Of a stretch of 64,000 nucleotides of DNA, positions 1 through 64,000 are shown one piece after another (the stretch's first letter is position 1; the number at the start of each line of letters is the position of its first letter). Made by a program: the position numbers and the translations under genes. The stretch comes from Nitrospirota bacterium. GTDB lineage: Bacteria; Nitrospirota; UBA9217. The stretch spans positions 1,791-65,790 of the forward strand of contig DASPSR010000011.1 of assembly GCA_035623825.1 (NCBI GenBank), given 5' to 3'. The notes beneath the pieces were generated by a model. That model had not been told where the DNA came from and ran no database searches. It saw nothing but the letters and a program-made list of their open reading frames with translations.

Positions 1-469
1 CAAAACACCTGCCCGCACGGCTTTGCCGGGAAGAGCACGGTGTTTGCTTCTTGTTCTCAATGCCCCCACAAGCAGATGCTCAAAGCACACCCGGAGAACG
101 GACAGTTGAACATTATTTCAAAGTATTTGGTCCATATGCCGCTGTTCGTTCTTGAAATGCCGAACTCTCGGCCTACGTTCCAGTTTTTGTCGGCAGCATC
201 TTCCCAGCCCGCCATTCCTAACAGCTACAAAAATACGTTTCCGGATGAACTCCTGCGGCCTCCCCACGTGTGATTTATTTTTACCGCCATATAACTCTAA
301 CGCCTTGCTGAATTGAATGAAGAAGATTGTCGTTATGCGTTCTTGATCTGCTGCGCGCATTTTTTCGAATCGCTTCGCCTTCGGTGTGAGCGAAAATGAC
401 AATGATCTTCAATAACTAAAGAGTTAAAATAAAATCATATTAAAGACAGAATAAGAGGAGATTATTCAT

Positions 470-1651
470 ATGAACAGAAAGACGATCTTGAGCAGCGCAA
501 TTGTGCTTTATTTCATAATCGGTTTCGAGATCTTGATAATGATAAGCCCCTTTGCCGGACTTTTCTATTCCGTTTTCACGCCCTTTCTGTTTCAATTGTC
601 AAAACACGCTGCCACACGGTGGCTTGCCGCCTTTTTTCTGCCGCACATGGTGGTTCCGCCTGATAGCTTTTTAAGGTTCATCCGCATAATGGGATCAATC
701 CTGTTTGTTGCGGGCATAGCGGTTTTCCTGGTCTGTGCTTTCCAGGTATATGCAAGCAAGTTTCTCAAAAAGGGAGCGGTGTTAAGGGGCCTCTACTCGT
801 TTATAAGGCATCCTCAGTACGTGGCGCTAGGTTCCGCAGGCTTGGGTCTTTCAATTCTGTGGCCAAGGATACTTACCGTTGTCCTTTGGCTTGTGATGAT
901 AGCGCTGTATTATATGCTCTCAAAGGATGAGGAAAGGAGAATGCTAAAGAGCTACCCGGAGACATACGGGGCGTATATGGAGAAGACCGGGATGTTCCTG
1001 CCGGGCAAGTTAGAGAGAAAACTCTCCCCCTCAACCGTTGTCGGGAAGTTGGCTTTGTTTGCCTTAATCTGCACGTTCACACTTGGAAGTGTTTTCTTCC
1101 TCAGAGATTACACGGTAAGACACCTTCCCCTTTGGACAAACGGGGAAATAACCTCGATATCAATCACGAACGAGGACGCGCAACGAATGGAGCATAGGAT
1201 GAATGACATCCTTTCTATTGAAGACATCAGGGCCAGGCTCAAACCTGGCGATAAATATCTGGTCTATTTCATCCCCACTGATTATATCATGCAGGGCTTA
1301 ATTGCAGATACGGGAACCGAGTGGAGGCTCTATACAAGACGGCACTTTACCATAACGAGATTTCTCCACTGGATATTTCATCCTTTCAGTCATCTAGCGG
1401 GGGGATCGGGCCATATTCATGACTATGCACAGGGTGCCATGGAGATGCGGGATAACACCATGGTTAGGAGACTTATTTTCTTGAGCGTATCTGACACGAC
1501 GGTTGGCAGCCCCTACGATTTCTTCTCAATAAACACGATAAGAACTCCGTTGTTTATGGCGGATGTTGATATACACAACGTAAAACTCGTCCAAATTAAA
1601 GAACTCTCACAAGAGACAGGATGGGGTAAACTTCCAACTCCAGACTTTTAA
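470..1651 (+). CDS. Membrane methyltransferase-family protein (ICMT/PEMT-like N-terminal region) with a long C-terminal domain of unknown function
   Basis: 393-aa ORF with GAGGAG RBS upstream of the ATG. Several hydrophobic helices. GLYSFIRHPQYVALG matches the RHPxY signature of isoprenylcysteine carboxyl methyltransferase-like enzymes. Confidence 0.6.
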   Translation: MNRKTILSSAIVLYFIIGFEILIMISPFAGLFYSVFTPFLFQLSKHAATRWLAAFFLPHMVVPPDSFLRFIRIMGSILFVAGIAVFLVCAFQVYASKFLKKGAVLRGLYSFIRHPQYVALGSAGLGLSILWPRILTVVLWLVMIALYYMLSKDEERRMLKSYPETYGAYMEKTGMFLPGKLERKLSPSTVVGKLALFALICTFTLGSVFFLRDYTVRHLPLWTNGEITSISITNEDAQRMEHRMNDILSIEDIRARLKPGDKYLVYFIPTDYIMQGLIADTGTEWRLYTRRHFTITRFLHWIFHPFSHLAGGSGHIHDYAQGAMEMRDNTMVRRLIFLSVSDTTVGSPYDFFSINTIRTPLFMADVDIHNVKLVQIKELSQETGWGKLPTPDF

Positions 1652-1785
1652 AAAAACTTGCGTTCGTTATTTGGCTTCGCCCGTAAGTGAAATAAAATTG
1701 TTTTTTTCAATGAAAAATGTCATACTTCGCCCAATCAGTTTCGTGATAGGATTTCTTTTGCGCACTCTCATCGCGGAGGCTGTGC

Positions 1786-2340
1786 ATGGCAAATACTTCC
1801 GTGAAGAACATCTTCCTGGTTTTTCTGAAAATCGGTGCCTTTGCCTTCGGCGGCGTCTATTCCATGCTCGCCTTTTTCGAACGAGAGCTCGTAACGAAGA
1901 AAAAATGGCTCACCCATGACGAGTTCGCCGAGAGCGTGGTCATGGGGCAGTTGACGCCCGGTGCGCCCATCGTCAATACGGGCTTGTTCATAGGTTACAC
2001 GCTGAACAAGTTGAAGGGCGCGCTAGCAACCGTTGTCGGCCAGGTCCTGCCGTCTTTTATCCTGGTGCTGATCATTTCCTACCTGTATATCAAATACCAG
2101 GACATTGCCTTGCTCAATGCCGTGCTAAAAGGGGTCGGCGCTGCGGTCGTCGGTCTTATAGCATCGGTTGTTTACAATATGAGCCGAAAACTTCTGAAAG
2201 AGTATAAAAGTATATTCATAGCCATAGCCGCCTTCCTGTGTCTGGCAGTATTCAAGCTCAATCCGATAGGGTTAATTGTCGGCGCCGGCGTTGTCGGATT
2301 GCTTGTATTCGGAGGAGAACAGCAGAATGGAAATACTTAA
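1786..2340 (+). CDS. Chromate transporter (CHR) family protein, first half-size subunit
   Basis: FLKIGAFAFGGVYSMLAFFERELV...WLTHDEFAESVVMGQLTPGAPIVNT is the typical CHR-domain signature. Hydrophobic throughout. Confidence 0.75.
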   Translation: MANTSVKNIFLVFLKIGAFAFGGVYSMLAFFERELVTKKKWLTHDEFAESVVMGQLTPGAPIVNTGLFIGYTLNKLKGALATVVGQVLPSFILVLIISYLYIKYQDIALLNAVLKGVGAAVVGLIASVVYNMSRKLLKEYKSIFIAIAAFLCLAVFKLNPIGLIVGAGVVGLLVFGGEQQNGNT

Positions 2341-2842
2341 ATTTCTCTGGACGATCTTTTACATCAACCTGTTCACGATCGGCGGTGGCTACGTCATGAT
2401 CCCCCTTCTGCAGCGGGAGGTGGTCCATCATTACCACTGGCTCAGCAACAAGCAGTTTATCGATAGCATCGCCATAGGCCAGGTCACTCCCGGGCCGCTT
2501 ACCATCATGAACGCGTTCATCGGGTACAAGGTTTTCGGGGTCTGGGGCGCAATCGGAGCAGTTGTATCCACCTACTTGCCTTCGCTCATCGTCGTAACGA
2601 TTGTCAGTCATTATTATCTGAAGTTTAAGAACTCATGGATCGTCAAGGCCGTTTTCAAGGGGATTCGCCCTGCCGTCATAGGGCTCCTTGCCGCGGTTGC
2701 TATCACCCTTGGCAGGGCATCCCTTGCAGATATTCCCACAAGCCTCATAGCAGCGGGTGGTTTTGCTATACTTGTGTTTACGAAGGTAGAACCGACTTTT
2801 GTGATACTCGGGGCAGGAGTGGCAGGAGCGATACTATTTTAA
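2327..2842 (+). CDS. Chromate transporter (CHR) family protein, second half-size subunit
   Basis: Internal ATG at 2327 behind GGAGGAG, overlapping the stop of the preceding gene. FTIGGGYVMIPLLQREVV..WLSNKQFIDSIAIGQVTPGPL repeats the CHR signature. The longer track ORF start (2276) is rejected. Confidence 0.75.
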   Translation: MEILKFLWTIFYINLFTIGGGYVMIPLLQREVVHHYHWLSNKQFIDSIAIGQVTPGPLTIMNAFIGYKVFGVWGAIGAVVSTYLPSLIVVTIVSHYYLKFKNSWIVKAVFKGIRPAVIGLLAAVAITLGRASLADIPTSLIAAGGFAILVFTKVEPTFVILGAGVAGAILF

Positions 2843-2873
2843 CTCTGCATTGTTTTAACTAAAGGAGATCAGT

Positions 2874-3725
2874 ATGAGCGGACAGTCATGCCCCATGGCA
2901 AAGCTGGAAACGCTCCTTTTGGCGACAGACGGATCCGCATTCAGCGAAGGCGCGATCCGGGAAGCCCTGAAGCTTGCCAAGAAATGTTCGAGCAGACTAT
3001 CTGTAATGTCGGTAGTAATAACGAACCTTGAATTCGAAGTGACGATGCCTCAGGTCATTGACAAGGAGGACAAAGAGGCGCTGGAACATCTTGAAACCAT
3101 CAAGGCCCGAGCCTCAAAAGAAGGCATTGACTGCGACATAGCGGTGATCCATGGAGACGACCCGTATCAAGACATTGTACGCCGGGCGCAAGAGAAGCAC
3201 GCCGATATGATCATCGTGGGCAGGCACGGGAGAACTGGACTACCGCGGCTCATGATGGGGAATGTCACAGCTAAGGTCATAGGCCACGCTCCCTGTAACG
3301 TTCTCGTGGTCTCGCCGGCAGTGAGTACTGATTTCAAGGATATTCTTGTGGCAACAGACGGTTCACGTTACAGCAAGGCGGCAGTCCGCGAAGCCATCAG
3401 CATTGCCAAAAGATGTAACAGCCGTCTCATTGCCGTGTCAGTTGCCTATTCTGATGGGGAGATCAAATCAGCGCAGGATAATGTCCAGATGGCTGTGGAG
3501 CTTGCGTCTCAGGAGAGCATCAAAATAGAGGGTGCTGCGGTCATAGGAAAGTCATATGAAGCAATTGTGGACATGGCAAAACAGAAGCAGGCCGACCTGA
3601 TTGTTGTCGGAAGCCATGGGAGAAGAGGACTGGAGCGGCTTCTTATGGGCAGTGTCACAGAGCGGGTCATTGGCCACAGCGGGATCGCGGTCCTGGTGAT
3701 CAAGGCAAAAGAGAGGTGGAACTAA
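2874..3725 (+). CDS. Tandem universal stress protein (two UspA domains)
   Basis: Two repeats of the pattern ..ATDGS..S..A...A..LAK......L..V....; both end with VGRHGRTGL..LMMGNVT..V / VGSHGRRGLERLLMGSVTERV (USP ATP-binding motif). Confidence 0.85.
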   Translation: MSGQSCPMAKLETLLLATDGSAFSEGAIREALKLAKKCSSRLSVMSVVITNLEFEVTMPQVIDKEDKEALEHLETIKARASKEGIDCDIAVIHGDDPYQDIVRRAQEKHADMIIVGRHGRTGLPRLMMGNVTAKVIGHAPCNVLVVSPAVSTDFKDILVATDGSRYSKAAVREAISIAKRCNSRLIAVSVAYSDGEIKSAQDNVQMAVELASQESIKIEGAAVIGKSYEAIVDMAKQKQADLIVVGSHGRRGLERLLMGSVTERVIGHSGIAVLVIKAKERWN

Positions 3726-3814
3726 ATGTGCGGGTGTTGTAGAACTTAGAAGTATTCAAATTTCAAATTGAATTTTTCATGCAGTGCTTAACCCGGAGGA
3801 AAAACTGAGCATAT

Positions 3815-4504
3815 ATGATCACCGTCGGATTCCCGAAACAATATAATAAGCTTTATACAAGGGCATCTACATTAGCGTTGTTTACCATTGCCTACAATAC
3901 CATCGAGGGATTAGCTTCCGTCTTTTTCGGTTTTAAAGACGAGAGCCTGACACTCTTCGGATTCGGAGTCGATTCTTTTGTAGAAGTGGTGTCTGGAGTA
4001 GGGATTTGGCACATGGTTCAAAGGATCAGACATAACGGCGAGGAAAGTCCGGACCGATTTGAGCAGACTGCGCTTAAAATCACCGGGAGCGGTTTTTATA
4101 TCCTGACCATCGGGCTTTCGATTACAGCGGCTATTAATCTTTACCAAGGTCACAAGCCCGAGACTACGTTCTGGGGTATCGTAATCTCTATTATTGCTAT
4201 TGTAGTCATGTGGCTGCTTGCACATTATAAGGAAAAGGTCGGCCAGGAACTCGGTTCCCAGGCTATCTTGTCCGATGCTGCCTGCACCCGCGTTTGTCTG
4301 CAGCTCTCTGTCGTTCTCTTGATCGCAAGTGCAGGATACGAGCTAACCCATATTGGCGGCATTGACTCTGTTGGCACTTTTGTGATTGCGTGGATATGCT
4401 ACCGAGAAGGTAGGGAAGCTTTTGAAAAGGCAAAGGCGAAAAGCTTTGCATGTACGTGCGGGGGGTCATGCGAGGCAAACGAAAATCAACAAACAACTGA
4501 GTAA
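3815..4504 (+). CDS. Cation-efflux (CDF)-like membrane protein lacking the usual cytoplasmic C-terminal domain; Cys-rich tail
   Basis: 229 aa, about 6 TM. NTIEGLASVFFGFKDESLTLFGFGVDSFVEVVSG resembles the CDF TM1-TM2 signature. Ends in CTCGGSC. Confidence 0.5.
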   Translation: MITVGFPKQYNKLYTRASTLALFTIAYNTIEGLASVFFGFKDESLTLFGFGVDSFVEVVSGVGIWHMVQRIRHNGEESPDRFEQTALKITGSGFYILTIGLSITAAINLYQGHKPETTFWGIVISIIAIVVMWLLAHYKEKVGQELGSQAILSDAACTRVCLQLSVVLLIASAGYELTHIGGIDSVGTFVIAWICYREGREAFEKAKAKSFACTCGGSCEANENQQTTE

Positions 4505-4539
4505 TTTAGTAATTATCATCTCATGGTATGAATTACAGT

Positions 4540-4712
4540 AGGCGGCAGTCCGGGAACATGGCAAAACAAAGGCAGGCCGACCTGATTAGTGTCGGGAGCT
4601 AAGGAAGAAGAGGGAACTGGAGCGGCTCCTTATGGGCAGTGTCACAGAGCGGGTTATCGGCCACACCGGGACCGCGGTCCTAGTAATCAAGACAAAGTAG
4701 AGGTGGAACGAG
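4540..4712 (+). pseudogene. Degraded, internally deleted copy of the second USP domain of the 2874-3725 gene
   Basis: 4556-4709 aligns base-for-base, with scattered mismatches, to 3571-3725. The preceding ggcggcagtcc matches 3378-3388. The copy carries in-frame TAA/TAG stops. Confidence 0.7.
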
Positions 4713-4714
4713 CC

Positions 4715-5056
4715 ATGGATGTCATTGACATCATCGCGTTCTTTCTGTATAAGGGTAAAATGGGATATTATATTCACTATGTGCCTGGAAGAATAAGAAT
4801 CCAAACACCATTCCTTCACAATAATCCACGCAATGTAGCAGAGTTTGAAACGTACATCAAAGGGGTCAAAGGAATAATATCGATAAAGTATTCAATTGTT
4901 GCCGGAAGTGCAACAATACTTTTTAATGAAAAGATTATCAATTGCGAGCAGATCATCGGGATTCTCGAAAGACGTGGTTATTTCTCGTTATCGAAAGCAG
5001 AAACGAGTGATCAAGTTATAAAGAAAGCGACCGAGAAAATTCTTGAAAAATTGTAG
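4715..5056 (+). CDS. Small HMA-like (heavy-metal-associated fold-like) protein
   Basis: Internal ATG at 4715 of track ORF 4589-5056; upstream codons belong to the USP remnant. Pattern GRIRIQ....NPR....E..I..VKGI......IVAGS.TILF is typical of HMA_2-type small proteins. Confidence 0.45.
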   Translation: MDVIDIIAFFLYKGKMGYYIHYVPGRIRIQTPFLHNNPRNVAEFETYIKGVKGIISIKYSIVAGSATILFNEKIINCEQIIGILERRGYFSLSKAETSDQVIKKATEKILEKL

Positions 5057-5266
5057 AGAACACTTGTCGATGCCCTTTGAGACTGGACCTGAGAGTTGAT
5101 TTATCCCTCTAAAATTAATTTGGATGATATGCTCGTTTAATATCAAACCTTTATGGAAGATAGCAATTTATCTTCTTCTCTCTGAAAAGGGCGATGGTCG
5201 TCATTTACCAAAAATTAGGATTGTAATGCTGACGGAGCGTTTTAGCAGGCAGTGCGTCAACAGGTC

Positions 5267-5296
5267 TTGACAGGTCTGAAAATTATATGATAATAT
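5267..5296 (+). promoter_or_regulatory. Sigma70-type promoter of the fluoride-responsive operon
   Basis: TTGACA (5267-5272), 18-nt spacer, TAATAT (5291-5296). The predicted transcription start lies just 5' of the riboswitch. Confidence 0.5.
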
Positions 5297-5308
5297 TCAT
5301 AAAAGTTT

Positions 5309-5366
5309 GCAGGTGATGGAGTTCGCCGTTAACCGCCTCTTTTATGGGGCTGATGACTCCTACTCT
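5309..5366 (+). promoter_or_regulatory. Fluoride riboswitch (crcB RNA motif) no. 1
   Basis: GGUGAUGGAGUUCGCC..UUAACCGCCUC-loop-GGGGCUGAUGACUCCUAC. P1 is GGUG/CGCC, P3 is GCCUC/GGGGC, pseudoknot is GGAGU/ACUCC. Matches the remembered crcB-motif consensus. crcB itself is in the operon. Confidence 0.85.
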
Positions 5367-5392
5367 CAATTTCATGAGGGCAGGAGTTTTTT
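5357..5392 (+). terminator. Intrinsic terminator forming the expression platform of riboswitch 1
   Basis: CTCCTACTCTC / GAGGGCAGGAG stem (one A.C mismatch) followed by TTTTTT. The 5' arm reuses the pseudoknot strand ACUCCUAC, so aptamer and terminator are mutually exclusive. Confidence 0.7.
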
Positions 5393-5414
5393 ATGCCCTG
5401 AAGGAGACCGGTTT

Positions 5415-6593
5415 ATGCACGAAGTATGGGGATTGGCGGCGCTTTGGTTAGGCTTGGCCCTTATTGCAACCTTGCTCTCCATCTGGTTCCGGATCGCAAC
5501 GGCCCTCTCTGAAATCGTCGTCGGTACTGTCGCGCAGCTTGTCATCGGCGCTCTTATAGGCACGAGCCTCGGTTCGGATACGGGCTGGATAAAATTTTTG
5601 TCCGGGACCGGCGCCATAGTTCTCACCTTTCTGGCTGGCGCCGAGCTCGACCCGGTCGTGTTCAAGGCAAAATTAAAAGAAGCATCGGCCATCGGTTTTA
5701 TTTCTTTCCTTGCCCCTTTCCTCGGTTGCACCGCCGCGGCCTATTATTTCCTTCATTGGTCAGTTCGTTCAAGTTGGCTCGCGGGTGTGGCCCTCTCTAC
5801 GACCTCGGTAGCGGTGGTCTACGCCGTGATGCTCGAACTGGGGCTCAACAAGACGGACTTCGGCAAAGCCGTGCTTGCCGCCTGTTTTATCACCGATCTC
5901 GGTACCGTCCTTGCCCTAGGGCTCATCTTCGCGCCCTTTTCTTTCAAAACCCTGATTTTTGTCGGTGTCTCTGCTGTCGTTTTCTTTATCCTGCCTTATC
6001 TCACCCCCTGGTTTTTTAAAAAATACGGTGACCGACCGTCGGAACTCGAAGCAAAATACCTCCTGCTTTTTCTTTTCGGTCTGGGTTCCCTGGCGGTGTG
6101 GTCGGACAGCGAAGCAGTGCTGCCCGCGTATATCATCGGCATGGTGCTCGCAGGCACCGTAGGCAAAGACCACATTCTCATCAGGCGGCTCCGAACTCTC
6201 ACATTCGGCCTGCTTACACCGTTCTACTTCATCAGGGCGGGCTCATACGTTTCCGTGCCGGCTCTTATCGCTGCACCTGTCGCGATCCTCGTGCTCTTCT
6301 TGGGGAAAATGATTACCAAGATCATCGGCGTGTATCCCACAACCACTGCGTTTCGATATGCCCAGAAAGAAGGCATTTATACAACACTCCTCATGTCAAC
6401 GGGCTTGACCTTCGGTTCCATCTCCGCACTCTTCGGGCTCATGCACAATATTATTAACCAGCAGCAGTATTCCATCCTGGTATTCGTCGTGATCGGCAGC
6501 GCTGTAGTGCCGACGCTTATCGCGAACGCTTTTTTCATACCGCATTATCTTTTGCCGAAAAAAGAAAAGGATATAGCCGCCGAATCGGAATAA
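5415..6593 (+). CDS. Cation:proton antiporter (CPA2/Kef-NapA type)
   Basis: ATG at 5415 behind AAGGAGA. About 12 TM. N-terminal LGLALIATLLSIWFRIATALSEIVVGTV and GAELD motif typical of Na_H_Exchanger family. The 5307 start is rejected because it lies inside the riboswitch. Confidence 0.8.
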   Translation: MHEVWGLAALWLGLALIATLLSIWFRIATALSEIVVGTVAQLVIGALIGTSLGSDTGWIKFLSGTGAIVLTFLAGAELDPVVFKAKLKEASAIGFISFLAPFLGCTAAAYYFLHWSVRSSWLAGVALSTTSVAVVYAVMLELGLNKTDFGKAVLAACFITDLGTVLALGLIFAPFSFKTLIFVGVSAVVFFILPYLTPWFFKKYGDRPSELEAKYLLLFLFGLGSLAVWSDSEAVLPAYIIGMVLAGTVGKDHILIRRLRTLTFGLLTPFYFIRAGSYVSVPALIAAPVAILVLFLGKMITKIIGVYPTTTAFRYAQKEGIYTTLLMSTGLTFGSISALFGLMHNIINQQQYSILVFVVIGSAVVPTLIANAFFIPHYLLPKKEKDIAAESE

Positions 6594-6629
6594 TCTGCCG
6601 ATACTTCGCGGTTATATAAGGAGGCTTTC

Positions 6630-7055
6630 ATGCTGAATAAAATATTAGTTGCATTCGACGGATCGGAACAATCCTACAAGGCATTCGACTTCGCCCTTGA
6701 GATGTCGAGGCTCTGTACTGGTGCATCCCCGGAGGTCACCGTTGTCTCTGTGGCGCAGCCGCCTGAGCCCGCGGACATTGTCGAGGTGGACGCGGTCATC
6801 GACAGCGCAACGCAGCACTACGAGGAACTCTTCAAAGGGCTTCATGAGAAGGCCCACAGAAAAAACCTGGAAATAAGAACCGAGGTCGTCGTGGGCCATC
6901 CCGCGGACCAGATTATTAAATACGCGGCTGAAAAGAGGAGCGACATTGTCATCGTTGGACAGCGCGGAAAATCTAAGATGGTGAAATGGCTCCTGGGCTC
7001 CGTGTCGAAGCGGATATCGACGTATGCCCCGTGTACGGTCACGATCGTAAAATAA
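6630..7055 (+). CDS. Universal stress protein (single UspA domain)
   Basis: AAGGAGG RBS. ILVAFDGSEQS...IVIVGQRGKSKMVKWLLGSVSKRI. Confidence 0.85.
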   Translation: MLNKILVAFDGSEQSYKAFDFALEMSRLCTGASPEVTVVSVAQPPEPADIVEVDAVIDSATQHYEELFKGLHEKAHRKNLEIRTEVVVGHPADQIIKYAAEKRSDIVIVGQRGKSKMVKWLLGSVSKRISTYAPCTVTIVK

Positions 7056-7074
7056 CTATAAGGATACGGTTGTT

Positions 7075-7449
7075 ATGATAAATTACATGGTAGTTTTCGC
7101 AGGCGGAGGCATCGGTTCCGTCATGCGCTATGTTCTGGCAACATGGATCGGCCAGAAATGGGGACGGGCCTTTCCCCTCGGCACTTTTGTAATTAACATC
7201 ACGGGAAGTTTTCTCATCGGCTTCCTCATGACCCTCATGGCGGAACGTTTCGTGGAAAACCCACAGTGGCGACTGCTGCTCGTTGTCGGGGGCCTGGGTG
7301 GGTATACTACTTTTTCCACGTTCCAGTATGAGACGGGCAGACTGGTCATGGATGGAGAGCTCGGGTACGCTGCGCTGAACATTATCTCGAGCATCGCCGT
7401 CGGGTTCACGGCCTTGAAACTGGGTGAAGTAATAGCTAAGACCATATAG
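7075..7449 (+). CDS. crcB: Fluoride ion channel CrcB/FluC
   Basis: 124 aa, 4 TM. GGGIGSVMRY, GTFVINITGSFLIGF and GGLGGYTTFSTF are CrcB family signatures. Confidence 0.9.
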   Translation: MINYMVVFAGGGIGSVMRYVLATWIGQKWGRAFPLGTFVINITGSFLIGFLMTLMAERFVENPQWRLLLVVGGLGGYTTFSTFQYETGRLVMDGELGYAALNIISSIAVGFTALKLGEVIAKTI

Positions 7450-7459
7450 GGGACAACCT

Positions 7460-8182
7460 ATGGTAACCAAAGGGGCTGCAAAAAAACTAACCGTCTATAC
7501 GGACGAGACGGATAAGTATCACGGCAAGCCGGTCTACGAAGTCCTGCTCGACATTTTTTTCAAGAAGAAGATCATGGGCGTGAGCGTCTTCCGCGGCATC
7601 GCGGGATACGGAAGCGATGGTGTATTCCATACTTCCAAGATGCTTGAGCTGTCCACGAACTTGCCCGTGAAAATCGAAGTGGTGGAATCCGAGGAAATGA
7701 TTAACAAGGTACTTCCCGATATATACCATGTTGTCGATAAAGGGATGGTAGAGGTCATTGACACGAATGTTATCAAGTGCTGTCCGAAGGCTGAAGAGAA
7801 GCAAAGAGAAAAGGGAGAACATATGAAGCTTGTAGGCAAGGCCAAGATGCTCCGGATAATCATAAGCGAGGACGATAAGTGGGAGGGAGAACCCCTGTAC
7901 GAGGCGATCATCAAGAAGCTTATTATGACAGATATCGCGGGCGCTACAGTGTATAAGGCGATCGCCGGCTACGGATCACACAAGCGGTATCATAAGAAAA
8001 AGACGCTCACAATGCACGGCGAGATCCCGATTCTGATCACAGTCATGGACTCGGAAGATAAGATCAACAAGGTCATCCCGATCCTTGACGATCTGGTGGG
8101 CGAGGGCATTGTTGTACTTTCCGATGTGAATGTGATAAAATATATTTATAGAGACGCAGCAGGAATAGAGGGGGCAATATAG
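7460..8182 (+). CDS. Tandem DUF190 (PII-like) protein
   Basis: Two repeats of L.(V/I)Y..E.DK..G.P.YE.......(GV/GA).V(F/Y)(R/K).IAGYGS...H. DUF190 is a classical crcB neighbour. Confidence 0.8.
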   Translation: MVTKGAAKKLTVYTDETDKYHGKPVYEVLLDIFFKKKIMGVSVFRGIAGYGSDGVFHTSKMLELSTNLPVKIEVVESEEMINKVLPDIYHVVDKGMVEVIDTNVIKCCPKAEEKQREKGEHMKLVGKAKMLRIIISEDDKWEGEPLYEAIIKKLIMTDIAGATVYKAIAGYGSHKRYHKKKTLTMHGEIPILITVMDSEDKINKVIPILDDLVGEGIVVLSDVNVIKYIYRDAAGIEGAI

Positions 8183-8200
8183 CGTTATCGCAGGCAAACA

Positions 8201-8260
8201 GCAGGTGATGGAGTTCACCATTAACCGTCCCGCGCATGCGGCGGGGCTGATGACTCCTAC
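8201..8260 (+). promoter_or_regulatory. Fluoride riboswitch (crcB RNA motif) no. 2
   Basis: GCAGGUGAUGGAGUUCACC.UUAACCGUCCCGC-GCAU-GCGGCGGGGCUGAUGACUCCUAC. Nearly identical core to no. 1. P1 carries a compensatory change (GGUG/CACC versus GGUG/CGCC). Confidence 0.85.
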
Positions 8261-8288
8261 TCTCGAAAGATGAGGGTAGGAGTTTTTT
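8254..8288 (+). terminator. Intrinsic terminator forming the expression platform of riboswitch 2
   Basis: CTCCTACTCTC / GAGGGTAGGAG forms an 11-bp stem followed by TTTTTT. It overlaps the aptamer 3' strand as in no. 1. Confidence 0.7.
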
Positions 8289-8315
8289 ATCATTTAGCAA
8301 AGGCGGACAACGTTA

Positions 8316-10097
8316 GTGGGTTCGGCAATGCAATCATCTTCAATATCAAAATATTCTCAATTGAAAAGCGACCTCTTGCAGTGCACCGACGATCTACTTG
8401 CCGTGGAGAACATCCGTGAATGCCCCTGCGAGGATCTGCGGGAAAAGATCCGGTCGAACGCCTTCAACCTCGTTGTCGTCGGTCAGTTCAAGCGCGGGAA
8501 AACGAGCCTCATCAACGCGCTGCTCGGCGCGGAGATACTGCCTGTAGCGGTCGTTCCTCTCACCTCCATCGTCACTATCATGACCTACGGAGAAGCGCTC
8601 AGGATGAAGGTTTACTTCAATGACGGGAAAATTGCTGAGATCAAGCCGGAAAATCTTATGGAATATGTTACGGAAAAAGGAAATCCCAAAAACGTCAAAG
8701 ATGTGCATGAAGTCGTTATTACATATCCGTCTCCCTATCTCAAGGACGGCGTGCGGCTTATCGATACGCCCGGCGTAGGCTCGATCTATCAGCACAATAC
8801 GGACGTTGCCTACCAGTATCTGCCGAAATCGGACGCCGCACTTTTCCTTCTCTCCGTGGACCAGCCCATGAGCAGGGCGGAGCTCGATTTTTTGAACGAC
8901 GTGAAGGAGTATTCAAACAAGATATTCTTTGTTCTGAACAAAGCGGATTATCTAAGGGAGAGCGATCTTAAGGAATCCCTCGAATTTTCCAAAACCGGGC
9001 TTGAGGAAGCGATGGGTTCAGAGGTAAAGCTGTTCCCGGTGTCGGCTAGGCTCGCTCTCGAAGGGGAGGCTGCGAAATCCGATGAAATGATCCAGAAGAG
9101 CATGCTTCCCATCTTTTCTAAAGACCTGAACCGGTTCCTGATGGAAGAGAAGGGTAATGTTCTCTTGCTGTCCGTCGCTAACAATCTTCTACGGATCATA
9201 TCTCAAGCGAAACTTGAGCTCGCGCTTGAAATGAAGTCCCTCGAAACGCCGCTCGATGAACTTAAGAAAAAGATCTCAGTATTCGAAGATAAAAAGAGGG
9301 AGGTCATGCTCGAAAAGCAGGATTTCGATATCCTGCTTGACGGCGAGACCAAGAGATTGGCAAAAAACGTACTTGATGAGGATATTACGCGGTTCAGGAA
9401 AGAGCTGCTTGTTCATGAACAACCGCATCTTGAAGAGCAATTCGTTCAGATGAAAACGCTGCCATCCCGGGAGCTGCGAAACGCACTGGAGCAGTCCGTC
9501 ATAAACCATGTAAAACAGGCATTCAATGCATGGCGGGCAATCGAAGATGAAAGGCTTGCCAAGGCTTTTGAGGCGATCTGCAGGAGGTTCTCAATCAAGA
9601 TTAATGACACGGTTGACGCTCTACTGAAATATTCGTCCGATCTGTTTGAAATCCCCTTTGAGGCCGTTAAGACCGAGATGCTCTGGTCGGACAAGTCCCG
9701 GTTCTCATATAAATTTAGGGACGAACCCGTCGGAATTGAGATCGTAGCTTCGACATTGACCCTTGCGCTGCCCAAATTCATCGGCGACAGACTCATCTTG
9801 AATAAAATGAAGGAACACCTCATTCGTGTCGTGGATATGCAATTGGGCAGACTGGGGAGCGATTTTGAGGAACGACTCGACAAAAGCAAGCTCGATTTCC
9901 GCTGGGAAATGCTCCAGAAGATCGAAGCGGCAATTGAGGGAATCGGTACCGCCATCGAAAAGGGCATGACGAAACGATCAAGCGGCGAGCAGGAAGCCGC
10001 TGCAAGAAAGCGGACCACAACTGAGACCGTGGGAAAACTGGATGAGATTAAAAACAGACTCACACGGATCAGAGCAGCAGCCGACGCCGTGAAATAA
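8316..10097 (+). CDS. Bacterial dynamin-like GTPase
   Basis: G1 VVVGQFKRGKTSLINALLG, G3 LIDTPGVGS, G4 VLNKADYL, followed by a long helical stalk-like region. The start may be the ATG at 8328. Confidence 0.8.
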   Translation: MGSAMQSSSISKYSQLKSDLLQCTDDLLAVENIRECPCEDLREKIRSNAFNLVVVGQFKRGKTSLINALLGAEILPVAVVPLTSIVTIMTYGEALRMKVYFNDGKIAEIKPENLMEYVTEKGNPKNVKDVHEVVITYPSPYLKDGVRLIDTPGVGSIYQHNTDVAYQYLPKSDAALFLLSVDQPMSRAELDFLNDVKEYSNKIFFVLNKADYLRESDLKESLEFSKTGLEEAMGSEVKLFPVSARLALEGEAAKSDEMIQKSMLPIFSKDLNRFLMEEKGNVLLLSVANNLLRIISQAKLELALEMKSLETPLDELKKKISVFEDKKREVMLEKQDFDILLDGETKRLAKNVLDEDITRFRKELLVHEQPHLEEQFVQMKTLPSRELRNALEQSVINHVKQAFNAWRAIEDERLAKAFEAICRRFSIKINDTVDALLKYSSDLFEIPFEAVKTEMLWSDKSRFSYKFRDEPVGIEIVASTLTLALPKFIGDRLILNKMKEHLIRVVDMQLGRLGSDFEERLDKSKLDFRWEMLQKIEAAIEGIGTAIEKGMTKRSSGEQEAAARKRTTTETVGKLDEIKNRLTRIRAAADAVK

Positions 10098-10150
10098 AGT
10101 TTAAGGCAGCTGCAAGGATCCCAGCCCCGGAATGTGAGAAGCACACGACC

Positions 10151-10908
10151 ATGATCGGACGCGAAAGGGAGATCGAGATAGTCCGCGACTATATACGGCG
10201 CAGAAAAAGTCTGCACATCCATGGACCATCCGGCGTGGGCAAGAGCGCACTTCTCAATCACATCTATCGCACATGGAGAGAGATCAGCGATTCTCCCGTC
10301 CCGATCTATTGCAGGAACAGTGGCACGTTTCGCACAATCTTGGTCTTGATAGCGGAATTTCTGTTGGGGCGCGGAGAGAAGCTTATCAGCATCGATAAGT
10401 TTGGACGCGAAAATCAGGTATTCCGGTCCAACGAACTGAGAACGATTCCGACCAGGTATCTTCGCAACATGGTATTTCCGCATGTCAAAAAAGGTGATTT
10501 TTACGTCATTCTTGACCATCTTGAAGATGTGACGCCTAGGATTCATTCGTTGCTGTCAGCCCTGCATGGCTGTTCATCGGTTGTCACCGCAAGTAGACAG
10601 GGATGGGACTTAAGCGACTACAGGAGTTTCCCTAGCAATCTTACCCTGTGGCATGTTCCGAAGCTACCAATGGGGAATCTCGAAAAGAAAGATGCGTTCA
10701 TGCTCATCGAATCCTTATCCGGTACATCGAATATAAAAGTCGCCGATGAACTTCATATGTTTAAGGATATCTACGAAATATCCTTGGGAAACCCGAAGAT
10801 GATTGAGAATATCTTTGAGAAGGCCGCCGACCCGAAATATCTTCACGAAGGAAAACTGAACCTGAACTTGATTATTATCGACTGCCAGATTGAAGAGGTC
10901 CGTATGCC

Positions 10909-10912
<4 letters not shown>
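10151..10912 (+). CDS. P-loop NTPase (AAA/ORC-like ATP-binding protein)
   Basis: Walker A HGPSGVGKSALL and Walker B-like FYVILDHLED. 253 aa. No closer family recognised. Confidence 0.6.
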
Positions 10913-12691
<1,779 letters not shown>

Positions 12692-12816
12692 ACAATAGAG
12701 AAGCCGCGCTCGACAAATTAGGATTACTACCTACCGAGCGAAGTACAGGGCCTCTCACGGATTCGGGAAAAACAAAATCCTTTTGCGGCGTCTTGAGTAA
12801 TGGCGTTCCCTTCGCA

Positions 12817-13065
12817 TTACTCTTCCTCATCAGACATGTCGTTGTCGCCGAACTGGGAATCATCGGGCAGAATCGTCTGTTCGCCATGTCCTTTGACCGC
12901 CTTTTTTATGGCTTCGAGTGCGCCTGGCTCTGGATGGGAGACCTTGGGAACGGCCGCTGCCATTTCCTGGGTTGCTTCCGACTCGTCCCTCAACGCCCTC
13001 ACCTCATAGGCTTCGGTAAGCGTTTCCCGCGTGGGTCTTTTCTTGAATATGTTCGCGAGCTTCAT
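12817..13065 (-). CDS. Small acidic hypothetical protein
   Basis: Internal Met (MKLANIFKK...) of track ORF 12817-13245 preceded by GGAGG. Natural-looking composition with an acidic C-terminus DNDMSDEEE. The overlapping + ORF 12688-13155 looks random. Confidence 0.4.
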   Translation of the reverse strand: MKLANIFKKRPTRETLTEAYEVRALRDESEATQEMAAAVPKVSHPEPGALEAIKKAVKGHGEQTILPDDSQFGDNDMSDEEE

Positions 13066-13308
13066 CACAATCGCCTCCTTCCTAACATATCCACATATAA
13101 TAATTATAGCACTTGGGTGAGAAACAAGCTTGTGGAAAATGGATACAGGACATGAGGGACATATTAGACGCCCAATTGTCGACGAATGCTCAATGTAACT
13201 CAATAAGCCTCTTGCCGACACTTCTAGATGCGGTAGGTCCGACATTGGGCGAAAAAGTTGATTTAACCTATGGATTTGTAAATTTATCAGAGACAGAGGA
13301 GACCATTA

Positions 13309-13779
13309 ATGATTAAAATCGATATTCCTGGTTTTGGTTTTGTAAGCTTAGAGCATCTTGTGTCTGATTTCACCGGTACACTATCGGTAGACGGAATACT
13401 GCTTCCCAAAGTGGCCGCCCAGTTGAATAAGTTGTCCAAAGTCATGAAAATTCATATTCTCACCGCCGACACCTTTGGCAAGGCGAAGGCGGAGATGAAA
13501 AACGTCAGGTGCGAGATACACATCCTGACCGGCAAGAATCACGATGTGCAAAAGGAGGCTTTTGTGAAGAAAATAGGGCCAGAAGGCATTGTTGCATTCG
13601 GGAACGGGAAGAATGACAGGAAGATGCTCAAGGCAGCGAAGATCGGCATTGCCGTGACCGAAGGGGAAGGGTGCGCCGTGGACGCGATAATAGCGGCGGA
13701 CATCCATGTACGAAGCGCGCTCGATGGTCTTGAACTCTTGCTGAACACGAAACGATGCAAGGCGACCCTGAGATTTTAG
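13309..13779 (+). CDS. HAD-superfamily protein (soluble P-type-ATPase-like, COG4087 type)
   Basis: DFTGTLSVDG (HAD motif I-like), ILTADT, GNGKNDRKMLKAAKIGIAV (motif III/IV). Confidence 0.7.
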   Translation: MIKIDIPGFGFVSLEHLVSDFTGTLSVDGILLPKVAAQLNKLSKVMKIHILTADTFGKAKAEMKNVRCEIHILTGKNHDVQKEAFVKKIGPEGIVAFGNGKNDRKMLKAAKIGIAVTEGEGCAVDAIIAADIHVRSALDGLELLLNTKRCKATLRF

Positions 13780-13794
13780 TGAAAGGACAACAAT

Positions 13795-14175
13795 ATGCCT
13801 CCGTGTCCATTTTGTTCAATATCGAGCGATAAAATCATAGCCGAGGATAGGCTATCCTTCACCGTGAGGGACACTCTACCGGTATCCCCCGGGCACACGC
13901 TCATCCTGCCGAAGCGACATATCGCTTCAATTTTCGAGGCAACAAAAGAGGAAGTTGCCGTTTTATGGAAGGCGCTGCAACAGGCGAGAAGCGAACTGCT
14001 CAAGGAATTCTCACCGGACGGCTTCAACATCGGAATCAACGACGGCCTTGCTGCAGGACAGACCATTCTCCACCTGCACATTCACCTGATCCCCCGGTAC
14101 AAAGGCGACATGCCGGACCCGCGCGGCGGCATACGCTGGATATTCCCGGAAAAGGCAGTGTATTGGAAGGATTAA
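13795..14175 (+). CDS. HIT (histidine triad) family hydrolase
   Basis: CPFC..., PVSPGHTLILPKRH and the triad LHLHIHLIPR. Confidence 0.85.
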   Translation: MPPCPFCSISSDKIIAEDRLSFTVRDTLPVSPGHTLILPKRHIASIFEATKEEVAVLWKALQQARSELLKEFSPDGFNIGINDGLAAGQTILHLHIHLIPRYKGDMPDPRGGIRWIFPEKAVYWKD

Positions 14176-14205
14176 AATCGCAGATGTTATTTTTTTGGCA
14201 TTTGT

Positions 14206-14634
14206 CTATTTTATCTTCGAACTCTTCTCAATCATCTTAGTCGTAAATTTATTTTTGTTGATTACGAATCGCTCGTGTTTTCCCTTTGAAATGAGTTCGA
14301 CCCCGTCATGAGCCTCCACTTCGAACACCAGCCGTCTACCATCGATCGCAGTCAATTTTACTTTTGCCGTTACCTCAAATCCCGGTGGCGTTGCCGCTAC
14401 ATGGCTCAGGTCGATATGGGTGCCGACCGTCTGTTCCTCAGGCCACTCTAAATAGGGATTTACCGCTTTAATGCAGGCCCACTCAATAAGGCCCACCATG
14501 AAGCCCGTTGCAAAAACTTCCGGCATCTGCTGAAATTCCTCGGACTCAGGATAGAGATAGGGGACTGTTTTGTTCGCAGGAATCGTGAAACTGAATTCGT
14601 GGATTAGCCCAACCTGTAATAAATGGCTCTTCAT
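14206..14634 (-). CDS. Hotdog-fold thioesterase of the FlK/COG5496 type
   Basis: VPYLYPES.EF..(M)PEVFATGFMVGLIEWACI and SHVAATPPG blocks match, from memory, the fluoroacetyl-CoA thioesterase FlK family including its Thr/Glu/His positions. Confidence 0.75.
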   Translation of the reverse strand: MKSHLLQVGLIHEFSFTIPANKTVPYLYPESEEFQQMPEVFATGFMVGLIEWACIKAVNPYLEWPEEQTVGTHIDLSHVAATPPGFEVTAKVKLTAIDGRRLVFEVEAHDGVELISKGKHERFVINKNKFTTKMIEKSSKIK

Positions 14635-14684
14635 AGCCCCTCCAGAATTAAAGAATCCGCTCTCGCCTCCGTTTACAACTCTCT

Positions 14685-14730
14685 GTCATCTGCTTCCGAC
14701 CTTCGGGCTAAAAACCCGAAGGTCATTTGG
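14685..14730. repeat. Intergenic hairpin element, copy 1 of 4
   Basis: GACCTTCGGG-ctaaaaa-CCCGAAGGTC followed by ATTTGG. See copies at 22230, 25438 and 54661. Confidence 0.6.
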
Positions 14731-14928
14731 AAAATGTTTAAGCATTTAACGGACCAAATATGCTATTTATTAAAATTACTGGTCGTAATCTTGATAATTT
14801 TATACCACTATAATAAACGCATGTACATCCTATAACTTTGATTATTGAGAGCTTCCTAGATATCAACATTTCACATCGGAATACTGTTTTTATTCTCTGC
14901 TAGGCTTAGGGGAAATGACGAAAAATCG

Positions 14929-14957
14929 AAAAAAAAGCAGGCTGGAATCCAGCCTGC
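14929..14957 (-). terminator. Intrinsic terminator of the 15062-15349 gene
   Basis: 9-bp stem GCAGGCTGG/CCAGCCTGC with a T-run on the minus strand. Confidence 0.6.
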
Positions 14958-15061
14958 TCAAAATGAATCGATTCATTTCTATACCGAAATCTGCCCTCCT
15001 GTCATTACTTTTATGACAGGCAGGAACTTAAAGCGGTCCCCTTGTAAGAAGTTGCCGGACC

Positions 15062-15349
15062 TTATTCTTTAAATACCGTAATTCCATTGTACAGGTCCTT
15101 GTCCGGTTTTTCTTCTCTAAGACCGCCCGCAGCAGAGCTTGACGCTTCAAAATGAGCCATCAATACCGGTTCGGTCACCGTTATCCCATTGGCCACGACC
15201 ATATCCAAGCTTGCTGCCTCAATTTTACTTCCTGAATCCTTGTCAAAATAGGTGATCCCATTGTCGCTCCAAGCTTTCGCCTCTGCAAAGGTGAATCCCA
15301 GAGCAAGAGTAACTACCGCAACCATCACTATAGAGAGTATTTTTTTCAT
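15062..15349 (-). CDS. Small secreted hypothetical protein with three NGIT repeats
   Basis: ATG at 15349 behind GAGGTGA. Signal peptide MKKILSIVMVAVVTLALGFTFAEA. DNGITYF / ANGITVT / YNGITVF. Confidence 0.5.
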   Translation of the reverse strand: MKKILSIVMVAVVTLALGFTFAEAKAWSDNGITYFDKDSGSKIEAASLDMVVANGITVTEPVLMAHFEASSSAAGGLREEKPDKDLYNGITVFKE

Positions 15350-15603
15350 ATGTATCACCTCATTTCTTTATAACCTTGCTTTCAGTATATCAGAGTTTTC
15401 CCGATTGTCAAGAGAGTTGCGCAACTTTTTAACTAGTTTATGGTTGCACTGCACGTCCTCTGGAGGAACTATCGTATGACTGCTACTTTATACCTAGTTG
15501 CTGACCATAAAATATTTCGGGGGCTATGATATAATTTCCATGAAAAAGATAAGGAAGGCTCGGCATGTTGTTGTAACGATAGAAAACGCTTAGGAGAACC
15601 ACC

Positions 15604-16044
15604 ATGAACCCAGAGCCACATCTTAGTATTATCGCCAGGACTATCCAACTTTCAGTCGCGCCCGTCTTCCTGCTTACGGCGATCGGGACGACTCTTGCCA
15701 TCCTTATCGGCCGATTAAACCGTATTGTTGACCGGGCGCGCATTCTCGAGGGAATTTTGCCCTCGGTGACTGCGAAGGCTGAGGGCGAAATCCACGCCGA
15801 ATTGTCTGCGCTATCCCAGCGCGCCAAATTGATCAACCTGGCTATCACCATGGGAACTGTGTGCGCAGTGTTAATCTGCGCTATGATTTCCCTGATGTTC
15901 ATAGGAGTATTTCTCTCAATCGACCTCGCCGACGTGGTAGCGGCACTCTTTGTGGGCGCCACGTTTGTATTCATAGGGGCTCTACTAACCTTCTTGCGCG
16001 AGACTTTTATCGCGGTAAAGAACCTGCGGATCGGTATGCAGTAG
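15604..16044 (+). CDS. DUF2721-like membrane protein
   Basis: 146 aa. IQLSVAPVFLLTAIGTTLAILIGRLNRIVDRAR pattern followed by two further TM helices. Confidence 0.6.
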   Translation: MNPEPHLSIIARTIQLSVAPVFLLTAIGTTLAILIGRLNRIVDRARILEGILPSVTAKAEGEIHAELSALSQRAKLINLAITMGTVCAVLICAMISLMFIGVFLSIDLADVVAALFVGATFVFIGALLTFLRETFIAVKNLRIGMQ

Positions 16045-16046
16045 AA

Positions 16047-16202
16047 CTCGACGTGCAAATTGCGTCGGTGGGGTTGACGGAAGCGCAGTCACGAAAACAG
16101 CGTAACATCGCTGCGGGAAAGGCACATTATTTCGGCACTGTGTCGGGTGAAGCGCGTTATGCAGGAGACCCAAAGCTTGCGCTTTCCCGCTCTCTGTTTT
16201 GA
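16047..16202 (+). pseudogene. Remnant of a flavoprotein disulfide reductase dimerisation domain
   Basis: The tail of track ORF 15861-16202 reads QIASVGLTEAQSRKQRNIAAGKAHY. This parallels PQIASVGLTEAQARKDHNVLVGRAQY of the intact gene at 25670-27046. There is no N-terminal part. Confidence 0.4.
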
Positions 16203-16242
16203 CGTCTTAGTTGCAGCTAGGGAGGTCTCCAGTTAATTCATT

Positions 16243-16935
16243 ATGGTCGAGGACGCATATCATAGTCTCTACCACTTCGCCGCAATCGTGCTCTTGGCAG
16301 TTGGCGCGTTGTTCCCCATTGTCGGACCGCTGAACGGAGCACCGATTTTTCTCACCATAACAGCGGACCTTTCGACGGAAGAGCGAGGTCGAATGGCGAA
16401 GGCGGTTGCGGTCGATTCCTTTCTTCTGCTTCTCGCATCGGCTCTGATTGGTTCGTATGTTCTCGATTTCTTCGGGCTGTCGATTCCTGCTGTCCAGGTC
16501 GCTGGCGGGGTCGTCGTCTGCTCCATTGCCTGGTCGATGTTGAATAGCCCCAATTCGCCGCCCACTCTCGCCCGCGAGCCGTCAACATTGACATCAGCTG
16601 AGTTCAGTCAACGCGCTTTCTACCCCCTGACAATGCCTCTCACCGTGGGTCCAGGTTCTATCGCGGTTGCTCTCACGCTTGGAGCAAACCAGCCGCGGGG
16701 TCTTCGCTCCTTGGCCCTGACAGTGCTTGCGCACGCGATCGGAATCTTTATCGTCGCCTTGAGCGTCTACTTCTGCTACCGCTACGCCGACCGCATCCTC
16801 AAGAAGCTCGGACCGACTGGAACCAGCGTGTTAATCCGCCTTTCCGCATTCATCTTGCTGTGTATCGGCGTACAGATTTGCTGGAATGGGTTGCAAGCGC
16901 TGCTGGTTAATGTGTTCCCGAACGCTGCTTCGTGA
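16243..16935 (+). CDS. MarC/UPF0056 family membrane protein
   Basis: LFPIVGPLNGAPIFLTIT signature. About 6 TM. 230 aa. Confidence 0.8.
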   Translation: MVEDAYHSLYHFAAIVLLAVGALFPIVGPLNGAPIFLTITADLSTEERGRMAKAVAVDSFLLLLASALIGSYVLDFFGLSIPAVQVAGGVVVCSIAWSMLNSPNSPPTLAREPSTLTSAEFSQRAFYPLTMPLTVGPGSIAVALTLGANQPRGLRSLALTVLAHAIGIFIVALSVYFCYRYADRILKKLGPTGTSVLIRLSAFILLCIGVQICWNGLQALLVNVFPNAAS

Positions 16936-16956
16936 TGCCTCCAGCAGTGGCCGCCG

Positions 16957-17301
16957 TTACCCTGGAGATTGGCCTGCTTCGAGCAAGCTGATAATCGGCT
17001 CATCGGGATGTGGAAGACCGGCTATCTTCCATGCGACGAGCGGGTTGATGAACTTCTCGGTTACGCAATCTTTCGGCTCACGGACAGTCTTGCAGATCGA
17101 ACCCACTATGGGGAAGAATTTGTACGTCTTGAAATGGTCACGGATGAATTGCAAAATGTCGATGCTCTCCGAGGTAAGTTCACCGACGCCCGCCCTTGCC
17201 GCAAGTTCGCGCGCCACGTCTTCATCCCAATCGTTGAAATTGATGAGATAACCGTCTTCATCCACGGCTGTAGTTCTCGATTTATATTTTAAGACCGGCA
17301 T
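16957..17301 (-). CDS. DsrC/TusE-family protein lacking the C-terminal cysteines
   Basis: DEDGYL.NF.DW.E.VA..LA..... LT..H..I..F.R..F and KIAGLP motifs of DsrC/TusE. Ends ...LLEAGQSPG with no Cys in the C-terminal arm. Confidence 0.75.
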   Translation of the reverse strand: MPVLKYKSRTTAVDEDGYLINFNDWDEDVARELAARAGVGELTSESIDILQFIRDHFKTYKFFPIVGSICKTVREPKDCVTEKFINPLVAWKIAGLPHPDEPIISLLEAGQSPG

Positions 17302-17564
17302 AAAATCAAACCCCCCTTCTTCGACCCGGCCCTAAACCCTGTTCCTAAAATTATTCTATATCTCACTCCGATGACTGTCAACGGAGATTAAAGTCGTACA
17401 AGGGAATTCAGGCACTGCGAGCGCAAAAAAGAAGCGCTGCAAGTCTTAGAGGCCCCTTGTTGCGGAAGACGAAAGGCCTGCGGACATGGGAGCACTTGAT
17501 GACGCCTCATGACCAGCTACTCGCGGCCCATACAGTCATTGCAAGAGATTCGCTGTTTTCCTCG

Positions 17565-19241
17565 TTAAGCTTTCTTTAAATGGTGATAGGGCGGAAGCGT
17601 GGCGATGCGATTGTCCTCAACCGGCTTCCCCGCGCCGAAGTGATAAAGGTCCTGATAGGTATTGTCCTGGAGACCCAGAAGGTCGTGAATTGTGTCGTCA
17701 AAGAAGCATCCCATGCCCGTACCCCTCATCCCGTATGCCTCGCAAGTCAGATATAAAACCTGGCCGACCATCCCTGCCTCCCAATGCAGCAGGCGATACC
17801 GGTAGGGTTCTTTTTCGATAACGGGACCGAACTCGGATATCATTGCGACCGCAAAGGCCCCGTCCGCCGCAATGTCTTGATCACAGCTTGTTGATACCGC
17901 CTTGGACCTGAAATCGCCCCGCTCAAGGATATACAGGGGAAGCGACTCGGGAGCTTCCGGCGTTCTTGCCCAGAGAAAGCCGTGGCGGCATCGCTTCTTG
18001 ATTTCCTCAACGTCTGTATCCCCGCGAACAAGGAAGTAAAGACCCGGTCCCAGGCCGGTCACAAGGTGAACGAAGATAAGGAGATGGACTGCGGCGCGGC
18101 CGACCTCCGCGTCGAAGGGTGCGTAATTGTTCCGCGGCAGAGTCCTGTCAAGAATATCGAAAAAATGATCTCTCGCAAGCGCTGTCCTTGCGTCGAAGGC
18201 GAGCGCGCTCCTGCGTTTCCTGATGAGTTGAGCACCCGCCACTGTGGGATAATTCCCCCTGGTAAAAGGATGTGCTTCGTATCGGAATTTCTCCTCCCGC
18301 GTCGATGGTTTGACGGTCAAGGCCGAAACCTCATCGATCACACTCCAGTCCCGATGGCGCCCGCTAAAGAGATTAGGGTCTCCGGTATACGAAAGTGGCT
18401 CGAACATGCGAATGATATCCGAGGGCATTGCTCGCGGGATTGCATTCTCTTTGGCCGAAGTGACGAATAGCAAAGGACCGGCTTCTTCCCGTTCGAATTC
18501 CTTCCAGCGAGTCTTAGTGAATCCGAGGATGGTTTCGACTTCCAGGTCTGAAAGCGCATTCAGGTACGCCATCTTCCATCCCAGAAGAGCAGCGGAAAAG
18601 CTCATGGCCGCAACGGCATGTCCCATGTCGAGATGGGAATACCGGAATGCGCGTTCGCCGTATTTCCATGATTCTCTCCAGTGTATGGAGGAGAGAGCTG
18701 CGAAAAACCCATCAGGGAAGTGCTGCCTGACACGCGGCCAGAACGGTTCGTCGCACTTCGTCCTCGCTTCGAGAACGTGAAGGAAGGGGTTGTAATGATA
18801 CACACCCCCTGGAATGGGGCCCTGCTGCGGCAAGGGAGGCAGAACCAAATAACTCTCGACGGGATGGAGATTCCCGCTGGAAGGATTCATCCGGAGTGCC
18901 CAGGAATTGTTACGGAACGATTTCCATGCGGAAAGACCAAGGGAGAGTTCAAGAAAACAGGCGATCCTCCCCAGCGAAAATGGCCGGGCATCTTGACCTT
19001 TCCTGTCGAACAGGTCCGAATATGTTCCTTCGGGATCTTGCTCCGTCAGAGGCAGCTCTATGACGGGTGCGCCCTCATATCTTCTGAAGGGCTCGGGTTC
19101 GCTCTGCCAGTCCAGATATCCTGCAGAACGCGCATACCGGTGGGGGTGATGTTTCGTTCTCTCGTGGTAGAGTTCGATGCCTTTCATCGATATTTCCATG
19201 TGGGAATTGTAACATAGCGCGGACTTTTGCGCGAGAACCAC
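17565..19241 (-). CDS. SagB-type dehydrogenase / double nitroreductase-fold protein
   Basis: YHERTKHHP start motif of SagB-type domains. Two nitroreductase-like halves. 558 aa. The true start is possibly at 19199 or 19187. Confidence 0.7.
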   Translation of the reverse strand: MVLAQKSALCYNSHMEISMKGIELYHERTKHHPHRYARSAGYLDWQSEPEPFRRYEGAPVIELPLTEQDPEGTYSDLFDRKGQDARPFSLGRIACFLELSLGLSAWKSFRNNSWALRMNPSSGNLHPVESYLVLPPLPQQGPIPGGVYHYNPFLHVLEARTKCDEPFWPRVRQHFPDGFFAALSSIHWRESWKYGERAFRYSHLDMGHAVAAMSFSAALLGWKMAYLNALSDLEVETILGFTKTRWKEFEREEAGPLLFVTSAKENAIPRAMPSDIIRMFEPLSYTGDPNLFSGRHRDWSVIDEVSALTVKPSTREEKFRYEAHPFTRGNYPTVAGAQLIRKRRSALAFDARTALARDHFFDILDRTLPRNNYAPFDAEVGRAAVHLLIFVHLVTGLGPGLYFLVRGDTDVEEIKKRCRHGFLWARTPEAPESLPLYILERGDFRSKAVSTSCDQDIAADGAFAVAMISEFGPVIEKEPYRYRLLHWEAGMVGQVLYLTCEAYGMRGTGMGCFFDDTIHDLLGLQDNTYQDLYHFGAGKPVEDNRIATLPPYHHLKKA

Positions 19242-19259
19242 CGTATCGCACAGTCGAAT

Positions 19260-19862
19260 TCACCGTGAACGCAGCGGGGGAAGAAACCGTGACGACACCT
19301 TGTGCCGGTATTCTTCATACTCCTTCCCGAATCTGTTCAGGAGCTCCTTTTCTTCGAGGGGCATGACGATGCCGTTCACCACAATAGCGTCGACGACCGT
19401 CACAATCCCGAGAGCAGTCACCCCTGTCATCAGGAAAAGGCCCAGAAGCATCAACGTGTGCGAAAGATAAGTCGGGTGCCGTACGATACCAAAAGGACCA
19501 GTGGTCACGAGCTTGCCGGACACCGACTTTGTCACTTCCGGCATACCTATGATAACCGGAAGGGTCAAAAGAACGAGCGTCCACGTCTGAAGACCTGCGC
19601 CCAGGACAAAGAGGAGCAGGCCGAAGAGATTCGTCATAGCCGGCAGCTCTATCCGGTGCCGAAGCAGGACATCCCGCAGCCCGAACATAATATATGCGAT
19701 GGGTAGCCATGTGATAAGCGGTAAAACATAGGTCAAAAAGCCAAGGCGGCGGAAAAGCCCCGGAACACAATGCACCGGGATCCAGAAAAGCGGGATGGCC
19801 GGCCAGAACAGAAGAGCTGCAAAGGCTAGGATATCATAGAAAGAACGGGTCATTGGCAACAT
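19260..19862 (-). CDS. ICMT/PEMT-like membrane methyltransferase
   Basis: Several TM helices. LVTTGPFGIVRHPTYLSHTLMLLG and EE.EL...FG.EY..Y signature. Confidence 0.7.
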   Translation of the reverse strand: MLPMTRSFYDILAFAALLFWPAIPLFWIPVHCVPGLFRRLGFLTYVLPLITWLPIAYIMFGLRDVLLRHRIELPAMTNLFGLLLFVLGAGLQTWTLVLLTLPVIIGMPEVTKSVSGKLVTTGPFGIVRHPTYLSHTLMLLGLFLMTGVTALGIVTVVDAIVVNGIVMPLEEKELLNRFGKEYEEYRHKVSSRFLPPLRSR

Positions 19863-19910
19863 TTTATTCTTAAGGTATATTCAAGGTCGGATTGATGCAG
19901 ACAGTGCAGT

Positions 19911-20357
19911 CTACTCTCCGTCGCGCTTTTGCATCAATGCTTCCTTTAATAACCGCACGCTCCCTGCGATGCCGCGGCTCCGGAGGATCGTGCTGAACTT
20001 GGAGAGCCATGAATAGATGAACGTGAGTGGAGAGAGAAGGTTTTTGTCCAACGCATAATCGTACTCCCACACCAGCACAAATCTCGCGCCGAGGCCTTTG
20101 AGGATATCCCTGGTTTTCCATCGGTCCCGGTCCAGCGAGTAAACGTTGATCGCGCTGGGATCCCCATTCCAGTATTTCGCGCTCTCGATCTCACCGGCAT
20201 CGATAAACGGCGCCAGCTTCCCGGCAAGATCCTTGATGCGGTCCTCGTCATCGAAAACGATCCATTTGCCGCCGCTTCGTGACCAGGTCGATCTGTCAAT
20301 ACCGCGCGGCTCATCAGGCAAAAGCCATGTCCAGATGTCATCCTTGATCTGGCGCAT
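19911..20357 (-). CDS. Hypothetical protein (pattern reminiscent of Bles03/DUF1917-like fold)
   Basis: ATG at 20357 behind GGAGG. GGKWIVF......I..L..........I..AKY....DPSAINVYS.DRD pattern. Assignment is tentative. Confidence 0.45.
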   Translation of the reverse strand: MRQIKDDIWTWLLPDEPRGIDRSTWSRSGGKWIVFDDEDRIKDLAGKLAPFIDAGEIESAKYWNGDPSAINVYSLDRDRWKTRDILKGLGARFVLVWEYDYALDKNLLSPLTFIYSWLSKFSTILRSRGIAGSVRLLKEALMQKRDGE

Positions 20358-20798
20358 ATATCCTCCTTTTAACGCAGCAAAAAGGGAACCCATTTGGCGC
20401 GGCGCTTCCGCGTTAGCTGATGATTTTCGCAAAATTAGCGTATATCCTAAGTATAGCAGTTTTGTATGGCCTGAAGAATCATCAAACCGCCCTGTGTAAT
20501 CTGCGGCATGACTTCAAAATCCTTTAGCGCCACGAGGAGGGATGGCGGACGTAATCTTTGTGAACACATAAATATGGTGATTTTTGACCAATCAAAACGG
20601 CTGTTTGTCGTTCAATTCTATCAAGGGCAACACGAAAGTGTTACAAATGTTAGCAGGCGTTCCGGTCTTCGATATATTGTCAAAATCATACCAATCAAGT
20701 CCTCTTTTCTGGGCATTATGCTATAATAAAATTAAGATAGTTAGAGAACAATAGTATTCCGAGCAGACGTGTGACAGCGCGTGTCAAGGAGGTTAATT

Positions 20799-21110
20799 AT
20801 GGCAAGCGTTTTGAATATGAAAGAGAGCAAAGAATTTTGCGATGAAGTCTTTACTCAACTTTCAAGCATGAAAAAGAAAATTATTGAACTGAAAGACAGG
20901 TCTAGCGCCGGTGGCATGTTGAAAGACATTGAGGGCGGCAAGTTCGGGCGTCAGCTGGCGGAACTTGCCGAGGAGATCGACTGGAGGCTTGAGATACTGT
21001 CTCATTCCTGCACCCATGACTGGGCGGGTTCGGCCGGTTACGAGGGCGCAGAGGTCGAGACCGAGAAATCGAAAGACGTCGAATTTTCGCCGGGTTACCT
21101 CGGAGGGTAG
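20799..21110 (+). CDS. Hypothetical protein
   Basis: ATG at 20799 behind AAGGAGG. 103 aa. Followed by a strong terminator. Confidence 0.45.
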   Translation: MASVLNMKESKEFCDEVFTQLSSMKKKIIELKDRSSAGGMLKDIEGGKFGRQLAELAEEIDWRLEILSHSCTHDWAGSAGYEGAEVETEKSKDVEFSPGYLGG

Positions 21111-21143
21111 AGGACCTCATCCGGAAGTTCAATTAAAATAAAA

Positions 21144-21170
21144 GGCCGGTGGAAAACTACCGGCCTTTTT
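21144..21170 (+). terminator. Intrinsic terminator
   Basis: GGCCGGT-loop-ACCGGCC followed by TTTTT. Confidence 0.7.
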
Positions 21171-21329
21171 GTTATGGAAAAGGACTGATGGGACGCCCTT
21201 TTCGTCAGCTGTTGTCTCGTCTTCACCGCGAAGCAAATGTTTTTGGTTAGCCGCAATGAGCAGCACAGCTGGAGAGAGAAGACTAAATGATGACTAGAAT
21301 CTGCGTTTAAATTATTAAGTTATAGTTAT

Positions 21330-21578
21330 ATGAGAGAAATGGAGGCCATCATGATGTATTGGGGAAGTTCAGGTTCGGGAACCTGGTTCGGATGGATCTT
21401 CATGGTTGCTTTCGGAGTCCTGATAGTCCTGGTCGTACTCTTTTTGGTGCAGGCCATGATCAAAAGAGAAAACCGTTCAGATCAAGCGCCGCTCGACATT
21501 CTGAAAAAGAGATTCGCTAGAGGTGAGATCAGCAAAGAAGAGTTCGATAGAATAAAGGACGATATTATGAAATCGTGA
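21330..21578 (+). CDS. SHOCT-domain membrane protein
   Basis: One TM helix, then LDILKKRFARGEISKEEFDRIKDDI (SHOCT motif). Confidence 0.65.
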   Translation: MREMEAIMMYWGSSGSGTWFGWIFMVAFGVLIVLVVLFLVQAMIKRENRSDQAPLDILKKRFARGEISKEEFDRIKDDIMKS

Positions 21579-21667
21579 AGAATTTAGGTTGTCACGGGAC
21601 TATTCATGAATCTGTTGGCAGCTTTTTTAAAGGGGATTAAGAAGGCAATATCTTAAAAAAAATTATG

Positions 21668-21695
21668 AAAAAAAAGGGCAGACATTAGTCTGCCC
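21668..21695 (-). terminator. Intrinsic terminator of the 21711-22001 gene
   Basis: GGGCAGAC-atta-GTCTGCCC with a T-run on the minus strand. Confidence 0.65.
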
Positions 21696-21710
21696 TTCCA
21701 ACTAGCGCTA

Positions 21711-22001
21711 TCAGCATCCCACAGAAGGTTTCTTCTTCGCCATGGGAGTAATCTTTATGGCAGTTTTTTTGCCACCTACTTCTTTGTATTCCACTGTTAC
21801 TTGGTCCCCCACCTTCACATCTTTAAGCAAGGTTCCCGTTTCACAGTCGAATCCCGCATCCATCGATTGACTCTTAACGGTCAGGGTATTCTTTTGAGCA
21901 TCCACTGCGGTCACTACACCGGACATTTCAGCTGCGAATACGACGCCAACAAAGGCTAACAAAACTGCAGTTACAACAAGAAGCAATGCAAGACCTTTCA
22001 T
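21711..22001 (-). CDS. Small secreted hypothetical protein
   Basis: Internal ATG at 22001 behind GGAGGTG. Signal peptide MKGLALLLVVTAVLLAFVGVVFA. 96 aa. The long track ORF upstream part is rejected. Confidence 0.55.
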   Translation of the reverse strand: MKGLALLLVVTAVLLAFVGVVFAAEMSGVVTAVDAQKNTLTVKSQSMDAGFDCETGTLLKDVKVGDQVTVEYKEVGGKKTAIKITPMAKKKPSVGC

Positions 22002-22229
22002 GTGTCCACCTCCAGTAATATGGTTTATAAAGCCCGAAACAAAAAATGCTCCATAAGCATAACAGAGAGTAAAATGTATGTCAAGGTCATAATACACGCA
22101 TGTCAAACAAAAAAGAAATGTCAAACTGTTGCGAAAATAGAAACAGCCGGCTGATGTCATGCACGAAGATGGTTTGGATGTATCCTCGTTTTGAAAACAG
22201 ATATAAAGTATTGTTAGCGAATATGCGAA

Positions 22230-22266
22230 TAGTTGGCCTTCGGGTAGAAACCCCGAAGCATTTGAT
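22230..22266. repeat. Intergenic hairpin element, copy 2 of 4
   Basis: CTTCGGG-tagaaac-CCCGAAG followed by CATTTG. Confidence 0.55.
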
Positions 22267-22356
22267 AACACGTCGGGATGCACAGAAGATGGCGGGCAGA
22301 CGGCGTGCAACTCCGTCCGCCCTTCTATCTGTTCCTTACGCCTTTCGCCTTCTCTC

Positions 22357-23175
22357 CTAATTTATCGGATATCCAGGCGGATAGGGGGCGTATCCGTCCT
22401 CGTCCCAGAGCCGGTTCCCAAGTTCCCGGTCGCACCGTAAAATCCCTTTCCTGCATAAAACCTCTCGCCATTCATATTTGACGAGGGTCTTCTGCGCTGG
22501 GTTTCGCTCAGGCTCGAACTGCACAGGTATGACCGGTGAGTATCGGGCATCGCCGAACCCGGTGCCTGCGCTCTCTTTGGCCAATGCCCGGCCAGCGCTC
22601 TTAGGCGCCAGATCTGCGGACGGAGCCGAAGGTGCCGACTGACCTTCCCGTTTCTCCTCCTGGAGCGGCCGCGGCTGCTCCTTCTCACGGAATACCGCCA
22701 TGGCAATGACTCCCATTGCCGATGAGTCAGCGAAGGTCCTGACACTGTACGAATCTGCCGCAGTAGTGAAATAGAAACGGTGTACTTCGTCCTTGCTGGT
22801 CCGCCACCCGTCGTATCGCGCCTCCTCATAGGCATTCACAATGTACATAGACTCGGTATTCCCGAGATTGGAGCTTTTGCCTGTGATGATATTCCTGCCG
22901 TCCACGGCTATGACCACTCCCACTCGTTCCGGCGTTCGGTTCGTTATGACGATCCCATAGTGCTCTCCTTGGCGCGCCTCGAGATATCGCTTCCTCACGT
23001 GCGTGCTGCCTGTCCAGAATTCCTTGTGGGGGATGGCTTGAAATACCGTTCCGTTGTCCGAAACCACCTCGATGACGACCTCTCCGGGGAGTACCGGCCT
23101 GCCGGATGAATATGCAGGCGCTGCCCCAAGTGCTGCGATTATGACCGCAAATATTGCGAATATGGTGCCTTTCAT
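22357..23175 (-). CDS. Secreted hypothetical protein
   Basis: ATG at 23175 behind GGAGAAAGGAG. Signal peptide MKGTIFAIFAVIIAALGAAPAYS. No family recognised. Confidence 0.6.
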   Translation of the reverse strand: MKGTIFAIFAVIIAALGAAPAYSSGRPVLPGEVVIEVVSDNGTVFQAIPHKEFWTGSTHVRKRYLEARQGEHYGIVITNRTPERVGVVIAVDGRNIITGKSSNLGNTESMYIVNAYEEARYDGWRTSKDEVHRFYFTTAADSYSVRTFADSSAMGVIAMAVFREKEQPRPLQEEKREGQSAPSAPSADLAPKSAGRALAKESAGTGFGDARYSPVIPVQFEPERNPAQKTLVKYEWREVLCRKGILRCDRELGNRLWDEDGYAPYPPGYPIN

Positions 23176-23649
23176 GGTCTTTCTCCTTTCTCCTCGATTC
23201 GTTTTGTTCGGACTCATATCATTAGACAAGGGGAGGGGGGAATTTGTTCCCGCAGAGAATAAACCATTGTAAAATCCAAGATCTGAGCGGTGTTTAGTGC
23301 TTCGCTGGTATTATTGATCACGCCTGCATACTGGAACATTAAAGTCCACAATTCTCGCAACAAACACAATTTCATTTCATACTTGTCAAGACACTCCCCT
23401 CAAAACATACGCATCTTCAATGTACTATCAAAACGTCATTCTTTGTTTATGCTATACTAAATAAGATGAATTTCTTAAGCTCCCTTTATTGATAATTCAT
23501 GATCACACATGTCACCGCGTTTAATTGAATAACGATTTAACATTTGGAAATGCGCGAAGTGTCCGCCATGAGCAGGTTTCTCCCTTGTGATCTAAGTTAC
23601 ATTGCCGCACATTGCCGAGATAAAACAAACTATGAAGGAGGAAAGAAGC

Positions 23650-25110
23650 ATGCAGATAGTTAAGCGCATATTCAGTGTCGTGCTTGCCATTGCCGTCGTT
23701 ACCGTCCTTTTTGCGGGATGTGCGACGACGGACACTGTCGGGCAGGCGGAGAAAGGCGAGAAAAACAGGCCCGGCTTTGCGGAGACCAGGGCCATTGCAG
23801 AGGAAGGTTTTATCTACGGCCTGCCCATTGTGATGAACTACGCGGTTATGTACGACTTCGTCCTAAACAAGGACTCAGGCCAATATAAGGGTCCTTTCAA
23901 CACGATCGTCAGTGAGGCGCGCGTATTTACGTACAAGGACACTTCTGTCATAACACCCAACAGCGACACACCCTATTCCATGCTGTGGCTCGACTTGCGC
24001 GCGGAACCCATGGTCATTTCAGTGCCCGCGGTCGAGAAAGACCGGTACTACTCGGTCATGCTCTGCGACGGGAACACGTTCAACTACGGGTACATCGGCA
24101 GCCGCGCCACTGGCAATGGCGCGGGTGATTATATGGTCATCGGCCCCGAGTGGACGGGTCCGACACCTCCCGGCATCAAGAAGGTGTTCCGTTCGACCAC
24201 TCAGTTCTCGCTCGTTGTTTTCCGGACGCAGCTCTTGAATCCGGAGGACATGCCCAACGTCGAGAATGTCCAGTCTGGTTACAAGGTGCAGCCGATTTCC
24301 TCGTACCTCCGTCAGCCTGCGCCCGCGCCGGCTCCGGCAATCAATTTCCCCAAGATCGACAAGGAGCTGGTCAAGACGAACTTCTTTGAGTATTTGGACT
24401 TTGCCCTGCAGTTCGCCCCTGCCGGACCGGAGGAAAAGGAGATACGCGCAAAGCTCGCCAGGATCGGCATCGGTCCGGGGAAGACCTTCAATTTCAAGGA
24501 TTTGAGCCTCGAGCATAAGACCGAGATCGGGCTGGGCATGAAAGCGGGCGACAAGAAGGTCGACGAGAAAATTGCCTCGGTGGGCAAGAATATCAATGGC
24601 TGGCGCGTCGGATCGGCCTTCGGCGACCGAGATTTCTATCACGGTGACTGGCTGCTTCGCGCTGCCGCTGCCAGAGCAGGTATATACGGCAACGACGCTG
24701 CGGAGGCCATGTATCCCATGACCAGATGGAGGGCGAACGGCGAGGTGCTCGACGGCAGCAAGCACAAATACACACTGACCTTTGAGGCCGGCCAATTACC
24801 GCCAGTCAACGCTTTCTGGTCTGTCACGATGTACGACGGCAAGACGCAGTTCTTGATCAAGAATCCGATTGACCGCTACCTGATCAACTCGCCGATGCTG
24901 CCCAACCTGAAGAAAAATACTAACGGGTCCCTGACGATTTATATCCAAAAGGATTCGCCCGGCGCGGACAAGGAATCCAATTGGCTGCCGGCTCCCGACG
25001 GTCCTATCTACATGGTAATGCGGCTCTATTGGCCGAAGTCGGAAGTGCCCTCGATCCTACCCGCTGGAGAGGGAACATGGAGCCCACCCGCTGTGCAAGA
25101 ACAAAAATGA
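23650..25110 (+). CDS. DUF1254/DUF1214-domain lipoprotein
   Basis: ATG at 23650 behind GAAGGAGG. Lipobox LFAGC. ITPNSDTPYS (DUF1254) and NAFWSVTMYD (DUF1214) signatures. Confidence 0.75.
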   Translation: MQIVKRIFSVVLAIAVVTVLFAGCATTDTVGQAEKGEKNRPGFAETRAIAEEGFIYGLPIVMNYAVMYDFVLNKDSGQYKGPFNTIVSEARVFTYKDTSVITPNSDTPYSMLWLDLRAEPMVISVPAVEKDRYYSVMLCDGNTFNYGYIGSRATGNGAGDYMVIGPEWTGPTPPGIKKVFRSTTQFSLVVFRTQLLNPEDMPNVENVQSGYKVQPISSYLRQPAPAPAPAINFPKIDKELVKTNFFEYLDFALQFAPAGPEEKEIRAKLARIGIGPGKTFNFKDLSLEHKTEIGLGMKAGDKKVDEKIASVGKNINGWRVGSAFGDRDFYHGDWLLRAAAARAGIYGNDAAEAMYPMTRWRANGEVLDGSKHKYTLTFEAGQLPPVNAFWSVTMYDGKTQFLIKNPIDRYLINSPMLPNLKKNTNGSLTIYIQKDSPGADKESNWLPAPDGPIYMVMRLYWPKSEVPSILPAGEGTWSPPAVQEQK

Positions 25111-25130
25111 GGAAAGACAGATGATGAATA

Positions 25131-25154
25131 GGTGTGCCGTATAAGCGGCACACC
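25131..25154 (+). terminator. Possible terminator hairpin
   Basis: GGTGTGCCG-tataag-CGGCACACC. Only a weak T tract follows. Confidence 0.4.
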
Positions 25155-25310
25155 TTGAATTATCAGTTAGGCACACAGATCAGACAAGAGTGAAGATGGC
25201 ATGTATCTGACTGGCAAATCCGTCCTTCCGCTTCTTAAAAAGCAGATGCAACTTTCAACCAGAAATCGATAATGGTTTAAATCATCAAAAATCAAAACTT
25301 GTTGGCTGAA

Positions 25311-25484
25311 CAGAAAACCTATACGAAATTAATCTCGCGTCATTTCAGGATGAACTTTCCCAGAACGTTAATCTGCTTTTTTGTTTTTTCTCGATCAAAT
25401 CCGGCTGTTGCTTCTGGTTTTTCATCGAATCGAGCCATTATTTCTGCTTTGACCTTCGGGTAGAAGACCCGAAGAACATTTGGG
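25311..25484. repeat. Intergenic element, copy 3 of 4 (two conserved blocks)
   Basis: Block 1 at 25313-25355 and hairpin block at 25438-25484 (CTTCGGG-tagaaga-CCCGAAG..CATTTGG). Both blocks recur at 54576-54618 and 54661-54696. Confidence 0.6.
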
Positions 25485-25669
25485 ACTGAGGGCGGTTAAT
25501 GCTGAGATATGCGTCTTAAGTGTCTGCAATATAATGAAATACTACTTTAAAAGAATTGACATTCTTTCTGTCCGTGATATGCTTATTGTTAACATGCTTC
25601 TCCCGTCCAACCGCCCTCGTAAGGAATTAGCAACTCGTGAGAGGGCGGCTTCTTGTTCGTGGAGTTCGA

Positions 25670-27046
25670 ATGAAAGAGTATGATGTCATTGTGATCGGCG
25701 CGGGTGTTGGTACGAGAATCGCCTTTAAAGCATTATCCGCAGGTTTGAAGGTCGCCTTGGTCGACAAAAGACATCCCGGCGGAACGTGTCTTAATACCGG
25801 CTGAGTGCCGTCCAAGACGCTGATCTATCCGGCGGATAGAATACAAGAAATCAAGGAAGCCCGGAAATTCGGGATAGAGGCTAAGATAACCCGCGTCAAT
25901 TTCCGATCCATCATGGAACGTATGAAGAAGGCAGTCACCTCCGGCCGGATGCAGTTGCGAAAAGCGATCAGGGATGCCAAGAACCTGGATTTTTACAATG
26001 AGGCGGCACACTTCAGCGGAGACTACACCCTTGAGTTATCGCGAGAAAAAATCAAAGGAAGAAAGATATTCGTAGCCGTAGGCTCTCGCCCCTTGATCCC
26101 CTCAGTGCCGGGCCTCGATATCGTCGGATATTTAACCAACGAAAGCGTACTGGAGCTGAAAAGTAGACCGAAGAGCATCATCATTATCGGCGGAGGGTAT
26201 ATCGGCGTCGAATACGGGCATTTTTTTTCGGCCATAGGCACAAAAGTGACGATCGTCGGAAGAAGCGAAGTCCTTGTCCCCGATGAAGATAGCGACGTAT
26301 CGTCGCTGCTGCAAAGAGAATTGAAAAAACGCATGGATGTCCATACCGGGATGATGGTTACCCGGGTCGAAAAAAGAGGCGGGAACGTGACGGTTTTCGC
26401 GCAGGACAAAAAGAGCGGCCAGAAGAAAAGATTTGCCGCCGAACGCGTCATGGTCGCAACGGGAAGAGTATCCAATGTCGATCTGCTAAAACCGGAAAAT
26501 ACCGGCGTTGCCATTGACGAGAGAAATTACATTAGAGTCGACGATCAACTCCAGACGAGCACAGAGAACATCTGGGCAGTCGGCGACGGTATTGGCAGGC
26601 AGATGTTCACGCACGCCGGGGACAAGGAGGCTGAGATCGCCTGGCATAATGCCACGCACGGCGAAAAAATAAAAATGGATTTTACAGCCGTGCCCCGCGT
26701 AATTTTCTCTCATCCGCAGATCGCGTCAGTGGGCCTGACGGAAGCGCAGGCGCGAAAGGACCATAACGTCCTTGTGGGAAGGGCACAGTACTCCGACATT
26801 GTGGCCGGTGACACCATGGCGGAAAAAGAGGGCTTCGCCAAGGTGATTGTGGAAAAAGGTTCCGAGAGGCTTCTCGGGTGCCATATGATCGGCCCCTATG
26901 CGTCTCACCTAATACAGGAAGCGGCGAACGTTATCGCTGACAGGGGAAGTGTAAATGCAATTACCGGCAAGATGCATGCGTTCCCGACGCTGCCGGAACT
27001 CATTCCCGAGGCGCTGGGGAACCTCGAAGGGAGCGGATCTGTTTGA
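25670..27046 (+). CDS. Class-I pyridine nucleotide-disulfide oxidoreductase (dihydrolipoyl dehydrogenase/mycothione reductase-like), probable selenoprotein
   Basis: ATG 25670. MKEYDVIVIGAGVG...GGTCLNTG-TGA(25802-25804)-VPSKTLI continues in frame into track ORF 25805-27046. The TGA sits at the second Cys of the redox CxxxxC motif. C-terminal HAFPTLPE His-Glu motif. Stem-loop at 25824-25840. Confidence 0.7.
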
Positions 27047-27171
27047 ATCACGGGATCTTTCCTGAAACCTGAATGCGTTAAGTAAGGAAAACTTTTTGCG
27101 CTCATCCCTGCACAACGCAACAATTGCGTTAATTTGGAAATCGGATCGTTCATCCCGAAATAGTCGGCTCC

Positions 27172-27227
27172 TACCCTAAAAATACCCTTCCACCGCGGTT
27201 GACATCGCTTTGATTCAGGCATATACT
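27172..27227 (+). promoter_or_regulatory. Promoter with upstream TACCC-N6-TACCC direct repeat
   Basis: TACCCTAAAAATACCC (27172-27187), 11 nt, TTGACA (27199-27204), 17 nt, TATACT (27222-27227). Confidence 0.55.
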
Positions 27228-27368
27228 CGATGCGGGTCATACTTTTCACTATATAACCTTCCGCTAGTACGATTTTTTTCGAGATTATCAGACAAGCACC
27301 TACTATCTATTCAAGCCCGGTTGAACAGCGGGTCTATTTTAATTCTATTTTAATAAGGAGGGATAAAG

Positions 27369-27560
27369 ATGAGGGATGATTTGAATAGTGAAATTGCAAA
27401 AGTTGCTTATGAACTCCATGAAAAGAGGGGACTGAAGCATGGACACGACATGCAGGATTGGCTTGAGGCCGAGAAAATTGTGTTGACCCGTTATGAGAAG
27501 GGTTCTGAAAAGGGGAATGTTAAAAGATTATTAAAGTCTTTGACTAAGAAAAAGAAATAA
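27369..27560 (+). CDS. DUF2934-like small protein
   Basis: GGAGG RBS. IAKVAYELHEKRGLKHGHDMQDWLEAEKIV matches the DUF2934 pattern. Confidence 0.6.
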   Translation: MRDDLNSEIAKVAYELHEKRGLKHGHDMQDWLEAEKIVLTRYEKGSEKGNVKRLLKSLTKKKK

Positions 27561-27865
27561 CTGTGTCGTTGACGTGGCCCTTCTGTATTTATTACTTGTA
27601 TAAATTTTGCGTTTACATATTTAGCATGAAAAAGTTTAAATTATCGAGACTGATATATATGTTGCATGTTCCTTCCTGAAGTTATTGTAGTCGCAATTCT
27701 CTGTAACACATCAAGTTTCAACCCGAAATCGATGACATCTGCTTAATCATCTGTAATACTATGTGATATACTAAAATAAGATGATTATTATCCTTATTAA
27801 TGGCCGGAGATAAGGTCTGTTCCGGATGACATGCCATGCTTCCGTGACGGAAGGAGTGCAGTCTT

Positions 27866-28642
27866 ATGCAAGAGAAGGGTGGCAATGAAATGGAACACGC
27901 CCGGAAGTACGGGCCTGAGAAACCTGCCGTACGTCGATGGACGGTGCGATCGATCATAGGCAGGGGTCTTCTCTATTGCCTGTTTCTCCTGATCGCCGCC
28001 GTTGCCCTCGGGGCGTATGAGCACTTCAAGCTTCGTGGGGAATCAACACAATCGCTCGTGAGCCTGCTGCTGGCGGCTGGCTTCGGGTTTGCACCGATAC
28101 GCGCCCTGGTGCGCGAGCTCTTCGTGATTGAAGGCAAGCTGCTGCACCTGGTGCACGGTGTCGGCGGGCTTGTGTTGGGCGCCTTGGTGCTGGGGGGTGT
28201 TGTTTCAGGCGGGCCGCTGCTGACCCGCGCTGCCCTTGCACCGTTCGCAATCATGGGTGCGGCGCAGGCGGTGATGCATCAGGATCACCCGCGTAACCCG
28301 CAGCAGGCCGAGGCGCTGCGACGTTTCGCGACGAGCCTGCCGGAGGTCGAGCAGTTCACGAAATCGGGGAATCTCACATCGCCTGAAAACGTGCGCCGAG
28401 CAGTCGCGGTTCTTAACGATCTGGTAAAGAAGGCGCAGGTGCTCGGTGAGACCGAGCTGCAATCCGATCCTGGTTTTCAAGGCGCGCTCAGGCGGGTCAC
28501 GACACGCTACGGGCTTTCTCTCGGGCTAGACGTGATTGACCGGGCGATAGCAGACCTGTCAGCGAACCCGGCAGCGGCGAGTGCAGTCCCAGAATTGCGC
28601 AATCGGCTCGCCAAAGCTCGCAAGGCACTCGGAGATGAATAG
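27866..28642 (+). CDS. Hypothetical membrane protein
   Basis: 258-aa ORF, visibly GC-richer than its flanks. Several hydrophobic helices then a helical soluble tail. Start uncertain. Confidence 0.5.
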   Translation: MQEKGGNEMEHARKYGPEKPAVRRWTVRSIIGRGLLYCLFLLIAAVALGAYEHFKLRGESTQSLVSLLLAAGFGFAPIRALVRELFVIEGKLLHLVHGVGGLVLGALVLGGVVSGGPLLTRAALAPFAIMGAAQAVMHQDHPRNPQQAEALRRFATSLPEVEQFTKSGNLTSPENVRRAVAVLNDLVKKAQVLGETELQSDPGFQGALRRVTTRYGLSLGLDVIDRAIADLSANPAAASAVPELRNRLAKARKALGDE

Positions 28643-28703
28643 ATCACGCCCCTGCCGTTTTCCCAGGTAAAACGTCATTCTATTATAAAATCAGGGAGGA
28701 CCC

Positions 28704-29072
28704 ATGGAAAACAAGGAATTCGTATTTGTCATTACTCATTCATATGACGCCATAGAGCGGGCTGCCGCGGCTTTGCAGCTTGCAACTAATATGGCTGCTT
28801 TCGATGCAAAGATCGATTTTTTCCTGATTAATGAAGGTGTGTACCTAGCCAAGAAAGGCTTTGCCGAGTCAGTCACGTGGCAAAAAGGTTTCTCTCCCGT
28901 TGCAGACCTTATGAAAAGCCTGGTAGATGATTTTGACTGCAAATTCTACGTGTGCGCATCCTGCGTAAAGCCTTACGGGCTGGAGGGGACGGAATGGATC
29001 AAGAATGCCGAAGTCAAGCCGGGATCCTTTCTTGGCGAACTCCTTATGAAGAGGCAAAATGTGACATTCTGA
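28704..29072 (+). CDS. DsrE/DsrF-like family protein
   Basis: GGGAGGA RBS. FVFVITHS......A..AL.LA.......A.I.FFL.NEGV.L and FYVCASC pattern of the DsrE-fold family. Confidence 0.7.
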   Translation: MENKEFVFVITHSYDAIERAAAALQLATNMAAFDAKIDFFLINEGVYLAKKGFAESVTWQKGFSPVADLMKSLVDDFDCKFYVCASCVKPYGLEGTEWIKNAEVKPGSFLGELLMKRQNVTF

Positions 29073-29097
29073 AAGACTGAAAATACCTCATGAAAAA

Positions 29098-29124
29098 CAG
29101 ACCGTTTCTCGGTCTGTTTTTTTT
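29098..29124 (+). terminator. Intrinsic terminator
   Basis: CAGACC-gtttctc-GGTCTG followed by TTTTTTTT. Confidence 0.75.
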
Positions 29125-29218
29125 CGTTCTGTTCGTTTCCCCTCAACTCAGAATTTTACGTTGACAAATCCATAAAAACATAATAATCTTTGCATATATT
29201 ATCTGGAGGACGTCGCTT

Positions 29219-29560
29219 TTGCTCCCTGTTGAAAGTCGGCTTGAACTTCTCAAAGTAATCGCTCATCCCATCCGCATCAAGATACTCGAAGATCTGACCA
29301 AGGGCGTCAAATGCGTGAGCGACTTCGAGGAGGCTTTCGACATTAGCCAGCCAAACGTGTCTCAGCACTTGAAACTCCTTCGCTCGCACCATGTCGTCGA
29401 CTACTTTGTCGACGGAAGGCTCAAATGCTATTTCCTGAAGGAGCCGTTTATTCCTGATCTACTCGAACTTCTGAAGAAAGAATATAAAAGAGATATCCCG
29501 GCGCCGGCATGCTGCCCGGTAACAAAAAAAGGGACCTATCCTGGCGAAAGGAGACGTTAG
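29219..29560 (+). CDS. ArsR/SmtB-family transcriptional regulator (BigR/SqrR-like cysteine pattern)
   Basis: TTG start behind GGAGGA. LKVIAHPIRIKILEDL....KCVSDF......SQPNVSQHLKLLR wHTH. One Cys in helix 2 and a CC pair near the C-terminus. Confidence 0.8.
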   Translation: MLPVESRLELLKVIAHPIRIKILEDLTKGVKCVSDFEEAFDISQPNVSQHLKLLRSHHVVDYFVDGRLKCYFLKEPFIPDLLELLKKEYKRDIPAPACCPVTKKGTYPGERRR

Positions 29561-29659
29561 TAAATATGACTCGTTTTTCCCGGGGCGATCGCCGGAACGG
29601 CCGGAAAGATAGTATGTAAAAGCGGTGGTAGAGACGTCTGGTTATATGAGGAGGTTGCC

Positions 29660-30016
29660 ATGCCGAAAACTGTTACTCTGTATCTATCAACGTCGCCATA
29701 CTCCTACGAGAATACGCTTACGGCCGCCCGGATGGCAGAATCGGCCTTGAACAAAGGCCATCCCGTCAATCTCATCGCCTCGGCTGACGGAGTATACTGT
29801 TTCCTCACCAAGCAGAAAGCAAAAGGCATTCTAAATGCTGAGGAGGAATTCAGCCGCCTCATACAAAAGGGGCTGAAGGTGTATCTCTGAGGCGGGTGCC
29901 TCAACTTTCGCCGTGCGGCGAAGGAAGATTATCTTGCAGGAACGGAAGTCGGCTCTCTGAAGGGACTTTTCGAAACCATGGCTGAGACCGACGTGTGGGT
30001 CAATATCGGGGCATGA
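29660..30016 (+). CDS. DsrE/TusD-like sulfur-carrier subunit, probable selenoprotein
   Basis: Track ORF 29660-29890 ends ...GLKVYL-TGA(29888-29890). The frame stays open to TGA 30014-30016 (GGCLNFRRAAKEDYL...SLKGLFETMAETDVWVNIGA). The whole aligns to TusD/DsrE with the TGA at the active-site Cys (..LNICVAAALRRG..). 8-bp hairpin with GUGC loop at 29905-29924. Confidence 0.7.
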
Positions 30017-30028
30017 GAGGAGAAAAAT

Positions 30029-30382
30029 ATGGGAAGCGTTGCGATGATTCTGAAGCGATCTCCCTATGGCGACATCAATGCTGCCGAGGCCGTTCGGCAT
30101 GCGCTCGGCGCCATGTCTTTCGAGATGAACGTTGATCTGATCCTGGTGGACGGAGGCGTGCTGCTTGCGAAGAAGGGACAGGATGACAAAGGGACAGGAT
30201 TCACCAATCTTGAAGGCGCTCTCAAGGACTGCATCGATATGGGCGTAGCAGTCTACGCGGACGTTGCATCACTTAAAGCGCAAGGCGTTCCGGCAAATGA
30301 CCTGGCGGGAAACGTGAAGCTGGTCGGCGCGAAAGAGATCGCCGGGCTCATGAAAAAAGCAAAATCGACGATGATATTCTGA
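30029..30382 (+). CDS. DsrF/TusC-like subunit
   Basis: ILKRSPYG......A.R.ALGA......V.L.LV.DGV.L pattern. 117 aa. 12 nt after the preceding stop. Confidence 0.7.
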   Translation: MGSVAMILKRSPYGDINAAEAVRHALGAMSFEMNVDLILVDGGVLLAKKGQDDKGTGFTNLEGALKDCIDMGVAVYADVASLKAQGVPANDLAGNVKLVGAKEIAGLMKKAKSTMIF

Positions 30383-30392
30383 GGAGGCTCAT

Positions 30393-30674
30393 ATGATCGT
30401 GATGATAAAAAGCGGGCCGGACACGACAGACGGGGCGAGCGGTGTGACATTAGCAAAGGTGGGAGGGGCAGATATTGTGCTGTTGCAGAACGGGGTCTAT
30501 TTCGCGCGGAAAGATCGGCTCGGGCCGTTTGCAGGCGCGGTGTATGTCCTTGACGACGACAAGCGGCTCCGGGGTCTCAAGGATTCGGAGATGGACGCCC
30601 GCGTAAAAACCATCGACTACGACAAGCTGACCGATATTATTACAGGAGGCGAAAACGTGGTTGGAATGTTCTAA
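30393..30674 (+). CDS. DsrH/TusB-like subunit
   Basis: 93 aa. ...D.VLLQNGVYFA.....L......VYVL..D...RGL pattern of TusB/DsrH. Confidence 0.65.
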   Translation: MIVMIKSGPDTTDGASGVTLAKVGGADIVLLQNGVYFARKDRLGPFAGAVYVLDDDKRLRGLKDSEMDARVKTIDYDKLTDIITGGENVVGMF

Positions 30675-30700
30675 ACCGGCAGTAGAAGGGGGTGCATGCC

Positions 30701-31891
30701 ATGTCAAGGATCGTTGTGTTGGGGGGATCGTTTGGGGGGCTTACAGCGGCTCTTGAGCTGAAACGGCTGCTGGGCAAGAAAACTGACGTGACCTTGGCAA
30801 GCGACGACGATCGGTTCGTGTTCCTGCCGTCGCTGCCGTGGATTATTATGGGCTGGAGAAAGCCCGCGGACATCACGCTCAAGGTGAGCGAGATCCTGAA
30901 ACCGAAGGGGATCGAGTTTGTCCATGATACCGCACAGCAGATCGATGCTGATGCTTCCAAGGTAATCACTTCCAAGGGGAAAGAGCTTCCCTATGATTAT
31001 CTCGTGATTTCAACGGGACCCTATCTCGCCTTCGATGAAATTCCAGGTCTCGGACCCGACAAAGGATACACAGCCTGCACTTTCACCCTTGATCACGCGA
31101 TGAAGACCCAAGAAGCATGGAAAAAGGTCTTGGAAGACCCCGGCCCAATCGTGCTCGGTTCGTCTCAGATGGTGAGCTGCTTCGGCCCATCCTATGAGCT
31201 GGCTTTCGAAATGGATGCGGAACTGAGGCGGCGCAAGATGCGGCACAAGGTCCCGATCACCTATCTCACGTCGGAGCCTTTTCTGGGGCACATGGGCGTC
31301 GGAGGGCTCGGCAACTCGAAAATCTTTATCGAATACGAATTCGCCGAACGGGACATCAAGCCAATGGTGAGCCAGGCCATCCAGGAAGTTGCTCCTGGGG
31401 AGATCCGCCTGAAAGACGGGAATAAAATGCCGTTCAAGCTCGCCATGATAGCTCCACCGTTCAAAGGGGTGCCTGCCGTCATGCCGCTCGGCAATCCCCG
31501 TGGATTCATTCCAGTGGACAAGAACTACCGCCATACGAAACATAGAAATATCTTCGCCGTAGGCGTGGCTATGGCAATAGCTCCGCCAGAGGCGACACCG
31601 GTACCCACGGGCGTCCCGAAAACGGGATTTATGACCGTAAAAATGGCGAAGACCGCGGCCGCCACGATCGCCTCGGATGTTACCGGGGGGGCTGCAAAGC
31701 CGGGTGGCGAACTCGGCGTGGTCTGCCTCATGGACATGGGGAAAACCGCCGCGCTAATGAAGGCATATCCTGTTCTTCCGCCGAGGCAGAGCACCTATAT
31801 GAAGAAGGCGATCTGGGCGAAGTGGATGAAGGTTCGATTCGAGAAATATTTTCTCTGGAAGATGAAAATGGGGCTCAGCAATCTGCCGTGA
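30701..31891 (+). CDS. Sulfide:quinone oxidoreductase-like FAD-dependent disulfide reductase
   Basis: ATG 30701 behind GAAGGGGG. IVVLGGSFGGLTAALELKR dinucleotide fold. Cys motifs MVSCFGPSYELAFE and VVCLMDMGKTAA sit at the positions of the SQR redox cysteines (from memory). Confidence 0.75.
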   Translation: MSRIVVLGGSFGGLTAALELKRLLGKKTDVTLASDDDRFVFLPSLPWIIMGWRKPADITLKVSEILKPKGIEFVHDTAQQIDADASKVITSKGKELPYDYLVISTGPYLAFDEIPGLGPDKGYTACTFTLDHAMKTQEAWKKVLEDPGPIVLGSSQMVSCFGPSYELAFEMDAELRRRKMRHKVPITYLTSEPFLGHMGVGGLGNSKIFIEYEFAERDIKPMVSQAIQEVAPGEIRLKDGNKMPFKLAMIAPPFKGVPAVMPLGNPRGFIPVDKNYRHTKHRNIFAVGVAMAIAPPEATPVPTGVPKTGFMTVKMAKTAAATIASDVTGGAAKPGGELGVVCLMDMGKTAALMKAYPVLPPRQSTYMKKAIWAKWMKVRFEKYFLWKMKMGLSNLP

Positions 31892-32388
31892 GAAAAGAAA
31901 TATCGGGCACAATGCGTTTCACGTTCTGGACCGCCTCGTGCTGATGCCGATAGAGATCAATCCGCGATCCTGATTATTGAAATTCCTCGTATTCTCGCAA
32001 ACCGGCACTGCGAGTGCCCATGATGGTGATTATCACCTTCCTGCTCATCAGCCTTGTGTTCAGTAACGTCAGCCAGCGATACAGGGGCCCGCTGATGATT
32101 ATGCAAAAAGGCAAGTATAAAAGTCCATGCCAGCGTTGACCTGTGCAGTGCTATGAGGAGTGGCGATCTGGGACAACGCGACATACATGGAGCAGATCGG
32201 GATCTGTAAGTATGATCACCGTGACAAGCCCTGCTACATGCTGCTTTCATCAGATCATCGGATGTCACTGGTTTAAAAAAGACGCCCAACAGACAGATGA
32301 GTGGAGAAAAGGATGGATATATCAGCTGCTCGTCTGTCGCTGAGCGCCGTTTTGATCATTACGTTTTTTCAATAAGTTTAAAGCAAAA

Positions 32389-32414
32389 GGCCCGTCACGA
32401 GGGACGGGCCTTTT
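32389..32414. terminator. Bidirectional intrinsic terminator
   Basis: GGCCCGTC-loop-GACGGGCC flanked by AAAA (5') and TTTT (3'). It ends both the + sulfur operon region and the - gene 32476-32691. Confidence 0.7.
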
Positions 32415-32475
32415 GTGATGCAGAGTATATATGACTTTTCCCGCTCTTTATTATGAAATGGCGGTATAGTTCATA

Positions 32476-32691
32476 TTACTTCGTTGCTGGAGCAGCTGTT
32501 GGTGCGGCCGCTTCTTTCTTGTGTGTCTTGACATGCTTTGCTTTCTTCGTGTTGTGTGACTTTGCCGGAGCTTTCTCCGCAGTTTTTGCAGGAGCAGTGC
32601 CTGATGCTGTCGGAGTCTTCTCCTCCGCGAACGCGGTGCCCAGTGTCAGGGCAAACGCAATCGCCATGAAAAGGGCGACGATCTTCTTCAT
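32476..32691 (-). CDS. Small secreted Lys/Ala/Pro-rich protein
   Basis: GGGAGG RBS. Signal peptide MKKIVALFMAIAFALTLGTAFA. Low-complexity basic tail. Confidence 0.5.
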   Translation of the reverse strand: MKKIVALFMAIAFALTLGTAFAEEKTPTASGTAPAKTAEKAPAKSHNTKKAKHVKTHKKEAAAPTAAPATK

Positions 32692-33057
32692 ACTGTCTTC
32701 ACCTCCCTTCCGATGCTACATTGACTTTACACTGTACCCATTATCATTTAGCTATACATATAGTAGACACGGCACTTAGAGGAAAGTTTAATACCATGAA
32801 GTTAAAGGGCGGTCTGGTGGTGCTCAATGCCCTGACACTCACTCTTATTGTTGTGCTCGTGACATATGATGGATCTCGGATGAAATGAATGCTTTTGACT
32901 CGAAGATGTGCTGATGCATCCTGCCTGAACTGCGCATCAGTTGCAGCCTTTGGGCATTTCATGTTTCGCGTCGAATGAGTCAGTAGAACAAAATCACTCA
33001 TCAACAATCGTCTAATGGGGTCTTTACACACATTTTGCAATATGCTATAAACAGCAC

Positions 33058-34491
33058 ATGAACAAGAGAAGACCACATAAGTCTGGTCCCGATTGCGAGT
33101 CCCCATCATTAAAATTGCCGCCGGAGGGCGAGGAGAAACTCTCTGCAGTTCTTAAATATTCCCCCTCTATTATTATAACAGTGGACAGGCAAATGCGAAT
33201 TCAGTCCATTAATAGAGCGCGCGCTGGGCTAACCGTTGAGGGTGTCTTGGGGACATCATGCCTGGATTATGTGCCCCCTGAACAGCGCGTCATATTGGAG
33301 TCCAACATTAAAAGGGTATTTGAAACCGGAGAATCTTTTTCCTACGAAATGCAAGGACAGGGGGATAATAACATTCTTGCCTGGTATTCCACCCACGTGT
33401 CTCTTCTGAATAAGGGGAGAGACAATGAGCAGGTAATGCTTATCACTGAGGACATCACCGAGAGAAAACGGGCAGAGGATTACTTGCGAAAAAGCGAGAG
33501 CTATTTCAGAGACCTCATTGACTGTGCGGGAGACGCCATTTACATTGTGAACCTCACCGACGGCCGGATTCTGGACTGCAACCGGTCGGCTTGTCTCGCT
33601 CTTGGTTACAGTAGGGACGAGATACTGCAGCTATCAACATTTGACATTGAAGCCGAACTTCCCGCTGATGCAGTCGAATCTGTGCATGCTACTATGCGCC
33701 CTGGGGTAATGACGCATGTTCAGGGAATGCACCGGAGGAAGGATGGTTCGATATTCCCCGTGGACATAAACCTTACTATTATGGGTGGGCCGGAATCAAG
33801 TCTTGCCGTTTCTGTAGTGCGTGACATCACGGAACTGAAACGCCTCGAGGAGGAACGCATTAGACAGAGGAGTGAGGAACGTTCGATGACCAACTTACTC
33901 ATGGACATTCATGACGGCATTGGCGGCATAACCTCGAACATCGCCTTGATTGCCGATTTGGCGCTAAAACTACCCCTGCAGGAAGACCTCAAAAAGAAGG
34001 TGGCGGCAATCTCGCAACTGGCACACGACGGGATACTGGAGGTCCGCAGCCTCATGTACGGTCTCGACAGGGATGATCTGCACTGGAAGTCGATCGTCGG
34101 GGCGCTGAAAGAGCAGGGAGAAAAACTGCTTGCCCCCCACCAGATCGCGTTTACCATGACCGCGGACTATGAGGATGACATTCCGGATCCGAGCAGCCAT
34201 GTATGCCTGCAGTTGTTCAGAATATACCGGGAGGCGATCGTGAATGTCATTAAGCACGCTAGAGCTACAAAGGTCGCGGTGAGTTTTCGCTTGGGTCGTG
34301 ACCGCCTTGTTCTTGAGGTCCGGGACGATGGTCGAGGCATCGTGGAGAGCGCACTCGCTGTTAGTGGCCGGGGAATCAGCAACATGATAAAACGTGCTGA
34401 GGCATTAAGTGGCAAGACGACGATCAAAAGAAATGGTGGCACGTGTGTAACTGTGGAGATGCCCCTTGCTTTGAAACCGCCACCAGACTAG
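33058..34491 (+). CDS. PAS-domain sensor histidine kinase (HisKA_3/NarL-partner type)
   Basis: Two PAS-like segments (..ITERKRAE linker..). H-box LLMDIHDGIGG. HATPase N/G boxes (EAIVNVIKHA, VRDDGRGI, GRGISNM). Confidence 0.85.
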   Translation: MNKRRPHKSGPDCESPSLKLPPEGEEKLSAVLKYSPSIIITVDRQMRIQSINRARAGLTVEGVLGTSCLDYVPPEQRVILESNIKRVFETGESFSYEMQGQGDNNILAWYSTHVSLLNKGRDNEQVMLITEDITERKRAEDYLRKSESYFRDLIDCAGDAIYIVNLTDGRILDCNRSACLALGYSRDEILQLSTFDIEAELPADAVESVHATMRPGVMTHVQGMHRRKDGSIFPVDINLTIMGGPESSLAVSVVRDITELKRLEEERIRQRSEERSMTNLLMDIHDGIGGITSNIALIADLALKLPLQEDLKKKVAAISQLAHDGILEVRSLMYGLDRDDLHWKSIVGALKEQGEKLLAPHQIAFTMTADYEDDIPDPSSHVCLQLFRIYREAIVNVIKHARATKVAVSFRLGRDRLVLEVRDDGRGIVESALAVSGRGISNMIKRAEALSGKTTIKRNGGTCVTVEMPLALKPPPD

Positions 34492-34675
34492 CTCTTGTCG
34501 ATTGTATGCTTCCAAGGTAAGAGAGGGCAGGAGAGTTCCCTTCTGGAGCTATTGCTTCTCCTCATTGTCGTTCGTTATCGAATCCTTCCCGTATCACGTG
34601 TCTTGTCAATCGGGTCTATAATTGCCAACCTGCTCTTTTGTTGCATATTATACAACAATGTTGTATAATAAAAGC

Positions 34676-35062
34676 ATGAGTATTTCGGTAAAAAAAATAG
34701 GCGGGCGGCGGTACGCGTACACGGCATACCGAAACGGCAAAAAAGTGATTCAAAGATATATGGGCCCCATAAATGCCCCAGATGTAATCGCCCAAATGGC
34801 AGAGATTGAAAGGGCTAAATCAGTGCCTTCGCGATTATTTAGGTTTTTTTGGGATGTTGATCCTAAGACCCTCAATGTGAGCCGGCACAGTCGTTTTATT
34901 ATCGAACGGATCCTCGATGTAGGCGATCTGGATGCATTTTGGTGGGCGCAGAAGCAATATCCGACTGCATTGTTAATTGAGGTCAGCCTTACGAGCCGCA
35001 GGTTATCAGAGCGATCCAAACAATTTTGGAAAATATGGTTTCGGGGGAAATATGTATCTTAA
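34676..35062 (+). CDS. Putative antitoxin partner of the AbiEii-like nucleotidyltransferase
   Basis: ATG 34676. The C-terminal FFWDVD...L......FIIERILD.GD.DAF.W pattern is commonly found upstream of AbiEii-like genes. Overlaps the next gene by 11 nt. Confidence 0.5.
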   Translation: MSISVKKIGGRRYAYTAYRNGKKVIQRYMGPINAPDVIAQMAEIERAKSVPSRLFRFFWDVDPKTLNVSRHSRFIIERILDVGDLDAFWWAQKQYPTALLIEVSLTSRRLSERSKQFWKIWFRGKYVS

Positions 35063-35702
35063 ATGTCTCTCTCCGTCCGCGCGCAATGTCCTGAAAGTCA
35101 TTGCCCCGGTTGTCGACGAGAAAGGATTTGTACTGGCTGGAGGCACGGCGATTGCCCTGTTTCTTGGCCATCGGTTGTCCGTGGATTTTGATTTTTTCAC
35201 GACGCGGAACTTTAGACCGGACAGACTGCATCTGGCGATCTCTGGGTTAGGCTTGGAAACGATGGTTCTCCAAGAAGAGCCCGGGACGCTTACGTTATCG
35301 GCAGACGGCGTCAAGGTATCTTTTTTTCACTATCCCTATGCTTTCTTAGACGTCACGTCAAAGCTCTATGGAGTTAAAGTCGCCGGACTCGTTGATATTG
35401 CATCCATGAAGCTTATGGCAATGATGCAAAGGGGTGCAAAGAGAGACTATGTTGATCTCTATTGGATTCTCCAAAATATGCCATTCTCGAAGATTGCCGA
35501 AAACATGGTTAAACGATATGGTTCAAACCGAGTGAATCCCCTGGTGATCGGGAAGGCGCTTGTCTTTTTTCGGGATGCGGATGCAGATCCTGACCCGGAG
35601 TTTCTGGGGAAACGCGTAGCATGGGCGAAAATCAAGAAGTATTTGGTTGACCACGTTCAACAGTTTGTGTTGGATATCCAAACAGTCATTAAGAATGATT
35701 AA
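35052..35702 (+). CDS. Nucleotidyltransferase AbiEii/AbiGii-family toxin
   Basis: ATG 35052. LAGGTAIALFLGHRLSVDFDFFT and KRDYVDLYWIL motifs. Confidence 0.75.
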   Translation: MYLKCLSPSARNVLKVIAPVVDEKGFVLAGGTAIALFLGHRLSVDFDFFTTRNFRPDRLHLAISGLGLETMVLQEEPGTLTLSADGVKVSFFHYPYAFLDVTSKLYGVKVAGLVDIASMKLMAMMQRGAKRDYVDLYWILQNMPFSKIAENMVKRYGSNRVNPLVIGKALVFFRDADADPDPEFLGKRVAWAKIKKYLVDHVQQFVLDIQTVIKND

Positions 35703-36189
35703 TAATCTGGCGCGGTCTAATAAAAAAGAGATGAAACTCGGTAAGAATCTTGAGCGCATTCACCCAATCACGGCACACAGCAGATATTTGGATTGATCTC
35801 ACATCAATAGCTTATTGATGAATTTCGTTGTATCCCACATTTCGTCCTATATATTCAACAACATCTATATCCTGTCCTCGTTGTCTAAACACCTCATGTT
35901 ACATTCCGTAACGTTAGCGTTATTTTACCCTTATGAGACTCCCTAAAGCTTCACTTATTTCCTTAAAGTTATATCATGAGGCTCCGATGAGAATATTTAG
36001 AATTTCGTAGAAGTTAATTGGCCGATAGTATTTATCTATACAATTGATAATCCGAGTTTATGCGTTAGAGGAAAGAATTTTCAACGAAACTGGAAATTAC
36101 CGAGATACGGTATAACATTCTATTGCAGCCGGACTGGACACGCGTGCGTTTCAACTGATGTGATCTTGCTGCTAAAAGGAGATTTGAAA

Positions 36190-36840
36190 ATGCGAGTGCT
36201 AATATGGGCGGTCTTTCTGGCGGGTGCCTTCGCGTCACAGTATTTCACTGGGTCAGAGGGGAGAATCGCGTACCTGATCGCAGTGCTGGTCGTGATTACG
36301 CTCTTCCGCAGGCCGCTGGTGATCGGTCTTACTCGCGTCGCCTCCAAACTCGGATTTATGAAGGAAACGATCGAACAAATGCCAATGTCGATAACACTCG
36401 TCAAGGCAGCTGCAAGTGACGAAGCCGCCAAGCCTGTGGCTGCTGCGCTATCGGCGGCTGGGTTCGTCGACGCCGGTGCATGGGATATATCCGGGATGCC
36501 AAAGATCAAGCTTGCGCTGATGATCCACCCTGCTGAGAATTTCCTCGCCGCGATAGAGACAGCATCCGCAATAGGAGCGCAGCTCAACGTCCACACTCTG
36601 TACTCGAACGGTTCCACTGCGACCTTCACGAACAGCAAGCTGCCTGCACCCCCAAATGCGCAGCGATGTGGCGTGACGAGCGTGCGGATGCCGGGAGCGT
36701 CACCAAAGGCGGTTCTTTCGAGGGCCAGGGCCGAGAGGACCCGCGATGGGATCAACGCGATGACGGCGGAGGAGGCCCCGCGGGCCTATGAGAGGCTATA
36801 CGCGGAGTCTATACGCTATAGGAAGATGCAGGGCGCCTGA
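36190..36840 (+). CDS. Hypothetical membrane-anchored protein
   Basis: ATG 36190 behind AAAGGAG. Two N-terminal TM helices. GC-rich. The antisense ORF 36120-36755 is rejected. Confidence 0.45.
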   Translation: MRVLIWAVFLAGAFASQYFTGSEGRIAYLIAVLVVITLFRRPLVIGLTRVASKLGFMKETIEQMPMSITLVKAAASDEAAKPVAAALSAAGFVDAGAWDISGMPKIKLALMIHPAENFLAAIETASAIGAQLNVHTLYSNGSTATFTNSKLPAPPNAQRCGVTSVRMPGASPKAVLSRARAERTRDGINAMTAEEAPRAYERLYAESIRYRKMQGA

Positions 36841-36864
36841 AACCTAAGGCAGGCTTGGCTTATC

Positions 36865-37275
36865 TCATGTATCCTTCGATCCAGCTTGATATTGTTCGTC
36901 GCTGACCTTTTCCATCCATTCAGCGACCTTACCGTCAAGCTGTTCCTGAATGGCGATATGGGTCATGGCCGTGGTCGGCGATGCGCCGTGCCAATGCTTT
37001 TCACCGGGTGCGATCCAGACCACATCGCCCGGACGGATTTCCTCGATCGGTCCGCCCCAACGCTGCACCAGGCCGCAGCCGGCCGTTACGATCAATCTCT
37101 GGCCGAGCGGGTGGGCGTGCCATGCTGTTCGGGCGCCGGTTTCGAACGTGACACTCCCCCCGGATGCGCGTGCCGGAGAGTTTGCCTGGAAGAGAGGATC
37201 AATACGCACCGTGCCGGTAAACCAATCGGCAGGTCCTTTGCTGGAAGGTTGTGAGCCGTTTCTTTTGATGTCCAT
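36865..37275 (-). CDS. Cupin-domain protein
   Basis: [23 protein letters not shown]......G.......[14 protein letters not shown] is the cupin_2 two-motif pattern. Confidence 0.75.
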
Positions 37276-37327
37276 ATTTTGAACTCCTTTCTCTTCGATG
37301 CCGCTTGCATTTTCATGGCCGAAGTCA

Positions 37328-38452
37328 CTATCGATCCAGTATTGCGACGGTCACGAGACATGCATCGATAAGAAGCAATGCACCATAGGGTGGCATTGCT
37401 AAAGTGACAAGGCCAACAAGCAGCAGCGCAATACCGCCGAACAAGTGCAATCTCGATCGCGCATTCGGTACCAGCCACAGATACCAGCCCTGGGCAGCAA
37501 GGAAGAAAATTGGCCCTCCGCCAAGCATCAGGCTCAGCGCGAGCGAGGTGTATCCATACGGATGCGCGATCACTTCTCTATTCGCGACCGCCATGGCAAT
37601 GAGTCCAGCAACCATTACCATCACCGCCGTCACCGCATGGCGGCTGGCGCGGATAGGGTCGCTCGTCTTCTCCAAATGGCGAATGATGAGCCTGTGCGAT
37701 CCACCGTAGCTGAACGCCCATAGGGCAACTGTTCCTGCCATCGCCAACGTGCCTGTCACCAGGGTCATTGACGTCATGGAAGCAGCGGAGATCGCAGTGC
37801 CTGTTGTGAGCACTGTTTCCCCGAGCGCAATGAGCAGGAACAATCGACAACGTTCCAGCATGTGACCAGCGTCGAACTCGACGTTCTCGGACCGCAGCCG
37901 CCGCCCGGGAATGGGATGTGCCAGCCACCTGCCAATCTGATCGATCCCGGCAGCCAGAGCCCACCACAGCAGACGGTCTTCCGGGCTCATCGCCGCGCCG
38001 GCAATCCACAAAGGCGTCGTGGCGATCGCCCAGAGAAGCGTCCGAACATAGTGTTCTCGGAGCACCGTATGGGTTGCATATACGATCATCCAGACGGTGC
38101 GCCCCAGTTGGATCAGCAACATCGGAATTACGAAGGCCCAGCCAGAGATGGTGAAGGCCTTGGTCACCGAAGCATTCATGAACAGACCTAACAGCATCAC
38201 TGCGAGGACCAGCCAGCGGGTCTGGGATTGATCAGCCCGGATTATGGTGGCTGACCAGCTTGTTGTGAACCATGCCGCGAAGATCGCTAGCAGCATTACC
38301 AGCGTCTCGGCTCCACCGCGCCATGAAAGATGAGTAAACAGGTGTTGCGAGAGCTGCGATATGGCGAACGCGAACACGAGGTCGAAGAGCAACTCCAGTG
38401 GAGTGACCTCATGTTTCTGTCCCTGGATGTTGGGAGCGGAAGTGGCTTTCAT
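37328..38452 (-). CDS. LtrA (low temperature requirement A) family membrane protein
   Basis: N-terminal [20 protein letters not shown] signature. About 10 TM. Confidence 0.8.
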
Positions 38453-38538
38453 TTATCCTCACCTCTCACACGTCTACTTGCCGAACCATTCGGAGCGGTA
38501 CGATGGTTCCCTTGATCCTTGAAGCGGCTGAATGAGGC

Positions 38539-39078
38539 CTATACCTTTTTCCCCATCTCGTACGCTTGGCCCATCGCTTTACTTCCCTTGATGTCTCCCA
38601 TCTTCCAGGCGCCGGTACCATAGATGACCCCTTGTTCTCTTGCGCCGCTCAGGCAGGAAGTAAATCCTCTGAATCCTTCCAGGGTTCTCTCCAGTGCCTG
38701 CTTGCTGCTAGTTGCGGCGGCCATGATGAAATACATCTCCTTATTGCTGATAACTGTATATCTGGAAACAGTTCTGTCGATCAGTGTTTTCATCTCGCCG
38801 TTCATCATGTAAAAATAAACAGGCGTTGCCATCACGATCACATCGGCGGCTATCATTTTATCCAGGATCTCGGCCATGTCATCCTTCTGAACGCACTTGC
38901 CTCCGTTGCTTTGGCAGGTGCCGCATCCAGTGCAATAACTGATCTTCTTATCCCGCAGGAAGATCTTTTCCGCCTCATGGCCGGCCTCTTTCGCTCCCCG
39001 CAGGAACTGATCGCACAATAGATCGGAATTTCCGCCTTTTCTTGGGCTTGCAGACAATATCAATACTTTTTTTGACAT
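38539..39078 (-). CDS. Flavodoxin-like NAD(P)H-dependent FMN reductase / iron-sulfur flavoprotein
   Basis: MSKKVLILSASPRKGGNS....... and CTGCGTC motifs. Confidence 0.75.
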   Translation of the reverse strand: MSKKVLILSASPRKGGNSDLLCDQFLRGAKEAGHEAEKIFLRDKKISYCTGCGTCQSNGGKCVQKDDMAEILDKMIAADVIVMATPVYFYMMNGEMKTLIDRTVSRYTVISNKEMYFIMAAATSSKQALERTLEGFRGFTSCLSGAREQGVIYGTGAWKMGDIKGSKAMGQAYEMGKKV

Positions 39079-39165
39079 ATGCATTGTCCTCTCCATATTA
39101 ATATTTTATCAGTATTTGAACCCTTCCATGTCGAACTGGCTTTTTCCCCTCAAGGGCTATACCGG

Positions 39166-40218
<1,053 letters not shown>

Positions 40219-40339
40219 TCATATCCTACCCCTGGAAGAACGAGGGTGGGTAGACCAATCCTGTTCATTTCTTGCCTAATCCTCCGAAATGTTCTATAAT
40301 TGGGTTGACAATGCAGCAAAGTCTAGTAAGATTAAGGAT

Positions 40340-41317
40340 ATGGATATATCAATGAGAAAGCAGGCAGTCAAGCAGATGTTCAAGAATAACGAAATGGAAG
40401 CAGCGCTCGAAGCGCTGGGAATGAGCATTGCCCGATGGACCGATAAAGACGACCGGTTCGTGACAACGATTCCGGGATTGACGCTTTCCCGGCGGGATGA
40501 GCCGAGCCAGCCGGTGAGCATCATGTACGAACCTCGCATTTGCGTGATCGCACAAGGCGCTAAACGCGTGCTGCTCGGAGACGAGCCGTATGTGTATGAT
40601 GCGCACCATTTTTTGATCACGTCGGTGGATCTGCCAACGGTTGTGCAGGTTATCAAGGCGAGCAAGGAGAAGCCTTACCTGGGGCTCATATTGAAGCTCG
40701 ATCAGCGCGAGCTGTCACAACTGATGGTGGACAGCAATCTTCCGCCGCCGCGCCCTCAGCAATCGAGTCGCGGAATGGCGACCGGCGAGGTCACGCAGCC
40801 GTTGCTCGCCGCATTCCAGCGGTTGATCGACCTGCTTGATGAACCAAAGGATATCCCGATCCTCGCCCCGATCATCGAGAGGGAAATTTTTTACCGTTTG
40901 TTGGTGGGCGATCAGGGTTCGCGTCTGCGCCAGATGGCGTCGGTGGGAAGTCAGAGTCAACAGATATCGAGGGCAATAGATTGGTTGAAGGGCAACTTCA
41001 CACGGCCGCTGCGTATCGATAACCTCGCTTCGCACGTCAACATGAGCACATCAACCTTCCACCATCACTTCCGCGAAGTGACTGCCATGAGCCCGCTGCA
41101 GTACCAGAAATGGCTGCGTTTGAACGAAGCGCGGCGGCTGATGCTCGCCGAAAAGCAGGATGCGACAACCGCGGCATTCCAGGTCGGCTATGAAAGCCCC
41201 TCCCAATTCAGCCGCGAATACAGCCGATTGTTCGGTGCACCGCCGTTACGGGACGTCACGAGTTTACGACAGATTGCTAATAGCGAGAAGGGAAGAGAAC
41301 AAGCTGTAGCCGGATAG
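40340..41317 (+). CDS. AraC-family transcriptional regulator (AraC_N-type ligand domain), divergent from the aldo/keto reductase
   Basis: The C-terminal HTH_18 pattern FHHHFREVTAMSPLQYQKWLRLNEARRLM...VGYESPSQFSREYSRLFG. Confidence 0.85.
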   Translation: MDISMRKQAVKQMFKNNEMEAALEALGMSIARWTDKDDRFVTTIPGLTLSRRDEPSQPVSIMYEPRICVIAQGAKRVLLGDEPYVYDAHHFLITSVDLPTVVQVIKASKEKPYLGLILKLDQRELSQLMVDSNLPPPRPQQSSRGMATGEVTQPLLAAFQRLIDLLDEPKDIPILAPIIEREIFYRLLVGDQGSRLRQMASVGSQSQQISRAIDWLKGNFTRPLRIDNLASHVNMSTSTFHHHFREVTAMSPLQYQKWLRLNEARRLMLAEKQDATTAAFQVGYESPSQFSREYSRLFGAPPLRDVTSLRQIANSEKGREQAVAG

Positions 41318-41451
41318 AGGCATCACGCTGACTTTTATCCCATTCCTCTGGAGAGGAAACGTAAAACGAGAAAAAAAGGAATTTCAAATCAGAAGGCGCC
41401 ACTGTCACGGTAAATGGTAGTATTTAAAGATCTACAGAGGGATAATGGGGA

Positions 41452-42297
41452 GTGACTGCGAGAGAAGGAACGATACCAATAATCTCTGTAACGGGGAAGA
41501 CTTACTCTCTGTTTGGGAACGAACCCTCAACGGAAAACTATTACAGGAAGATAAGCACGCTTGCAGACCGCGTGTTGGAAAAGTGCCCCGATATCCTTGA
41601 TCTCGTCAAGGCCTTGGAACGGGCAAGCAGAAACAAGCGGTTTCTGAAAAAGCAGCTACGAACGTCCGGCACTTCCGGCAGCGAGCTTATCCATTTCGTC
41701 GTGACCGCCGCGCGAGATCAGCTCGCTCCCCATACTACCTTGGTCAATGCACATCTTCAAGAGCTATCGTTCCTGAAGCGATGGGACGGAACGCTCTTTA
41801 CTTCCGAAGAGCAGTACCACCTTTACATGCTCTTGGTCGAACTCGCGAACAGGGCCTGGAAAGAACCGTTCAGAACTGCGAAGCGCAAGATAGCCTTCTT
41901 ACCATATTGTCTTCGCGATCTAGGCGCTCAGTGCCGGTCCGGCCCTGGTGAACTTGATTATGTGTGCAAAGGCTGCTCCAAGGACTGCTTTGTCAACCGC
42001 GTGAGCGCACTTCTTCGAGGGAACCGCATTGAGCCCTATTTGTGGATGAATTCCAGCCTGAAATCGCTGCTGAGGGAGCTTCGGGACAGCGAAGGAAGAA
42101 TCGGTGTGCTGGGCGTGGCTTGCGTCCCAGAGTTGCTGCGCGGCATACAGCTGTGCATCGGACTGAACGTCCCCGTAGTGGGCATCCCCCTGAACGTGAA
42201 CCGCTGCATGCGATGGATGGGCGCATTCCATCCCACGTCGGTGGATTTCGACGCTTTGAACAAGCTGGTTGGGGACAGTCAAACGGAATATCGGTAA
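41452..42297 (+). CDS. DUF116-like protein
   Basis: GTG start. IAFLPYCLRD...C......Y.CKGCSKDC..N and VLGVACVPEL motifs. Confidence 0.6.
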   Translation: MTAREGTIPIISVTGKTYSLFGNEPSTENYYRKISTLADRVLEKCPDILDLVKALERASRNKRFLKKQLRTSGTSGSELIHFVVTAARDQLAPHTTLVNAHLQELSFLKRWDGTLFTSEEQYHLYMLLVELANRAWKEPFRTAKRKIAFLPYCLRDLGAQCRSGPGELDYVCKGCSKDCFVNRVSALLRGNRIEPYLWMNSSLKSLLRELRDSEGRIGVLGVACVPELLRGIQLCIGLNVPVVGIPLNVNRCMRWMGAFHPTSVDFDALNKLVGDSQTEYR

Positions 42298-42473
42298 TTT
42301 TCAGAGTTTTTCCTTTTTCAAGAATGCCTCGTTGAAATGCCCTCACACGACAGGATGAGTCTTCATCTGGAGAGAGGGAGTCAGATGGAAAAGAGAATGA
42401 TGACCATCGGTCCGGACAACGCGGGCTTTCGACCGTCTGTTATGACCTTGATCGGCTATCAAGAAGGAGAGTC

Positions 42474-43697
42474 ATGAACTTTTTGAGACTATTCATAACC
42501 ATTTGCACTGTAGCTGCTTTCAACGCAGCTTATGCCGACGATTCCAATTTAAAATTGTTGGCAGAAAGCAATTTAGCATTCGGCATAAATATGTATCAGC
42601 AGCTGAGAAAGCCGAACTCAAATTTGTTTTTCTCTCCGTTCAGCATATATGAGACATTATCGATGGTGAATGACGGTGCAGAAGGAGAAACAGCTTCTCA
42701 GATAAAAGAGGTGCTCCGGCCAGCTACAGGATTAGATATCCGTCAGGGCGTCAAGAATGCGAATATATTAATAGAAAACATGCAGAAAGATGGTCAAGGA
42801 GAAATTGCAGTAGCAAACTCAATCTGGCCCGACCGCGATTATCATTTTCTCGAACGTTATATATCTTTGCTCAAAGACATATATGGTGTACGGATCGAGC
42901 CTGTTGACTACAAGAAGGAAGATACCCGGGAAAAGGCGCAAAAAAAGATAAATCAGTGGGTTGAAGAAAAGACCAGAGGCAAAATCAAAAACTTGATTAG
43001 TAAGGACATGCTGGATGAGGATACACGGATGGTGCTGACAAATGCGATCTATTTTAAGGGTAATTGGGAAACGACCTTTGATAAGGCCGCCACTCGCAAG
43101 TTACCATTCCACAGAGATAATGGCTCCGATGTGACAGCGGATTTCATGAACAGAAGAGGAGTGTTCGGGTATACTGAAGTCGAAAAAGCGCAATTGTTGG
43201 AGATACCTTACAAAGGTGATAAAACTTCGATGGTGATTGTGCTTCCTGATTCTTCGTCTGAAATAAGGCAAATTGAGGATAAGTTATCAGTCGTACAACT
43301 CAGTGATTGGATGTCAAAAATGCAATATAGAAAGGTTGATGCCGTTATCCCCAAGTTTAAAATGGATTATGGCATATTGCTGAATGAGCCCCTCGAATCA
43401 TTGGGAATGAAACAGGCTTTCGATAAAAAACGTGCTGATTTCTCGGGGATGGACGGTTGTAACGCGCAAAAATGCTACCATTGGCTTTATGTCAGCAAAG
43501 GAATACATAAAGCATTCATATCTGTTGACGAAGAGGGTACGGAGGCCGCTGCTGCAACGTCAGTTCATATGGCGGAATTGACATCAGTAGGGCCACCAAC
43601 GCCGGTGTTCAAGGCGGATCATCCTTTCTTATTTTTTATTCGTGAAAGAGACAATGGTATCGTTCTGTTTATGGGGAGATTTGCCACACCGCAATGA
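42474..43697 (+). CDS. Secreted serpin (serine protease inhibitor)
   Basis: Signal peptide. FFSPFSIYETLSMV, inhibitory hinge EEGTEAAAAT, FKADHPFLFFIRE. Confidence 0.9.
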   Translation: MNFLRLFITICTVAAFNAAYADDSNLKLLAESNLAFGINMYQQLRKPNSNLFFSPFSIYETLSMVNDGAEGETASQIKEVLRPATGLDIRQGVKNANILIENMQKDGQGEIAVANSIWPDRDYHFLERYISLLKDIYGVRIEPVDYKKEDTREKAQKKINQWVEEKTRGKIKNLISKDMLDEDTRMVLTNAIYFKGNWETTFDKAATRKLPFHRDNGSDVTADFMNRRGVFGYTEVEKAQLLEIPYKGDKTSMVIVLPDSSSEIRQIEDKLSVVQLSDWMSKMQYRKVDAVIPKFKMDYGILLNEPLESLGMKQAFDKKRADFSGMDGCNAQKCYHWLYVSKGIHKAFISVDEEGTEAAAATSVHMAELTSVGPPTPVFKADHPFLFFIRERDNGIVLFMGRFATPQ

Positions 43698-43849
43698 TCA
43701 TGTGGAATGCAATCCACAGCTCATCATGCGCCTTGAACAACAACCCTGATCTGCAATCAAGCGTGCTGTTCAGCGCACGCTATAGTGCATTCCTGGAACC
43801 CTTGCAGTTGCGCTTTCCGCAAACATGTAAGTTGCGACTGGGAAGAAAT

Positions 43850-44530
43850 ATGTCTCCGCCGGGATGGAATATCATGAGCATTTCTCGGGTAATAACCCAA
43901 CGCGGGCAGTCTCGAAAGGAAGAAATCGCGAACAGTATCAGTCACGGAGTAGGTCTTGCAGCGGCGATCATTGCAGCCCCGTTTCTCATCGCGAACGCAT
44001 TACCGGCCGGAAATAAAGAATTTCTGGTCGGGACGAGCCTGTTCGTCGCGACTATGGTGCTGCTGTACCTTGCTTCTGCCTTATATCACGCTCTTCCAAC
44101 AGGCAAAGTCAAACAACGGATGCAGGTTATCGAGCACTCTGCGATCTTTCTCCTCATCGCCGGCACCTATACGCCGTTCACACTGGGCGCACTGCGTGGC
44201 GCCTGGGGCTGGACACTCTTGGGGCTCGTCTGGGGTCTCGCCATCGCCGGGGTATCGCTTAAGGCATTTTACGGGATTTCCCATCCCAGAGTATTTACCT
44301 GCCTTTATCTGTTTATGGGATGGCTTGTCCTGATCGCAGTAAAACCCTTGTATGTCCACATACCACTACCCGGCCTGGTATGGCTGGCAGCAGGAGGCGT
44401 GGCTTACACGGTAGGTGTGGCTTTCTATGCTGCTGGTTCGCGCCTCAGATACAGCCACTTTATCTGGCATTTGTTTGTCATGGGGGGAACTGCATGTCAT
44501 TATTTTGCAGTGTTCCGGTATGCGGCGTAA
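43850..44530 (+). CDS. Hemolysin-III/PAQR family channel protein
   Basis: EEIANSISHGVG near the N-terminus. 7 TM. HFIWH near the C-terminus. The start is ambiguous (43850 or 43874). Confidence 0.8.
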   Translation: MSPPGWNIMSISRVITQRGQSRKEEIANSISHGVGLAAAIIAAPFLIANALPAGNKEFLVGTSLFVATMVLLYLASALYHALPTGKVKQRMQVIEHSAIFLLIAGTYTPFTLGALRGAWGWTLLGLVWGLAIAGVSLKAFYGISHPRVFTCLYLFMGWLVLIAVKPLYVHIPLPGLVWLAAGGVAYTVGVAFYAAGSRLRYSHFIWHLFVMGGTACHYFAVFRYAA

Positions 44531-44714
44531 TAGGGTCCTCGCAAGTGGACCGTCCGGTTCGCTCATCAAAAATAACTCTGATGATAAATCTCTTCCTGAA
44601 CTTGTTATGGTTGCGTTCGTTGGCAACACCGATACTTCATGTCAAATTATTGCATCCTTTTGCCGAAGGACTTTATCTGCCGTTGATCCAGAGAAAGGGG
44701 TGTAAAAAAGTAAC

Positions 44715-44770
44715 TACCCTAAAAATACCCGCCCTGACTCCTTGACCGCATCAATAATTTATGCTTTTAT
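44715..44770 (+). promoter_or_regulatory. Promoter module with TACCC-N6-TACCC repeat (upstream of GEMM-I no. 1)
   Basis: TACCCTAAAAATACCC (44715-44730), 11 nt, TTGACC, 17 nt, TTTTAT. Same geometry as at 27172. Confidence 0.45.
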
Positions 44771-44865
44771 ACAAATATAAATCCGTCAACACGTAACTCA
44801 TGTTCTCAATATTTTTTAGAAAAAAAAGGTTACGGTTAATTTAAATCCCTGAACACAAGATAACA

Positions 44866-44944
44866 CGATAAAGCCAAACCCTTCGCGAGAGGGGGACGGA
44901 AAGCGGCGGGTCTTAGAAGACAAAGATGGCCGAGCTGCCGAAGG
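44866..44944 (+). promoter_or_regulatory. GEMM-I (c-di-GMP-I class) riboswitch aptamer no. 1
   Basis: AAAGCCAAACC-CUUC-GCGA(GNRA)-GAGGGG-GACGGAAAGC-GGCGGG..hairpin..GGCCGAGCUGCCGAAGG. Matches the remembered GEMM-I consensus (GCAAACC..GNRA..GGGACGCAAAGCC....GCUGCC). Confidence 0.7.
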
Positions 44945-44973
44945 ATAGACCTCCGGTATGCACGGCCTTTTTT
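44928..44973 (+). terminator. Terminator / expression platform of GEMM-I no. 1
   Basis: GGCCGAGC...GCACGGCC (one mismatch) followed by TTTTTT. The 5' arm lies inside the aptamer. Confidence 0.6.
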
Positions 44974-45135
44974 GTTCATCTTCGGAGCCAAAAGAATATA
45001 AGAGGAAATGGCATTACCTCTTAGCTGATACATGATCGCGTTCCGTTATTGCGGGAATTTAGAGGCTCATAGATAAAACGACGCGAGGCAAGCGGGGTTT
45101 GTCGGGGGACGGGAAGCTCAGCATATCAGAAATAT

Positions 45136-45438
45136 ATGACGAAGTGTAGCCAAGATAGCCTATCCGTAATCATCGGATGTTTTGCGGCGCACGCGGCTGT
45201 TCCGCATTCTGGATCAAAACCGCACTCCGGCCAAATGGACCAACCCGGCGCGACCAAGACAACCGCAGGGGGCACCCATGTCGATTGCATTTATGGGCGG
45301 GTTGATGAAGAGAACGGTGCTATCGGCATCGTCGAGATTGTGGGAACGCAGGAAGAGAAACCCTTTAGATCCCTTGAAGAGCTTTTAATAATCTTGAACA
45401 CGGCAGAGGTAGGTGCACTGATCAAGTGGGAAAGGTAA
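45136..45438 (+). CDS. Hypothetical small protein
   Basis: The C-terminal IGIVEIVGTQEEKPFRSLEELLIIL resembles a recurrent (V/I)EHV.TGE...F.SLEEL..FL motif of small bacterial proteins. Start uncertain (45136 or 45235). No clear RBS. Confidence 0.3.
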   Translation: MTKCSQDSLSVIIGCFAAHAAVPHSGSKPHSGQMDQPGATKTTAGGTHVDCIYGRVDEENGAIGIVEIVGTQEEKPFRSLEELLIILNTAEVGALIKWER

Positions 45439-45607
45439 TAAAGTAACGCAAAATTGAACGCGGACCCGAGATAGCGGTTAAAATAAAAGAAAAGAATAAC
45501 ACTAGTCCGAGTTCGTGCTACGCATTTCCTTTTGAAGTTATTATTTTGAATTATTATTGCTCGCTATCGAATTCATCCAGAATTTATGAATAAACTTGAG
45601 GTATCAT

Positions 45608-46333
45608 ATGATGCAGGATAAGAGGCGGCATAAGAGATTCAGGTTGGACGTTGTGGAAATAAACGGCAAGATGATCCTCGCTCAAAAAGTCGAAATCATC
45701 GACATTAGTCAAGGTGGAATTGCCCTAAAAACGGACAGGAGGTTGAATGTTGGCAAAGAATATTTGATCACGCTGGGAGACAAGAGGAGCCATATCGATG
45801 TGAAGGGCATTGTCGTTCGTTGCGAATTAAGCAATATTGAGAAAAGAAGCAATGGGGAACAGATCCCCATGTACGCGGCGGGGATGATGTTTAAAGATGT
45901 TCCGCTGGATAAAATCACCGATCTCCTTAATTCGGTCGATAAACATAAAAAGGAAGCACTAGTGATAGTTGATCGGAGGCTCGCTGTCAGGTTTTATATC
46001 ACGACGCCCTGGGAGAAGATCCTGAGCTTTCCGGCCCAGTTCAAAGTGAAAGATATCAGCCTGAGCGGCATGCTCATCCAAACCGAAGATGCTTTGGGAA
46101 TGGGATGTATGATACCGATGGGGTTGTCCCTCAAGGCTGATAACCCTGTCAGTTTTATCGGTAAAGTCGCCTCATGCCGGAGTGCGGGAGATAAGGAGAA
46201 GGCTTTCTATGAAATAGGCGTGGAGTTCACAGATTTAACGGATGAGGGCAGAACATTACTCAAGCAATTCATAGACTACATGGCATTGTTGGACATCAAT
46301 ACAGGAGAAGTAAAGAGTACATTATCAGGGTAA
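45608..46333 (+). CDS. Tandem PilZ-domain protein (c-di-GMP receptor)
   Basis: Domain 1 has RRHKR ... DISQGG. Domain 2 has RRLAVR ... DISLSG. These are RxxxR and DxSxxG motifs, each present twice. Confidence 0.8.
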   Translation: MMQDKRRHKRFRLDVVEINGKMILAQKVEIIDISQGGIALKTDRRLNVGKEYLITLGDKRSHIDVKGIVVRCELSNIEKRSNGEQIPMYAAGMMFKDVPLDKITDLLNSVDKHKKEALVIVDRRLAVRFYITTPWEKILSFPAQFKVKDISLSGMLIQTEDALGMGCMIPMGLSLKADNPVSFIGKVASCRSAGDKEKAFYEIGVEFTDLTDEGRTLLKQFIDYMALLDINTGEVKSTLSG

Positions 46334-46520
46334 GCTGCAGGGGCAGTGTCTGTATCACTCATCCGGCTGCGAGTGGGCTTTATCGTTTTATTCATCACAT
46401 CCCGAAGTTCCTGACGAGTGCCAATATCCGCAATTAAATGTTTCATATTGAATTATTGTGTTCTCCGCTGGAGAACATCACCTTATAGCAATCTATAAGC
46501 ACAGGGTGTAAAAAAGTAAC

Positions 46521-46576
46521 TACCCTGAAAATACCCGTACTAATCCGTTGACGCCAACTATATTTTATGCTTTCAT
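46521..46576 (+). promoter_or_regulatory. Promoter module with TACCC-N6-TACCC repeat (upstream of GEMM-I no. 2)
   Basis: TACCCTGAAAATACCC (46521-46536), 11 nt, TTGACG, 17 nt, TTTCAT. The 20 nt upstream are also shared with the 44.7-kb copy. Confidence 0.45.
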
Positions 46577-46665
46577 TCAATTATCTGTCTGTTACCACAT
46601 TACTCGATATTCTGAAAATTTTTCAGAATAAAATGCACTTCGTTCCACCTGAACACATGATGGCC

Positions 46666-46744
46666 CGATAAAGCCAAACCCTTCGCGAGAGGGGTGCGGA
46701 AAGCGGCGGGTCTTAGAAGACTAAGACGGCCGAGCTGCCGAAGG
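46666..46744 (+). promoter_or_regulatory. GEMM-I riboswitch aptamer no. 2
   Basis: Same core as no. 1. The internal helix GUCUUAG/CUAAGAC is perfectly paired. Confidence 0.7.
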
Positions 46745-46774
46745 ATAAAAACCTCTGGTATGCTCGGCCTTTTT
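46728..46774 (+). terminator. Terminator / expression platform of GEMM-I no. 2
   Basis: GGCCGAGC (46728-46735) pairs perfectly with GCTCGGCC (46762-46769), followed by TTTTT. Confidence 0.7.
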
Positions 46775-46875
46775 ATTTATCGCAGGATTAGACAGCAATA
46801 CAGTTAAAGGGGTGTACAAAGATCCTTCTTATGAAGCAAGGATATTCTATCCTTCACGTACAAAAGGAGGCAAGA

Positions 46876-47277
46876 ATGGAAGAAGAAGCCCGCATAAGAT
46901 ATTTAAAAATTGTGTTGGTGGTTATCGGTGTGTTCTGTGTCATCTGTGTTTATCCGCTTACTATATATTGGCCGTCCGGCTGGGCTTGGCATGCACAAGG
47001 TCAGTCGCTCTACCTGCAGATGATCCTTGGGATCTACGCGACACTCGGTGTGTTCCTGATTATTGCTGCCCAGAATCCTCTCGAACACCTGAGCATTATC
47101 TGGTTTTGGGTCTGGTCAAGCATCGTCCATGGAGGGATCATGGCGGTTCAGTCAGTAGTCTATCCCGAACATATGGGGCATCTTTTCGGCGATGTCGCCG
47201 TTCTGCTCATATCTGCTTTGATAGTAGCAGTGCTCACTCCGAGAAGAAAAATGCGGATAGCCCCAGGTCAAAAATAG
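46876..47277 (+). CDS. Hypothetical 4-TM membrane protein
   Basis: ATG 46876 behind AAAGGAGG. Hydrophobic helices. Confidence 0.55.
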   Translation: MEEEARIRYLKIVLVVIGVFCVICVYPLTIYWPSGWAWHAQGQSLYLQMILGIYATLGVFLIIAAQNPLEHLSIIWFWVWSSIVHGGIMAVQSVVYPEHMGHLFGDVAVLLISALIVAVLTPRRKMRIAPGQK

Positions 47278-47461
47278 ATTAAAGAGAATTAAGGTAACAT
47301 TTGCGGAATCCAAAGTGAAAAAAAAGAAACAGGGATGATAAGCGCTTTCAAAATGAAGTCATATTCCTCATGAGCGTCATCTGCATTTACGATCATAGGA
47401 AGATAGTCGTCGAGAATAGCTGCCGCACCGGCACATGGCTTGTCAGAAGGGAGGGTCGAGC

Positions 47462-47755
47462 ATGGCAACGCATATTGTTTTGATGAAATTGACAGAGCAG
47501 GGAATCAAGAACATCAAGGACGCACCCAAGAGAGTTGATGCCGCCTCCAAAGCAATTGAAGAAATGGGAGGCAAAATGACGGGCTTCTACTTTACTATGG
47601 GCGAGTATGACTATGTTGTTATTGTGGAAGGCCTCAGTGACGAAGCCGGGGCGTCTTTCTTGTTGAAACTTGGCTCCCTTGGAAACGTCAGGACAACGAC
47701 GCTAAAAGCATTTACCAGGCAGGAATTTGCTGGAATAGTTAAGAAGCTGCCTTAA
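47462..47755 (+). CDS. GYD-domain protein
   Basis: MATHIVLMKLTEQG.......P.R.......IE..GGK....Y.TMGEYD.V.IVE matches the GYD family. Confidence 0.8.
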   Translation: MATHIVLMKLTEQGIKNIKDAPKRVDAASKAIEEMGGKMTGFYFTMGEYDYVVIVEGLSDEAGASFLLKLGSLGNVRTTTLKAFTRQEFAGIVKKLP

Positions 47756-47901
47756 TCCCGTTGGCGAGGGCAAGAAGTCACAGCACACTTATTAGTCTAC
47801 TGCTAGTGCGTCCATCGCTTCTTTTTACACAGTATTGGTGAAAGCAGGATTGACAATACCTGCTAATACTAGTGCGTCTAATGCGGCTTTAAGGGAGGAC
47901 T

Positions 47902-48045
47902 ATGGAAACAAACGAACGCAGGTCCGGGAATGATCGAAGATCGGGTGGAGAGCGACGAGTATTCAATAATCCAAGATACAAGGGCCCTGAGCGGAGGCGT
48001 ATGCCAAACAGAAGATATTGGCTAAACTACAGAATATATTCTTAA
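47902..48045 (+). CDS. Candidate 47-aa arginine-rich small protein (below ORF-track cutoff)
   Basis: ATG 47902 behind AAGGGAGG with 5-nt spacing. METNERRSGNDRRSGGERRVFNNPRYKGPERRRMPNRRYWLNYRIYS. Repeated (E/D)RR(S)G units. Confidence 0.3.
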   Translation: METNERRSGNDRRSGGERRVFNNPRYKGPERRRMPNRRYWLNYRIYS

Positions 48046-48246
48046 GATATTATTTGATTTCGAAATATGCGAGTGCTTATCTCATCCATCGACCTTTGAA
48101 ACAGTTGTCGTTTTCATTCATCGAACTTTGCAAAGTTACATGCCACATTTATTAGCTCCCTCCGGATCACGCCCCTTGAAGATGCCTCTCTGTTCTGCTA
48201 TTCTCGTCCCTATTGACATAAGCGCCCATCGAAAGGAGACAGTTTT

Positions 48247-49014
48247 ATGACGCCTTCTGTCCATTCCTCAGCGAATGCGCTTTCGCCTGCTCTGTCCAAA
48301 ACAGCGGCAGCGGGTTTCATCTTCTCCTTGATTGCCGCGGGAATCGCCGCATTGGCGGGACTTGGCAGCCGCTCGAACTGGTGGGACTTCTCCACGGCCC
48401 TTCTCATGCTCCGGGTGGCGGTCATCGGTGGGCTCCTTTCCTTTGCGGTCTCACTTGCCGGTACAGTTATCACAATGCCCGGAACGTGGCGAGGCGGCTT
48501 TAGGCTTTCAGTCTTCGGAATTGCTATCAGCTTCATTGTCGTCTCCGTTCCGCTCAGCTGGTACGCCGTCGCGCGCCAGTTGCCGCCTATCCACGATATC
48601 ACGACGGACACAATGGACCCACCCGAATTCAGGGCCATCCTGCCACTCCGAACGAAAGCCCCCAATCCCGCGGACTACGGCGGACCCGAAGTAGCAGCCC
48701 TGCAGCATAAGGCCTATCCTGACGTGAAGCCCCTCACGCTCTTTACGCCGCCGGACCGGACTTTCGACCAGGCCTTGGCCGTTGTGCATTCTCTAGGATG
48801 GCAGATCGTAGGGCAGGACCGGCAGGAAGGACGCATCGAGGCAACGGATAGAACCATGTGTTTCGGCTTCACGGACGACGTCGTCATACGGGTGAGACCG
48901 GAAAGCAAGGGAAGCCGTGTCGACATCCGCTCCGTCTCCCGCGTCGGCAAGAGCGACATTGGGACTAACGCCGCACGCATCAGGAAGTTTCTGCGAAAGC
49001 TGTCATCCGTGTGA
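48247..49014 (+). CDS. DUF1499-domain membrane protein
   Basis: N-terminal TM helices. C-terminal FGFTDDVVIRVRP......VDIRSVSRVGKSDIGTNAARIRKF is the DUF1499 signature. Confidence 0.7.
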   Translation: MTPSVHSSANALSPALSKTAAAGFIFSLIAAGIAALAGLGSRSNWWDFSTALLMLRVAVIGGLLSFAVSLAGTVITMPGTWRGGFRLSVFGIAISFIVVSVPLSWYAVARQLPPIHDITTDTMDPPEFRAILPLRTKAPNPADYGGPEVAALQHKAYPDVKPLTLFTPPDRTFDQALAVVHSLGWQIVGQDRQEGRIEATDRTMCFGFTDDVVIRVRPESKGSRVDIRSVSRVGKSDIGTNAARIRKFLRKLSSV

Positions 49015-49550
49015 AGACTCATTGCTGATTAAGATATATCTTGTTGATGAGTAATAATTCTCCAGTTGAAGCGTTAGAAAAAATTCTTTCCTGCAAGACG
49101 CGGGTTGCCATCCTCCGAAACTTTTTCATAGTTCATCCCGAAATCCTGTTTTTTACACCTATTCCCGATTGTTATCTCATGCAATCACCAAATCATAAGC
49201 CCATATATTACTGGTACTTGTTCTTGACCTTTGCTATGTTCTAGTTATGAATACTGCGTTATTGGTGAATTTCATTATTTCACTGAGAAGTGAATATTTA
49301 CCTTGTGCCGAAGAATACTGCAGTTGGTCGGTTTTTCAAACGCAACATGCCGTAAATGCAATAGAATGAAAGTTGCAAATTCTGGAAATTGACGTATTTA
49401 TTATACCCGTGATTAAATTTAACGAGATATTGGAAATGCCAAGCCCCCATCGTAAGAGTGCAACAGCGGTTTGGCGTGAAAGTTAAGGCGTTTCAGGATT
49501 CTCTGGCGGATGCAGGCGTTTTATATTAGTTCAGTTGGAGGAGGCTGAAA

Positions 49551-49763
49551 ATGCGTATAAATTTTATTAGGCACGGATTTTTGGGCTTATTATTGACTGT
49601 GCTGGTCGCTGGATGTCAATCGGCTGCTTACCATAAGCAGCAAGTTCAGGATGATTCCGGTGATCGTGTGACCGTCGGTAAAGTGCAGAAGGAAATCCGT
49701 ATTGGCATGAGCGGTGCTACGGATTTCTCATTCCGCTTTGAGCGGGGCCGTGAAAGGGGATGA
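49551..49763 (+). CDS. Short lipoprotein, possibly a truncated gene
   Basis: GGAGGAGG RBS and lipobox LVAGC. After VTVGKVQKEIRIGMSGA the sequence looks unnatural and stops. Confidence 0.3.
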   Translation: MRINFIRHGFLGLLLTVLVAGCQSAAYHKQQVQDDSGDRVTVGKVQKEIRIGMSGATDFSFRFERGRERG

Positions 49764-49849
49764 TGAGTAAAAAAATAAGAGGAACAGTACTGATCATTGC
49801 CATGAATTGTTTTGGGTGCTCTGGATTTGCACGAATAACATCGTTACGC

Positions 49850-50434
49850 ATGAAGGACAATATGTCTTTATCGGCTGCAGTCGCTTCAGGAGCAAAGCTA
49901 ATAATAATATTATTTTTCGTGACTTTACTGCAAAACGGCTTCGTCTATGGAGCCGATGAAGTCGATTTGCCTTTTTGGGCTGGGAAAGGCGCTAAGACTG
50001 ATAAGAGAGTTTTAACAATAAAGCCACACTGTTGCTGTACTGGTGACATTGCAATTGCACGATTATCTCGACTCCCTTTACCTGGAGAAAAGGACCCCCT
50101 AGAGCCTGAGTTGGTATTGGAGTTAGACGAAAGCGGCGAAGTCTTGCGAAGGTGGCCTTTGCCAGTAGATACGAGAATATTAGCAATAGACGGAGACCAG
50201 ATACTTGTTCCAATAGCACCTAGATCCGGTTCTAATTCAGCTGTGGCAATATTTATTTCTTCTCAAGGAGAAATATTAAAAACCGTTATGCCAAATAATT
50301 TGACCGAACCCGTTATCTATAAATGTCCTAGCCTTCCAGAATTTGGCAAATCAGCGTATGTTCGGTGCTGGATGTTCAGAGACTTATCGAACGGAAAGAT
50401 TCGTCGACTGGCCTATCAGGGGCCTTGTTCATAA
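49850..50434 (+). CDS. Hypothetical secreted protein in an AT-rich stretch
   Basis: Internal ATG 49850 gives the signal-like MKDNMSLSAAVASGAKLIIILFFVTLLQNGFVYGA. No family recognised. Confidence 0.4.
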   Translation: MKDNMSLSAAVASGAKLIIILFFVTLLQNGFVYGADEVDLPFWAGKGAKTDKRVLTIKPHCCCTGDIAIARLSRLPLPGEKDPLEPELVLELDESGEVLRRWPLPVDTRILAIDGDQILVPIAPRSGSNSAVAIFISSQGEILKTVMPNNLTEPVIYKCPSLPEFGKSAYVRCWMFRDLSNGKIRRLAYQGPCS

Positions 50435-50751
50435 ATGCTTATAAATTGATCTGAGAAAAAACTTCTTCCTGTACTTGTTGTAATTGCCAGTCCTCTAAAC
50501 ACTTAACGTCACGTCTCGAATATGATGTTTAATATGTTTCTGCAACGCGCTAAAAATACCCCATTGCAATTTCCTATTTTCTGTTAGAATCAAGATAGCC
50601 TGTTAGATGTGGTGGAGAAGAAACTGTGCAAGGCGCTTGCTAAAAAGCCGGGGGTTGCTCATCAAGGGCCCCATACTCGAAGTCTTGGATGGCCACGGCG
50701 CCGCCGTCGCCTTGTTCGAGGTGGTCTATTACTAACGAGGGGGAGGAAATT

Positions 50752-51228
50752 ATGAGAGCAATATGGGTGATGTCGATCCTCATGGGTCTGTTCGGGGTAG
50801 CTTCGGTCTACGGGGCCGACAACTTGAAGGCATTTCCGCCTGCTGAGAGTGGGATGGTTCGATATGTGCTGCAGCTTCCGGCGCAGCAGGATGAGTCTCT
50901 GCTTAAGGTGGAGCTACTGATCGGCCAGATTGTGCATACTGACGCCAAGAATCGCTATTTCCTCGGAGGGAAGATCCAGCAGCAGACGATAAAGGGTTTT
51001 GGCTACACCAGTTACAAAGTAAGCAAGATCGGGCCGATGGCGGGCACCTTGATTGCCGTAAACCCCGACGAGCCGAAAGTCGACCGGTTCATCACACTGG
51101 GAGGCGAACCCTATCTCATTCGCTATAACAGCAAGCTGCCGGTCGTGGTTTACGTGCCGGAAGGTGCGGAGGTGCGATATCGGATTTGGAGTACCGGAGC
51201 TGAAATGAAAACCATGGAGAAGGGCTAA
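50752..51228 (+). CDS. eco: Ecotin (periplasmic serine protease inhibitor)
   Basis: ATG 50752 behind GGGGGAGG. KAFPPAESGMVRYVLQLP.QQDES.LKVELLIGQ and IRYNSKLPVVVYVPEGAEVRYRIW align closely to E. coli ecotin from memory. Confidence 0.9.
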   Translation: MRAIWVMSILMGLFGVASVYGADNLKAFPPAESGMVRYVLQLPAQQDESLLKVELLIGQIVHTDAKNRYFLGGKIQQQTIKGFGYTSYKVSKIGPMAGTLIAVNPDEPKVDRFITLGGEPYLIRYNSKLPVVVYVPEGAEVRYRIWSTGAEMKTMEKG

Positions 51229-51282
51229 GGATGGAGATGCTGAAATTATTATTTTCAGACCGTGGGTTATTAGGTACGTTCA

Positions 51283-51774
51283 ATGCGTAACATATCACGT
51301 ATCATATTTACTATCGCCCTATTGCTTTGCATAGGGCAAGCCTTCTATTACTATCCGCTACTTCCTAACCGAGTAGCCTCGCACTTCGGAGCTTCCGGTC
51401 TGCCGAACGCTTGGTCTGACAAGGAAACTTTCTTGAAGATCTATCTCTTCATTGTGGCTTTTATCGGGGTCCTATTCTCAATCACCGGGGTCGTCGTCAG
51501 AAAGCTTCCTGATTCAATGATCAATCTGCCGAACAAGGACTATTGGCTATCTCTTGGGCATCGGCAGGAAACTACTGATTTTCTGGCACGGCAATTCCAT
51601 TGGTTCGGTTCAGCAACCCTCCTGTTACTACTGGATATATTCCACCAGTCTTTTACTGTCAATCTCGGCAAAGCCGAGGCCCTTAGCCATCCTGTGACGA
51701 GTATCGCAATTTACGTCGGATTTTCCCTGCTCTGGAGTGTTATTTTAATCGTAAAATTTATGCGGCTTCCCTGA
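51283..51774 (+). CDS. DUF1648-like membrane protein
   Basis: YYYPLLPNRVASHFGASGLPNAWSDKETF pattern. 4 TM. Confidence 0.6.
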   Translation: MRNISRIIFTIALLLCIGQAFYYYPLLPNRVASHFGASGLPNAWSDKETFLKIYLFIVAFIGVLFSITGVVVRKLPDSMINLPNKDYWLSLGHRQETTDFLARQFHWFGSATLLLLLDIFHQSFTVNLGKAEALSHPVTSIAIYVGFSLLWSVILIVKFMRLP

Positions 51775-52038
51775 CCGCCTCATTCAGCTACGAAGACATG
51801 GATAGGGAGGATAAGCTTGATAGGATATGATTGGTGTAGGATATCGCTTTTCAGCTGAGACTTTCATCGCGTATTACTTCCTGAAATAGATAAAGTTGCA
51901 AACCTCTTATCACTTGATGTTTCATTCGAAAACTGCTGAGCCGCTACCCAAAAAATCTCTCTTTATTTTAATAAAAGATTCTACTATACTTGTCTCTGGC
52001 CGTACTGTCGCTACAGGTCACGAGGATTAATTTATCCA

Positions 52039-52701
52039 ATGCTCCATCAGCATAAGAAAACAATCACATCATCACCAGGTGATTTTTCGAAATGGCACCG
52101 CGGCCGGAAAGAGTTTTCGATCTGGATGATTGAACTGGAGCATGACGAAGTTCACCGGAAAATCTGGGCTGCGCGTAATCATCTTTCGGGATTGCTGCTC
52201 TCTCCGTACGAGAGGCAACCGCACATTACGCTCGTTGTTTGCGGGTTCCTGGTCAATGAGCGCCGTTGGTATGACGACTATGACAAGAGCCAATTCGATG
52301 CACACTGCCGGCAACTGAAGGAATCTAAACTCAAACCATTTTCCATAGAAATCCACGGCCTCGACAGCTTTGCTTCAGCGCCATTCTTCCACGTGCGTGA
52401 CTGTCAAGGCGGAATTGAGCAGATCAAGGCGCTGCTGTCGACTACGGCGATTGATATTGATGACGATAGGTATAGTCCGCATGTGACGGTAGGCTTGTAT
52501 TCGGGCGCATTCGATAGCCGGATTGTGTTGGAGCGGATCAAGGCTTTTGCTGATGAACCAATCAGGCTTTCCGTGGACCGGATAACGTTTGCAGCTTACG
52601 ATGCATCAGACATTCGCGGGCCGCTAGTTTATAAGCATCGGGTAGAATTATCAAAGTGTGAGTGCATACAGGAAGTGAACTGTACCCCTCGGACCAAGTG
52701 A
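52039..52701 (+). CDS. 2H-phosphoesterase (LigT-like) superfamily protein
   Basis: Two HxT motifs: PHITLVV and PHVTVGL. Confidence 0.65.
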   Translation: MLHQHKKTITSSPGDFSKWHRGRKEFSIWMIELEHDEVHRKIWAARNHLSGLLLSPYERQPHITLVVCGFLVNERRWYDDYDKSQFDAHCRQLKESKLKPFSIEIHGLDSFASAPFFHVRDCQGGIEQIKALLSTTAIDIDDDRYSPHVTVGLYSGAFDSRIVLERIKAFADEPIRLSVDRITFAAYDASDIRGPLVYKHRVELSKCECIQEVNCTPRTK

Positions 52702-52988
52702 TCATATTACATATGTTCAGGCACCGGTCTTTTGACTGCGATGTCAATATATTTCATAGGTGCATTCAATACTGACCTTCAATGTGAAAATTAACAGTTT
52801 TCGTTTGAAATATAGGGCGAGTTTTCATCCTGTAATAATTGAATTTGCCATTCGTTGAACCACATCAAGTTACATCCGGAAATTTACAGCGCATAACAAT
52901 CACCATTCTTTGTTTTTGATAATCATCACTTTCAGAAAGGCAAATATTTCTGAATACAAGCCGAACGTATCCGATCAATATAAAGAAA

Positions 52989-53474
52989 ATGTTGCTCTTC
53001 CTAAAAAACCTTGCCTTTACAATCATTGTCCCCGGGACAGTGGCGTTCTACATCCCTATCTGGATAGCTGGACGGCGGTCCGGCTTCCTTACTTTTTCGT
53101 CGGGTTGGGAACAATTCGTGGGGCTTGTCCCGATCCTGTTGGGTTTGGCAATCTATTTCCGGTGCGTATGGGATTTCGCTACGATAGGGCGAGGGACTCC
53201 GGCGCCGATTGACGAGCCTGACAAACTTATTGTGCGAGGGCTATATCGTTATGTGCGGAACCCGATGTATATTGGCGTGCTTCTTGTGATCCTCGGTTGG
53301 GCAATATGCTTCCGGTCATTGGGGGTGGTAAGCTACGGGTTCTGTGTGGGCTTGGCGTTTCACGGGTTCGCGGTAATATTTGAAGAGCCGCATTTGCGGC
53401 GAAGATACGGCGAATCGTATGCACACTATTGTCGCACTGTGCATCGATGGATTCCTGGTCGAGGGAGGCTATGA
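52989..53474 (+). CDS. ICMT/PEMT-like membrane methyltransferase
   Basis: LIVRGLYRYVRNPMYIGVLLVILG and EEP.L...YG..Y..Y signature. Confidence 0.7.
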   Translation: MLLFLKNLAFTIIVPGTVAFYIPIWIAGRRSGFLTFSSGWEQFVGLVPILLGLAIYFRCVWDFATIGRGTPAPIDEPDKLIVRGLYRYVRNPMYIGVLLVILGWAICFRSLGVVSYGFCVGLAFHGFAVIFEEPHLRRRYGESYAHYCRTVHRWIPGRGRL

Positions 53475-53650
53475 TTTCTTATAATTTTTATTCTGAATAA
53501 AACACATCTTTTTGAAATGTGCGACTAACACGTCTTATCAGAACGAAAAGATACATCCTGGAATAGCGGACATTCAAGTTATCGCGACAATCAATGGTTC
53601 ATCTCTTAATCTTGTTTTTATAATCTTGCTACTTATTGTCGTATTCTCAA

Positions 53651-53705
53651 TACCCTAAAAATACCCCATCAATAATCGGTGCCCACTCTTAATCCATGTT
53701 ATATT
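53651..53705 (+). promoter_or_regulatory. Promoter module with TACCC-N6-TACCC repeat (upstream of GEMM-I no. 3)
   Basis: TACCCTAAAAATACCC (53651-53666). TATATT -10 at 53700-53705, the same distance from the repeat as in the other copies. Weak -35. Confidence 0.4.
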
Positions 53706-53739
53706 CAAATTACTCAATTCATGGTATCCGTCAATTAAT

Positions 53740-53832
53740 GGATCCCGATAAAGCCAAACCCTTTGCAAGAGGAGCGGAAAGCGGCGGATCTTAAAAAACA
53801 AAGATGGCCGAGCTGCCGAAGGCTAAGATCCC
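53740..53832 (+). promoter_or_regulatory. GEMM-I riboswitch aptamer no. 3 (more divergent)
   Basis: AAAGCCAAACC-CUUU-GCAA(GNRA)-GAGG..GCGGAAAGCGGCGG..GGCCGAGCUGCCGAAGG. Closing helix GGAUC/GAUCC. No terminator follows. Confidence 0.6.
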
Positions 53833-53927
53833 CAATATATTTGACCATTTTTGCTAATAAGGTAACGGTTAGGACCTGACAGATATCGTTTGTTGATTCT
53901 CTTTAACCTTTAGACAAAGAGGTCGCC

Positions 53928-54377
53928 ATGAAAAGAATTTTCAGTATCATGATTCTGGTTCTTTCGACAGCGGCTCTGCTCGGTTCCTGCCAAGGAGGAG
54001 GTGCAACCAGCGAAAGGGGAAGAAGTGCGTCGTTGGGCCCTCTGGATGCTGCCTTTAATACTACGGGCATAGTGACCACTACCGTTGGTACGATCAGGGA
54101 TTATGGCCAAGCAGTTGCGATCCAATCAGACGGGAAGATCGTTGTGGCCGGCTATGCCGATAACGGCAGCCAAGATGTCTTCACGCTTGTGCGGTACAAT
54201 ACTAATGGTAGTTTGGACAAGACTTTTAATACTACGGGCATAGTGACCACTCCCATTGGTACGAGCGATGCAGACGCCTTTGCTGTCGCGATTCAGTCGG
54301 ACGGGAAGATCGTTGTGGCCGGGGATTGCGATAACGGCAGCCAATACGTTTTTGCGCTTGTACGATATACGCCATAG
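53928..54377 (+). CDS. Lipoprotein with two delta-60-type repeats
   Basis: Lipobox LLGSC. Two copies of (L)D..FNTTGIVTT..GT......AVAIQSDGKIVVAG..DNGSQ.VF.LVRY. Confidence 0.7.
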   Translation: MKRIFSIMILVLSTAALLGSCQGGGATSERGRSASLGPLDAAFNTTGIVTTTVGTIRDYGQAVAIQSDGKIVVAGYADNGSQDVFTLVRYNTNGSLDKTFNTTGIVTTPIGTSDADAFAVAIQSDGKIVVAGDCDNGSQYVFALVRYTP

Positions 54378-54573
54378 GTGAAGATTAGCGGAAAGGCTGC
54401 CCGCTGGAGGGGCGTCTGTCCTCCTGATCCAATTTTTAGATGGGCTTATTCCCATCGAGCGGGGCTTTTTAAAGGAAGTAAAGCATAAAGGGGCTGATGA
54501 ATCGCGGGATGACTTTCAAACAGAAATTGTTAAAGTTTCAAATTTCCTATATCAAAGTTCGTAGGTGTACTAA

Positions 54574-54696
54574 ACGAAAACCTAATATGAAATTAATCAC
54601 ACGTCATTTCAGAATGAAGTCTCTAAATAAGTCGACCCGATTTTTTGGGAATTAACCTTTACTTCTGCTTTGGCCTTCGGGTAGAAAACTCGAGGG
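54574..54696. repeat. Intergenic element, copy 4 of 4 (two conserved blocks)
   Basis: 54576-54618 matches 25313-25355. Hairpin block 54661-54696 (CCTTCGGG-tagaaaa-CTCGAGGG) keeps pairing through G.U wobbles. Confidence 0.6.
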
Positions 54697-54767
54697 ATAT
54701 TCGTCTGGAATAGGGGTGAATATATCGATTTTAGGAGTTCAAAAAGATACAGAACCTAAAGATTGAT

Positions 54768-54801
54768 GAAAAAAGGGGACAGCAATATCATTGCTGTCCC
54801 C
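54768..54801 (-). terminator. Intrinsic terminator of the 54828-55070 gene
   Basis: GGGGACAGCAAT-atc-ATTGCTGTCCCC with a T-run on the minus strand. Confidence 0.65.
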
Positions 54802-54827
54802 ATGCGCCATTTATCTGATCGAGATAA

Positions 54828-55070
54828 TTATTTTTCTCTTTCGCCAGCCTCGATTCCTTTTCTTGTCTGTTCAATGGCTTTCTGCACCAGCTCAAGAGCT
54901 TTTGCCCGATGGCCTCCCTTGTTGTGCTCAGCCATCTCCAGTTCAGTCTTGGCGGTTTTCAAGGCATCAAGCGCGGCGATCATATGAGGCTGATTGATCG
55001 CGGCCCAGCTTCCAACTGCGCCACCAATAAGAATACCGATAACCAAAGCAATGACGATTTTCTTTACCAT
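54828..55070 (-). CDS. Small membrane-anchored helical protein
   Basis: GGAGGG RBS. The N-terminal TM helix MVKKIVIALVIGILIGGAVG, then an amphipathic helical region. Confidence 0.5.
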   Translation of the reverse strand: MVKKIVIALVIGILIGGAVGSWAAINQPHMIAALDALKTAKTELEMAEHNKGGHRAKALELVQKAIEQTRKGIEAGEREK

Positions 55071-55443
55071 GATTATTCCCTCCTTGTATTAAGTCATCGA
55101 AATGTGGAGCCCTCAAATTCATGAACGTTTAGACCAACCGGAGATAAAAAGGTTGAAGGGGAAAAGGGTATCCGTGTAAATAGCGGTTATTGCTGTTGAG
55201 CTGATTTGCACGTTGAATTACCCCACCACTATCCATCTGGATCGGACTTTAATCTTTAAAGATTTCAGCAACTGGTACCGAAGAGATAATATAATCTTTC
55301 CAAGGGGATGCACAGACGAGTGCTTTAACGGGTCGGGACTTATGAACTTCCTGACCATACAGTGGTAACGGATATTCGTAGACAGAAAGCAAAAGGGAAG
55401 AGCACATTCGAGCATCCCAACGGATGCGCGGACCATATCTACT

Positions 55444-56241
55444 ATGCCTGCCATGACAAACGCGGTTCATCCGCAGATATTGATTGTTGACGACGACGCC
55501 GTTCTGGTCGATCGGTATCTCGAGAGCCTTTCCGACACTTATCGGATCGTCACGGTCCAGACCGGACGGGTTGCGGTTGAACGAGTTAAACGGCGCAATG
55601 ACATCGATCTCGCGGTCATCGAATACCGGCTTCCTGACATGTCAGGCATCGATGTCATGAAAGAGATCAAGGACTACGCGCCATCGGTTCTCGTTATCAT
55701 CGCCACTGCATATGGCGATGAGGAGGTAGCGGTCGAGGCATTCAGGAGCGGCGCCCGCGATTACCTGAAGAAGCCCTTCGGCATATCCGAGCTTTCCTCG
55801 AAGATCGATTTCTATCTCGCTCTCCGGCACGCGGATCAGCAGCGCAGAAAGAACATCCTTCCCGGGACCGATACGCCGGAGCTGCCGGGGACGCAGCCTA
55901 TCTCCGTCACACTCAGCCAATACCGTAAGATACAGAAGGCCGTTCGCTTCATCAACGACAACTACCGGAACGATATCTGTCTCGACAACGTTGCCAGGGA
56001 GGCCGGCATGTCGCCGGCACACTTTTCAAGAACATTCAAAAAGGTGATGGGCCTGCCGTATCAGGACTATCTTAACGGCCGCAGGATCATGAAGGCCAAG
56101 AAACTTCTCCGCACCACCGCCCAGAGCGTGACCGAAATCGCCATCTTCCTCGGTTTTGCCGACCCGACCGGCTTCGGCAGAACTTTCAAGAAACTGACCA
56201 GTTATACACCTTCCTCTTATAGAAACTTGCCCGAGAATTGA
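55444..56241 (+). CDS. Response regulator with AraC-type HTH output
   Basis: REC domain (ILIVDDD...DLAVIEYRLPDMSG...KP). C-terminal HTH_18 (AHFSRTFKKVMGLPYQDYLNGRRI..AKKLL...FADPTGFGRTFKK). Confidence 0.85.
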   Translation: MPAMTNAVHPQILIVDDDAVLVDRYLESLSDTYRIVTVQTGRVAVERVKRRNDIDLAVIEYRLPDMSGIDVMKEIKDYAPSVLVIIATAYGDEEVAVEAFRSGARDYLKKPFGISELSSKIDFYLALRHADQQRRKNILPGTDTPELPGTQPISVTLSQYRKIQKAVRFINDNYRNDICLDNVAREAGMSPAHFSRTFKKVMGLPYQDYLNGRRIMKAKKLLRTTAQSVTEIAIFLGFADPTGFGRTFKKLTSYTPSSYRNLPEN

Positions 56242-56327
56242 TTTTCTGCCAAAAGAGCATTAAAAGCCGAGAGCACGTCATATAAAGCCGAGACAGGTAC
56301 GGCTGCTGTCTGCTAGCTTTATCAGGT

Positions 56328-59300
56328 ATGTACTCTAACCAGCAGGTCTGGAAGTCGGGAAGTTTCCTTATGGCCCTGACGGCATGCGGATCCAGGCTCG
56401 GGTTCCCGTTACTGCTCCTCTTCGCCCTGTCCATGGCCGCCGCCCGCGGCTCAGATGCGGCTGAGGCCATGTGCTCCCAATTCGGCGGTGTCGTCGACGG
56501 CAACAACCCCGCCACCTACGCAGCAATACAAAATGCCTCCACGTTCGGGATCGACATGGATTGCACGATCAAGAACTTCCCGTTGTCCGTGGGCGGCTTC
56601 CCGGTCAAGAACATCAACTTCCACTTCCCGAAGCAGCAATCATACCACATCGATTTCCTGAACGTCTACTACGGTGGCCATATGGCATGCGCCGACCCGA
56701 CCCACTCGACCTTCTGGATATACTGGGGACCAGGCAGCTTCGATAATATCTGCCACGAATGCCAGTCGCACTTTGTGCCCGTCGAGGCAGTGCAAAAGAA
56801 GGACCCCCCGAACCAGACCACCGCAACCATTGGAGCACCCTTCACCTATACGATCGTGGCGCCGCTGCTCGGCAATCTGGACTCATCGGGGTCCTTCCAC
56901 TATGTTAAGACCAGCGATGACGCCACCGTAACGAATGTGGTAATTACTGACGACCTCACGACGACAGGCGCCTCCCTCACCTACGTGACGAACACCGCCT
57001 ACATGGTGAACGCCGCTACCGGCGCAAGAACCCCGATAAACGGAGGCGCACCCCTCAAGCTCGGTGCGAGCGGCACCTGGCTCGCCAGCCACCCAGGGGT
57101 CCTGTCCGATTCCACCAAGCATTTAATATTCTCCTATGAGTATAATCCCGCCCTGGCGTCCATCCCTGCAGGGTACAACGTCGAAATAGACCTTACGGTC
57201 GTCCTCGACGACAGCCCGGCAAACAAGGCGCAGACGCAGTTTAAGAACACCGCAAACATGTGGTTCGGCAAGACGATCAAGGGGACGGTCATGACCGACC
57301 TCCAGGCCGAGCCCGGCACTACTCCGCCCATGACGATCGCCGAGCCCAATCTCGTTGTCACGAAGAAGAGCTCGGTTTCGAACCTCTCCGTGGGGTCCAA
57401 AGCGCCCTTCAGCATAAACGTCCAGAACGTGGGCGGATCAGACACGTGGAACGCGACGATCACCGACAACATCCCAGCCGGCATGTGCGCCTATGACCTA
57501 AGGCCCACGGTGACCGCAGAGGTCTATGCCGCTGACGGCGTCACACCGGTCTCGGGACCGCTCGTTCCCGGCACCGACTTTTTGGTCACCTGGAACGGCG
57601 GCACGCCGTCTGCCTGCCAGATGAGCCTTGCCATGCAGACACCGAAGGCCAAGATCGGGCCAACCCAGCGCCTGATTATAAACTACCAGGCTATGCTCGA
57701 TAGCGGGATCTCTTCCGGAACGTTTACCAACGTAGCAGGCGCCACCCGCTGGTTCAGCGCCGACAGTTCCTCGGCTGTCCACCGTGAATACGACAGGACG
57801 CTTACCAACGGCACGCCGGGGATCATTGATTTCCAGGATGCCTTTACCGTAACGGCCACCACTTCCAACTATTACTTACTTAAATCGGTCGAAGACTTGA
57901 CGACCGGGGCATACCCGCCCACCTCGGCCTTCCCGGGCGACAAGCTGAGGTATACGCTCGAACTCCAGAACTTCACAACCACCTCTCTTAACAGCGTCAA
58001 GGTCACCGACGATCTTGGCGCCTTGAACGGATTTTCCGCCTTCGTCCCGGGCTCGCTCTCCCTTGCTGGAACCAACCTTCCAGCGGGAACCTACACTGTA
58101 TGCCCCGCGTGCGGCACCAACGGGGCAGGCACTGTAACAATAAACAACCTTACGTTGGGCCCCAATGCACAGTACCAGATCCAGTTCGACGTTACCCTAG
58201 CAGGGAGCATCGCCAACGGCGCTATCGTCAGGAACCAGGCAGGCCTGGCCGGCACCGATTCTAACAACAAATCATGGTCCGGCGTCAGCGATGACCCGTA
58301 CGTGAACGGGCCGTCGCCCCTTAGCGGGACGGGCGATATCACCGCCGTCACGGTGCAGGTGCCAGGCGCACTGTCGAAAACCTCGCCGACACCTTCGACT
58401 GCGACCATCGGTCAGCAGTATAGCTACACGATCACGGTGCCGGCAGCCCCGGCCAAGGCCCCCCTGTACGACGTACGCATCCTTGACAGCCTCCCGCCCA
58501 ACGTGACCTTTGTCAGCGCCTCTGTGGTCTCCGGAGGAACCTGGAACGTCATCAATACAGGCACCGGTTCCAACCTCATCCTTCAGGACTCAGGTACTGG
58601 CATCGACATCCCCGCGGGCGGCCAAGCCGTCATCAGGGTAACCGTGGCCGTCATGAACACCGCTACGAACATAAACGGCGTTTCGTTCATAAACAGCGCG
58701 TCGTATACCCATAACAAACGCAAAGGATGCGGCGGTACGACTACAGTGACCGGCGGTTCGGGAAACAGCACGCCCATGACGGTCGTCGAGCCGCACCTCA
58801 CCATCACGAAAACGGTGAGCTACTTTTCGCCATCCGGCAAACTGGCCACCAGCCCGGCCGCTGCTGGCGACGTTCTTCAATACGCAGTCACTTTGACCAA
58901 TGACGGTACTTCAACCGCGTATGATTCGGACGTCATCGACACGCTGCCGGCGAACGTAGCGCTTGTTCCCGGTTCCGCAGCTGCACAGATCAACGGTTCC
59001 CCGGTAGTTGGTTTTATTTCGAATCCGGCGCTGCTCTCCGGCGGCTCGCTCGATTGGGGCAGCGCAAATGGCGACGGCAGCCTCACTATACCCGTGAACG
59101 GGAAGCTCGTATTGACGTTCCAGGCGAAGGTGCTGTCGGTTGACGGCACGCCGTTCGGCAACACCGCTTATACGGCATGGACATCGCTGTCAGGCAGTGC
59201 TTCCGGCGAGCGCACCGGCGCCGGCTGCCCGAACATCACTCAGCCCAACAACTATTGTTCCGGCCCTGCCACCGCCACCATCTCATCTCAGGATCCCACG

Positions 59301-62300
59301 ACCATTTTCAAATCAGTGGTCTCCGACACCTGGAACAGCGGGCTCAGCACCGCTACTGATTCAACGCTTCGCATAGGCGACACCGTCGTTTACAGTCTTT
59401 CATTGACCTTCCGTTCCGGGACGACCCAGAACGTTGTGGTCACCGATACTCTCCCCGCAGGACTCTCCTATGACAGCCTGGTGTCCATCACTCCAGCTTC
59501 GGGCGGGAGCCTCACTTACGCCGTTTCATCCCAGCCGTCTCAGGGTGCCACCGGGGCCTTGACCTGGAATCTCGGGAACGTCTCCAATGTATCAGGCGGC
59601 AGTGCTGCCAGCAACATCCTGACCATCCAGTACCGGGCAAAGGTAATCAAGAACACCCTTGCACAGACGCCTGTGAAACAGATTTTGACCAACAACGCTT
59701 CAGTGAGCTACGCGATTAACAGCATAGCCGCATCTCCTAAGACATCAAGCGCCTCTCTCAATATATGGCAGCCGATGCTCGGCGTGTCCAAGAGCGCCGC
59801 CCCTGCGGCCGGGGGCACCAGTGTCAGCGCAGGCGATCTCATCACCTATACCATATACATCGCGAACACCGGCGCGTCTCCGGCATATGATCCCGTGCTC
59901 ACCGACACGCTGCCCGCGGGACTCCGCCAGAACGGCGTTACCACCACCGGCGTTTCACTCGTCAATACCGCCACGAAAGCCGTGGTTTCAACACTTCCCG
60001 TTCCCGCGTCGCCGTACTTCTCTTATAACCCCGCCACCGGCGTCGCCTCCTGGAACTTCGACACGGGCGTTGCCAATGCCTACAGCATCCCGCCGGGCGA
60101 TACCCTTCAGGTGGTCTACCAGGTCAAGGCGGACAGCACCTTAGGGTCCGGAACTCCCCTGGTCAATAACACCCTTGTCCAGCATTACTACTCCCTGGAC
60201 AGCATCGATGTGCCGGCAAACAGCGTTGTCGCCGACAGGCAGGTTTACGGCCCGACCTCCGCAGCGACCGTCCAGCTGACCAGCGCCTCTGCGTCAGCGC
60301 TTTCTGCGCTTTCGAAGCAGGCCCTGGTGTCCACCGCTGCGCTCGGTCAGCCCTTCACCTACCGCATCACGGTCCCCGCTCAGCATTCGTCTACGGCGAT
60401 CTATAATGTTCAGGTCACAGACGATATGAGCCTTGCCGCGACCGGCGTGTCTCTTAACTACGTGGCCGCAACCGCTCGCCTTGCGTCAGGGACCAAGTCC
60501 TGGTCTTCTCTTACCAATTCAGGGACCTCAACGAATCTGGTACTGGCGGACACGGCAAGCGGCGGACTTTATGTTCCAGCCGGCGACCAGCTTATCATGG
60601 ATGTCACCGTGGTGCTGGCAAACGACACAACGAACAATACCATCGGGAAACAATTCACCAACACGGCGAACTACAAATACAACAAGGCAAGCGGCGATAA
60701 CACCACGGGTGCTGCTGGCGCCCCAGGATCGAGCTCCCCGGTCACCATCGTTGGCCCCAACTTGACCCTGACGAAGACCGGCCCAAGCACCATGGGCGCC
60801 GGTACGCCAGGCACCTTCACGCTTAATATTCAGAATGCCGGATCCTCCTCTGCATGGAATACGACCATAACAGACATCCTTCCCAACGTGACCGGGCCTG
60901 CTAAGGGCGGCATGTGCGGCCAGGCTCCGGCGAACATCACTGCCCGCATTTACCAGCCGGACGGCGTCACGCCAGTCTCTTCTCCTTTGGTAAGCGGCAC
61001 GGACTTCACCGCTTCCTTCACGGGCACGCCGGCCTGCACTCTGACGATCACTACGAAGTCGACGGCAGCCACGGCCATTGCGCCGGCAAACCGGCTGATA
61101 ATCACGTATCAAGCTTCTCTCGACCAGGGCACAGCAGGGGGTCTCGCCCTCACCAACATTGCGGGCGCGACGAGTTACCAGAGCGCCGACCCCTCGGCCA
61201 CGGGCGCATCGGGGAACGTGCATACCACCATGAACACCTTGACGAACGGTACGCCTGGAATACTGGACTTCCAGGACGCCTTCACGGTAAACACCCAGTC
61301 GACCGTCCTTACCTTCACCAAGACCGCATTCGATGTGACCACCGGCCAGTCAGGCGCCACCGCAAGGCCTGGCGATACACTCAAATATACGCTTACGGTC
61401 CAGAACACAGGCACTCTTGCCGCCTCCGGCCTATCGCTTACGGACGAGCTTGACAGGCTGAACCAGACCGCCATGTTCGTTCCCGGAACCCTGACACTCA
61501 CGGCAGTCCCTGTGGGCGCCATCGTTTCTCAGACAACCGGGACAAAGGGCACCGGCATGATAAGCATTGGAAACCTCAATATCGATGCCCAGGGAGGGGC
61601 CAACGACAAGCTGGTGGTCGAGTTTACGGCCAGGCTCCTGCCCGCAATCAACAGCGGCACAAAGGTCCTGAACCAGGGACAGATCGGCTCTTCTCTCTCA
61701 AGCAACGACCCGTCCCAGGGCGGTACCGCCAATCCGACACAAACGACCATCGTCTCGGCACCGGTCTTCCGTGTACAGAAGACGGTACAGGATCTGACAT
61801 CGGGCACCTCGACAGTCACTGCGGGGGACACCTTGAGGTACACCATCAAGGTGAACAACATCGGCTCGGAGAACGCCGTGGGCGTGACTCTCAGGGACCT
61901 CGTCCCGGCTAATACCTCCTATGTCGCGGGCTCCACGACCCTCAACGGAGCGGCAGTGGCGGACATCAGCGCAGGTGTCAGTCCTCTTCAGAACGGCATG
62001 CCGATCAATACCCGGTCAAACCTGACGCCGGGCGCCATGCCTGCGGATGCCACTGCCTCCGCCGCCAATACTGCAACCGTCACATTCGACGTCAAGATCA
62101 GCGTAAGCGTGGTGAACGGCACCATGATTTCCAACCAGGGCTTCGTGGACGGCTCCGGAGCGGGGAGCGGTCCGGCCCCCGAACAGCCTTCAGGCGACCC
62201 GAACAATCCTGTGCCGAACAGTCCGACCTCGGTCGTCGTGGGGAATCTGCCGCTCCTCACTGCGCAGAAGACCGTCAAGCTCTCCGTGGACAATAACGGG

Positions 62301-64000
62301 AACGGCCTCGTTGACCCGGGCGACGTTATCCGTTACACCATCACCCTGACGAACTCTGCCGCGACGCCTGCCTCCGGCGTCGTTCTTACCGATGTCGTCC
62401 CTGCCAACACGACCTACGTTTCGAACAGCACTACGTTAAACGGCAGTGCCGTAGCCGATGCCGGCGCAGGCGTGTCCCCCCTGGCCTCCGGCATGTCCGT
62501 CGTTTCCACCGGCCCTACGCAGAGTTCTTCGCCGTCCGGCGGCACCGTGGCCGCAAACAGCACCGGGACCATCACCTTTGACGTCCGGGTCAACGCCGGC
62601 GTAGCCCCAGGAACGATCATCTGTAACCAGGGCACAGTGGCAGCAACCGGTCTTACAAACCTTTTGACCGACTCCGACGGCAATCCTGCCAACGGCTACC
62701 AGTCGACCTGCATCACTGTCGGGAACGCCCAACAGCTTACCGTTACCAAGACATATGCCGTGGTGGGAGGAGGTGTGCCGCTTCCCGGAAGCATCGTCGA
62801 GTATACCGTCACCGCAACCAATATCGGCACGGTCCCGGCCACTGGCGTGGTGATCACGGATGATCTTTCCTCGATCCTGGCGCAAGCCTCCTATGTCGCC
62901 GGCTCTGCGGCCATGAACGGGTCGGCAAACGGCGTCAACTTCGCATCACCGGTGATCACAGCGAACTACGGCGTCACCTACGGTTCCCTGGCTCCTGGCG
63001 GAACAGTCGTACTCCGCTTCCGCGTCAAATTAAACACGACGGCTCCTACCGGCACCGCCGTCACCAATACCGCCCAGGCGGCCTGGAACACTCCGCAGCA
63101 GACGACGACGTCAAGCGTCACCCTCAGTTTCGGTTCACAGCCGGGAAGCTTCTCCGGCCGCGCATGGCAGGACTCCAACTTCAACAAAGCGTTCGACAGC
63201 GGGGAGCAGCCGTTCTCCGGGTGGGCGGCGGATATCTACAAGGACGGCCAGATAATAGGCACCGCATACACGGCTTCCGACGGAACGTACCAGATAAGCG
63301 GCCTCGCCCCCAATGCCGGTACTACGAGCACGTATGAGATCCGATTCCGCGCCCCAGGCGCCGGAGCCAACACGGCCATGCTGGGATGGGGCGATTCTCC
63401 GTTCACCAACGGCATGCAGCGGATATCGAACATCGTCCTTGCCTCGGGAGGAAGCCTTGCGAACCTGAACCTCCTGCTGACCCCCAACGGCGTAGTCTAC
63501 GATTCCATCGCACGGACGCCGATTATGGGCGCCGCGCTTACCATGCTTCAGGCATCTACCAAGTCGCCGCTTCCCGCAAGCTGTTTTAACGACCCGGCAG
63601 CGCAGGGCCAGGTAACGCTTCCAGGCGGGTTTTACAAGTTCGACCTGAACTTCAGCGACGCGTCCGCCTGCCCGTCAGGCGGCGATTATCTGATCCAGGT
63701 CATGCCTCCCGCATCAGGATACATTGCCGGCCTGTCGAAACTGATACCGCCGACGTCAAGCGCCTCGACCGCGACGTTCTCGGTCCCGACCTGCCCCGGC
63801 GGCCCGGCCGACGCAGTGCCTGCAACTTCTGCCTATTGCGAGGCTCAGGCTTCCGTCCTGCCTCCGGCAGCCTCGGTGCCCGCCGGACATGGCACTGCCT
63901 ATTACCTGCATCTTACGTTCGATAACGCGAGGCCGGGGGACAGCCAGATCTACAACAACCATATCGCCATCGATCCCGTGCAGAATAACGCGATCGCCAT
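56328..64000 (+). CDS. Giant secreted repeat adhesin (DUF11/conserved-repeat and SdrD-B/Cna-B-like modules), 3'-partial
   Basis: Frame 0 is open from ATG 56328 to the window end (at least 2557 codons). It is absent from the ORF track because no stop is reached. Signal-like N-terminus. Many (T/S)Y(T/R)I.V.N.G...A..V.(L/V)TD.LP modules. FSGRAWQDSNFNKAFDSGEQPFSGW..DGTYQISGL is SdrD-B-like. All track ORFs here lie in other frames or are antisense. Confidence 0.85.
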   Translation, partial: MYSNQQVWKSGSFLMALTACGSRLGFPLLLLFALSMAAARGSDAAEAMCSQFGGVVDGNNPATYAAIQNASTFGIDMDCTIKNFPLSVGGFPVKNINFHFPKQQSYHIDFLNVYYGGHMACADPTHSTFWIYWGPGSFDNICHECQSHFVPVEAVQKKDPPNQTTATIGAPFTYTIVAPLLGNLDSSGSFHYVKTSDDATVTNVVITDDLTTTGASLTYVTNTAYMVNAATGARTPINGGAPLKLGASGTWLASHPGVLSDSTKHLIFSYEYNPALASIPAGYNVEIDLTVVLDDSPANKAQTQFKNTANMWFGKTIKGTVMTDLQAEPGTTPPMTIAEPNLVVTKKSSVSNLSVGSKAPFSINVQNVGGSDTWNATITDNIPAGMCAYDLRPTVTAEVYAADGVTPVSGPLVPGTDFLVTWNGGTPSACQMSLAMQTPKAKIGPTQRLIINYQAMLDSGISSGTFTNVAGATRWFSADSSSAVHREYDRTLTNGTPGIIDFQDAFTVTATTSNYYLLKSVEDLTTGAYPPTSAFPGDKLRYTLELQNFTTTSLNSVKVTDDLGALNGFSAFVPGSLSLAGTNLPAGTYTVCPACGTNGAGTVTINNLTLGPNAQYQIQFDVTLAGSIANGAIVRNQAGLAGTDSNNKSWSGVSDDPYVNGPSPLSGTGDITAVTVQVPGALSKTSPTPSTATIGQQYSYTITVPAAPAKAPLYDVRILDSLPPNVTFVSASVVSGGTWNVINTGTGSNLILQDSGTGIDIPAGGQAVIRVTVAVMNTATNINGVSFINSASYTHNKRKGCGGTTTVTGGSGNSTPMTVVEPHLTITKTVSYFSPSGKLATSPAAAGDVLQYAVTLTNDGTSTAYDSDVIDTLPANVALVPGSAAAQINGSPVVGFISNPALLSGGSLDWGSANGDGSLTIPVNGKLVLTFQAKVLSVDGTPFGNTAYTAWTSLSGSASGERTGAGCPNITQPNNYCSGPATATISSQDPTTIFKSVVSDTWNSGLSTATDSTLRIGDTVVYSLSLTFRSGTTQNVVVTDTLPAGLSYDSLVSITPASGGSLTYAVSSQPSQGATGALTWNLGNVSNVSGGSAASNILTIQYRAKVIKNTLAQTPVKQILTNNASVSYAINSIAASPKTSSASLNIWQPMLGVSKSAAPAAGGTSVSAGDLITYTIYIANTGASPAYDPVLTDTLPAGLRQNGVTTTGVSLVNTATKAVVSTLPVPASPYFSYNPATGVASWNFDTGVANAYSIPPGDTLQVVYQVKADSTLGSGTPLVNNTLVQHYYSLDSIDVPANSVVADRQVYGPTSAATVQLTSASASALSALSKQALVSTAALGQPFTYRITVPAQHSSTAIYNVQVTDDMSLAATGVSLNYVAATARLASGTKSWSSLTNSGTSTNLVLADTASGGLYVPAGDQLIMDVTVVLANDTTNNTIGKQFTNTANYKYNKASGDNTTGAAGAPGSSSPVTIVGPNLTLTKTGPSTMGAGTPGTFTLNIQNAGSSSAWNTTITDILPNVTGPAKGGMCGQAPANITARIYQPDGVTPVSSPLVSGTDFTASFTGTPACTLTITTKSTAATAIAPANRLIITYQASLDQGTAGGLALTNIAGATSYQSADPSATGASGNVHTTMNTLTNGTPGILDFQDAFTVNTQSTVLTFTKTAFDVTTGQSGATARPGDTLKYTLTVQNTGTLAASGLSLTDELDRLNQTAMFVPGTLTLTAVPVGAIVSQTTGTKGTGMISIGNLNIDAQGGANDKLVVEFTARLLPAINSGTKVLNQGQIGSSLSSNDPSQGGTANPTQTTIVSAPVFRVQKTVQDLTSGTSTVTAGDTLRYTIKVNNIGSENAVGVTLRDLVPANTSYVAGSTTLNGAAVADISAGVSPLQNGMPINTRSNLTPGAMPADATASAANTATVTFDVKISVSVVNGTMISNQGFVDGSGAGSGPAPEQPSGDPNNPVPNSPTSVVVGNLPLLTAQKTVKLSVDNNGNGLVDPGDVIRYTITLTNSAATPASGVVLTDVVPANTTYVSNSTTLNGSAVADAGAGVSPLASGMSVVSTGPTQSSSPSGGTVAANSTGTITFDVRVNAGVAPGTIICNQGTVAATGLTNLLTDSDGNPANGYQSTCITVGNAQQLTVTKTYAVVGGGVPLPGSIVEYTVTATNIGTVPATGVVITDDLSSILAQASYVAGSAAMNGSANGVNFASPVITANYGVTYGSLAPGGTVVLRFRVKLNTTAPTGTAVTNTAQAAWNTPQQTTTSSVTLSFGSQPGSFSGRAWQDSNFNKAFDSGEQPFSGWAADIYKDGQIIGTAYTASDGTYQISGLAPNAGTTSTYEIRFRAPGAGANTAMLGWGDSPFTNGMQRISNIVLASGGSLANLNLLLTPNGVVYDSIARTPIMGAALTMLQASTKSPLPASCFNDPAAQGQVTLPGGFYKFDLNFSDASACPSGGDYLIQVMPPASGYIAGLSKLIPPTSSASTATFSVPTCPGGPADAVPATSAYCEAQASVLPPAASVPAGHGTAYYLHLTFDNARPGDSQIYNNHIAIDPVQNNAIA

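What the first reader, a model, noticed from the sequence alone, without database searches (positions are those of the whole stretch)
25670..27046. Flavoprotein disulfide reductase with TGA at the second redox cysteine (CxxxxU)
Seen in sequence:
- ATG 25670 opens MKEYDVIVIGAGVG....GGTCLNTG, then TGA (25802-25804).
- The frame then continues as VPSKTLI... into the 413-codon track ORF.
- Together these form a complete class-I pyridine nucleotide-disulfide oxidoreductase, with the TGA exactly where the family has the second Cys of GGTCxNxGCxPSK.
- A 7-bp hairpin with a GGC loop (25824-25840) has its loop 26 nt downstream of the TGA.

Alternative: a nonsense-mutated pseudogene. The perfectly preserved frame and motifs on both sides argue against this.

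A second Sec candidate in the same window (29888) makes Sec decoding in this organism more plausible.
Basis: partly seen in the sequence, partly recalled or inferred. Interest (0 to 1): 0.65.

Follow-up and report, generated by a model that had tools for sequence, protein, structure and literature searches.

The report
Selenocysteine-containing flavoprotein disulfide reductase gene
This is one intact gene for an FAD-dependent disulfide reductase whose flavin-side active-site cysteine is replaced by a UGA-encoded selenocysteine; related bacteria share this form, gene callers cut it in two, and a 2026 catalogue of bacterial selenoproteins does not list it.

Summary

- **The gene.** ATG 25670 to TGA 27046 is one 458-codon class-I flavoprotein disulfide reductase gene. 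It has an in-frame TGA (25802-25804) exactly where homologues have the second, flavin-proximal Cys of CxxxxC.
- **Orthologues.** Sixteen distinct loci, mainly Nitrospirota metagenome-assembled genomes, carry TGA at this column. They fall in two or three separate lineages. Ninety-two related loci carry TGC or TGT there.
- **Selection.** The 43 codons upstream of the TGA are under strong purifying selection (dN/dS about 0.04), so this is not a pseudogene.
- **Hairpin.** The 17-nt hairpin 25824-25840 fits the published bacterial SECIS (Sec insertion element) model. It is perfect in 15 of 16 TGA loci. It is perfect in 0 of 26 Cys loci that encode the same peptide.
- **Silent sites.** Codons 45-58 are the strongest peak of synonymous-site conservation in the whole gene.
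- **Second Sec gene.** A DsrE-like gene with a UxxC motif, a known selenoprotein family, lies 4 kb downstream.
- **Novelty.** A 2026 catalogue of 119 prokaryotic selenoprotein families lists no class-I reductase with CxxxxU. Public annotation truncates these genes.
- **Function.** The enzyme is not a canonical lipoamide dehydrogenase, because the catalytic His is Phe. Gene neighbours suggest a role in oxidative-stress defence.
- **Not shown.** Sec machinery in the same genome and selenium in the protein were not tested.

The parts
25556..25583 (+). Sigma-70-like promoter candidate: TTGACA, 16-nt spacer, TG-extended TATGCT
   Evidence: 10 of 12 matches, TG present. Consensus match only; function is inferred.
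25611..25648 (+). GC-rich 8-bp hairpin in the leader (CCGCCCTC...GAGGGCGG) followed by a T-rich run. It could be an attenuator; whether it belongs to the gene's regulation is uncertain.
   Evidence: The 3' half is shared only with the closest relative, L081.
25661..25664 (+). Ribosome-binding site GGAG, 5 nt before the ATG
   Evidence: Read directly.
25670..27046 (+). Complete coding sequence: 457 sense codons plus one Sec codon plus the stop codon. It encodes a class-I flavoprotein disulfide reductase (Pyr_redox_2 and Pyr_redox_dim domains).
   Evidence: Orthologues run full length across the TGA.
25691..25714 (+). FAD-binding dinucleotide motif VIGAGVGT (codons 8-15). It lies upstream of the TGA, so the 413-aa product alone would lack it.
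   Evidence: Pfam PF07992 match starts at residue 4.
25787..25789 (+). TGT, Cys40: the interchange cysteine, first residue of CxxxxU
   Evidence: Invariant in 17 Sec-type and 80 Cys-type sequences.
25802..25804 (+). In-frame TGA, predicted Sec45, at the flavin-proximal charge-transfer Cys position
   Evidence: Unchanged in four metagenome runs.
25802..25843 (+). Codons 45-58: the zone of extreme synonymous-site conservation (the SECIS region, including the spacer)
   Evidence: among pairs with the same amino acid, 0.95 use the same codon here. The gene-wide median is 0.57, and this is the top-ranked window in the gene.
25824..25840 (+). SECIS-like hairpin: 7-bp stem TCTATCC/GGATAGA with GGC loop, -7.5 kcal/mol
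   Evidence: Compared with the consensus model in PMC13188914.
26189..26206 (+). NAD(P)H-binding motif GGGYIG (codons 174-179)
   Evidence: PF00070 match.
26975..26998 (+). His436-Ala-Phe438-Pro-Thr-Leu-Pro-Glu443. This is the site of the canonical His-Glu dyad, but Phe occupies the catalytic His position.
   Evidence: Alignments to human and yeast dihydrolipoyl dehydrogenase (HAHPTLSE) and mycothione reductase (IHPALAE). Family-wide column counts.
29660..30016 (+). Supporting feature: DsrE-like selenoprotein gene with TGA at 29888-29890 (motif U-G-G-C) and hairpin 29905-29924 (GUGC loop 22 nt after the UGA)
   Evidence: The family is listed as a selenoprotein (UxxC, PF02635) in PMC13188914.

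Best explanation
Window 25670-27046 is a single functional gene for a homodimer-type, FAD- and NAD(P)H-dependent class-I disulfide oxidoreductase.

**Decoding (inferred from comparative evidence).** UGA 25802-25804 is decoded as selenocysteine. The 17-nt hairpin at 25824-25840 acts as a bacterial SECIS. It would recruit SelB carrying Sec-tRNA(Sec) to the ribosome paused at the UGA. The product is a 457-residue protein with a Cys40/Sec45 selenenylsulfide in place of the usual CxxxxC disulfide.

**Chemistry (inferred by homology).** NAD(P)H reduces FAD. The reduced flavin reduces the selenenylsulfide through Sec45, which occupies the flavin-proximal charge-transfer position. Cys40, the interchange thiol, then attacks the substrate.

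**Departure from the textbook enzyme.** The usual catalytic His is Phe438 here, while Glu443 is kept. The low-pKa selenolate may take over part of the acid/base and charge-transfer role; this is speculative.

**Physiological role (least certain).** The best guess is a reductase for a low-molecular-weight disulfide, persulfide or oxidant in oxidative-stress defence in an anaerobic, sulfur-cycling Nitrospirota bacterium from peat. If Sec is not inserted, translation ends after 44 residues, so expression should depend on selenium.
For: - **Cys/Sec column.** The TGA aligns with the second Cys of CxxxxC in solved homologues.
- **Orthologues.** Sixteen distinct loci have TGA at that column and 92 have TGC/TGT. 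Sec forms sit in at least two or three places among Cys forms in a neighbour-joining tree.
- **Coding upstream of the TGA.** The segment upstream has dN/dS of about 0.04 with saturated dS. It carries the FAD-binding motif and Cys40.
- **Hairpin versus codon.** The hairpin is perfect in 15 of 16 TGA loci. It is perfect in 0 of 26 Cys loci that encode the same YP[AG]DR peptide (Fisher p = 1.6e-10, not corrected for phylogeny).
- **Hairpin across lineages.** It is 17/17 identical between the window and L155, although the two genes share only 57% of nucleotides and 49% of amino acids.
- **Silent-site peak.** Codons 45-58 are the highest synonymous-conservation window in the gene.
- **SECIS model.** The hairpin meets the published criteria: loop 3-9 nt, stem 4-16 bp, G in the first two loop positions, 16-37 nt spacing, energy of -7.5 kcal/mol or lower.
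- **Standard code.** TGA is otherwise a normal stop. It ends 17 of 39 long ORFs, and it ends this gene itself.
- **Sec use in the organism and lineage.** A known-family selenoprotein gene (DsrE-like, UxxC) lies in the same window. Nitrospirota are documented Sec users.
- **Role.** In Sec-type loci the neighbours include Fe/Mn superoxide dismutase, rubrerythrin/ferritin-like proteins, YceI, Usp and DUF488.
Against: - No selA, selB, selC or selD is in the window or in about 2 Mb of fetched flanks. The rest of the genome could not be searched.
- The hairpin is small. By itself it folds no better than shuffled sequence.
- The hairpin is invariant, so there is no compensatory covariation.
- There is no protein-level or selenium-labelling evidence.
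- The substrate is unknown. Gene neighbourhoods are only partly conserved, and in this window the neighbours are unrelated (DUF1254/DUF1214, DUF2934).
- The tree is a simple distance tree.
Confidence: 0.88

Rival explanations
1. The gene is a nonsense-mutated pseudogene of a Cys-type reductase.
For: Gene callers split it into ORFs of 44 aa and 404-413 aa. NCBI annotates a relative as a 395-aa 'FAD-dependent oxidoreductase'.
Against: The same TGA occurs in 16 distinct loci that are 49-87% identical, with intact frames. The segment upstream of the TGA has dN/dS of about 0.04. A hairpin held at silent sites co-occurs with the TGA.
Confidence: 0.01
2. The UGA is read through, but not as Sec. It could be near-cognate Trp or Cys insertion, or a lineage-wide UGA sense reassignment.
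For: Sec machinery was not seen. Homologues have Cys here, so Cys insertion would give an active enzyme.
Against: TGA is the most common ordinary stop in the window, and it terminates this gene in the window, L081 and L166. A conserved SECIS-type hairpin at the canonical distance is specific to TGA-bearing genes. A known-family selenoprotein gene is in the same window.
Confidence: 0.05
3. The UGA terminates translation. The functional product is the 413-aa protein from GTG 25805 (or the 404-aa equivalent in relatives), possibly together with a separate 44-aa peptide.
For: ORFs of that size are what databases hold.
Against: That product would lack the FAD-binding GxGxxG fold and both redox residues. 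No ribosome-binding site precedes 25805. Relatives 'start' at a Met that is Thr in the window, so the start is not conserved. The upstream segment is conserved in the same frame.
Confidence: 0.02
4. The conserved hairpin serves another purpose, such as mRNA stability, ribosome pausing or a protein-binding site, and its link to the TGA is coincidental.
For: The hairpin is short and invariant, so there is no covariation. The closest Cys forms (L084-L086, L097) already have 6 of 7 pairs.
Against: The perfect hairpin tracks the TGA across separate lineages. It degrades in Cys sister lineages: L035 and L150 have 2 of 7 pairs, beside L155 with 7 of 7. Its position and its G-G loop fit the SECIS model.
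Confidence: 0.04

Closest known systems
Cys-type orthologues of the same family (NCBIfam NF004947 / PRK06292.2-5, named 'dihydrolipoyl dehydrogenase'; JGI name 'mycothione reductase')
   Same: They are 58-63% identical over the full length, with the same domains, the GGTCxNxG[C/U]xPSK motif and the H-x-[F/H]-P-x-L-x-E C-terminal motif.
   Different: They have TGC/TGT instead of TGA and lack the perfect hairpin. The window scores 554 bits, below the curated 592-bit cutoff. No member appears to be characterised; the family name is by similarity only.
Mycothione reductase (PDB 8qcj, 8rx4) and dihydrolipoyl dehydrogenase (PDB 6i4s, 1jeh): canonical class-I disulfide oxidoreductases
   Same: These are the best solved-structure matches (E = 2e-73). 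They share the FAD and NAD(P)H domains, the dimerisation domain and the position of the redox pair.
   Different: The canonical enzymes have Cys-Cys and a catalytic His-Glu dyad. The window has Cys-Sec and Phe438 at the His position. No E1/E2 or glycine-cleavage genes are nearby.
Mammalian-type high-Mr thioredoxin reductase (own knowledge; also PMC10840350 as listed)
   Same: It is a class-I flavoprotein disulfide reductase that is also a selenoprotein.
   Different: In thioredoxin reductase the Sec sits in a C-terminal GCUG extension, and the N-terminal CVNVGC pair stays Cys-Cys. Here the Sec is inside the flavin-adjacent pair, and the protein ends ...GNLEGSGSV with no C-terminal redox motif. 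Decoding also differs: a bacterial in-frame SECIS versus a eukaryotic 3'-UTR SECIS.
[quoted passage not shown]
   Same: They are bacterial flavoproteins of the pyridine-nucleotide-disulfide oxidoreductase superfamily in which Sec replaces a flavin-side redox Cys.
   Different: They belong to different subfamilies (TIGR03385, COG1252). They use a single-Cys or other motif and have no CxxxxC pair. The window matches TIGR03385 only weakly (80 bits against a 579-bit cutoff).
2-ketopropyl-CoM oxidoreductase/carboxylase (2-KPCC)
   Same: It is a class-I family member in which Phe replaces the dyad His. In that enzyme the flavin-side Cys is proposed to act as an internal base (PMC8358701).
   Different: 2-KPCC has Phe-His; the window has Phe-Glu. 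2-KPCC is a Cys-Cys carboxylase of alkene metabolism. No specific similarity was found in these searches.

Membership tests
Bacterial selenoprotein gene (Sec-UGA with in-frame SECIS) | In-frame UGA at a position where homologues carry Cys | tested here: met
   92 distinct loci have TGC/TGT at this column.
Bacterial selenoprotein gene (Sec-UGA with in-frame SECIS) | UGA-containing orthologues in other organisms, with coding conservation on both sides | tested here: met
   Sixteen distinct TGA loci. dN/dS is about 0.04 upstream of the TGA.
Bacterial selenoprotein gene (Sec-UGA with in-frame SECIS) | Stem-loop fitting the bacterial SECIS consensus: loop 3-9 nt, stem 4-16 bp, G in the first two loop positions, 16-37 nt from the UGA, energy of -7.5 kcal/mol or lower | tested here: met
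   The loop is GGC (3 nt), the stem is 7 bp, the spacing is 26 nt and the energy is -7.5 kcal/mol, exactly at the threshold. Criteria are from PMC13188914.
Bacterial selenoprotein gene (Sec-UGA with in-frame SECIS) | RNA element conserved beyond what the protein sequence requires | tested here: met
Bacterial selenoprotein gene (Sec-UGA with in-frame SECIS) | selA, selB, selC (tRNA-Sec) and selD present in the same genome | not testable with these tools
   None are in the 64-kb window or in the fetched flanks. Whole genomes could not be scanned. Indirect support: a known-family selenoprotein gene is in the window, and Nitrospirota are reported to use Sec.
Bacterial selenoprotein gene (Sec-UGA with in-frame SECIS) | Selenium in the protein (75Se labelling or mass spectrometry) | not testable with these tools
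   This needs an experiment.
Class-I flavoprotein disulfide oxidoreductase | Pyr_redox_2 FAD/NAD(P)H domains plus the Pyr_redox_dim dimerisation domain | tested here: met
   PF07992 E = 3e-56, PF02852 E = 9e-28, PF00070 E = 3e-17.
Class-I flavoprotein disulfide oxidoreductase | Redox-active CxxxxC next to the flavin | tested here: met
   It is present as C40-L-N-T-G-U45. The first Cys is invariant and the second is the UGA.
Class-I flavoprotein disulfide oxidoreductase | Catalytic His-Glu dyad in the C-terminal domain | tested here: not met
   Phe438 aligns with the catalytic His of human and yeast dihydrolipoyl dehydrogenase and of mycothione reductase. Glu443 is kept. All 12 clade-A sequences have Phe.
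Dihydrolipoyl dehydrogenase (E3) | Score above the curated family cutoff | tested here: not met
   NF004947: 554 bits against a cutoff of 592. TIGR01350: 375 bits against 409.
Dihydrolipoyl dehydrogenase (E3) | Association with 2-oxoacid dehydrogenase or glycine-cleavage genes | tested here: not met
   None appear in the window neighbourhood or in six related annotated loci.
Mycothione reductase / glutathione reductase | Score above the cutoff and the His-Glu dyad | tested here: not met
   NF005884: 380 bits against 501. NF004776: 287 bits against 480. The His is replaced by Phe.
Mercuric reductase MerA | Score above the cutoff and a C-terminal Cys-Cys pair | tested here: not met
   TIGR02053: 355 bits against 454. 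The C-terminus ...EALGNLEGSGSV has no Cys.
High-Mr thioredoxin reductase | C-terminal redox-active GCUG or Cys-Cys extension | tested here: not met
   It is absent. TIGR01438: 167 bits against 476.
DsrE-like selenoprotein (second candidate, 29660-30016) | PF02635 domain with Sec in a UxxC motif | tested here: met
   PF02635 E = 4e-15. The motif is U-G-G-C. More than 100 close homologues end at the same TGA. The family is listed in PMC13188914 Table 1.

The most novel reading that the evidence does not exclude
This is a previously uncatalogued prokaryotic selenoprotein family. It would be the first class-I flavoprotein disulfide reductase in which Sec replaces the flavin-proximal charge-transfer Cys, giving an FAD-selenenylsulfide centre. 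It occurs in a sub-lineage that has also lost the catalytic His. It is decoded through an unusually compact, sequence-invariant 17-nt SECIS that has been gained or kept in at least two lineages. Its substrate may be something other than a classical disulfide, for example a persulfide, a polysulfide or an oxidant.
Probability: 0.6. Interest if true: 0.62.

Novelty: new variant of a known kind. Interest (0 to 1): 0.55.

Why it matters
- **Annotation.** Gene callers and GenBank split or truncate these genes into 44 aa plus 395-413 aa. The active enzyme is therefore invisible in databases, and the selenoproteome of peat and sediment Nitrospirota is under-counted.
- **Enzymology.** Class-I disulfide reductases are a textbook family. 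A natural version with selenium at the flavin charge-transfer position, and without the catalytic His, would give a direct natural test of what Sec contributes to flavin-to-dichalcogenide electron transfer. It differs from thioredoxin reductase, where Sec sits on a distal tail.
- **Evolution.** The near-palindromic codons for YPADR show how a SECIS can arise from ordinary coding sequence. The closest Cys relatives differ from the hairpin by a single silent change.
- **Ecology.** It links selenium availability to stress defence in anaerobic sulfur-cycling bacteria in peat.

Tried and rejected
- **Rfam.** Searches at gathering thresholds and at E up to 10 found no known RNA family at the hairpin or in the leader.
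- **Sec machinery.** ARAGORN found no tRNA, including tRNA-Sec, in the window. Motif scans for SelA, SelB and SelD in the window and in about 2 Mb of fetched loci found nothing. This is uninformative about the whole genome.
- **Structure prediction.** Modelling a Cys homologue was judged to add little.
- **SQR-like gene.** I checked whether the gene at 30692-31891 is the 'type III SQR selenoprotein subtype'. It has no in-frame TGA, and the sequence after its stop does not look coding. Rejected.
- **Leader hairpin.** The hairpin at 25611-25648 was tested for conservation in relatives. Only the nearest relative shares part of it, so no regulatory claim is made.
- **Other TGA-joined ORF pairs.** Those listed were inspected only by position and were not pursued.
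- **Literature.** 'CxxxxU' occurs in 0 papers. No listed paper in the selenoprotein searches mentions dihydrolipoyl or dihydrolipoamide dehydrogenase as a selenoprotein.
- **Genetic-code reassignment.** Considered and rejected because of TGA stop usage.
Full report
**1. The observation.**
The window reads as described. ATG 25670, preceded by GGAG at 25661-25664, opens MKEYDVIVIGAGVGT...GGTCLNTG. A TGA lies at 25802-25804. The same frame continues VPSKTLIYPADR... for 413 more codons to the TGA stop at 27044-27046. The hairpin TCTATCC-GGC-GGATAGA occupies 25824-25840, and its loop begins 26 nt after the UGA. Contigs from four independent peat-metagenome runs carry the same TGA. A co-occurring strain variant has six substitutions nearby, but none in the TGA or the hairpin.

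**2. What the protein is.**
With Cys placed at the TGA, the 457-residue product matches three Pfam domains:
- Pyr_redox_2 (E = 3e-56)
- Pyr_redox (E = 3e-17)
- Pyr_redox_dim (E = 9e-28)

Its best NCBIfam model is NF004947 'dihydrolipoyl dehydrogenase', at 554 bits against a curated cutoff of 592. The best solved structures are mycothione reductases, mercuric reductases and dihydrolipoyl dehydrogenases. In those alignments the TGA falls on the second Cys of the CLNVGC redox pair. In this family the first Cys is the interchange thiol. The second Cys is the one in charge-transfer contact with FAD (PMC8358701). The predicted Sec45 is therefore at the flavin-proximal position. The FAD-binding motif and Cys40 lie upstream of the TGA. 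A protein starting at 25805 would lack them.

**3. Orthologues.**
A protein search returned the closest relatives (66-87% identity) only as 404-409-aa fragments beginning MLIYPADR, five residues after the TGA column. Relatives at 63% identity or less are full length with Cys. I fetched DNA from species-representative genomes, metagenomes and the contigs that encode those fragments. Every fragment examined is preceded by an in-frame TGA and a conserved N-terminal segment.

In total, 16 distinct loci have TGA and 92 have TGC or TGT at this column. The TGA loci fall into these groups:
- **Clade A:** GGTCLNTG-U-VPSK. It includes the window and Nitrospirae/Nitrospiraceae metagenome-assembled genomes.
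- **A second group:** GGTCLNVG-U-IPTK. These are Nitrospirota and share about 50% amino-acid identity with the window.

In a neighbour-joining tree the second group is interleaved with Cys forms, so Sec and Cys have been exchanged more than once.

**4. Not a pseudogene and not a code change.**
Across clade A, codons 2-44 have mean dN 0.06 and mean dS 1.45, a ratio of about 0.04. This shows strong purifying selection on the peptide upstream of the TGA, in the same frame as the downstream part. TGA is the most common ordinary stop in the window, ending 17 of 39 long ORFs. It also terminates this gene in the window, L081 and L166.

**5. The RNA element.**
The published bacterial SECIS consensus requires the following (PMC13188914):
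- an apical loop of 3-9 nt
- an upper stem of 4-16 bp
- G in one of the first two loop positions, often followed by G or U
- 16-37 nt between the UGA and the loop
- an energy of -7.5 kcal/mol or lower

The hairpin has a GGC loop, a 7-bp stem, 26-nt spacing and -7.5 kcal/mol. It meets every criterion, the energy one only just. Alone it is unremarkable, with z = -0.05 against shuffles. The comparative signal is strong:
- The hairpin encodes (I/V)YP(A/G)DR, a peptide that many Cys-type homologues also have.
- It is perfect in 15 of 16 TGA loci and has 6 of 7 pairs in the remaining one.
- It is perfect in 0 of 26 Cys loci with the same peptide, and in 1 of 92 Cys loci overall.
- Within clade A, pairs with the same amino acid use the same codon 95% of the time in codons 46-58. 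Upstream the figure is 52%, downstream 58%, and the gene-wide median is 57%. The window starting at codon 45 ranks first in the whole gene.
- The window and L155 share 49% of amino acids and 57% of nucleotides, yet 17 of 17 hairpin bases.
- Cys sister sequences of the second group, L035 and L150, keep only 2 of 7 pairs.

Because the element does not vary, no covariation test is possible.

**6. Sec use by this organism.**
No tRNA and no SelA, SelB or SelD motif is present in the window, and the rest of the genome was out of reach. Two indirect lines support Sec use. First, ORF 29660-30016 is a DsrE-family protein with TGA at 29888 in a U-G-G-C motif. It is followed by an 8-bp hairpin with a GUGC loop 22 nt downstream; the whole 63-nt stretch after the UGA folds with z = -2.1. 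More than 100 close homologues end at exactly that codon. 'DsrE-like, UxxC, PF02635' is an established predicted selenoprotein family. Second, Nitrospirae are reported to carry selB/selC, and Thermodesulfovibrionia carry Sec-containing multihaem enzymes.

**7. How it probably works.**
*Shown:* gene structure, the Cys/Sec column, the conserved hairpin and the domain content.

*Inferred by homology:* SelB carrying Sec-tRNA(Sec) binds the hairpin and inserts Sec at codon 45. NAD(P)H reduces FAD. The flavin reduces the Cys40-Sec45 selenenylsulfide through Sec45. Cys40 then reacts with the substrate.

*A departure from the textbook enzyme:* the catalytic His of the His-Glu dyad is Phe438. The window reads H-A-F-P-T-L-P-E, against HAHPTLSE in human and yeast E3 and IHPALAE in mycothione reductase. 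All clade-A sequences have Phe, the second Sec group has His, and the Cys forms split 43 His to 37 Phe. In 2-KPCC, another member with Phe at this site, the flavin-side Cys is proposed to serve as an internal base. A low-pKa selenolate could do the same here, but this is speculation.

*Role:* the gene is never next to 2-oxoacid dehydrogenase or glycine-cleavage genes. In annotated Sec-type loci the neighbours are:
- Fe/Mn superoxide dismutase immediately upstream (L167, L168)
- rubrerythrin/ferritin-like proteins (L161, L166, L169), with YceI in L161 and L169
- DUF488 in five loci
- Usp (L162, L167)
- an AIF-like flavoprotein

In the window itself the neighbours are a DUF1254/DUF1214 protein and a DUF2934 protein, with a sulfur-relay cluster 2-5 kb downstream. 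I therefore favour an oxidative-stress or thiol-homeostasis reductase, with about 45% confidence for that role. The substrate is unknown.

**8. Comparison with what is known, and novelty.**
The 2026 catalogue of 119 prokaryotic selenoprotein families and subfamilies lists no dihydrolipoyl-dehydrogenase-like, mycothione-reductase-like or other class-I reductase with Sec in the CxxxxC pair. The nearest entries are a CoA-disulfide-reductase/NADH-oxidase-type flavoprotein (UGxP), a type III sulfide:quinone reductase subtype (HxxU), and a metal-binding 'putative mercuric reductase' domain (UxxU). 'CxxxxU' occurs in no paper in the searchable library. No listed selenoprotein paper mentions dihydrolipoyl dehydrogenase. 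GenBank names a relative 'FAD-dependent oxidoreductase' at 395 aa, that is, truncated. No dedicated NCBIfam model outranks NF004947.

Eukaryotic thioredoxin reductase is the known Sec-containing class-I reductase, but its Sec lies in a C-terminal GCUG tail that is absent here. I therefore rate this a new variant of a known kind. The decoding mechanism is ordinary and the protein superfamily is ordinary. What appears undescribed is the position of Sec in the active site. One caveat applies: the library does not hold all papers or supplements.

**9. Verdict.**
Confidence that this is a genuine Sec-encoding gene is about 0.88. Interest is moderate (0.55). It is a clean, multi-lineage selenoprotein family that is probably uncatalogued and has mechanistic appeal, but it follows the familiar rule that Sec replaces a redox-active Cys.

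Noticed in passing
window 29219-31891: A sulfur-relay cluster on the + strand. It holds an ArsR-family regulator (29219-29560), DsrE-like with in-frame TGA 29888 (29660-30016), DsrF-like (30029-30382), DsrH (30393-30674) and an SQR/NDH-like flavoprotein (30692-31891). Another DsrE-family gene lies at 28704-29072. Gene callers truncate the Sec-type DsrE to 76 aa in hundreds of database entries.
   Followed up: partly
window 25556-25669: A promoter-like site (TTGACA, 16-nt spacer, TG-TATGCT) is followed by a GC-rich 8-bp hairpin (25611-25648) and a T-rich run just before the ribosome-binding site. This may be a leader or attenuator. Only the nearest relative (L081) shares part of it.
   Followed up: partly
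L084, L085, L086, L097 (Cys-type, about 61-62% identical): These TGT-bearing relatives read TCTATCCGGCGGACAGA, one silent change (GAC versus GAT) away from the full Sec-type hairpin. The YPADR codons are naturally near-palindromic. This suggests an easy route to, or a relic of, a SECIS.
   Followed up: partly
window 26981-26983 (Phe438) and the family alignment: The family is split at the catalytic-His position of the His-Glu dyad. Among Cys forms, 43 have His and 37 have Phe. Sec clade A is all Phe and the second Sec group is all His. The curated name 'dihydrolipoyl dehydrogenase' for the Phe subgroup looks doubtful.
   Followed up: partly
L161, L166, L167, L168, L169: DUF488 genes recur within a few kilobases of Sec-type orthologues, alongside SOD, rubrerythrin/ferritin-like proteins, YceI, Usp and DciA. 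A functional link between DUF488 and this reductase is unexplained.
   Followed up: no
window 5303-5369, 8195-8266; 44864-44943, 46664-46743, 53743-53820: There are two fluoride riboswitches and three c-di-GMP-I-type riboswitches, all above Rfam gathering scores.
   Followed up: no
window 25717-25818 in run X4: A co-occurring strain variant in one peat metagenome shows several substitutions in this stretch. One is 25818 C>T, which turns Thr50 into the Met seen in relatives. The TGA and the hairpin are untouched.
   Followed up: yes
window 34977-35702, and about 17000-17350 on the minus strand: An AbiEii-family toxin gene (type IV toxin-antitoxin) lies next to a DUF6922 gene. A DsrC-family gene lies upstream of the nitroreductase-like ORF, according to the JGI gene calls on the matching contig L163.
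   Followed up: no

What the first reader, a model, noticed from the sequence alone, without database searches (positions are those of the whole stretch)
28704..31891. ArsR/BigR-like regulator with a DsrE(Sec)-DsrF-DsrH-like trio and an SQR-like flavoprotein in one operon
Seen in sequence:
- A stand-alone DsrE-fold gene with its own terminator comes first.
- Then comes a promoter-proximal ArsR-family gene with Cys in helix 2 and a C-terminal CC pair.
- Then follow four genes separated by 9-26 nt: DsrE-like (Sec), DsrF-like, DsrH-like, and an SQR-like enzyme with SCFGPSYE and VCLMDMG cysteine motifs.

Established knowledge:
- BigR/SqrR-type ArsR regulators sense persulfides and often control sqr.
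- DsrEFH/TusBCD complexes relay sulfane sulfur to DsrC/TusE.

Inference: a persulfide-sensing operon couples sulfide oxidation at the membrane directly to a selenium-containing sulfur relay. I do not recognise this combination as a described pathway.
Basis: partly seen in the sequence, partly recalled or inferred. Interest (0 to 1): 0.6.

Follow-up and report, generated by a model that had tools for sequence, protein, structure and literature searches.

The report
Selenocysteine DsrEFH-like relay with SQR operon
A Nitrospirota bacterium carries a repressor-headed operon that joins a sulfide-oxidising membrane enzyme to a three-protein sulfur carrier. The carrier's reactive residue is selenocysteine, so gene callers cut that gene short and the carrier looks absent from these bacteria.

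Summary
On the + strand lie a stand-alone DsrE-fold gene with its own terminator, then arsR, dsrE-like with an in-frame TGA, dsrF-like, dsrH-like and an SQR gene.

- **SQR:** it is a close relative of solved type I SQRs (E 4e-96) and keeps the catalytic cysteines.
- **Selenocysteine:** the TGA sits at the DsrE Cys78-equivalent position in a UxxC motif. It is TGA in 58 of 58 related loci, in two divergent DsrE/F subtypes. A hairpin follows it with a GU-starting loop at a fixed distance. The gene stays conserved in frame after the TGA.
- **Sec machinery:** selB is present in relatives. In this incomplete assembly (89.65%) I found selD, but not selA, selB or tRNA-Sec.
- **Regulator:** it is ArsR-family with four invariant cysteines, but they are not at the BigR/SqrR positions.

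Best reading: a thiol-based repressor controls sulfide oxidation, and the sulfane sulfur passes to a Sec-DsrEFH-like acceptor. This would be an oxygen-independent counterpart of the cst/yrk sulfide operons. The sulfur transfer and the regulator's effector are inferred.

The DsrE-like UxxC selenoprotein family has been known since 2005. I found no paper describing the operon. Earlier runs of this scan reported the same operon on other DNA.

The parts
28704..29072 (+). Stand-alone DsrE-fold protein (122 aa) with a CxxC motif (VCASC). It is a Cys-type paralogue of the Sec-DsrE and is not part of the conserved cluster elsewhere.
   Evidence: PF02635 at 54.7 bits. hhalign to the Sec-DsrE profile gives 90% probability, with CASC aligned on UGGC. 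tblastn found it near SQR in none of 80 loci.
29092..29122 (+). Intrinsic-terminator-like hairpin that closes the stand-alone DsrE gene.
   Evidence: 13-pair stem followed by a T-run.
29161..29199 (+). Promoter-like TTGACA-17-TAATCT with a candidate ArsR operator half-site (TAATAATCTTTGCAT, 29181-29195) overlapping the -10 box.
   Evidence: The same layout precedes arsR in most of the 58 loci printed: TTGACA followed by the palindrome ATGCAAAyAT-N4-ATrTTTGCAT. In the window the right arm is intact and the left arm is degenerate.
29219..29560 (+). ArsR/SmtB-family winged-helix repressor (113 aa, TTG start). Cys32, Cys70, Cys98 and Cys99 are invariant.
   Evidence: HTH_5 at 43.3 bits; NF033788 at 69.6 bits (cut-off 55). 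All four Cys are invariant in 58 orthologues. Cys32 aligns with SmtB Cys61, not with BigR Cys42.
29660..30016 (+). DsrE-like selenoprotein (118 aa), Sec77-x-x-Cys80.
   Evidence: PF02635 at 56.4 bits across the TGA. TGA in 58 of 58 loci, with in-frame conservation after it. U77 aligns with DsrE Cys78 of 2hy5_A and with the CxxC of YchN. All 120 best database hits are truncations, most of them 76 aa.
29888..29890 (+). UGA codon read as selenocysteine.
   Evidence: 1 TGA inside the match in 13 relatives' genomes.
29905..29924 (+). SECIS-like hairpin: 8-bp stem with loop GUGC. The loop G lies 23 nt after the UGA.
   Evidence: The hairpin is conserved in subtype A. Subtype B has a different sequence but the same position, a GUCU loop and two compensatory pairs.
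30029..30382 (+). DsrF/TusC-like subunit (117 aa).
   Evidence: PF02635 at 63.8 bits; TIGR03010 at 40.3 bits, below the cut-off of 94. Syntenic in about 60 loci.
30393..30674 (+). DsrH/TusB-like subunit (93 aa, no cysteine).
   Evidence: PF04077 at 35.5 bits (cut-off 24.4); TIGR03011 at 34.2 bits, below the cut-off of 49.2. Alignment A5.
30701..31891 (+). Type I-like sulfide:quinone reductase (396 aa from the ATG). It has the FAD fold, Cys160 and Cys342 at the catalytic positions, and Cys126 two residues before the usual third Cys. It lacks about the last 30 residues of the solved type I enzymes.
   Evidence: E 3.9e-96 to 3hyv_A and 4.5e-96 to 3sy4_A over almost the full length. The cysteines are conserved in 74-76 of 76 orthologues. 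Homologues are 396 aa, and JGI names them sulfide:quinone oxidoreductase.

Best explanation
This is a sulfide-handling operon of an anaerobic, dsrAB-carrying Nitrospirota bacterium.

1. **Regulation (inferred).** An ArsR-family repressor with four invariant cysteines binds a palindrome overlapping the -10 box of its own promoter. It keeps arsR-dsrE(U)-dsrF-dsrH-sqr off until its thiols are modified, most likely by per- or polysulfide.
2. **Sulfide oxidation (strong homology, activity not measured).** The SQR oxidises HS- with FAD, passes the electrons to the quinone pool and is left with sulfane sulfur on its active-site cysteines.
3. **Sulfur acceptance (inferred).** The DsrE/F/H-like proteins form a cytoplasmic DsrEFH-type carrier. 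Sec77 occupies the Cys78 position of DsrE and is a stronger nucleophile at neutral pH. It takes the sulfane sulfur as a Se-S adduct, with Cys80 (UxxC) as partner. This plays the part that rhodanese or persulfide dioxygenase plays in aerobic sqr operons, but without oxygen.
4. **Fate of the sulfur (unknown).** Transfer to DsrC/DsrAB or export are both open.
For: **SQR identity**
- E 4e-96 to A. aeolicus and A. ferrooxidans SQR. The motifs GxGxxG, VSCFGPSYE and VCLMDMG align on the catalytic cysteines.
- The cysteines are conserved in 74-76 of 76 orthologues.

**Selenocysteine**
- TGA in 58 of 58 loci, in two subtypes only about 40% identical (UGGC and UTGC).
- Invariant residues follow the TGA.
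- A hairpin sits at the same distance in both subtypes, with a loop starting GU. Subtype B shows compensatory changes.
- selB is over its cut-off in 5 of 5 genomes holding the cluster.
- Among the 31 sampled genomes (30 relatives plus this one), 13 carry the TGA form, and 11 of those 13 have selB over its cut-off.
- In this genome selD also has an in-frame TGA, and a DLD-like gene has CLNTGU.
- A Cys form (CGTC, 54% identical) exists in another Nitrospirota family.

**Position of Sec**
- It aligns with DsrE Cys78.

**Functional coupling of the trio with SQR**
- Synteny in 58-61 loci.
- The Cys-form trio sits next to a non-orthologous type III-like SQR behind an ArsR gene.
- In four loci the trio is absent and a Sec-rhodanese sits in its place (L049, L050, L088 read through; L065 called from its gene map only). 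In at least L051 a Sec-rhodanese accompanies the trio.
- TauE, rhodanese and YeeE genes are common accessories, as in the cst and yrk operons (PMC9918477).

**Regulation**
- A conserved promoter/palindrome lies upstream of arsR.
- Four Cys are invariant.

**Sulfur metabolism context**
- dsrAB is present in the genome.
Against: - No step of sulfur transfer is shown.
- The trio is far from canonical DsrEFH/TusBCD. All three NCBIfam equivalog scores are below their cut-offs. The best solved relative of E is YchN, of unknown function. DsrH has no cysteine.
- A UxxC motif suggests redox chemistry as much as plain persulfide carriage.
- Type I SQRs are usually thought to face the periplasm, whereas E, F and H have no signal peptides. 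This operon has no transporter gene.
- The regulator's cysteines do not match BigR/SqrR. An alpha3 Cys plus a vicinal CC pair resembles As(III)/metal sites of other ArsR proteins (from knowledge of the family).
- selD lies inside or next to the cluster in about 17-20 of 80 related loci, which points to a possible selenium link.
- selA, selB and tRNA-Sec were not found in this assembly. The assembly is 89.65% complete and also lacks full tuf genes.
Confidence: 0.55

Rival explanations
1. The module handles selenium. The SQR-type enzyme oxidises selenide. The Sec-DsrEFH-like proteins, and in relatives a Sec-rhodanese, carry selenium to or from SelD. The regulator senses a selenium species.
For: - selD, itself with a Sec codon (SSCAGUAAK), lies between arsR and tauE-dsrE(U)FH-sqr in L077, L082 and L093. 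A selD-like ORF, often paired with tauE, lies within 7 kb downstream in about 14 more loci. Family scans were run on one representative of that group and on L077 and L093.
- YedF, a selenium-associated protein, has a DsrE-like domain with a CGxC motif (PMC5322559), like the UGGC here. There is a weak YedF match.
- SQR-related oxidoreductases are known fused to SelD (TIGR03169, 61 bits to this protein).
- Human SQOR oxidises selenide (bioRxiv 10.1101/2023.04.13.535674, abstract seen).
Against: - The enzyme is 45% identical to bona fide SQRs and far closer to them than to the SelD-fused family.
- In this genome selD lies on another contig next to a DsrE-domain ORF.
- TauE and rhodanese are standard companions of sulfide operons (PMC9918477).
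- selD adjacency may only reflect the operon's own need for Sec.
- The hosts are sulfur-cycling bacteria with dsrAB.
Confidence: 0.12
2. The Sec-DsrEFH-like complex is a UxxC redox enzyme rather than a relay. It acts as a persulfide/polysulfide reductase or trimmer that limits sulfane-sulfur build-up made by SQR. The operon is then a stress valve and does not feed dissimilatory sulfur metabolism.
For: - The U-x-x-C motif is invariant in both subtypes. It is listed as a redox motif for this selenoprotein family (PMC1088965; PMC13188914).
- CxxC paralogues (DsrE0 in the window, the 106-aa CGTC protein in 10 loci) accompany the cluster.
- A flavoprotein disulfide reductase homologue with CLNTGU lies 2.6 kb upstream. 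Related genes (30-31% identical) lie near the cluster in L046 and L067; their Sec/Cys status was not checked.
- Canonical DsrE has no second Cys (alignment).
Against: - Reducing the SQR product back to sulfide would be a futile cycle.
- The F and H subunits and the E-F-H gene order are the hallmarks of the relay complexes.
- No reductant-supplying partner is encoded in the operon itself.
Confidence: 0.15
3. The ArsR protein is a metal or metalloid sensor (As(III), Sb(III), Cd/Pb), not a sulfane-sulfur sensor.
For: - Cys32 lies at the alpha3 position used by ArsR/SmtB/CadC-type sites.
- Vicinal Cys pairs in tails are typical of As(III)-sensing ArsR variants (from knowledge of the family).
- The best NCBIfam match is the generic metalloregulator model.
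Against: - No ars, czc or other metal-resistance gene lies in the cluster in any of the 58 loci. The regulated genes are all sulfur or selenium handling.
- The arsR-sqr linkage persists even in Desulfobacterota loci that lack the trio.
Confidence: 0.13
4. The TGA is a true stop: the dsrE-like gene is truncated or dead, and the downstream frame is not translated.
For: - selA, selB and tRNA-Sec were not found in this assembly.
- Public gene callers end the protein at residue 76.
Against: - TGA at the same codon in 58 of 58 loci across two subtypes. The 41 codons after it are conserved in frame with invariant residues.
- A hairpin lies at a fixed distance.
- selB is present in relatives that carry the gene.
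- Cys homologues align at the same position.
- The assembly is 89.65% complete and lacks even full tuf genes.
Confidence: 0.02

Closest known systems
[quoted passage not shown]
   Same: There are three adjacent small genes in E-F-H order. Pfam DsrE, DsrE and DsrH domains are present. The reactive residue of the E subunit is at the Cys78 position.
   Different: - The reactive residue is selenocysteine, followed by Cys in a UxxC motif.
- All three proteins score below the NCBIfam equivalog cut-offs.
- DsrH lacks the conserved Cys.
- The genes sit with sqr and arsR rather than with dsrAB/dsrC or tus genes.
DsrE-like UxxC selenoprotein family (Zhang, Fomenko and Gladyshev 2005, PMC1088965; listed in PMC13188914)
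   Same: PF02635 fold, UxxC motif, and a SECIS-type hairpin after the UGA.
   Different: The family was described only as a predicted redox selenoprotein of unknown function. The F and H partners, the SQR and the ArsR context are not mentioned in the texts I could read.
Staphylococcus aureus cst operon and Bacillus licheniformis yrk cluster (PMC9918477)
   Same: A thiol-based repressor, a DsrE-type carrier (the CstA domain, YrkE), SQR, and often TauE and rhodanese. They are induced by sulfide or sulfane sulfur.
   Different: - Those repressors are CsoR-like (CstR/YrkD), not ArsR.
- Their carriers are Cys proteins, single or fused, not an E/F/H trio.
- They include the oxygen-dependent persulfide dioxygenase, which I did not see in any locus here.
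DsrEFH type II of the YTD cluster (PMC13293266; PMC13047784)
   Same: A divergent DsrEFH-like trio in reductive-dsrAB bacteria, including Nitrospirota. It is proposed to allow sulfur oxidation.
   Different: Type II lies with tusA and yeeE, uses Cys67 (conserved in 99.3% of sequences), and is not recognised by sequence models. The trio here is recognised by Pfam, uses Sec, and lies with sqr.
BigR (Xylella/Agrobacterium) and SqrR (Rhodobacter capsulatus)
   Same: ArsR-family repressors that control sulfide-oxidation genes through cysteine chemistry.
   Different: The sensing cysteines are at other positions (alpha3, wing, C-terminal CC instead of alpha2 and alpha5). The BigR model scores 46 bits against a cut-off of 155.

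Membership tests
DsrEFH/TusBCD sulfur relay complex | Three adjacent genes with DsrE, DsrE(F) and DsrH folds | tested here: met
   PF02635 at 56.4 and 63.8 bits; PF04077 at 35.5 bits; all over their cut-offs.
DsrEFH/TusBCD sulfur relay complex | Scores over the NCBIfam equivalog cut-offs for TusD/DsrE, TusC/DsrF and TusB/DsrH | tested here: not met
   18.1 against 89.25; 40.3 against 94.15; 34.2 against 49.2 bits.
DsrEFH/TusBCD sulfur relay complex | Reactive nucleophile at the DsrE Cys78 position | tested here: met
   The profile of 18 orthologues aligns U77 with Cys78 of 2hy5_A. The match is weak (E 0.034), and the residue is Sec, not Cys.
DsrEFH/TusBCD sulfur relay complex | Conserved Cys in DsrH (Cys20 of A. 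vinosum) | tested here: not met
   The window's DsrH has no cysteine, and no column is a conserved Cys.
DsrEFH/TusBCD sulfur relay complex | Heterotrimer/hexamer assembly and persulfide transfer to DsrC or TusE | not testable with these tools
   This needs purification and transfer assays.
DsrE-like UxxC selenoprotein family | PF02635 fold with an in-frame UGA in a UxxC motif, conserved among homologues, with Cys-form homologues | tested here: met
DsrE-like UxxC selenoprotein family | Bacterial SECIS-type hairpin shortly after the UGA | tested here: met
   The hairpin starts 14-15 nt after the UGA with a loop GUGC or GUCU. Two compensatory pairs occur in subtype B and none in subtype A. No Rfam family matched here at gathering scores.
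DsrE-like UxxC selenoprotein family | Sec-decoding machinery in the genome (selA, selB, selC, selD) | tested here: inconclusive
   selD was found, with its own TGA. selA, selB and tRNA-Sec were not found in this 89.65%-complete assembly. selB is over its cut-off in 5 of 5 cluster-bearing genomes and in 22 of the 31 sampled genomes.
Type I sulfide:quinone reductase | Full-length similarity to solved type I SQRs, with the FAD fold and the two essential cysteines (Cys160/Cys356 of A. ferrooxidans) | tested here: met
   E 4e-96 over residues 3-396, with both Cys aligned. They are invariant in 76 orthologues.
Type I sulfide:quinone reductase | Third cysteine (Cys128 Af / Cys124 Aa) and full C-terminal amphipathic helices | tested here: not met
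   Cys lies two residues earlier and Phe sits at the Cys128 position. The protein ends about 25-30 residues before the solved enzymes.
Type I sulfide:quinone reductase | Sulfide-dependent quinone reduction | not testable with these tools
   This needs an enzyme assay.
BigR/SqrR persulfide-sensing ArsR repressors | ArsR/SmtB winged helix-turn-helix | tested here: met
   HTH_5 at 43.3 bits; NF033788 at 69.6 bits over the cut-off of 55.
BigR/SqrR persulfide-sensing ArsR repressors | Sensing Cys pair in alpha2 and alpha5 (BigR C42/C108, SqrR C41/C107); score over the BigR model cut-off | tested here: not met
   Glu24 sits at the BigR Cys42 position. Cys32 aligns with BigR Ser and with SmtB Cys61. 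NF040642 scores 46.2 bits against a cut-off of 155.
DsrEFH type II (YTD cluster) | Synteny with tusA and yeeE/yedE, and an active Cys67 | tested here: not met
   No tusA or yeeE lies in this operon, and the nucleophile is Sec. The family definition comes from PMC13293266.

The most novel reading that the evidence does not exclude
The Sec-DsrEFH-like complex is the dedicated, oxygen-independent acceptor of the sulfane sulfur made by SQR in anaerobic Nitrospirota, and it feeds that sulfur to DsrC/DsrAB. Under this reading, bacteria classed as sulfate reducers ('dsrFH but no dsrE') in fact have a complete, selenium-dependent route for sulfide oxidation. It would be the first selenoprotein at the heart of a dissimilatory sulfur relay.
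Probability: 0.3. Interest if true: 0.8.

Novelty: new variant of a known kind. Interest (0 to 1): 0.62.

Why it matters
- **Annotation blind spot.** All 120 best public homologues of the E subunit cover only the 76 residues before the UGA, and most are exactly 76 aa. A survey of Nitrospirota states that most Thermodesulfovibrionia 'possess dsrFH, but no dsrE' (PMC11033732). The missing dsrE is there, written with selenocysteine. Metabolic reconstructions that use dsrEFH as a marker of sulfur oxidation are therefore biased for this group.
- **Missing function.** It gives a candidate function and partners to a selenoprotein family that has had neither since 2005.
- **Open question on SQR.** If the transfer holds, it shows how anaerobes dispose of the SQR product without persulfide dioxygenase or glutathione. 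It would also tie selenium supply to sulfide oxidation in aquifers and sediments.

Tried and rejected
Neighbourhoods came from the search for related loci and the genome search instead.
I therefore did not send E to any folding tool.
- **Complex prediction with F + H alone** gave no verdict (score 0.02, mark 0.34). This is no evidence either way.
- **Rfam at gathering scores** found no SECIS family in the window.
- **The shuffle test on the 66-nt stretch after the UGA** was not significant alone (z -1.63). The case for the hairpin rests on its conservation and fixed position.
- **The repeat finder** found no exact inverted repeat in the window's arsR promoter. The palindrome is clear only in relatives. 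My regex survey of operator sites was poorly labelled and I do not use its counts.
- **BigR/SqrR membership** is rejected on cysteine positions.
- **Identity with DsrEFH type II** is rejected on synteny and residue.
- **Pseudogene or true-stop reading** is rejected.

Full report
**What is in the window**

The + strand between 28704 and 31891 holds six genes.
- A 122-aa DsrE-fold protein (28704-29072) ends with a strong terminator-like hairpin at 29092-29122.
- A promoter-like TTGACA-17-TAATCT follows at 29161-29189.
- The ArsR-family gene runs from 29219 to 29560. It has a TTG start with GGAGGA 8 nt upstream.
- After 99 nt comes a DsrE-like gene (29660-30016). Its frame is interrupted only by TGA at 29888-29890.
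- Then come a DsrF-like gene (30029-30382), a DsrH-like gene (30393-30674) and an SQR gene.
- The likely SQR start is the ATG at 30701, which gives 396 aa as in all homologues.
- The spacers between the last four genes are 12, 10 and 26 nt. No terminator-like site lies inside the cluster.

**The flavoprotein**

It is more than 'SQR-like'.
- It matches the solved type I SQRs of Aquifex aeolicus and Acidithiobacillus ferrooxidans at E 4e-96 over nearly its whole length.
- The motifs VSCFGPSYE and VCLMDMG align on the two essential cysteines.
- Those cysteines are invariant in 76 orthologues.
- Two differences are conserved. The third cysteine lies two residues before the usual position. The protein also ends about 25-30 residues before the solved enzymes, so it lacks the last C-terminal helix region.
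- Other SQR types and flavocytochrome c match far more weakly. The only NCBIfam SQR model, a type III selenoprotein subtype, is missed by a wide margin.

**The selenocysteine**

Read through, the DsrE-like protein is 118 aa with L-U-G-G-C at residues 76-80.
- I fetched 80 loci from species-level genomes with the SQR protein. Nearly all are Nitrospirota MAGs.
- 58 loci hold arsR, E, F, H and SQR in the same order. Three more are cut at contig ends.
- The codon at the Sec position is TGA in all 58.
- The 58 fall into two E/F subtypes that are only about 40-48% identical to each other (VYL-U-GGC and VDI-U-TGC), while H, SQR and ArsR stay 75-88% identical.
- The 41 codons after the TGA are conserved in frame. 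Invariant residues are G79, C80, R84, D90, S99, L100, K101, F104 and N115.
- A hairpin begins 14-15 nt after the UGA in both subtypes. The sequences differ but the geometry is the same, and the loop (GUGC or GUCU) starts 23 nt after the UGA.
- In subtype B two stem pairs show compensatory changes. Subtype A shows only wobble changes.

**Sec machinery**

In this assembly I found selD, itself with one in-frame TGA. I did not find selA, selB or tRNA-Sec.
- The assembly is 89.65% complete in 67 contigs.
- It also lacks the full tuf genes that every relative shows in the same search. I therefore read the absence as an assembly gap.
- selB is over its cut-off in 5 of 5 genomes that hold the cluster.
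- Among the 31 sampled genomes (30 relatives plus this one), 13 carry the TGA form of the gene, and 11 of those 13 have selB over its cut-off.
- A second gene in the window, a dihydrolipoamide-dehydrogenase-like flavoprotein, has CLNTGU at its redox-active site.
- A Cys form of the E protein (CGTC, 54% identical) exists in another Nitrospirota family.

Together these make Sec the only reasonable reading.

**Relation to DsrEFH**

- Pfam recognises E and F as DsrE-fold and H as DsrH.
- All three fall below the NCBIfam TusD/TusC/TusB cut-offs.
- A profile of 18 E orthologues finds YchN (E 1.6e-6). More weakly it finds TusC, DsrE and DsrF of the solved complexes. In the DsrE alignment U77 falls on Cys78, the sulfur-binding residue.
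- H has no cysteine.

So the trio looks like a divergent DsrEFH-type complex of the CxxC (YchN/YedF-like) branch, with Sec as nucleophile. It is not an orthologue of DsrEFH or TusBCD. It also differs from the recently described DsrEFH type II of the YTD cluster. That type lies with tusA and yeeE, uses Cys67, and escapes sequence models (PMC13293266; PMC13047784).

**Coupling to SQR**

Several comparative observations go beyond simple synteny.
- In G033 the Cys-form E-F-H(-H) trio, behind an ArsR gene, sits next to a non-orthologous, type III-like SQR (27.6% identical to this one). This is a single case.
- In four loci the trio is absent. Between arsR/tauE and sqr lies a rhodanese with an N-terminal signal peptide and a TGA in its active-site loop (VVI-U-MFDKRS). 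I read it through in L049, L050 and L088. L065 is called from its gene map only. In at least L051 the Sec-rhodanese is present together with the trio.
- TauE, rhodanese and YeeE genes, and further DsrE-fold proteins, are frequent accessories. The DsrE-fold accessories are a 106-aa CGTC protein, a 140-aa PF13686 protein, and here the stand-alone CASC protein.
- Desulfobacterota orthologues of the SQR keep arsR but lack the trio, sometimes with the CGTC protein instead.

The recurring theme is an ArsR repressor, an SQR and a sulfurtransferase-type acceptor. It is the same logic as the cst operon of S. aureus and the yrk cluster of B. licheniformis (PMC9918477), and as rhodaneses in sqr-pdo operons (PMC9163753, abstract). 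The oxygen-requiring persulfide dioxygenase is missing here, as expected for anaerobes. The genome has dsrAB.

**The regulator**

- Cys32, Cys70, Cys98 and Cys99 are invariant in 58 orthologues.
- In alignments with solved ArsR-family proteins, Cys32 falls on SmtB Cys61 (the alpha3 site) and on a Ser of BigR. BigR Cys42 falls on Glu24. The SqrR Cys107 position is near Tyr89, about ten residues before the CC pair.
- The BigR model scores 46 bits against a cut-off of 155.
- The protein is therefore a separate ArsR subfamily. 'BigR/SqrR-like' holds only as an analogy of role.
- Upstream of arsR, most of the loci printed show TTGACA followed by a near-perfect palindrome ATGCAAAyAT-N4-ATrTTTGCAT that overlaps the -10 box.
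- In the window the right arm is intact (TAATAATCTTTGCAT, 29181-29195) and the left arm is degenerate.

This fits an autoregulated repressor. The effector cannot be told from sequence.

**The selenium link**

- selD lies inside the operon in three loci. Family scans confirm it in L077 and L093.
- A selD-like ORF, often paired with tauE, lies within 7 kb downstream in about 14 more. One representative of that group was scanned (AIRS domains). The rest are grouped with it by sequence.
- This is far more than chance for a single-copy gene, though the loci are related.
- It may mean only that the operon needs Sec. It may instead mean that the module also handles selenium.
- In this genome selD is on another contig beside a DsrE-domain ORF.

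I keep the selenium reading as a rival at about 0.12.

**Mechanism and its weak points**

Shown or strongly supported:
- the gene order and its conservation;
- Sec at the Cys78 position;
- SQR identity;
- a conserved promoter/operator.

Inferred:
- E, F and H assemble into a complex;
- Sec77 takes sulfane sulfur from SQR;
- the repressor senses sulfane sulfur.

Open:
- Sidedness of the SQR. E, F and H have no signal peptides, and type I SQRs are usually placed on the periplasmic face.
- The role of Cys80: partner in a Se-S(n)-S bridge, or resolving residue of a reductase.
- The fate of the sulfur.

**What is known, and novelty**

- The DsrE-like UxxC selenoprotein family was predicted in 2005 (PMC1088965). 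It is still listed without a function (PMC13188914).
- Six full-text searches found no paper that describes its F and H partners, its pairing with SQR, or the ArsR control.
- All 120 best public homologues of E cover only the 76 residues before the UGA, and most are exactly 76 aa.
- A Nitrospirota survey reports 'dsrFH, but no dsrE' (PMC11033732).
- Earlier notes of this scan describe the same operon on other genomes. I re-tested their main claims here and agree with them.

I rate it a new variant of a known kind.

Noticed in passing
window 25670-27046 (+), TGA at 25802-25804: A dihydrolipoamide-dehydrogenase/mercuric-reductase-like flavoprotein has its redox-active motif written GGTCLNTGU-VPSK, with an in-frame TGA in place of the second Cys. 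A small hairpin follows about 22 nt downstream. Related genes (30-31% identical) lie near the SQR cluster in L046 and L067; their Sec/Cys status was not checked.
   Followed up: partly
L077:3829-4878, L082, L093; also L023, L031, L036, L047, L050, L065-L067, L088 and others: selD (itself Sec-containing, SSCAGUAAK in L077) lies inside or next to the arsR-EFH-sqr cluster in about 17-20 of 80 loci. It is usually followed by a TauE/SafE permease gene.
   Followed up: partly
L051:5422-5871; L049, L050, L088: A rhodanese with a signal peptide and TGA in its active-site loop (VVI-U-MFDKRS) lies next to SQR. In L049, L050 and L088 it sits where the E/F/H trio would be. In L051 it accompanies the trio.
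   Followed up: partly
L100 (G033:C304) 2757-5937: A Cys form of the module lies in another Nitrospirota family: ArsR, DsrE (CGTC), DsrF, two DsrH copies, then a type III-like SQR that is only 27.6% identical to the window's SQR.
   Followed up: partly
41 of the related loci, downstream of SQR (e.g. L082:8241-10553): After SQR many relatives carry a second arsR, a 140-aa PF13686 DsrE-like protein and a 770-aa MMPL/RND transporter. Sometimes a small secreted protein, a rhodanese and YeeE follow. Then come a LolA-like protein and a 430-aa protein of no family. The window lacks all of these.
   Followed up: partly
related loci, E and F genes (e.g. L022 against the window): E and F occur as two linked subtypes (about 40-48% identical) in genomes whose ArsR, H and SQR are 75-88% identical. 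It looks as if the E-F pair was exchanged as a cassette.
   Followed up: no
G000 whole assembly: selA, selB, tRNA-Sec and full-length tuf genes were not found. Short tuf starts sit at the ends of contigs C21 and C63, which suggests collapsed or unassembled regions.
   Followed up: partly
window 5303-5369, 8195-8266; 44864-44943, 46664-46743, 53743-53820: Two fluoride riboswitches and three c-di-GMP-I-type riboswitches score over their Rfam gathering scores.
   Followed up: no
window 56328-63998 (+): An open frame of more than 2557 aa runs off the window end. It lies in a stretch of clearly higher G+C (0.58-0.62 against about 0.48).
   Followed up: no
window 27866-28642 (+): A 258-aa ORF with no family match lies directly upstream of the stand-alone DsrE gene. 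It was not found near SQR in the related loci.
   Followed up: no

What the first reader, a model, noticed from the sequence alone, without database searches (positions are those of the whole stretch)
29660..30016. DsrE/TusD-like sulfur carrier with selenocysteine at the active-site cysteine position
Seen in sequence:
- The ORF stops at TGA 29888-29890 after ...KGLKVYL.
- The same frame then stays open for 41 more codons (GGCLNFRRAAKEDYL...DVWVNIGA) to a stop at 30014-30016.
- The joined 118-residue product aligns end to end with TusD/DsrE (GVY, ..V.L-C/U-......RR., ..SL..L.E....D.V..I).
- The TGA falls on the persulfide-carrying Cys.
- An 8-bp hairpin with a GUGC loop (29905-29924) begins 15 nt after the TGA, which fits a bacterial SECIS.

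Established knowledge: DsrE-like proteins have appeared in computational selenoproteome surveys (from memory).

Inference: this is a Sec-containing DsrE that would carry perselenide or selenosulfide, inside a DsrEFH-like complex.
Basis: partly seen in the sequence, partly recalled or inferred. Interest (0 to 1): 0.7.

Follow-up and report, generated by a model that had tools for sequence, protein, structure and literature searches.

The report
Selenocysteine DsrE-like protein beside sulfide:quinone reductase
A small sulfur-handling protein gene looks cut short by a stop codon, but that codon almost certainly encodes selenocysteine at the active site; proteins of this kind have been predicted before, and this uncultured-bacteria version is truncated in every database entry found.

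Summary
The ORF 29660-29887 stops at TGA 29888-29890, and the frame stays open for 41 more codons to 30014-30016. The joined 118-residue product is a full-length DsrE-family domain.

Evidence that the TGA is decoded:
- The TGA aligns with Cys78 of DsrE and TusD, and with the first Cys of the YchN CxxC motif, giving a U-G-G-C motif.
- All 22 full-length orthologues from other Nitrospirota species, and four more distant lineages, keep TGA there. The true stop codon varies.
- The downstream codons are under purifying selection (pN/pS 0.15).
- More distant homologues carry Cys at this position.

The hairpin at 29905-29924 meets the published bacterial SECIS consensus. It is the stretch of the gene with the least synonymous variation, and distant homologues have a different stem sequence at the same place.

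The gene is the first subunit of a conserved operon: ArsR regulator, DsrE(Sec), DsrF-like, DsrH-like, type I sulfide:quinone reductase.

"DsrE-like, UxxC" has been a catalogued predicted selenoprotein family since 2004-2005, so this is a new, systematically mis-annotated member of a known kind. The Sec machinery could not be checked, because the window holds no sel genes. A second Sec candidate lies in the window: a dihydrolipoyl-dehydrogenase-like flavoprotein with a CLNTG-U motif, at 25670-27046.

The parts
29092..29122 (+). Terminator-like hairpin (13 bp, followed by a T run) that closes the upstream unit and marks the upstream boundary of the operon
29155..29184 (+). Sigma-70-like promoter match upstream of the regulator gene. 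This is a weak consensus match only.
   Evidence: 9 of 12 positions; the number of such matches in the region is no higher than in shuffled sequence
29219..29560 (+). ArsR/SmtB-family HTH regulator of 113 aa with Cys residues in VKCVSDF, RLKCYF and PACCP. Its effector is unknown.
   Evidence: Pfam HTH_5 E = 3.3e-11. NCBIfam HTH_metalloreg 69.6 bits, above its cut-off; the BigR match is below cut-off. Syntenic in nearly all orthologous loci.
29660..30016 (+). Full DsrE-like selenoprotein gene: 118 codons plus stop, with Sec at codon 77 in a U-G-G-C motif
29888..29890 (+). In-frame TGA read as selenocysteine. It aligns with Cys78 of DsrE/TusD and with Cys in more distant homologues.
29905..29924 (+). 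SECIS-type hairpin inside the coding sequence: 8-bp stem, GUGC apical loop, 22 nt between the UGA and the loop
   Evidence: consensus criteria taken from PMC13188914
30029..30382 (+). DsrF/TusC-like subunit, 117 aa. AGGAG at 30018-30022. Its start lies 12 nt after the true stop of the Sec gene.
   Evidence: Pfam DsrE E = 2.1e-17. TIGR03010 scores 40.3 bits, below its 94.15 cut-off. Synteny.
30393..30674 (+). DsrH/TusB-like subunit, 93 aa, with no cysteine
   Evidence: Pfam DsrH E = 1.2e-8. TIGR03011 scores 34.2 bits, below its 49.2 cut-off. Sequence; synteny.
30692..31891 (+). Type I sulfide:quinone oxidoreductase, 399 aa, last gene of the conserved module
   Evidence: PDB 3hyv (Aquifex SQR) E = 3.9e-96 and 3sy4 E = 4.5e-96. 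Synteny.

Best explanation
29660-30016 is one gene for a 118-residue DsrE-family protein whose 77th codon, UGA, is decoded as selenocysteine.

Inferred mechanism of decoding (the standard bacterial pathway): as the ribosome reaches UGA 29888-29890, the hairpin at 29905-29924 (8-bp stem, GUGC loop) recruits SelB-GTP-Sec-tRNA(Sec). Sec is inserted and translation continues to the stop at 30014-30016.

Sec77 occupies the position of the sulfur-carrying Cys78 of DsrE/TusD and, together with Cys80, forms a U-G-G-C redox motif.

Inferred from gene order and family: the protein is the E subunit of a TusBCD/DsrEFH-type complex with the products of 30029-30382 and 30393-30674.

Inferred from conserved synteny only: the complex works with the co-transcribed type I sulfide:quinone reductase (30692-31891). 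It would take up, or reductively resolve, the sulfane sulfur (persulfide or polysulfide) that SQR makes from sulfide, through a Se-S intermediate on Sec77 that Cys80 can resolve. The operon would be controlled by the ArsR-family regulator at 29219-29560.
For: What the sequence and comparisons show:
- The reading frame and TGA are as described.
- The joined product is a full-length DsrE domain.
- The TGA column equals Cys78 of DsrE/TusD and the first Cys of YchN's CxxC.
- TGA is kept in 22 of 22 full-length orthologues from different species, whose terminal stops vary between TGA and TAG.
- Downstream pN/pS is 0.147, against 0.065 upstream, with third-position-dominated variation. The in-frame extension has no stops, while the two other frames carry 17 and 23 stops across the set.
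- Four distant lineages (34-72% identity) also have TGA, then G-x-C, then about 40 conserved codons.
- Cys-containing full-length homologues exist, with CGGC, CGTC, CGSC and CGAC motifs.
- The hairpin meets all four published bSECIS criteria.
- Synonymous entropy is 0.225 bits in codons 82-88 against 1.0 elsewhere, the lowest of 111 windows.
- Only 0.15% of synonymous recodings fold as well.
- Distant homologues have a hairpin at the same offset with different stems and G-containing loops (GGUCU, AGGG).
- TGA is an ordinary stop in this genome: 19 of 51 long ORFs end with it.
- With the extension, the gap to the next gene is 12 nt instead of 138 nt, matching the 10-17 nt gaps elsewhere in the operon.
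- The order ArsR, E(U), F, H, SQR is conserved in about 25 loci. A Cys form sits in an analogous module of ArsR, E, F, H and an FCSD/SQR-like gene.
- A second gene in the window has TGA at a catalytic Cys position, with TGT or TGC in 73 of 80 homologues, which indicates that the organism decodes Sec.
- The DsrE-like UxxC selenoprotein family is catalogued.
Against: - No selA, selB, selC or selD lies in the 64-kb window or in the fetched loci, so the Sec machinery of this genome is unverified.
- No Rfam family matches the hairpin. Bacterial SECIS elements are too short and variable for this to count for much.
- The hairpin's excess stability over synonymous recodings is strong only in the window's clade (p = 0.0015). 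It is weak in the most distant forms (p = 0.03, 0.1 and 0.18).
- One orthologue (L009) loses two of the inner stem pairs.
- The functional steps (EFH complex, coupling to SQR, Se-S chemistry) rest only on homology and synteny.
- The F- and H-like subunits score below the NCBIfam equivalog cut-offs, and the H-like subunit has no Cys.
Confidence: 0.82

Rival explanations
1. The TGA is a true stop or a nonsense mutation. The gene would make a 76-residue DsrE fragment (or be a pseudogene), and 29891-30013 would be an untranslated spacer before dsrF.
For: All public gene calls end at residue 76: 106 of the top 120 hits are exactly 76 aa and none extends further at the C-terminus. Only five spurious 37-38-aa calls cover the downstream part. 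The Sec machinery has not been seen.
Against: A 76-residue product lacks the active-site loop and the last third of the DsrE fold. The downstream 41 codons are conserved as protein across 22 species and four distant lineages, with pN/pS 0.147 and no in-frame stops. TGA, and never TAA or TAG, sits at that codon in every lineage, while the terminal stops vary. Cys replaces it in homologues.
Confidence: 0.03
2. The UGA is read through, but not as selenocysteine. This could be near-cognate Trp, Cys or Arg insertion, or a lineage-wide reassignment of UGA.
For: No sel genes or tRNA-Sec were found in the sequence available.
Against: UGA ends 19 of 51 long ORFs in the window, including enolase, the serpin and SQR with full-length domain matches, so there is no reassignment. 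The codon sits exactly where homologues have the catalytic Cys, the classic Sec/Cys pair. A hairpin under selection at the SECIS position fits SelB recruitment. A second gene in the window shows the same pattern.
Confidence: 0.05
3. It is a Sec protein, but not a sulfur-relay subunit coupled to SQR. Either it acts as a YchN-like redox protein on its own, or it handles selenium rather than sulfur, like the CGxC-bearing DsrE-like domain of YedF that co-occurs with SelD.
For: The best solved-structure match is YchN, a homo-oligomer with a CxxC motif. The U-G-G-C motif has the CGxC form described for YedF's DsrE-like domain. The F- and H-like genes fall below equivalog cut-offs. Some Cys-form neighbourhoods hold methyltransferases and TauE rather than an adjacent SQR.
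Against: E-F-H order with 10-12-nt gaps is conserved in Sec and Cys forms across all lineages seen. SQR directly follows in about 25 loci. No YedE, YedF or SelD lies nearby.
Confidence: 0.15

Closest known systems
DsrE-like selenoprotein family (PF02635, UxxC motif). Predicted computationally by Kryukov & Gladyshev 2004 and Zhang et al. 2005/2006, for example in Desulfovibrio vulgaris and Sargasso Sea sequences; listed in the 2026 review PMC13188914.
   Same: Same Pfam domain, the same UxxC redox motif with Sec first, Cys-containing homologues, and a bacterial SECIS hairpin directly downstream of the UGA.
   Different: This clade comes from uncultured Nitrospirota and has no correctly annotated entry in the protein collection searched. 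Here it is shown to be the first gene of an E-F-H triad fused into an operon with type I SQR and an ArsR regulator. The papers read do not mention that context. Whether it is orthologous to the D. vulgaris protein was not tested.
DsrEFH of Allochromatium vinosum (PDB 2hy5) and TusBCD of E. coli (PDB 2d1p)
   Same: Three paralogous small subunits encoded in E-F-H order. The active residue sits at the Cys78 position of the E/D subunit. The alignment runs end to end.
   Different: Sec replaces Cys, and a second Cys three residues later gives UxxC; DsrE and TusD have CVAA. The H-like subunit has no Cys. The F and H subunits score below the NCBIfam equivalog cut-offs and the E subunit matches no NCBIfam model. 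No dsrAB, dsrC, tusA or tusE was found nearby; the partner gene is SQR.
YchN of E. coli (PDB 1jx7)
   Same: Closest solved structure by sequence (profile E = 1.8e-15). It has the same length of about 117 aa. Its C-K-T-C motif aligns with U-G-G-C.
   Different: YchN is a stand-alone homohexamer with Cys and no known function. The window's gene is Sec-containing and always followed by F- and H-like genes.
E. coli fdhF-type bacterial SECIS (bSECIS consensus of Zhang & Gladyshev)
   Same: A stem-loop inside the coding sequence just 3' of the UGA, with a small apical loop starting G-U or G-G and 16-37 nt between UGA and loop. Here the figures are an 8-bp stem, a GUGC loop, 22 nt spacing and -12.4 kcal/mol. 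The distant homologue L030 even has the fdhF-like loop GGUCU (the fdhF loop sequence is from memory).
   Different: No bulged U is evident in the upper stem. SelB binding is untested. No Rfam model matches.

Membership tests
DsrE-like selenoprotein (PF02635, UxxC) | DsrE/DsrF-like domain (PF02635) spanning the in-frame UGA | tested here: met
   56.5 bits against a 22.7 cut-off, residues 5-112
DsrE-like selenoprotein (PF02635, UxxC) | In-frame UGA aligned with a conserved Cys of homologues (a Sec/Cys pair), in a UxxC motif | tested here: met
   U-G-G-C here. Homologues carry CGGC, CGTC, CGSC and CGAC, and YchN has CKTC. C77 and R84 are invariant and C80 is at least 90% conserved in alignment A2. 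The UxxC motif is listed for the family.
DsrE-like selenoprotein (PF02635, UxxC) | Sequence downstream of the UGA conserved as coding sequence | tested here: met
   22 orthologues plus four distant lineages; pN/pS 0.147
DsrE-like selenoprotein (PF02635, UxxC) | Genome encodes SelA, SelB, SelD and tRNA-Sec | not testable with these tools
   None in the window or the fetched loci, and the rest of the genome is not available. Indirect support: a second Sec/Cys-pair gene in the window, and Nitrospirae are reported to carry selB with an embedded selC.
DsrE-like selenoprotein (PF02635, UxxC) | Selenium actually incorporated | not testable with these tools
   Needs 75Se labelling or mass spectrometry
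Bacterial SECIS (bSECIS consensus model) | Apical loop of 3-9 nt on an upper stem of 4-16 bp | tested here: met
   4-nt loop and 8-bp stem; criteria
Bacterial SECIS (bSECIS consensus model) | G in one of the first two loop positions, usually followed by G or U | tested here: met
   Loop GUGC here; GGUCU and AGGG in distant homologues
Bacterial SECIS (bSECIS consensus model) | 16-37 nt between the UGA and the apical loop | tested here: met
   22 nt here; 21 and 18 nt in L030 and L032/L033
Bacterial SECIS (bSECIS consensus model) | Minimum free energy of -7.5 kcal/mol or lower | tested here: met
   -12.4 kcal/mol for the 33-nt segment
Bacterial SECIS (bSECIS consensus model) | Binds SelB and is required for read-through | not testable with these tools
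   Indirect only: suppressed synonymous variation and a structure retained despite sequence turnover
DsrEFH / TusBCD sulfur-relay complex | Three adjacent genes for E/D-, F/C- and H/B-type subunits | tested here: met
   Pfam DsrE, DsrE, DsrH in that order with 10-12-nt gaps; conserved
DsrEFH / TusBCD sulfur-relay complex | Subunits reach the NCBIfam equivalog scores for TusD/DsrE, TusC/DsrF and TusB/DsrH | tested here: not met
   E: no NCBIfam hit. F: 40.3 against 94.15. H: 34.2 against 49.2.
DsrEFH / TusBCD sulfur-relay complex | Active-site Cys78 in the E/D subunit | tested here: met
   The position is occupied by Sec
DsrEFH / TusBCD sulfur-relay complex | Conserved Cys20 in DsrH. This feature of A. 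vinosum DsrEFH is recalled from memory. | tested here: not met
   The 93-aa H-like product contains no Cys
DsrEFH / TusBCD sulfur-relay complex | Genomic link to dsrAB/dsrC or to tusA/tusE/mnmA | tested here: not met
   No TusA (CPxP) or DsrC-like ORF in the window. Neighbours are ArsR and SQR. The rest of the genome was not seen.
DsrEFH / TusBCD sulfur-relay complex | Alpha2-beta2-gamma2 heterohexamer | not testable with these tools
   Needs co-purification or a complex structure
YchN-like DsrE family proteins | Protein of about 117 aa with a CxxC at the active loop, and closest in sequence | tested here: met
   1jx7 is the best PDB hit; CKTC aligns with UGGC
YchN-like DsrE family proteins | Stand-alone gene forming a homo-oligomer | tested here: not met
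   The gene is always followed by F- and H-like genes. The oligomeric state was not testable.

The most novel reading that the evidence does not exclude
The Sec-DsrE/F/H triad would be a dedicated selenium-dependent acceptor or reductase for the sulfane sulfur released by the co-transcribed type I SQR. That would make it a sulfide-handling module distinct from both Dsr-linked DsrEFH and tRNA-thiolation TusBCD.

A second consequence would follow. The reported pattern that Thermodesulfovibrionia 'possess dsrFH, but no dsrE' (PMC11033732) would be an annotation artefact of this UGA. Metabolic marker calls that rely on dsrEFH would then be systematically wrong for this lineage.
Probability: 0.35. 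Interest if true: 0.55.

Novelty: new member of a known kind. Interest (0 to 1): 0.38.

Why it matters
The DsrE-like selenoprotein family is catalogued, but its function has never been characterised.

This clade gives it a clear and conserved genetic context: an E-F-H triad, type I SQR and an ArsR regulator. That context turns "unknown redox protein" into a testable hypothesis, namely a selenium-based acceptor or resolver of SQR-derived sulfane sulfur.

There is also a practical point. Every public gene call found for this clade is truncated at 76 residues. HMM-based pipelines that score dsrE would plausibly miss such a fragment, although that was not tested here. A study of groundwater Nitrospirota reports that most Thermodesulfovibrionia "possess dsrFH, but no dsrE". 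If those are these loci, which is an inference, the missing gene is this Sec gene. In that case the use of dsrEFH as a marker of sulfur oxidisers needs care in Sec-using lineages.

Tried and rejected
- **Rfam scans.** A scan of the whole window at gathering thresholds and a permissive scan of 29870-29960 gave no SECIS or other relevant family. The only matches were chance ones to RAGATH-32 and a lncRNA at E around 1.
- **The hairpin that includes the UGA.** The first small hairpin (UGAGGC-GGGU-GCCUCA) is not conserved in orthologues, so it was dropped.
- **Formal pair counting.** A MAFFT alignment of hairpins from divergent lineages mis-registers the stems, because the hairpin is shifted by 3 nt relative to the codon alignment. 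The count of structure pairs was therefore not run. The structures were compared directly instead.
- **Exhaustive HMMER search.** The 76-aa N-terminal part was used instead.
- **Search for sel genes and tRNA-Sec.** None were found in the window or in 38 related loci, which is uninformative at this scale.
- **Search for TusA or DsrC by motif.** Only out-of-frame noise was found.
- **Scan for further in-frame TGA candidates.** The scan was too noisy to add to the two cases described.
- **Regulator type.** PDB comparison did not settle whether the regulator is a BigR/SqrR-type persulfide sensor. It is a generic ArsR/SmtB protein.
- **Structure prediction.** Not attempted.
Full report
**1. The observation**

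- An ORF starts at ATG 29660, preceded by GAGGAGG at 29648-29654. It ends ...KGLKVYL at TGA 29888-29890.
- The same frame continues for 41 codons (GGCLNFRRAAKEDYL...DVWVNIGA) to TGA 30014-30016.
- With the TGA read as a residue, the product has 118 amino acids. It matches Pfam PF02635 (DsrE/DsrF-like) over residues 5-112, covering profile positions 3-112 of 116, with E = 3.7e-15.
- The hairpin CUUUCGCC-GUGC-GGCGAAGG lies at 29905-29924, fourteen bases after the TGA.

**2. Is the part behind the TGA translated?**

Public gene calls say no.
- Of the 120 best database hits, 106 are exactly 76 residues long, and none extends past that point.
- A search with the C-terminal part found only five spurious 37-38-residue calls.
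- This is what gene callers produce at any TGA, so I went to the DNA.

One scan of species-representative genomes returned 26 loci, almost all labelled Nitrospirota or Nitrospirae MAGs. They match the whole 118 residues at 81-92% identity.
- In all 22 loci that hold the complete gene, codon 77 is TGA. The terminal stop is TGA in some and TAG in others.
- Between these sequences, pN/pS is 0.065 upstream of the TGA and 0.147 downstream.
- Variable columns are concentrated at third codon positions on both sides: 21/16/74 upstream and 13/9/34 downstream, for positions 1/2/3.
- The two alternative frames downstream contain 17 and 23 stops across the set; the in-frame extension contains none.

An exhaustive HMMER search with the 76-residue part found more distant truncated relatives. 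I fetched their DNA.
- L027 (72% identity), L030/L031 (44%), L032 (39%) and L033 (34%) all have TGA at the same place.
- In each, the TGA is followed by G-x-C, the F-R-R/G motif and about 40 conserved codons. The final stops are TAA, TGA or TAG.
- The same search found full-length homologues with cysteine there: YLCGGCLGYRR, ELCGTCLNFRG, ELCGSCLRMRG and DACGACLVFRG.

This is the classic Sec/Cys pair. A pseudogene, a sequencing error or a real stop cannot explain it.

**3. Is UGA reassigned in this genome?**

No. TGA ends 19 of the 51 longest non-overlapping ORFs in the window. These include enolase, a serpin and the SQR, whose domain matches are complete.

**4. The hairpin**

The published bacterial SECIS consensus asks for four things (PMC13188914):
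- an apical loop of 3-9 nt on a stem of 4-16 bp;
- a G in one of the first two loop positions, usually followed by G or U;
- 16-37 nt between the UGA and the loop;
- a minimum free energy of -7.5 kcal/mol or lower.

The window's element has a 4-nt loop (GUGC), an 8-bp stem, 22 nt spacing and -12.4 kcal/mol. All four criteria are met.

Three further tests indicate that the structure is selected rather than a by-product of the peptide.
- Across the 23 orthologous sequences, codons 82-88 (N-F-R-R-A-A-K) use a single codon each for N, F, both six-fold Arg codons and one Ala. Mean synonymous entropy is 0.225 bits, against 1.0 bits in the rest of the gene. This is the lowest of 111 sliding windows. 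The one freely varying third position is the base that closes the loop.
- Only 0.15% of 2000 synonymous recodings of the same peptide, drawn from local codon usage, fold as well.
- The distant Sec forms carry a hairpin at the same offset with different stems and G-containing loops: CUUCCGC-GGUCU-GCGGAAG in L030, and GCGAUUC-AGGG-GAAUCGC in L032 and L033.

Some caveats apply.
- The recoding test is weak for the distant forms (p = 0.03 to 0.18).
- One orthologue (L009) loses two inner stem pairs.
- Rfam has no matching family.
- The small hairpin that includes the UGA itself is not conserved.

**5. Where Sec sits, and which family this is**

A profile built from Sec and Cys forms aligns end to end with three solved structures:

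| Structure | E-value |
|---|---|
| E. coli YchN (1jx7) | 1.8e-15 |
| A. vinosum DsrE (2hy5_A) | 3e-12 |
| E. coli TusD (2d1p_A) | 6e-9 |

The Sec column is Cys78 of DsrE and TusD, and the first Cys of YchN's C-K-T-C motif. The motif here is U-G-G-C. The second Cys is conserved in at least 90% of the family alignment. DsrE and TusD have no such second Cys. This clade therefore looks built for selenenylsulfide-type redox chemistry as well as for carrying sulfur.

**6. Context**

The gene sits in a tight operon.
- A strong terminator-like hairpin at 29092-29122 closes the upstream unit, and a weak promoter-like match lies at 29155-29184.
- Then come an ArsR/SmtB regulator (29219-29560) and the Sec gene.
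- Next are a DsrF/TusC-like gene (30029-30382, starting 12 nt after the true stop), a DsrH/TusB-like gene (30393-30674), and a type I sulfide:quinone reductase (30692-31891; E = 3.9e-96 to Aquifex SQR).
- If the gene ended at 29890, the gap to the next gene would be 138 nt. The other gaps in the operon are 10-17 nt.

The order ArsR, E(U), F, H, SQR recurs in essentially every orthologous locus long enough to show it.
- Some loci add a TauE/SafE exporter and a multihaem cytochrome between the regulator and the Sec gene.
- Distant Sec forms keep the E-F-H triad and often an ArsR gene.
- A Cys form (P0133) lies in an ArsR-rhodanese / methyltransferase / E-F-H / ... / FCSD-like module.

The triad is DsrEFH-like but is not DsrEFH or TusBCD.
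- The F and H products miss the NCBIfam equivalog cut-offs, and the E product matches no NCBIfam model.
- The H-like protein has no cysteine.
- No TusA or DsrC-like ORF lies in the window.

**7. The Sec machinery**

I could not test for it. No tRNA of any kind lies in the window, none of the ten large ORFs checked by Pfam is SelA, SelB or SelD, and no tRNA-Sec lies in 38 related loci. Two indirect points help.
- A review states that Nitrospirae carry selB with selC embedded in it.
- The window holds a second candidate. At 25670-27046, a dihydrolipoyl-dehydrogenase-like flavoprotein (554 bits to NF004947) is interrupted by TGA 25802-25804, exactly at the second Cys of the redox-active GGTCLNxGC motif.
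  - Of 80 metagenomic homologues, 73 have TGT or TGC there and 7 have TGA.
  - The TGA forms share a 7-bp hairpin with a GGC or GGG loop starting 19 nt downstream.
  - That hairpin is more stable than the equivalent region of the Cys forms: mean -9.0 against -4.7 kcal/mol.

**8. Mechanism**

*Shown:* one conserved reading frame across a UGA at the catalytic Cys position, a selected hairpin at the SECIS position, and conserved E-F-H-SQR synteny.

*Inferred from established knowledge of bacterial Sec insertion:* SelB bound to the hairpin delivers Sec-tRNA(Sec) to the UGA.

*Inferred from family and synteny:* the protein assembles with the F- and H-like subunits. It accepts or reductively resolves sulfane sulfur made by SQR, through a Se-S intermediate on Sec77 that Cys80 can attack. 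The ArsR protein would regulate the operon in response to an unknown effector. A BigR-type persulfide sensor is possible, but the match is below cut-off.

My confidence in each step:

| Claim | Confidence |
|---|---|
| Sec decoding | about 0.9 |
| E-F-H complex | about 0.6 |
| Coupling to SQR | about 0.4 |

**9. What is known, and novelty**

'DsrE-like protein, PF02635, UxxC' is an established, computationally predicted selenoprotein family.
- It is listed for Sargasso Sea sequences (PMC1088965).
- It is listed for Desulfovibrio vulgaris (PMC1794560).
- It appears in the 2026 review table (PMC13188914).
- The review says that the functions of nearly all such families remain largely unknown.

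The finding is therefore a new, uniformly mis-annotated member of a known kind, not a new kind. What this analysis adds is the conserved operon context with SQR and the comparative proof for the Nitrospirota clade.

It also suggests an explanation for a published remark that most Thermodesulfovibrionia 'possess dsrFH, but no dsrE' (PMC11033732). That the missing dsrE is this truncated Sec gene is my inference; I did not verify it on those genomes.

**10. Verdict**

Interest is moderate to low for a specialist (0.38). The main value lies in correcting annotation and in providing a testable functional context for an uncharacterised selenoprotein family.

Noticed in passing
window 25670-27046 (+), TGA at 25802-25804: Second selenoprotein candidate. 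A class-I flavoprotein disulfide reductase (dihydrolipoyl-dehydrogenase-like, 554 bits to NF004947) has an in-frame TGA at the second Cys of the redox-active motif, giving GGTCLNTG-U-VPSK. Of 80 metagenomic homologues, 73 have Cys and 7 have TGA. The TGA forms share a hairpin UCUAUCC-GGC-GGAUAGA starting 19 nt downstream. Keyword searches of the 2026 selenoproteome review found no dihydrolipoyl-dehydrogenase-like or CxxxxU entry, so it may be uncatalogued.
   Followed up: partly
window 28704-29072 (+), terminator-like hairpin at 29092-29122: A second DsrE-family gene (122 aa, motif C-A-S-C, Cys form) lies just upstream of the operon and is followed by a strong terminator-like hairpin. It is not found next to the Sec gene in the orthologous loci.
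   Followed up: partly
window 5303-5369 and 8195-8266 (+): Two fluoride riboswitches. The second directly precedes a 593-aa dynamin-family GTPase gene (8316-10097), an unusual-looking gene to follow this riboswitch. Enolase, a fluoride-sensitive enzyme, lies downstream at 11420-12691.
   Followed up: no
window 44864-44943, 46664-46743, 53743-53820 (+): Three c-di-GMP-I riboswitch aptamers within 9 kb. Two are of the GGC variant.
   Followed up: no
L006 (JBLMWN010000227.1): An orthologous ArsR-E(U)-F-H-SQR locus, about 90% identical to the Nitrospirota ones, sits in a MAG labelled Betaproteobacteria. This is either a mis-binned contig or a recent transfer.
   Followed up: no
L012 3979-5975: In some orthologous loci a TauE/SafE sulfite-exporter gene and a multihaem (5 x CxxCH) cytochrome gene lie between the ArsR gene and the Sec-DsrE gene. 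TauE also flanks the Cys form P0130.
   Followed up: partly
L037 3610-8523: The Cys-form module carries an ArsR-rhodanese fusion regulator and two SAM methyltransferases flanking E-F-H, upstream of an FCSD/SQR-like flavoprotein. This hints at methylation of a sulfur or selenium species.
   Followed up: no
window 42474-43697 (+): A full-length serpin (Pfam E = 3.3e-114) in a bacterial genome.
   Followed up: no
public protein collection (P0161-P0165): The only database entries covering the C-terminal 41 residues of the Sec-DsrE are five spurious 37-38-aa gene calls. No correctly joined entry was found among 5.8 billion clusters.
   Followed up: yes
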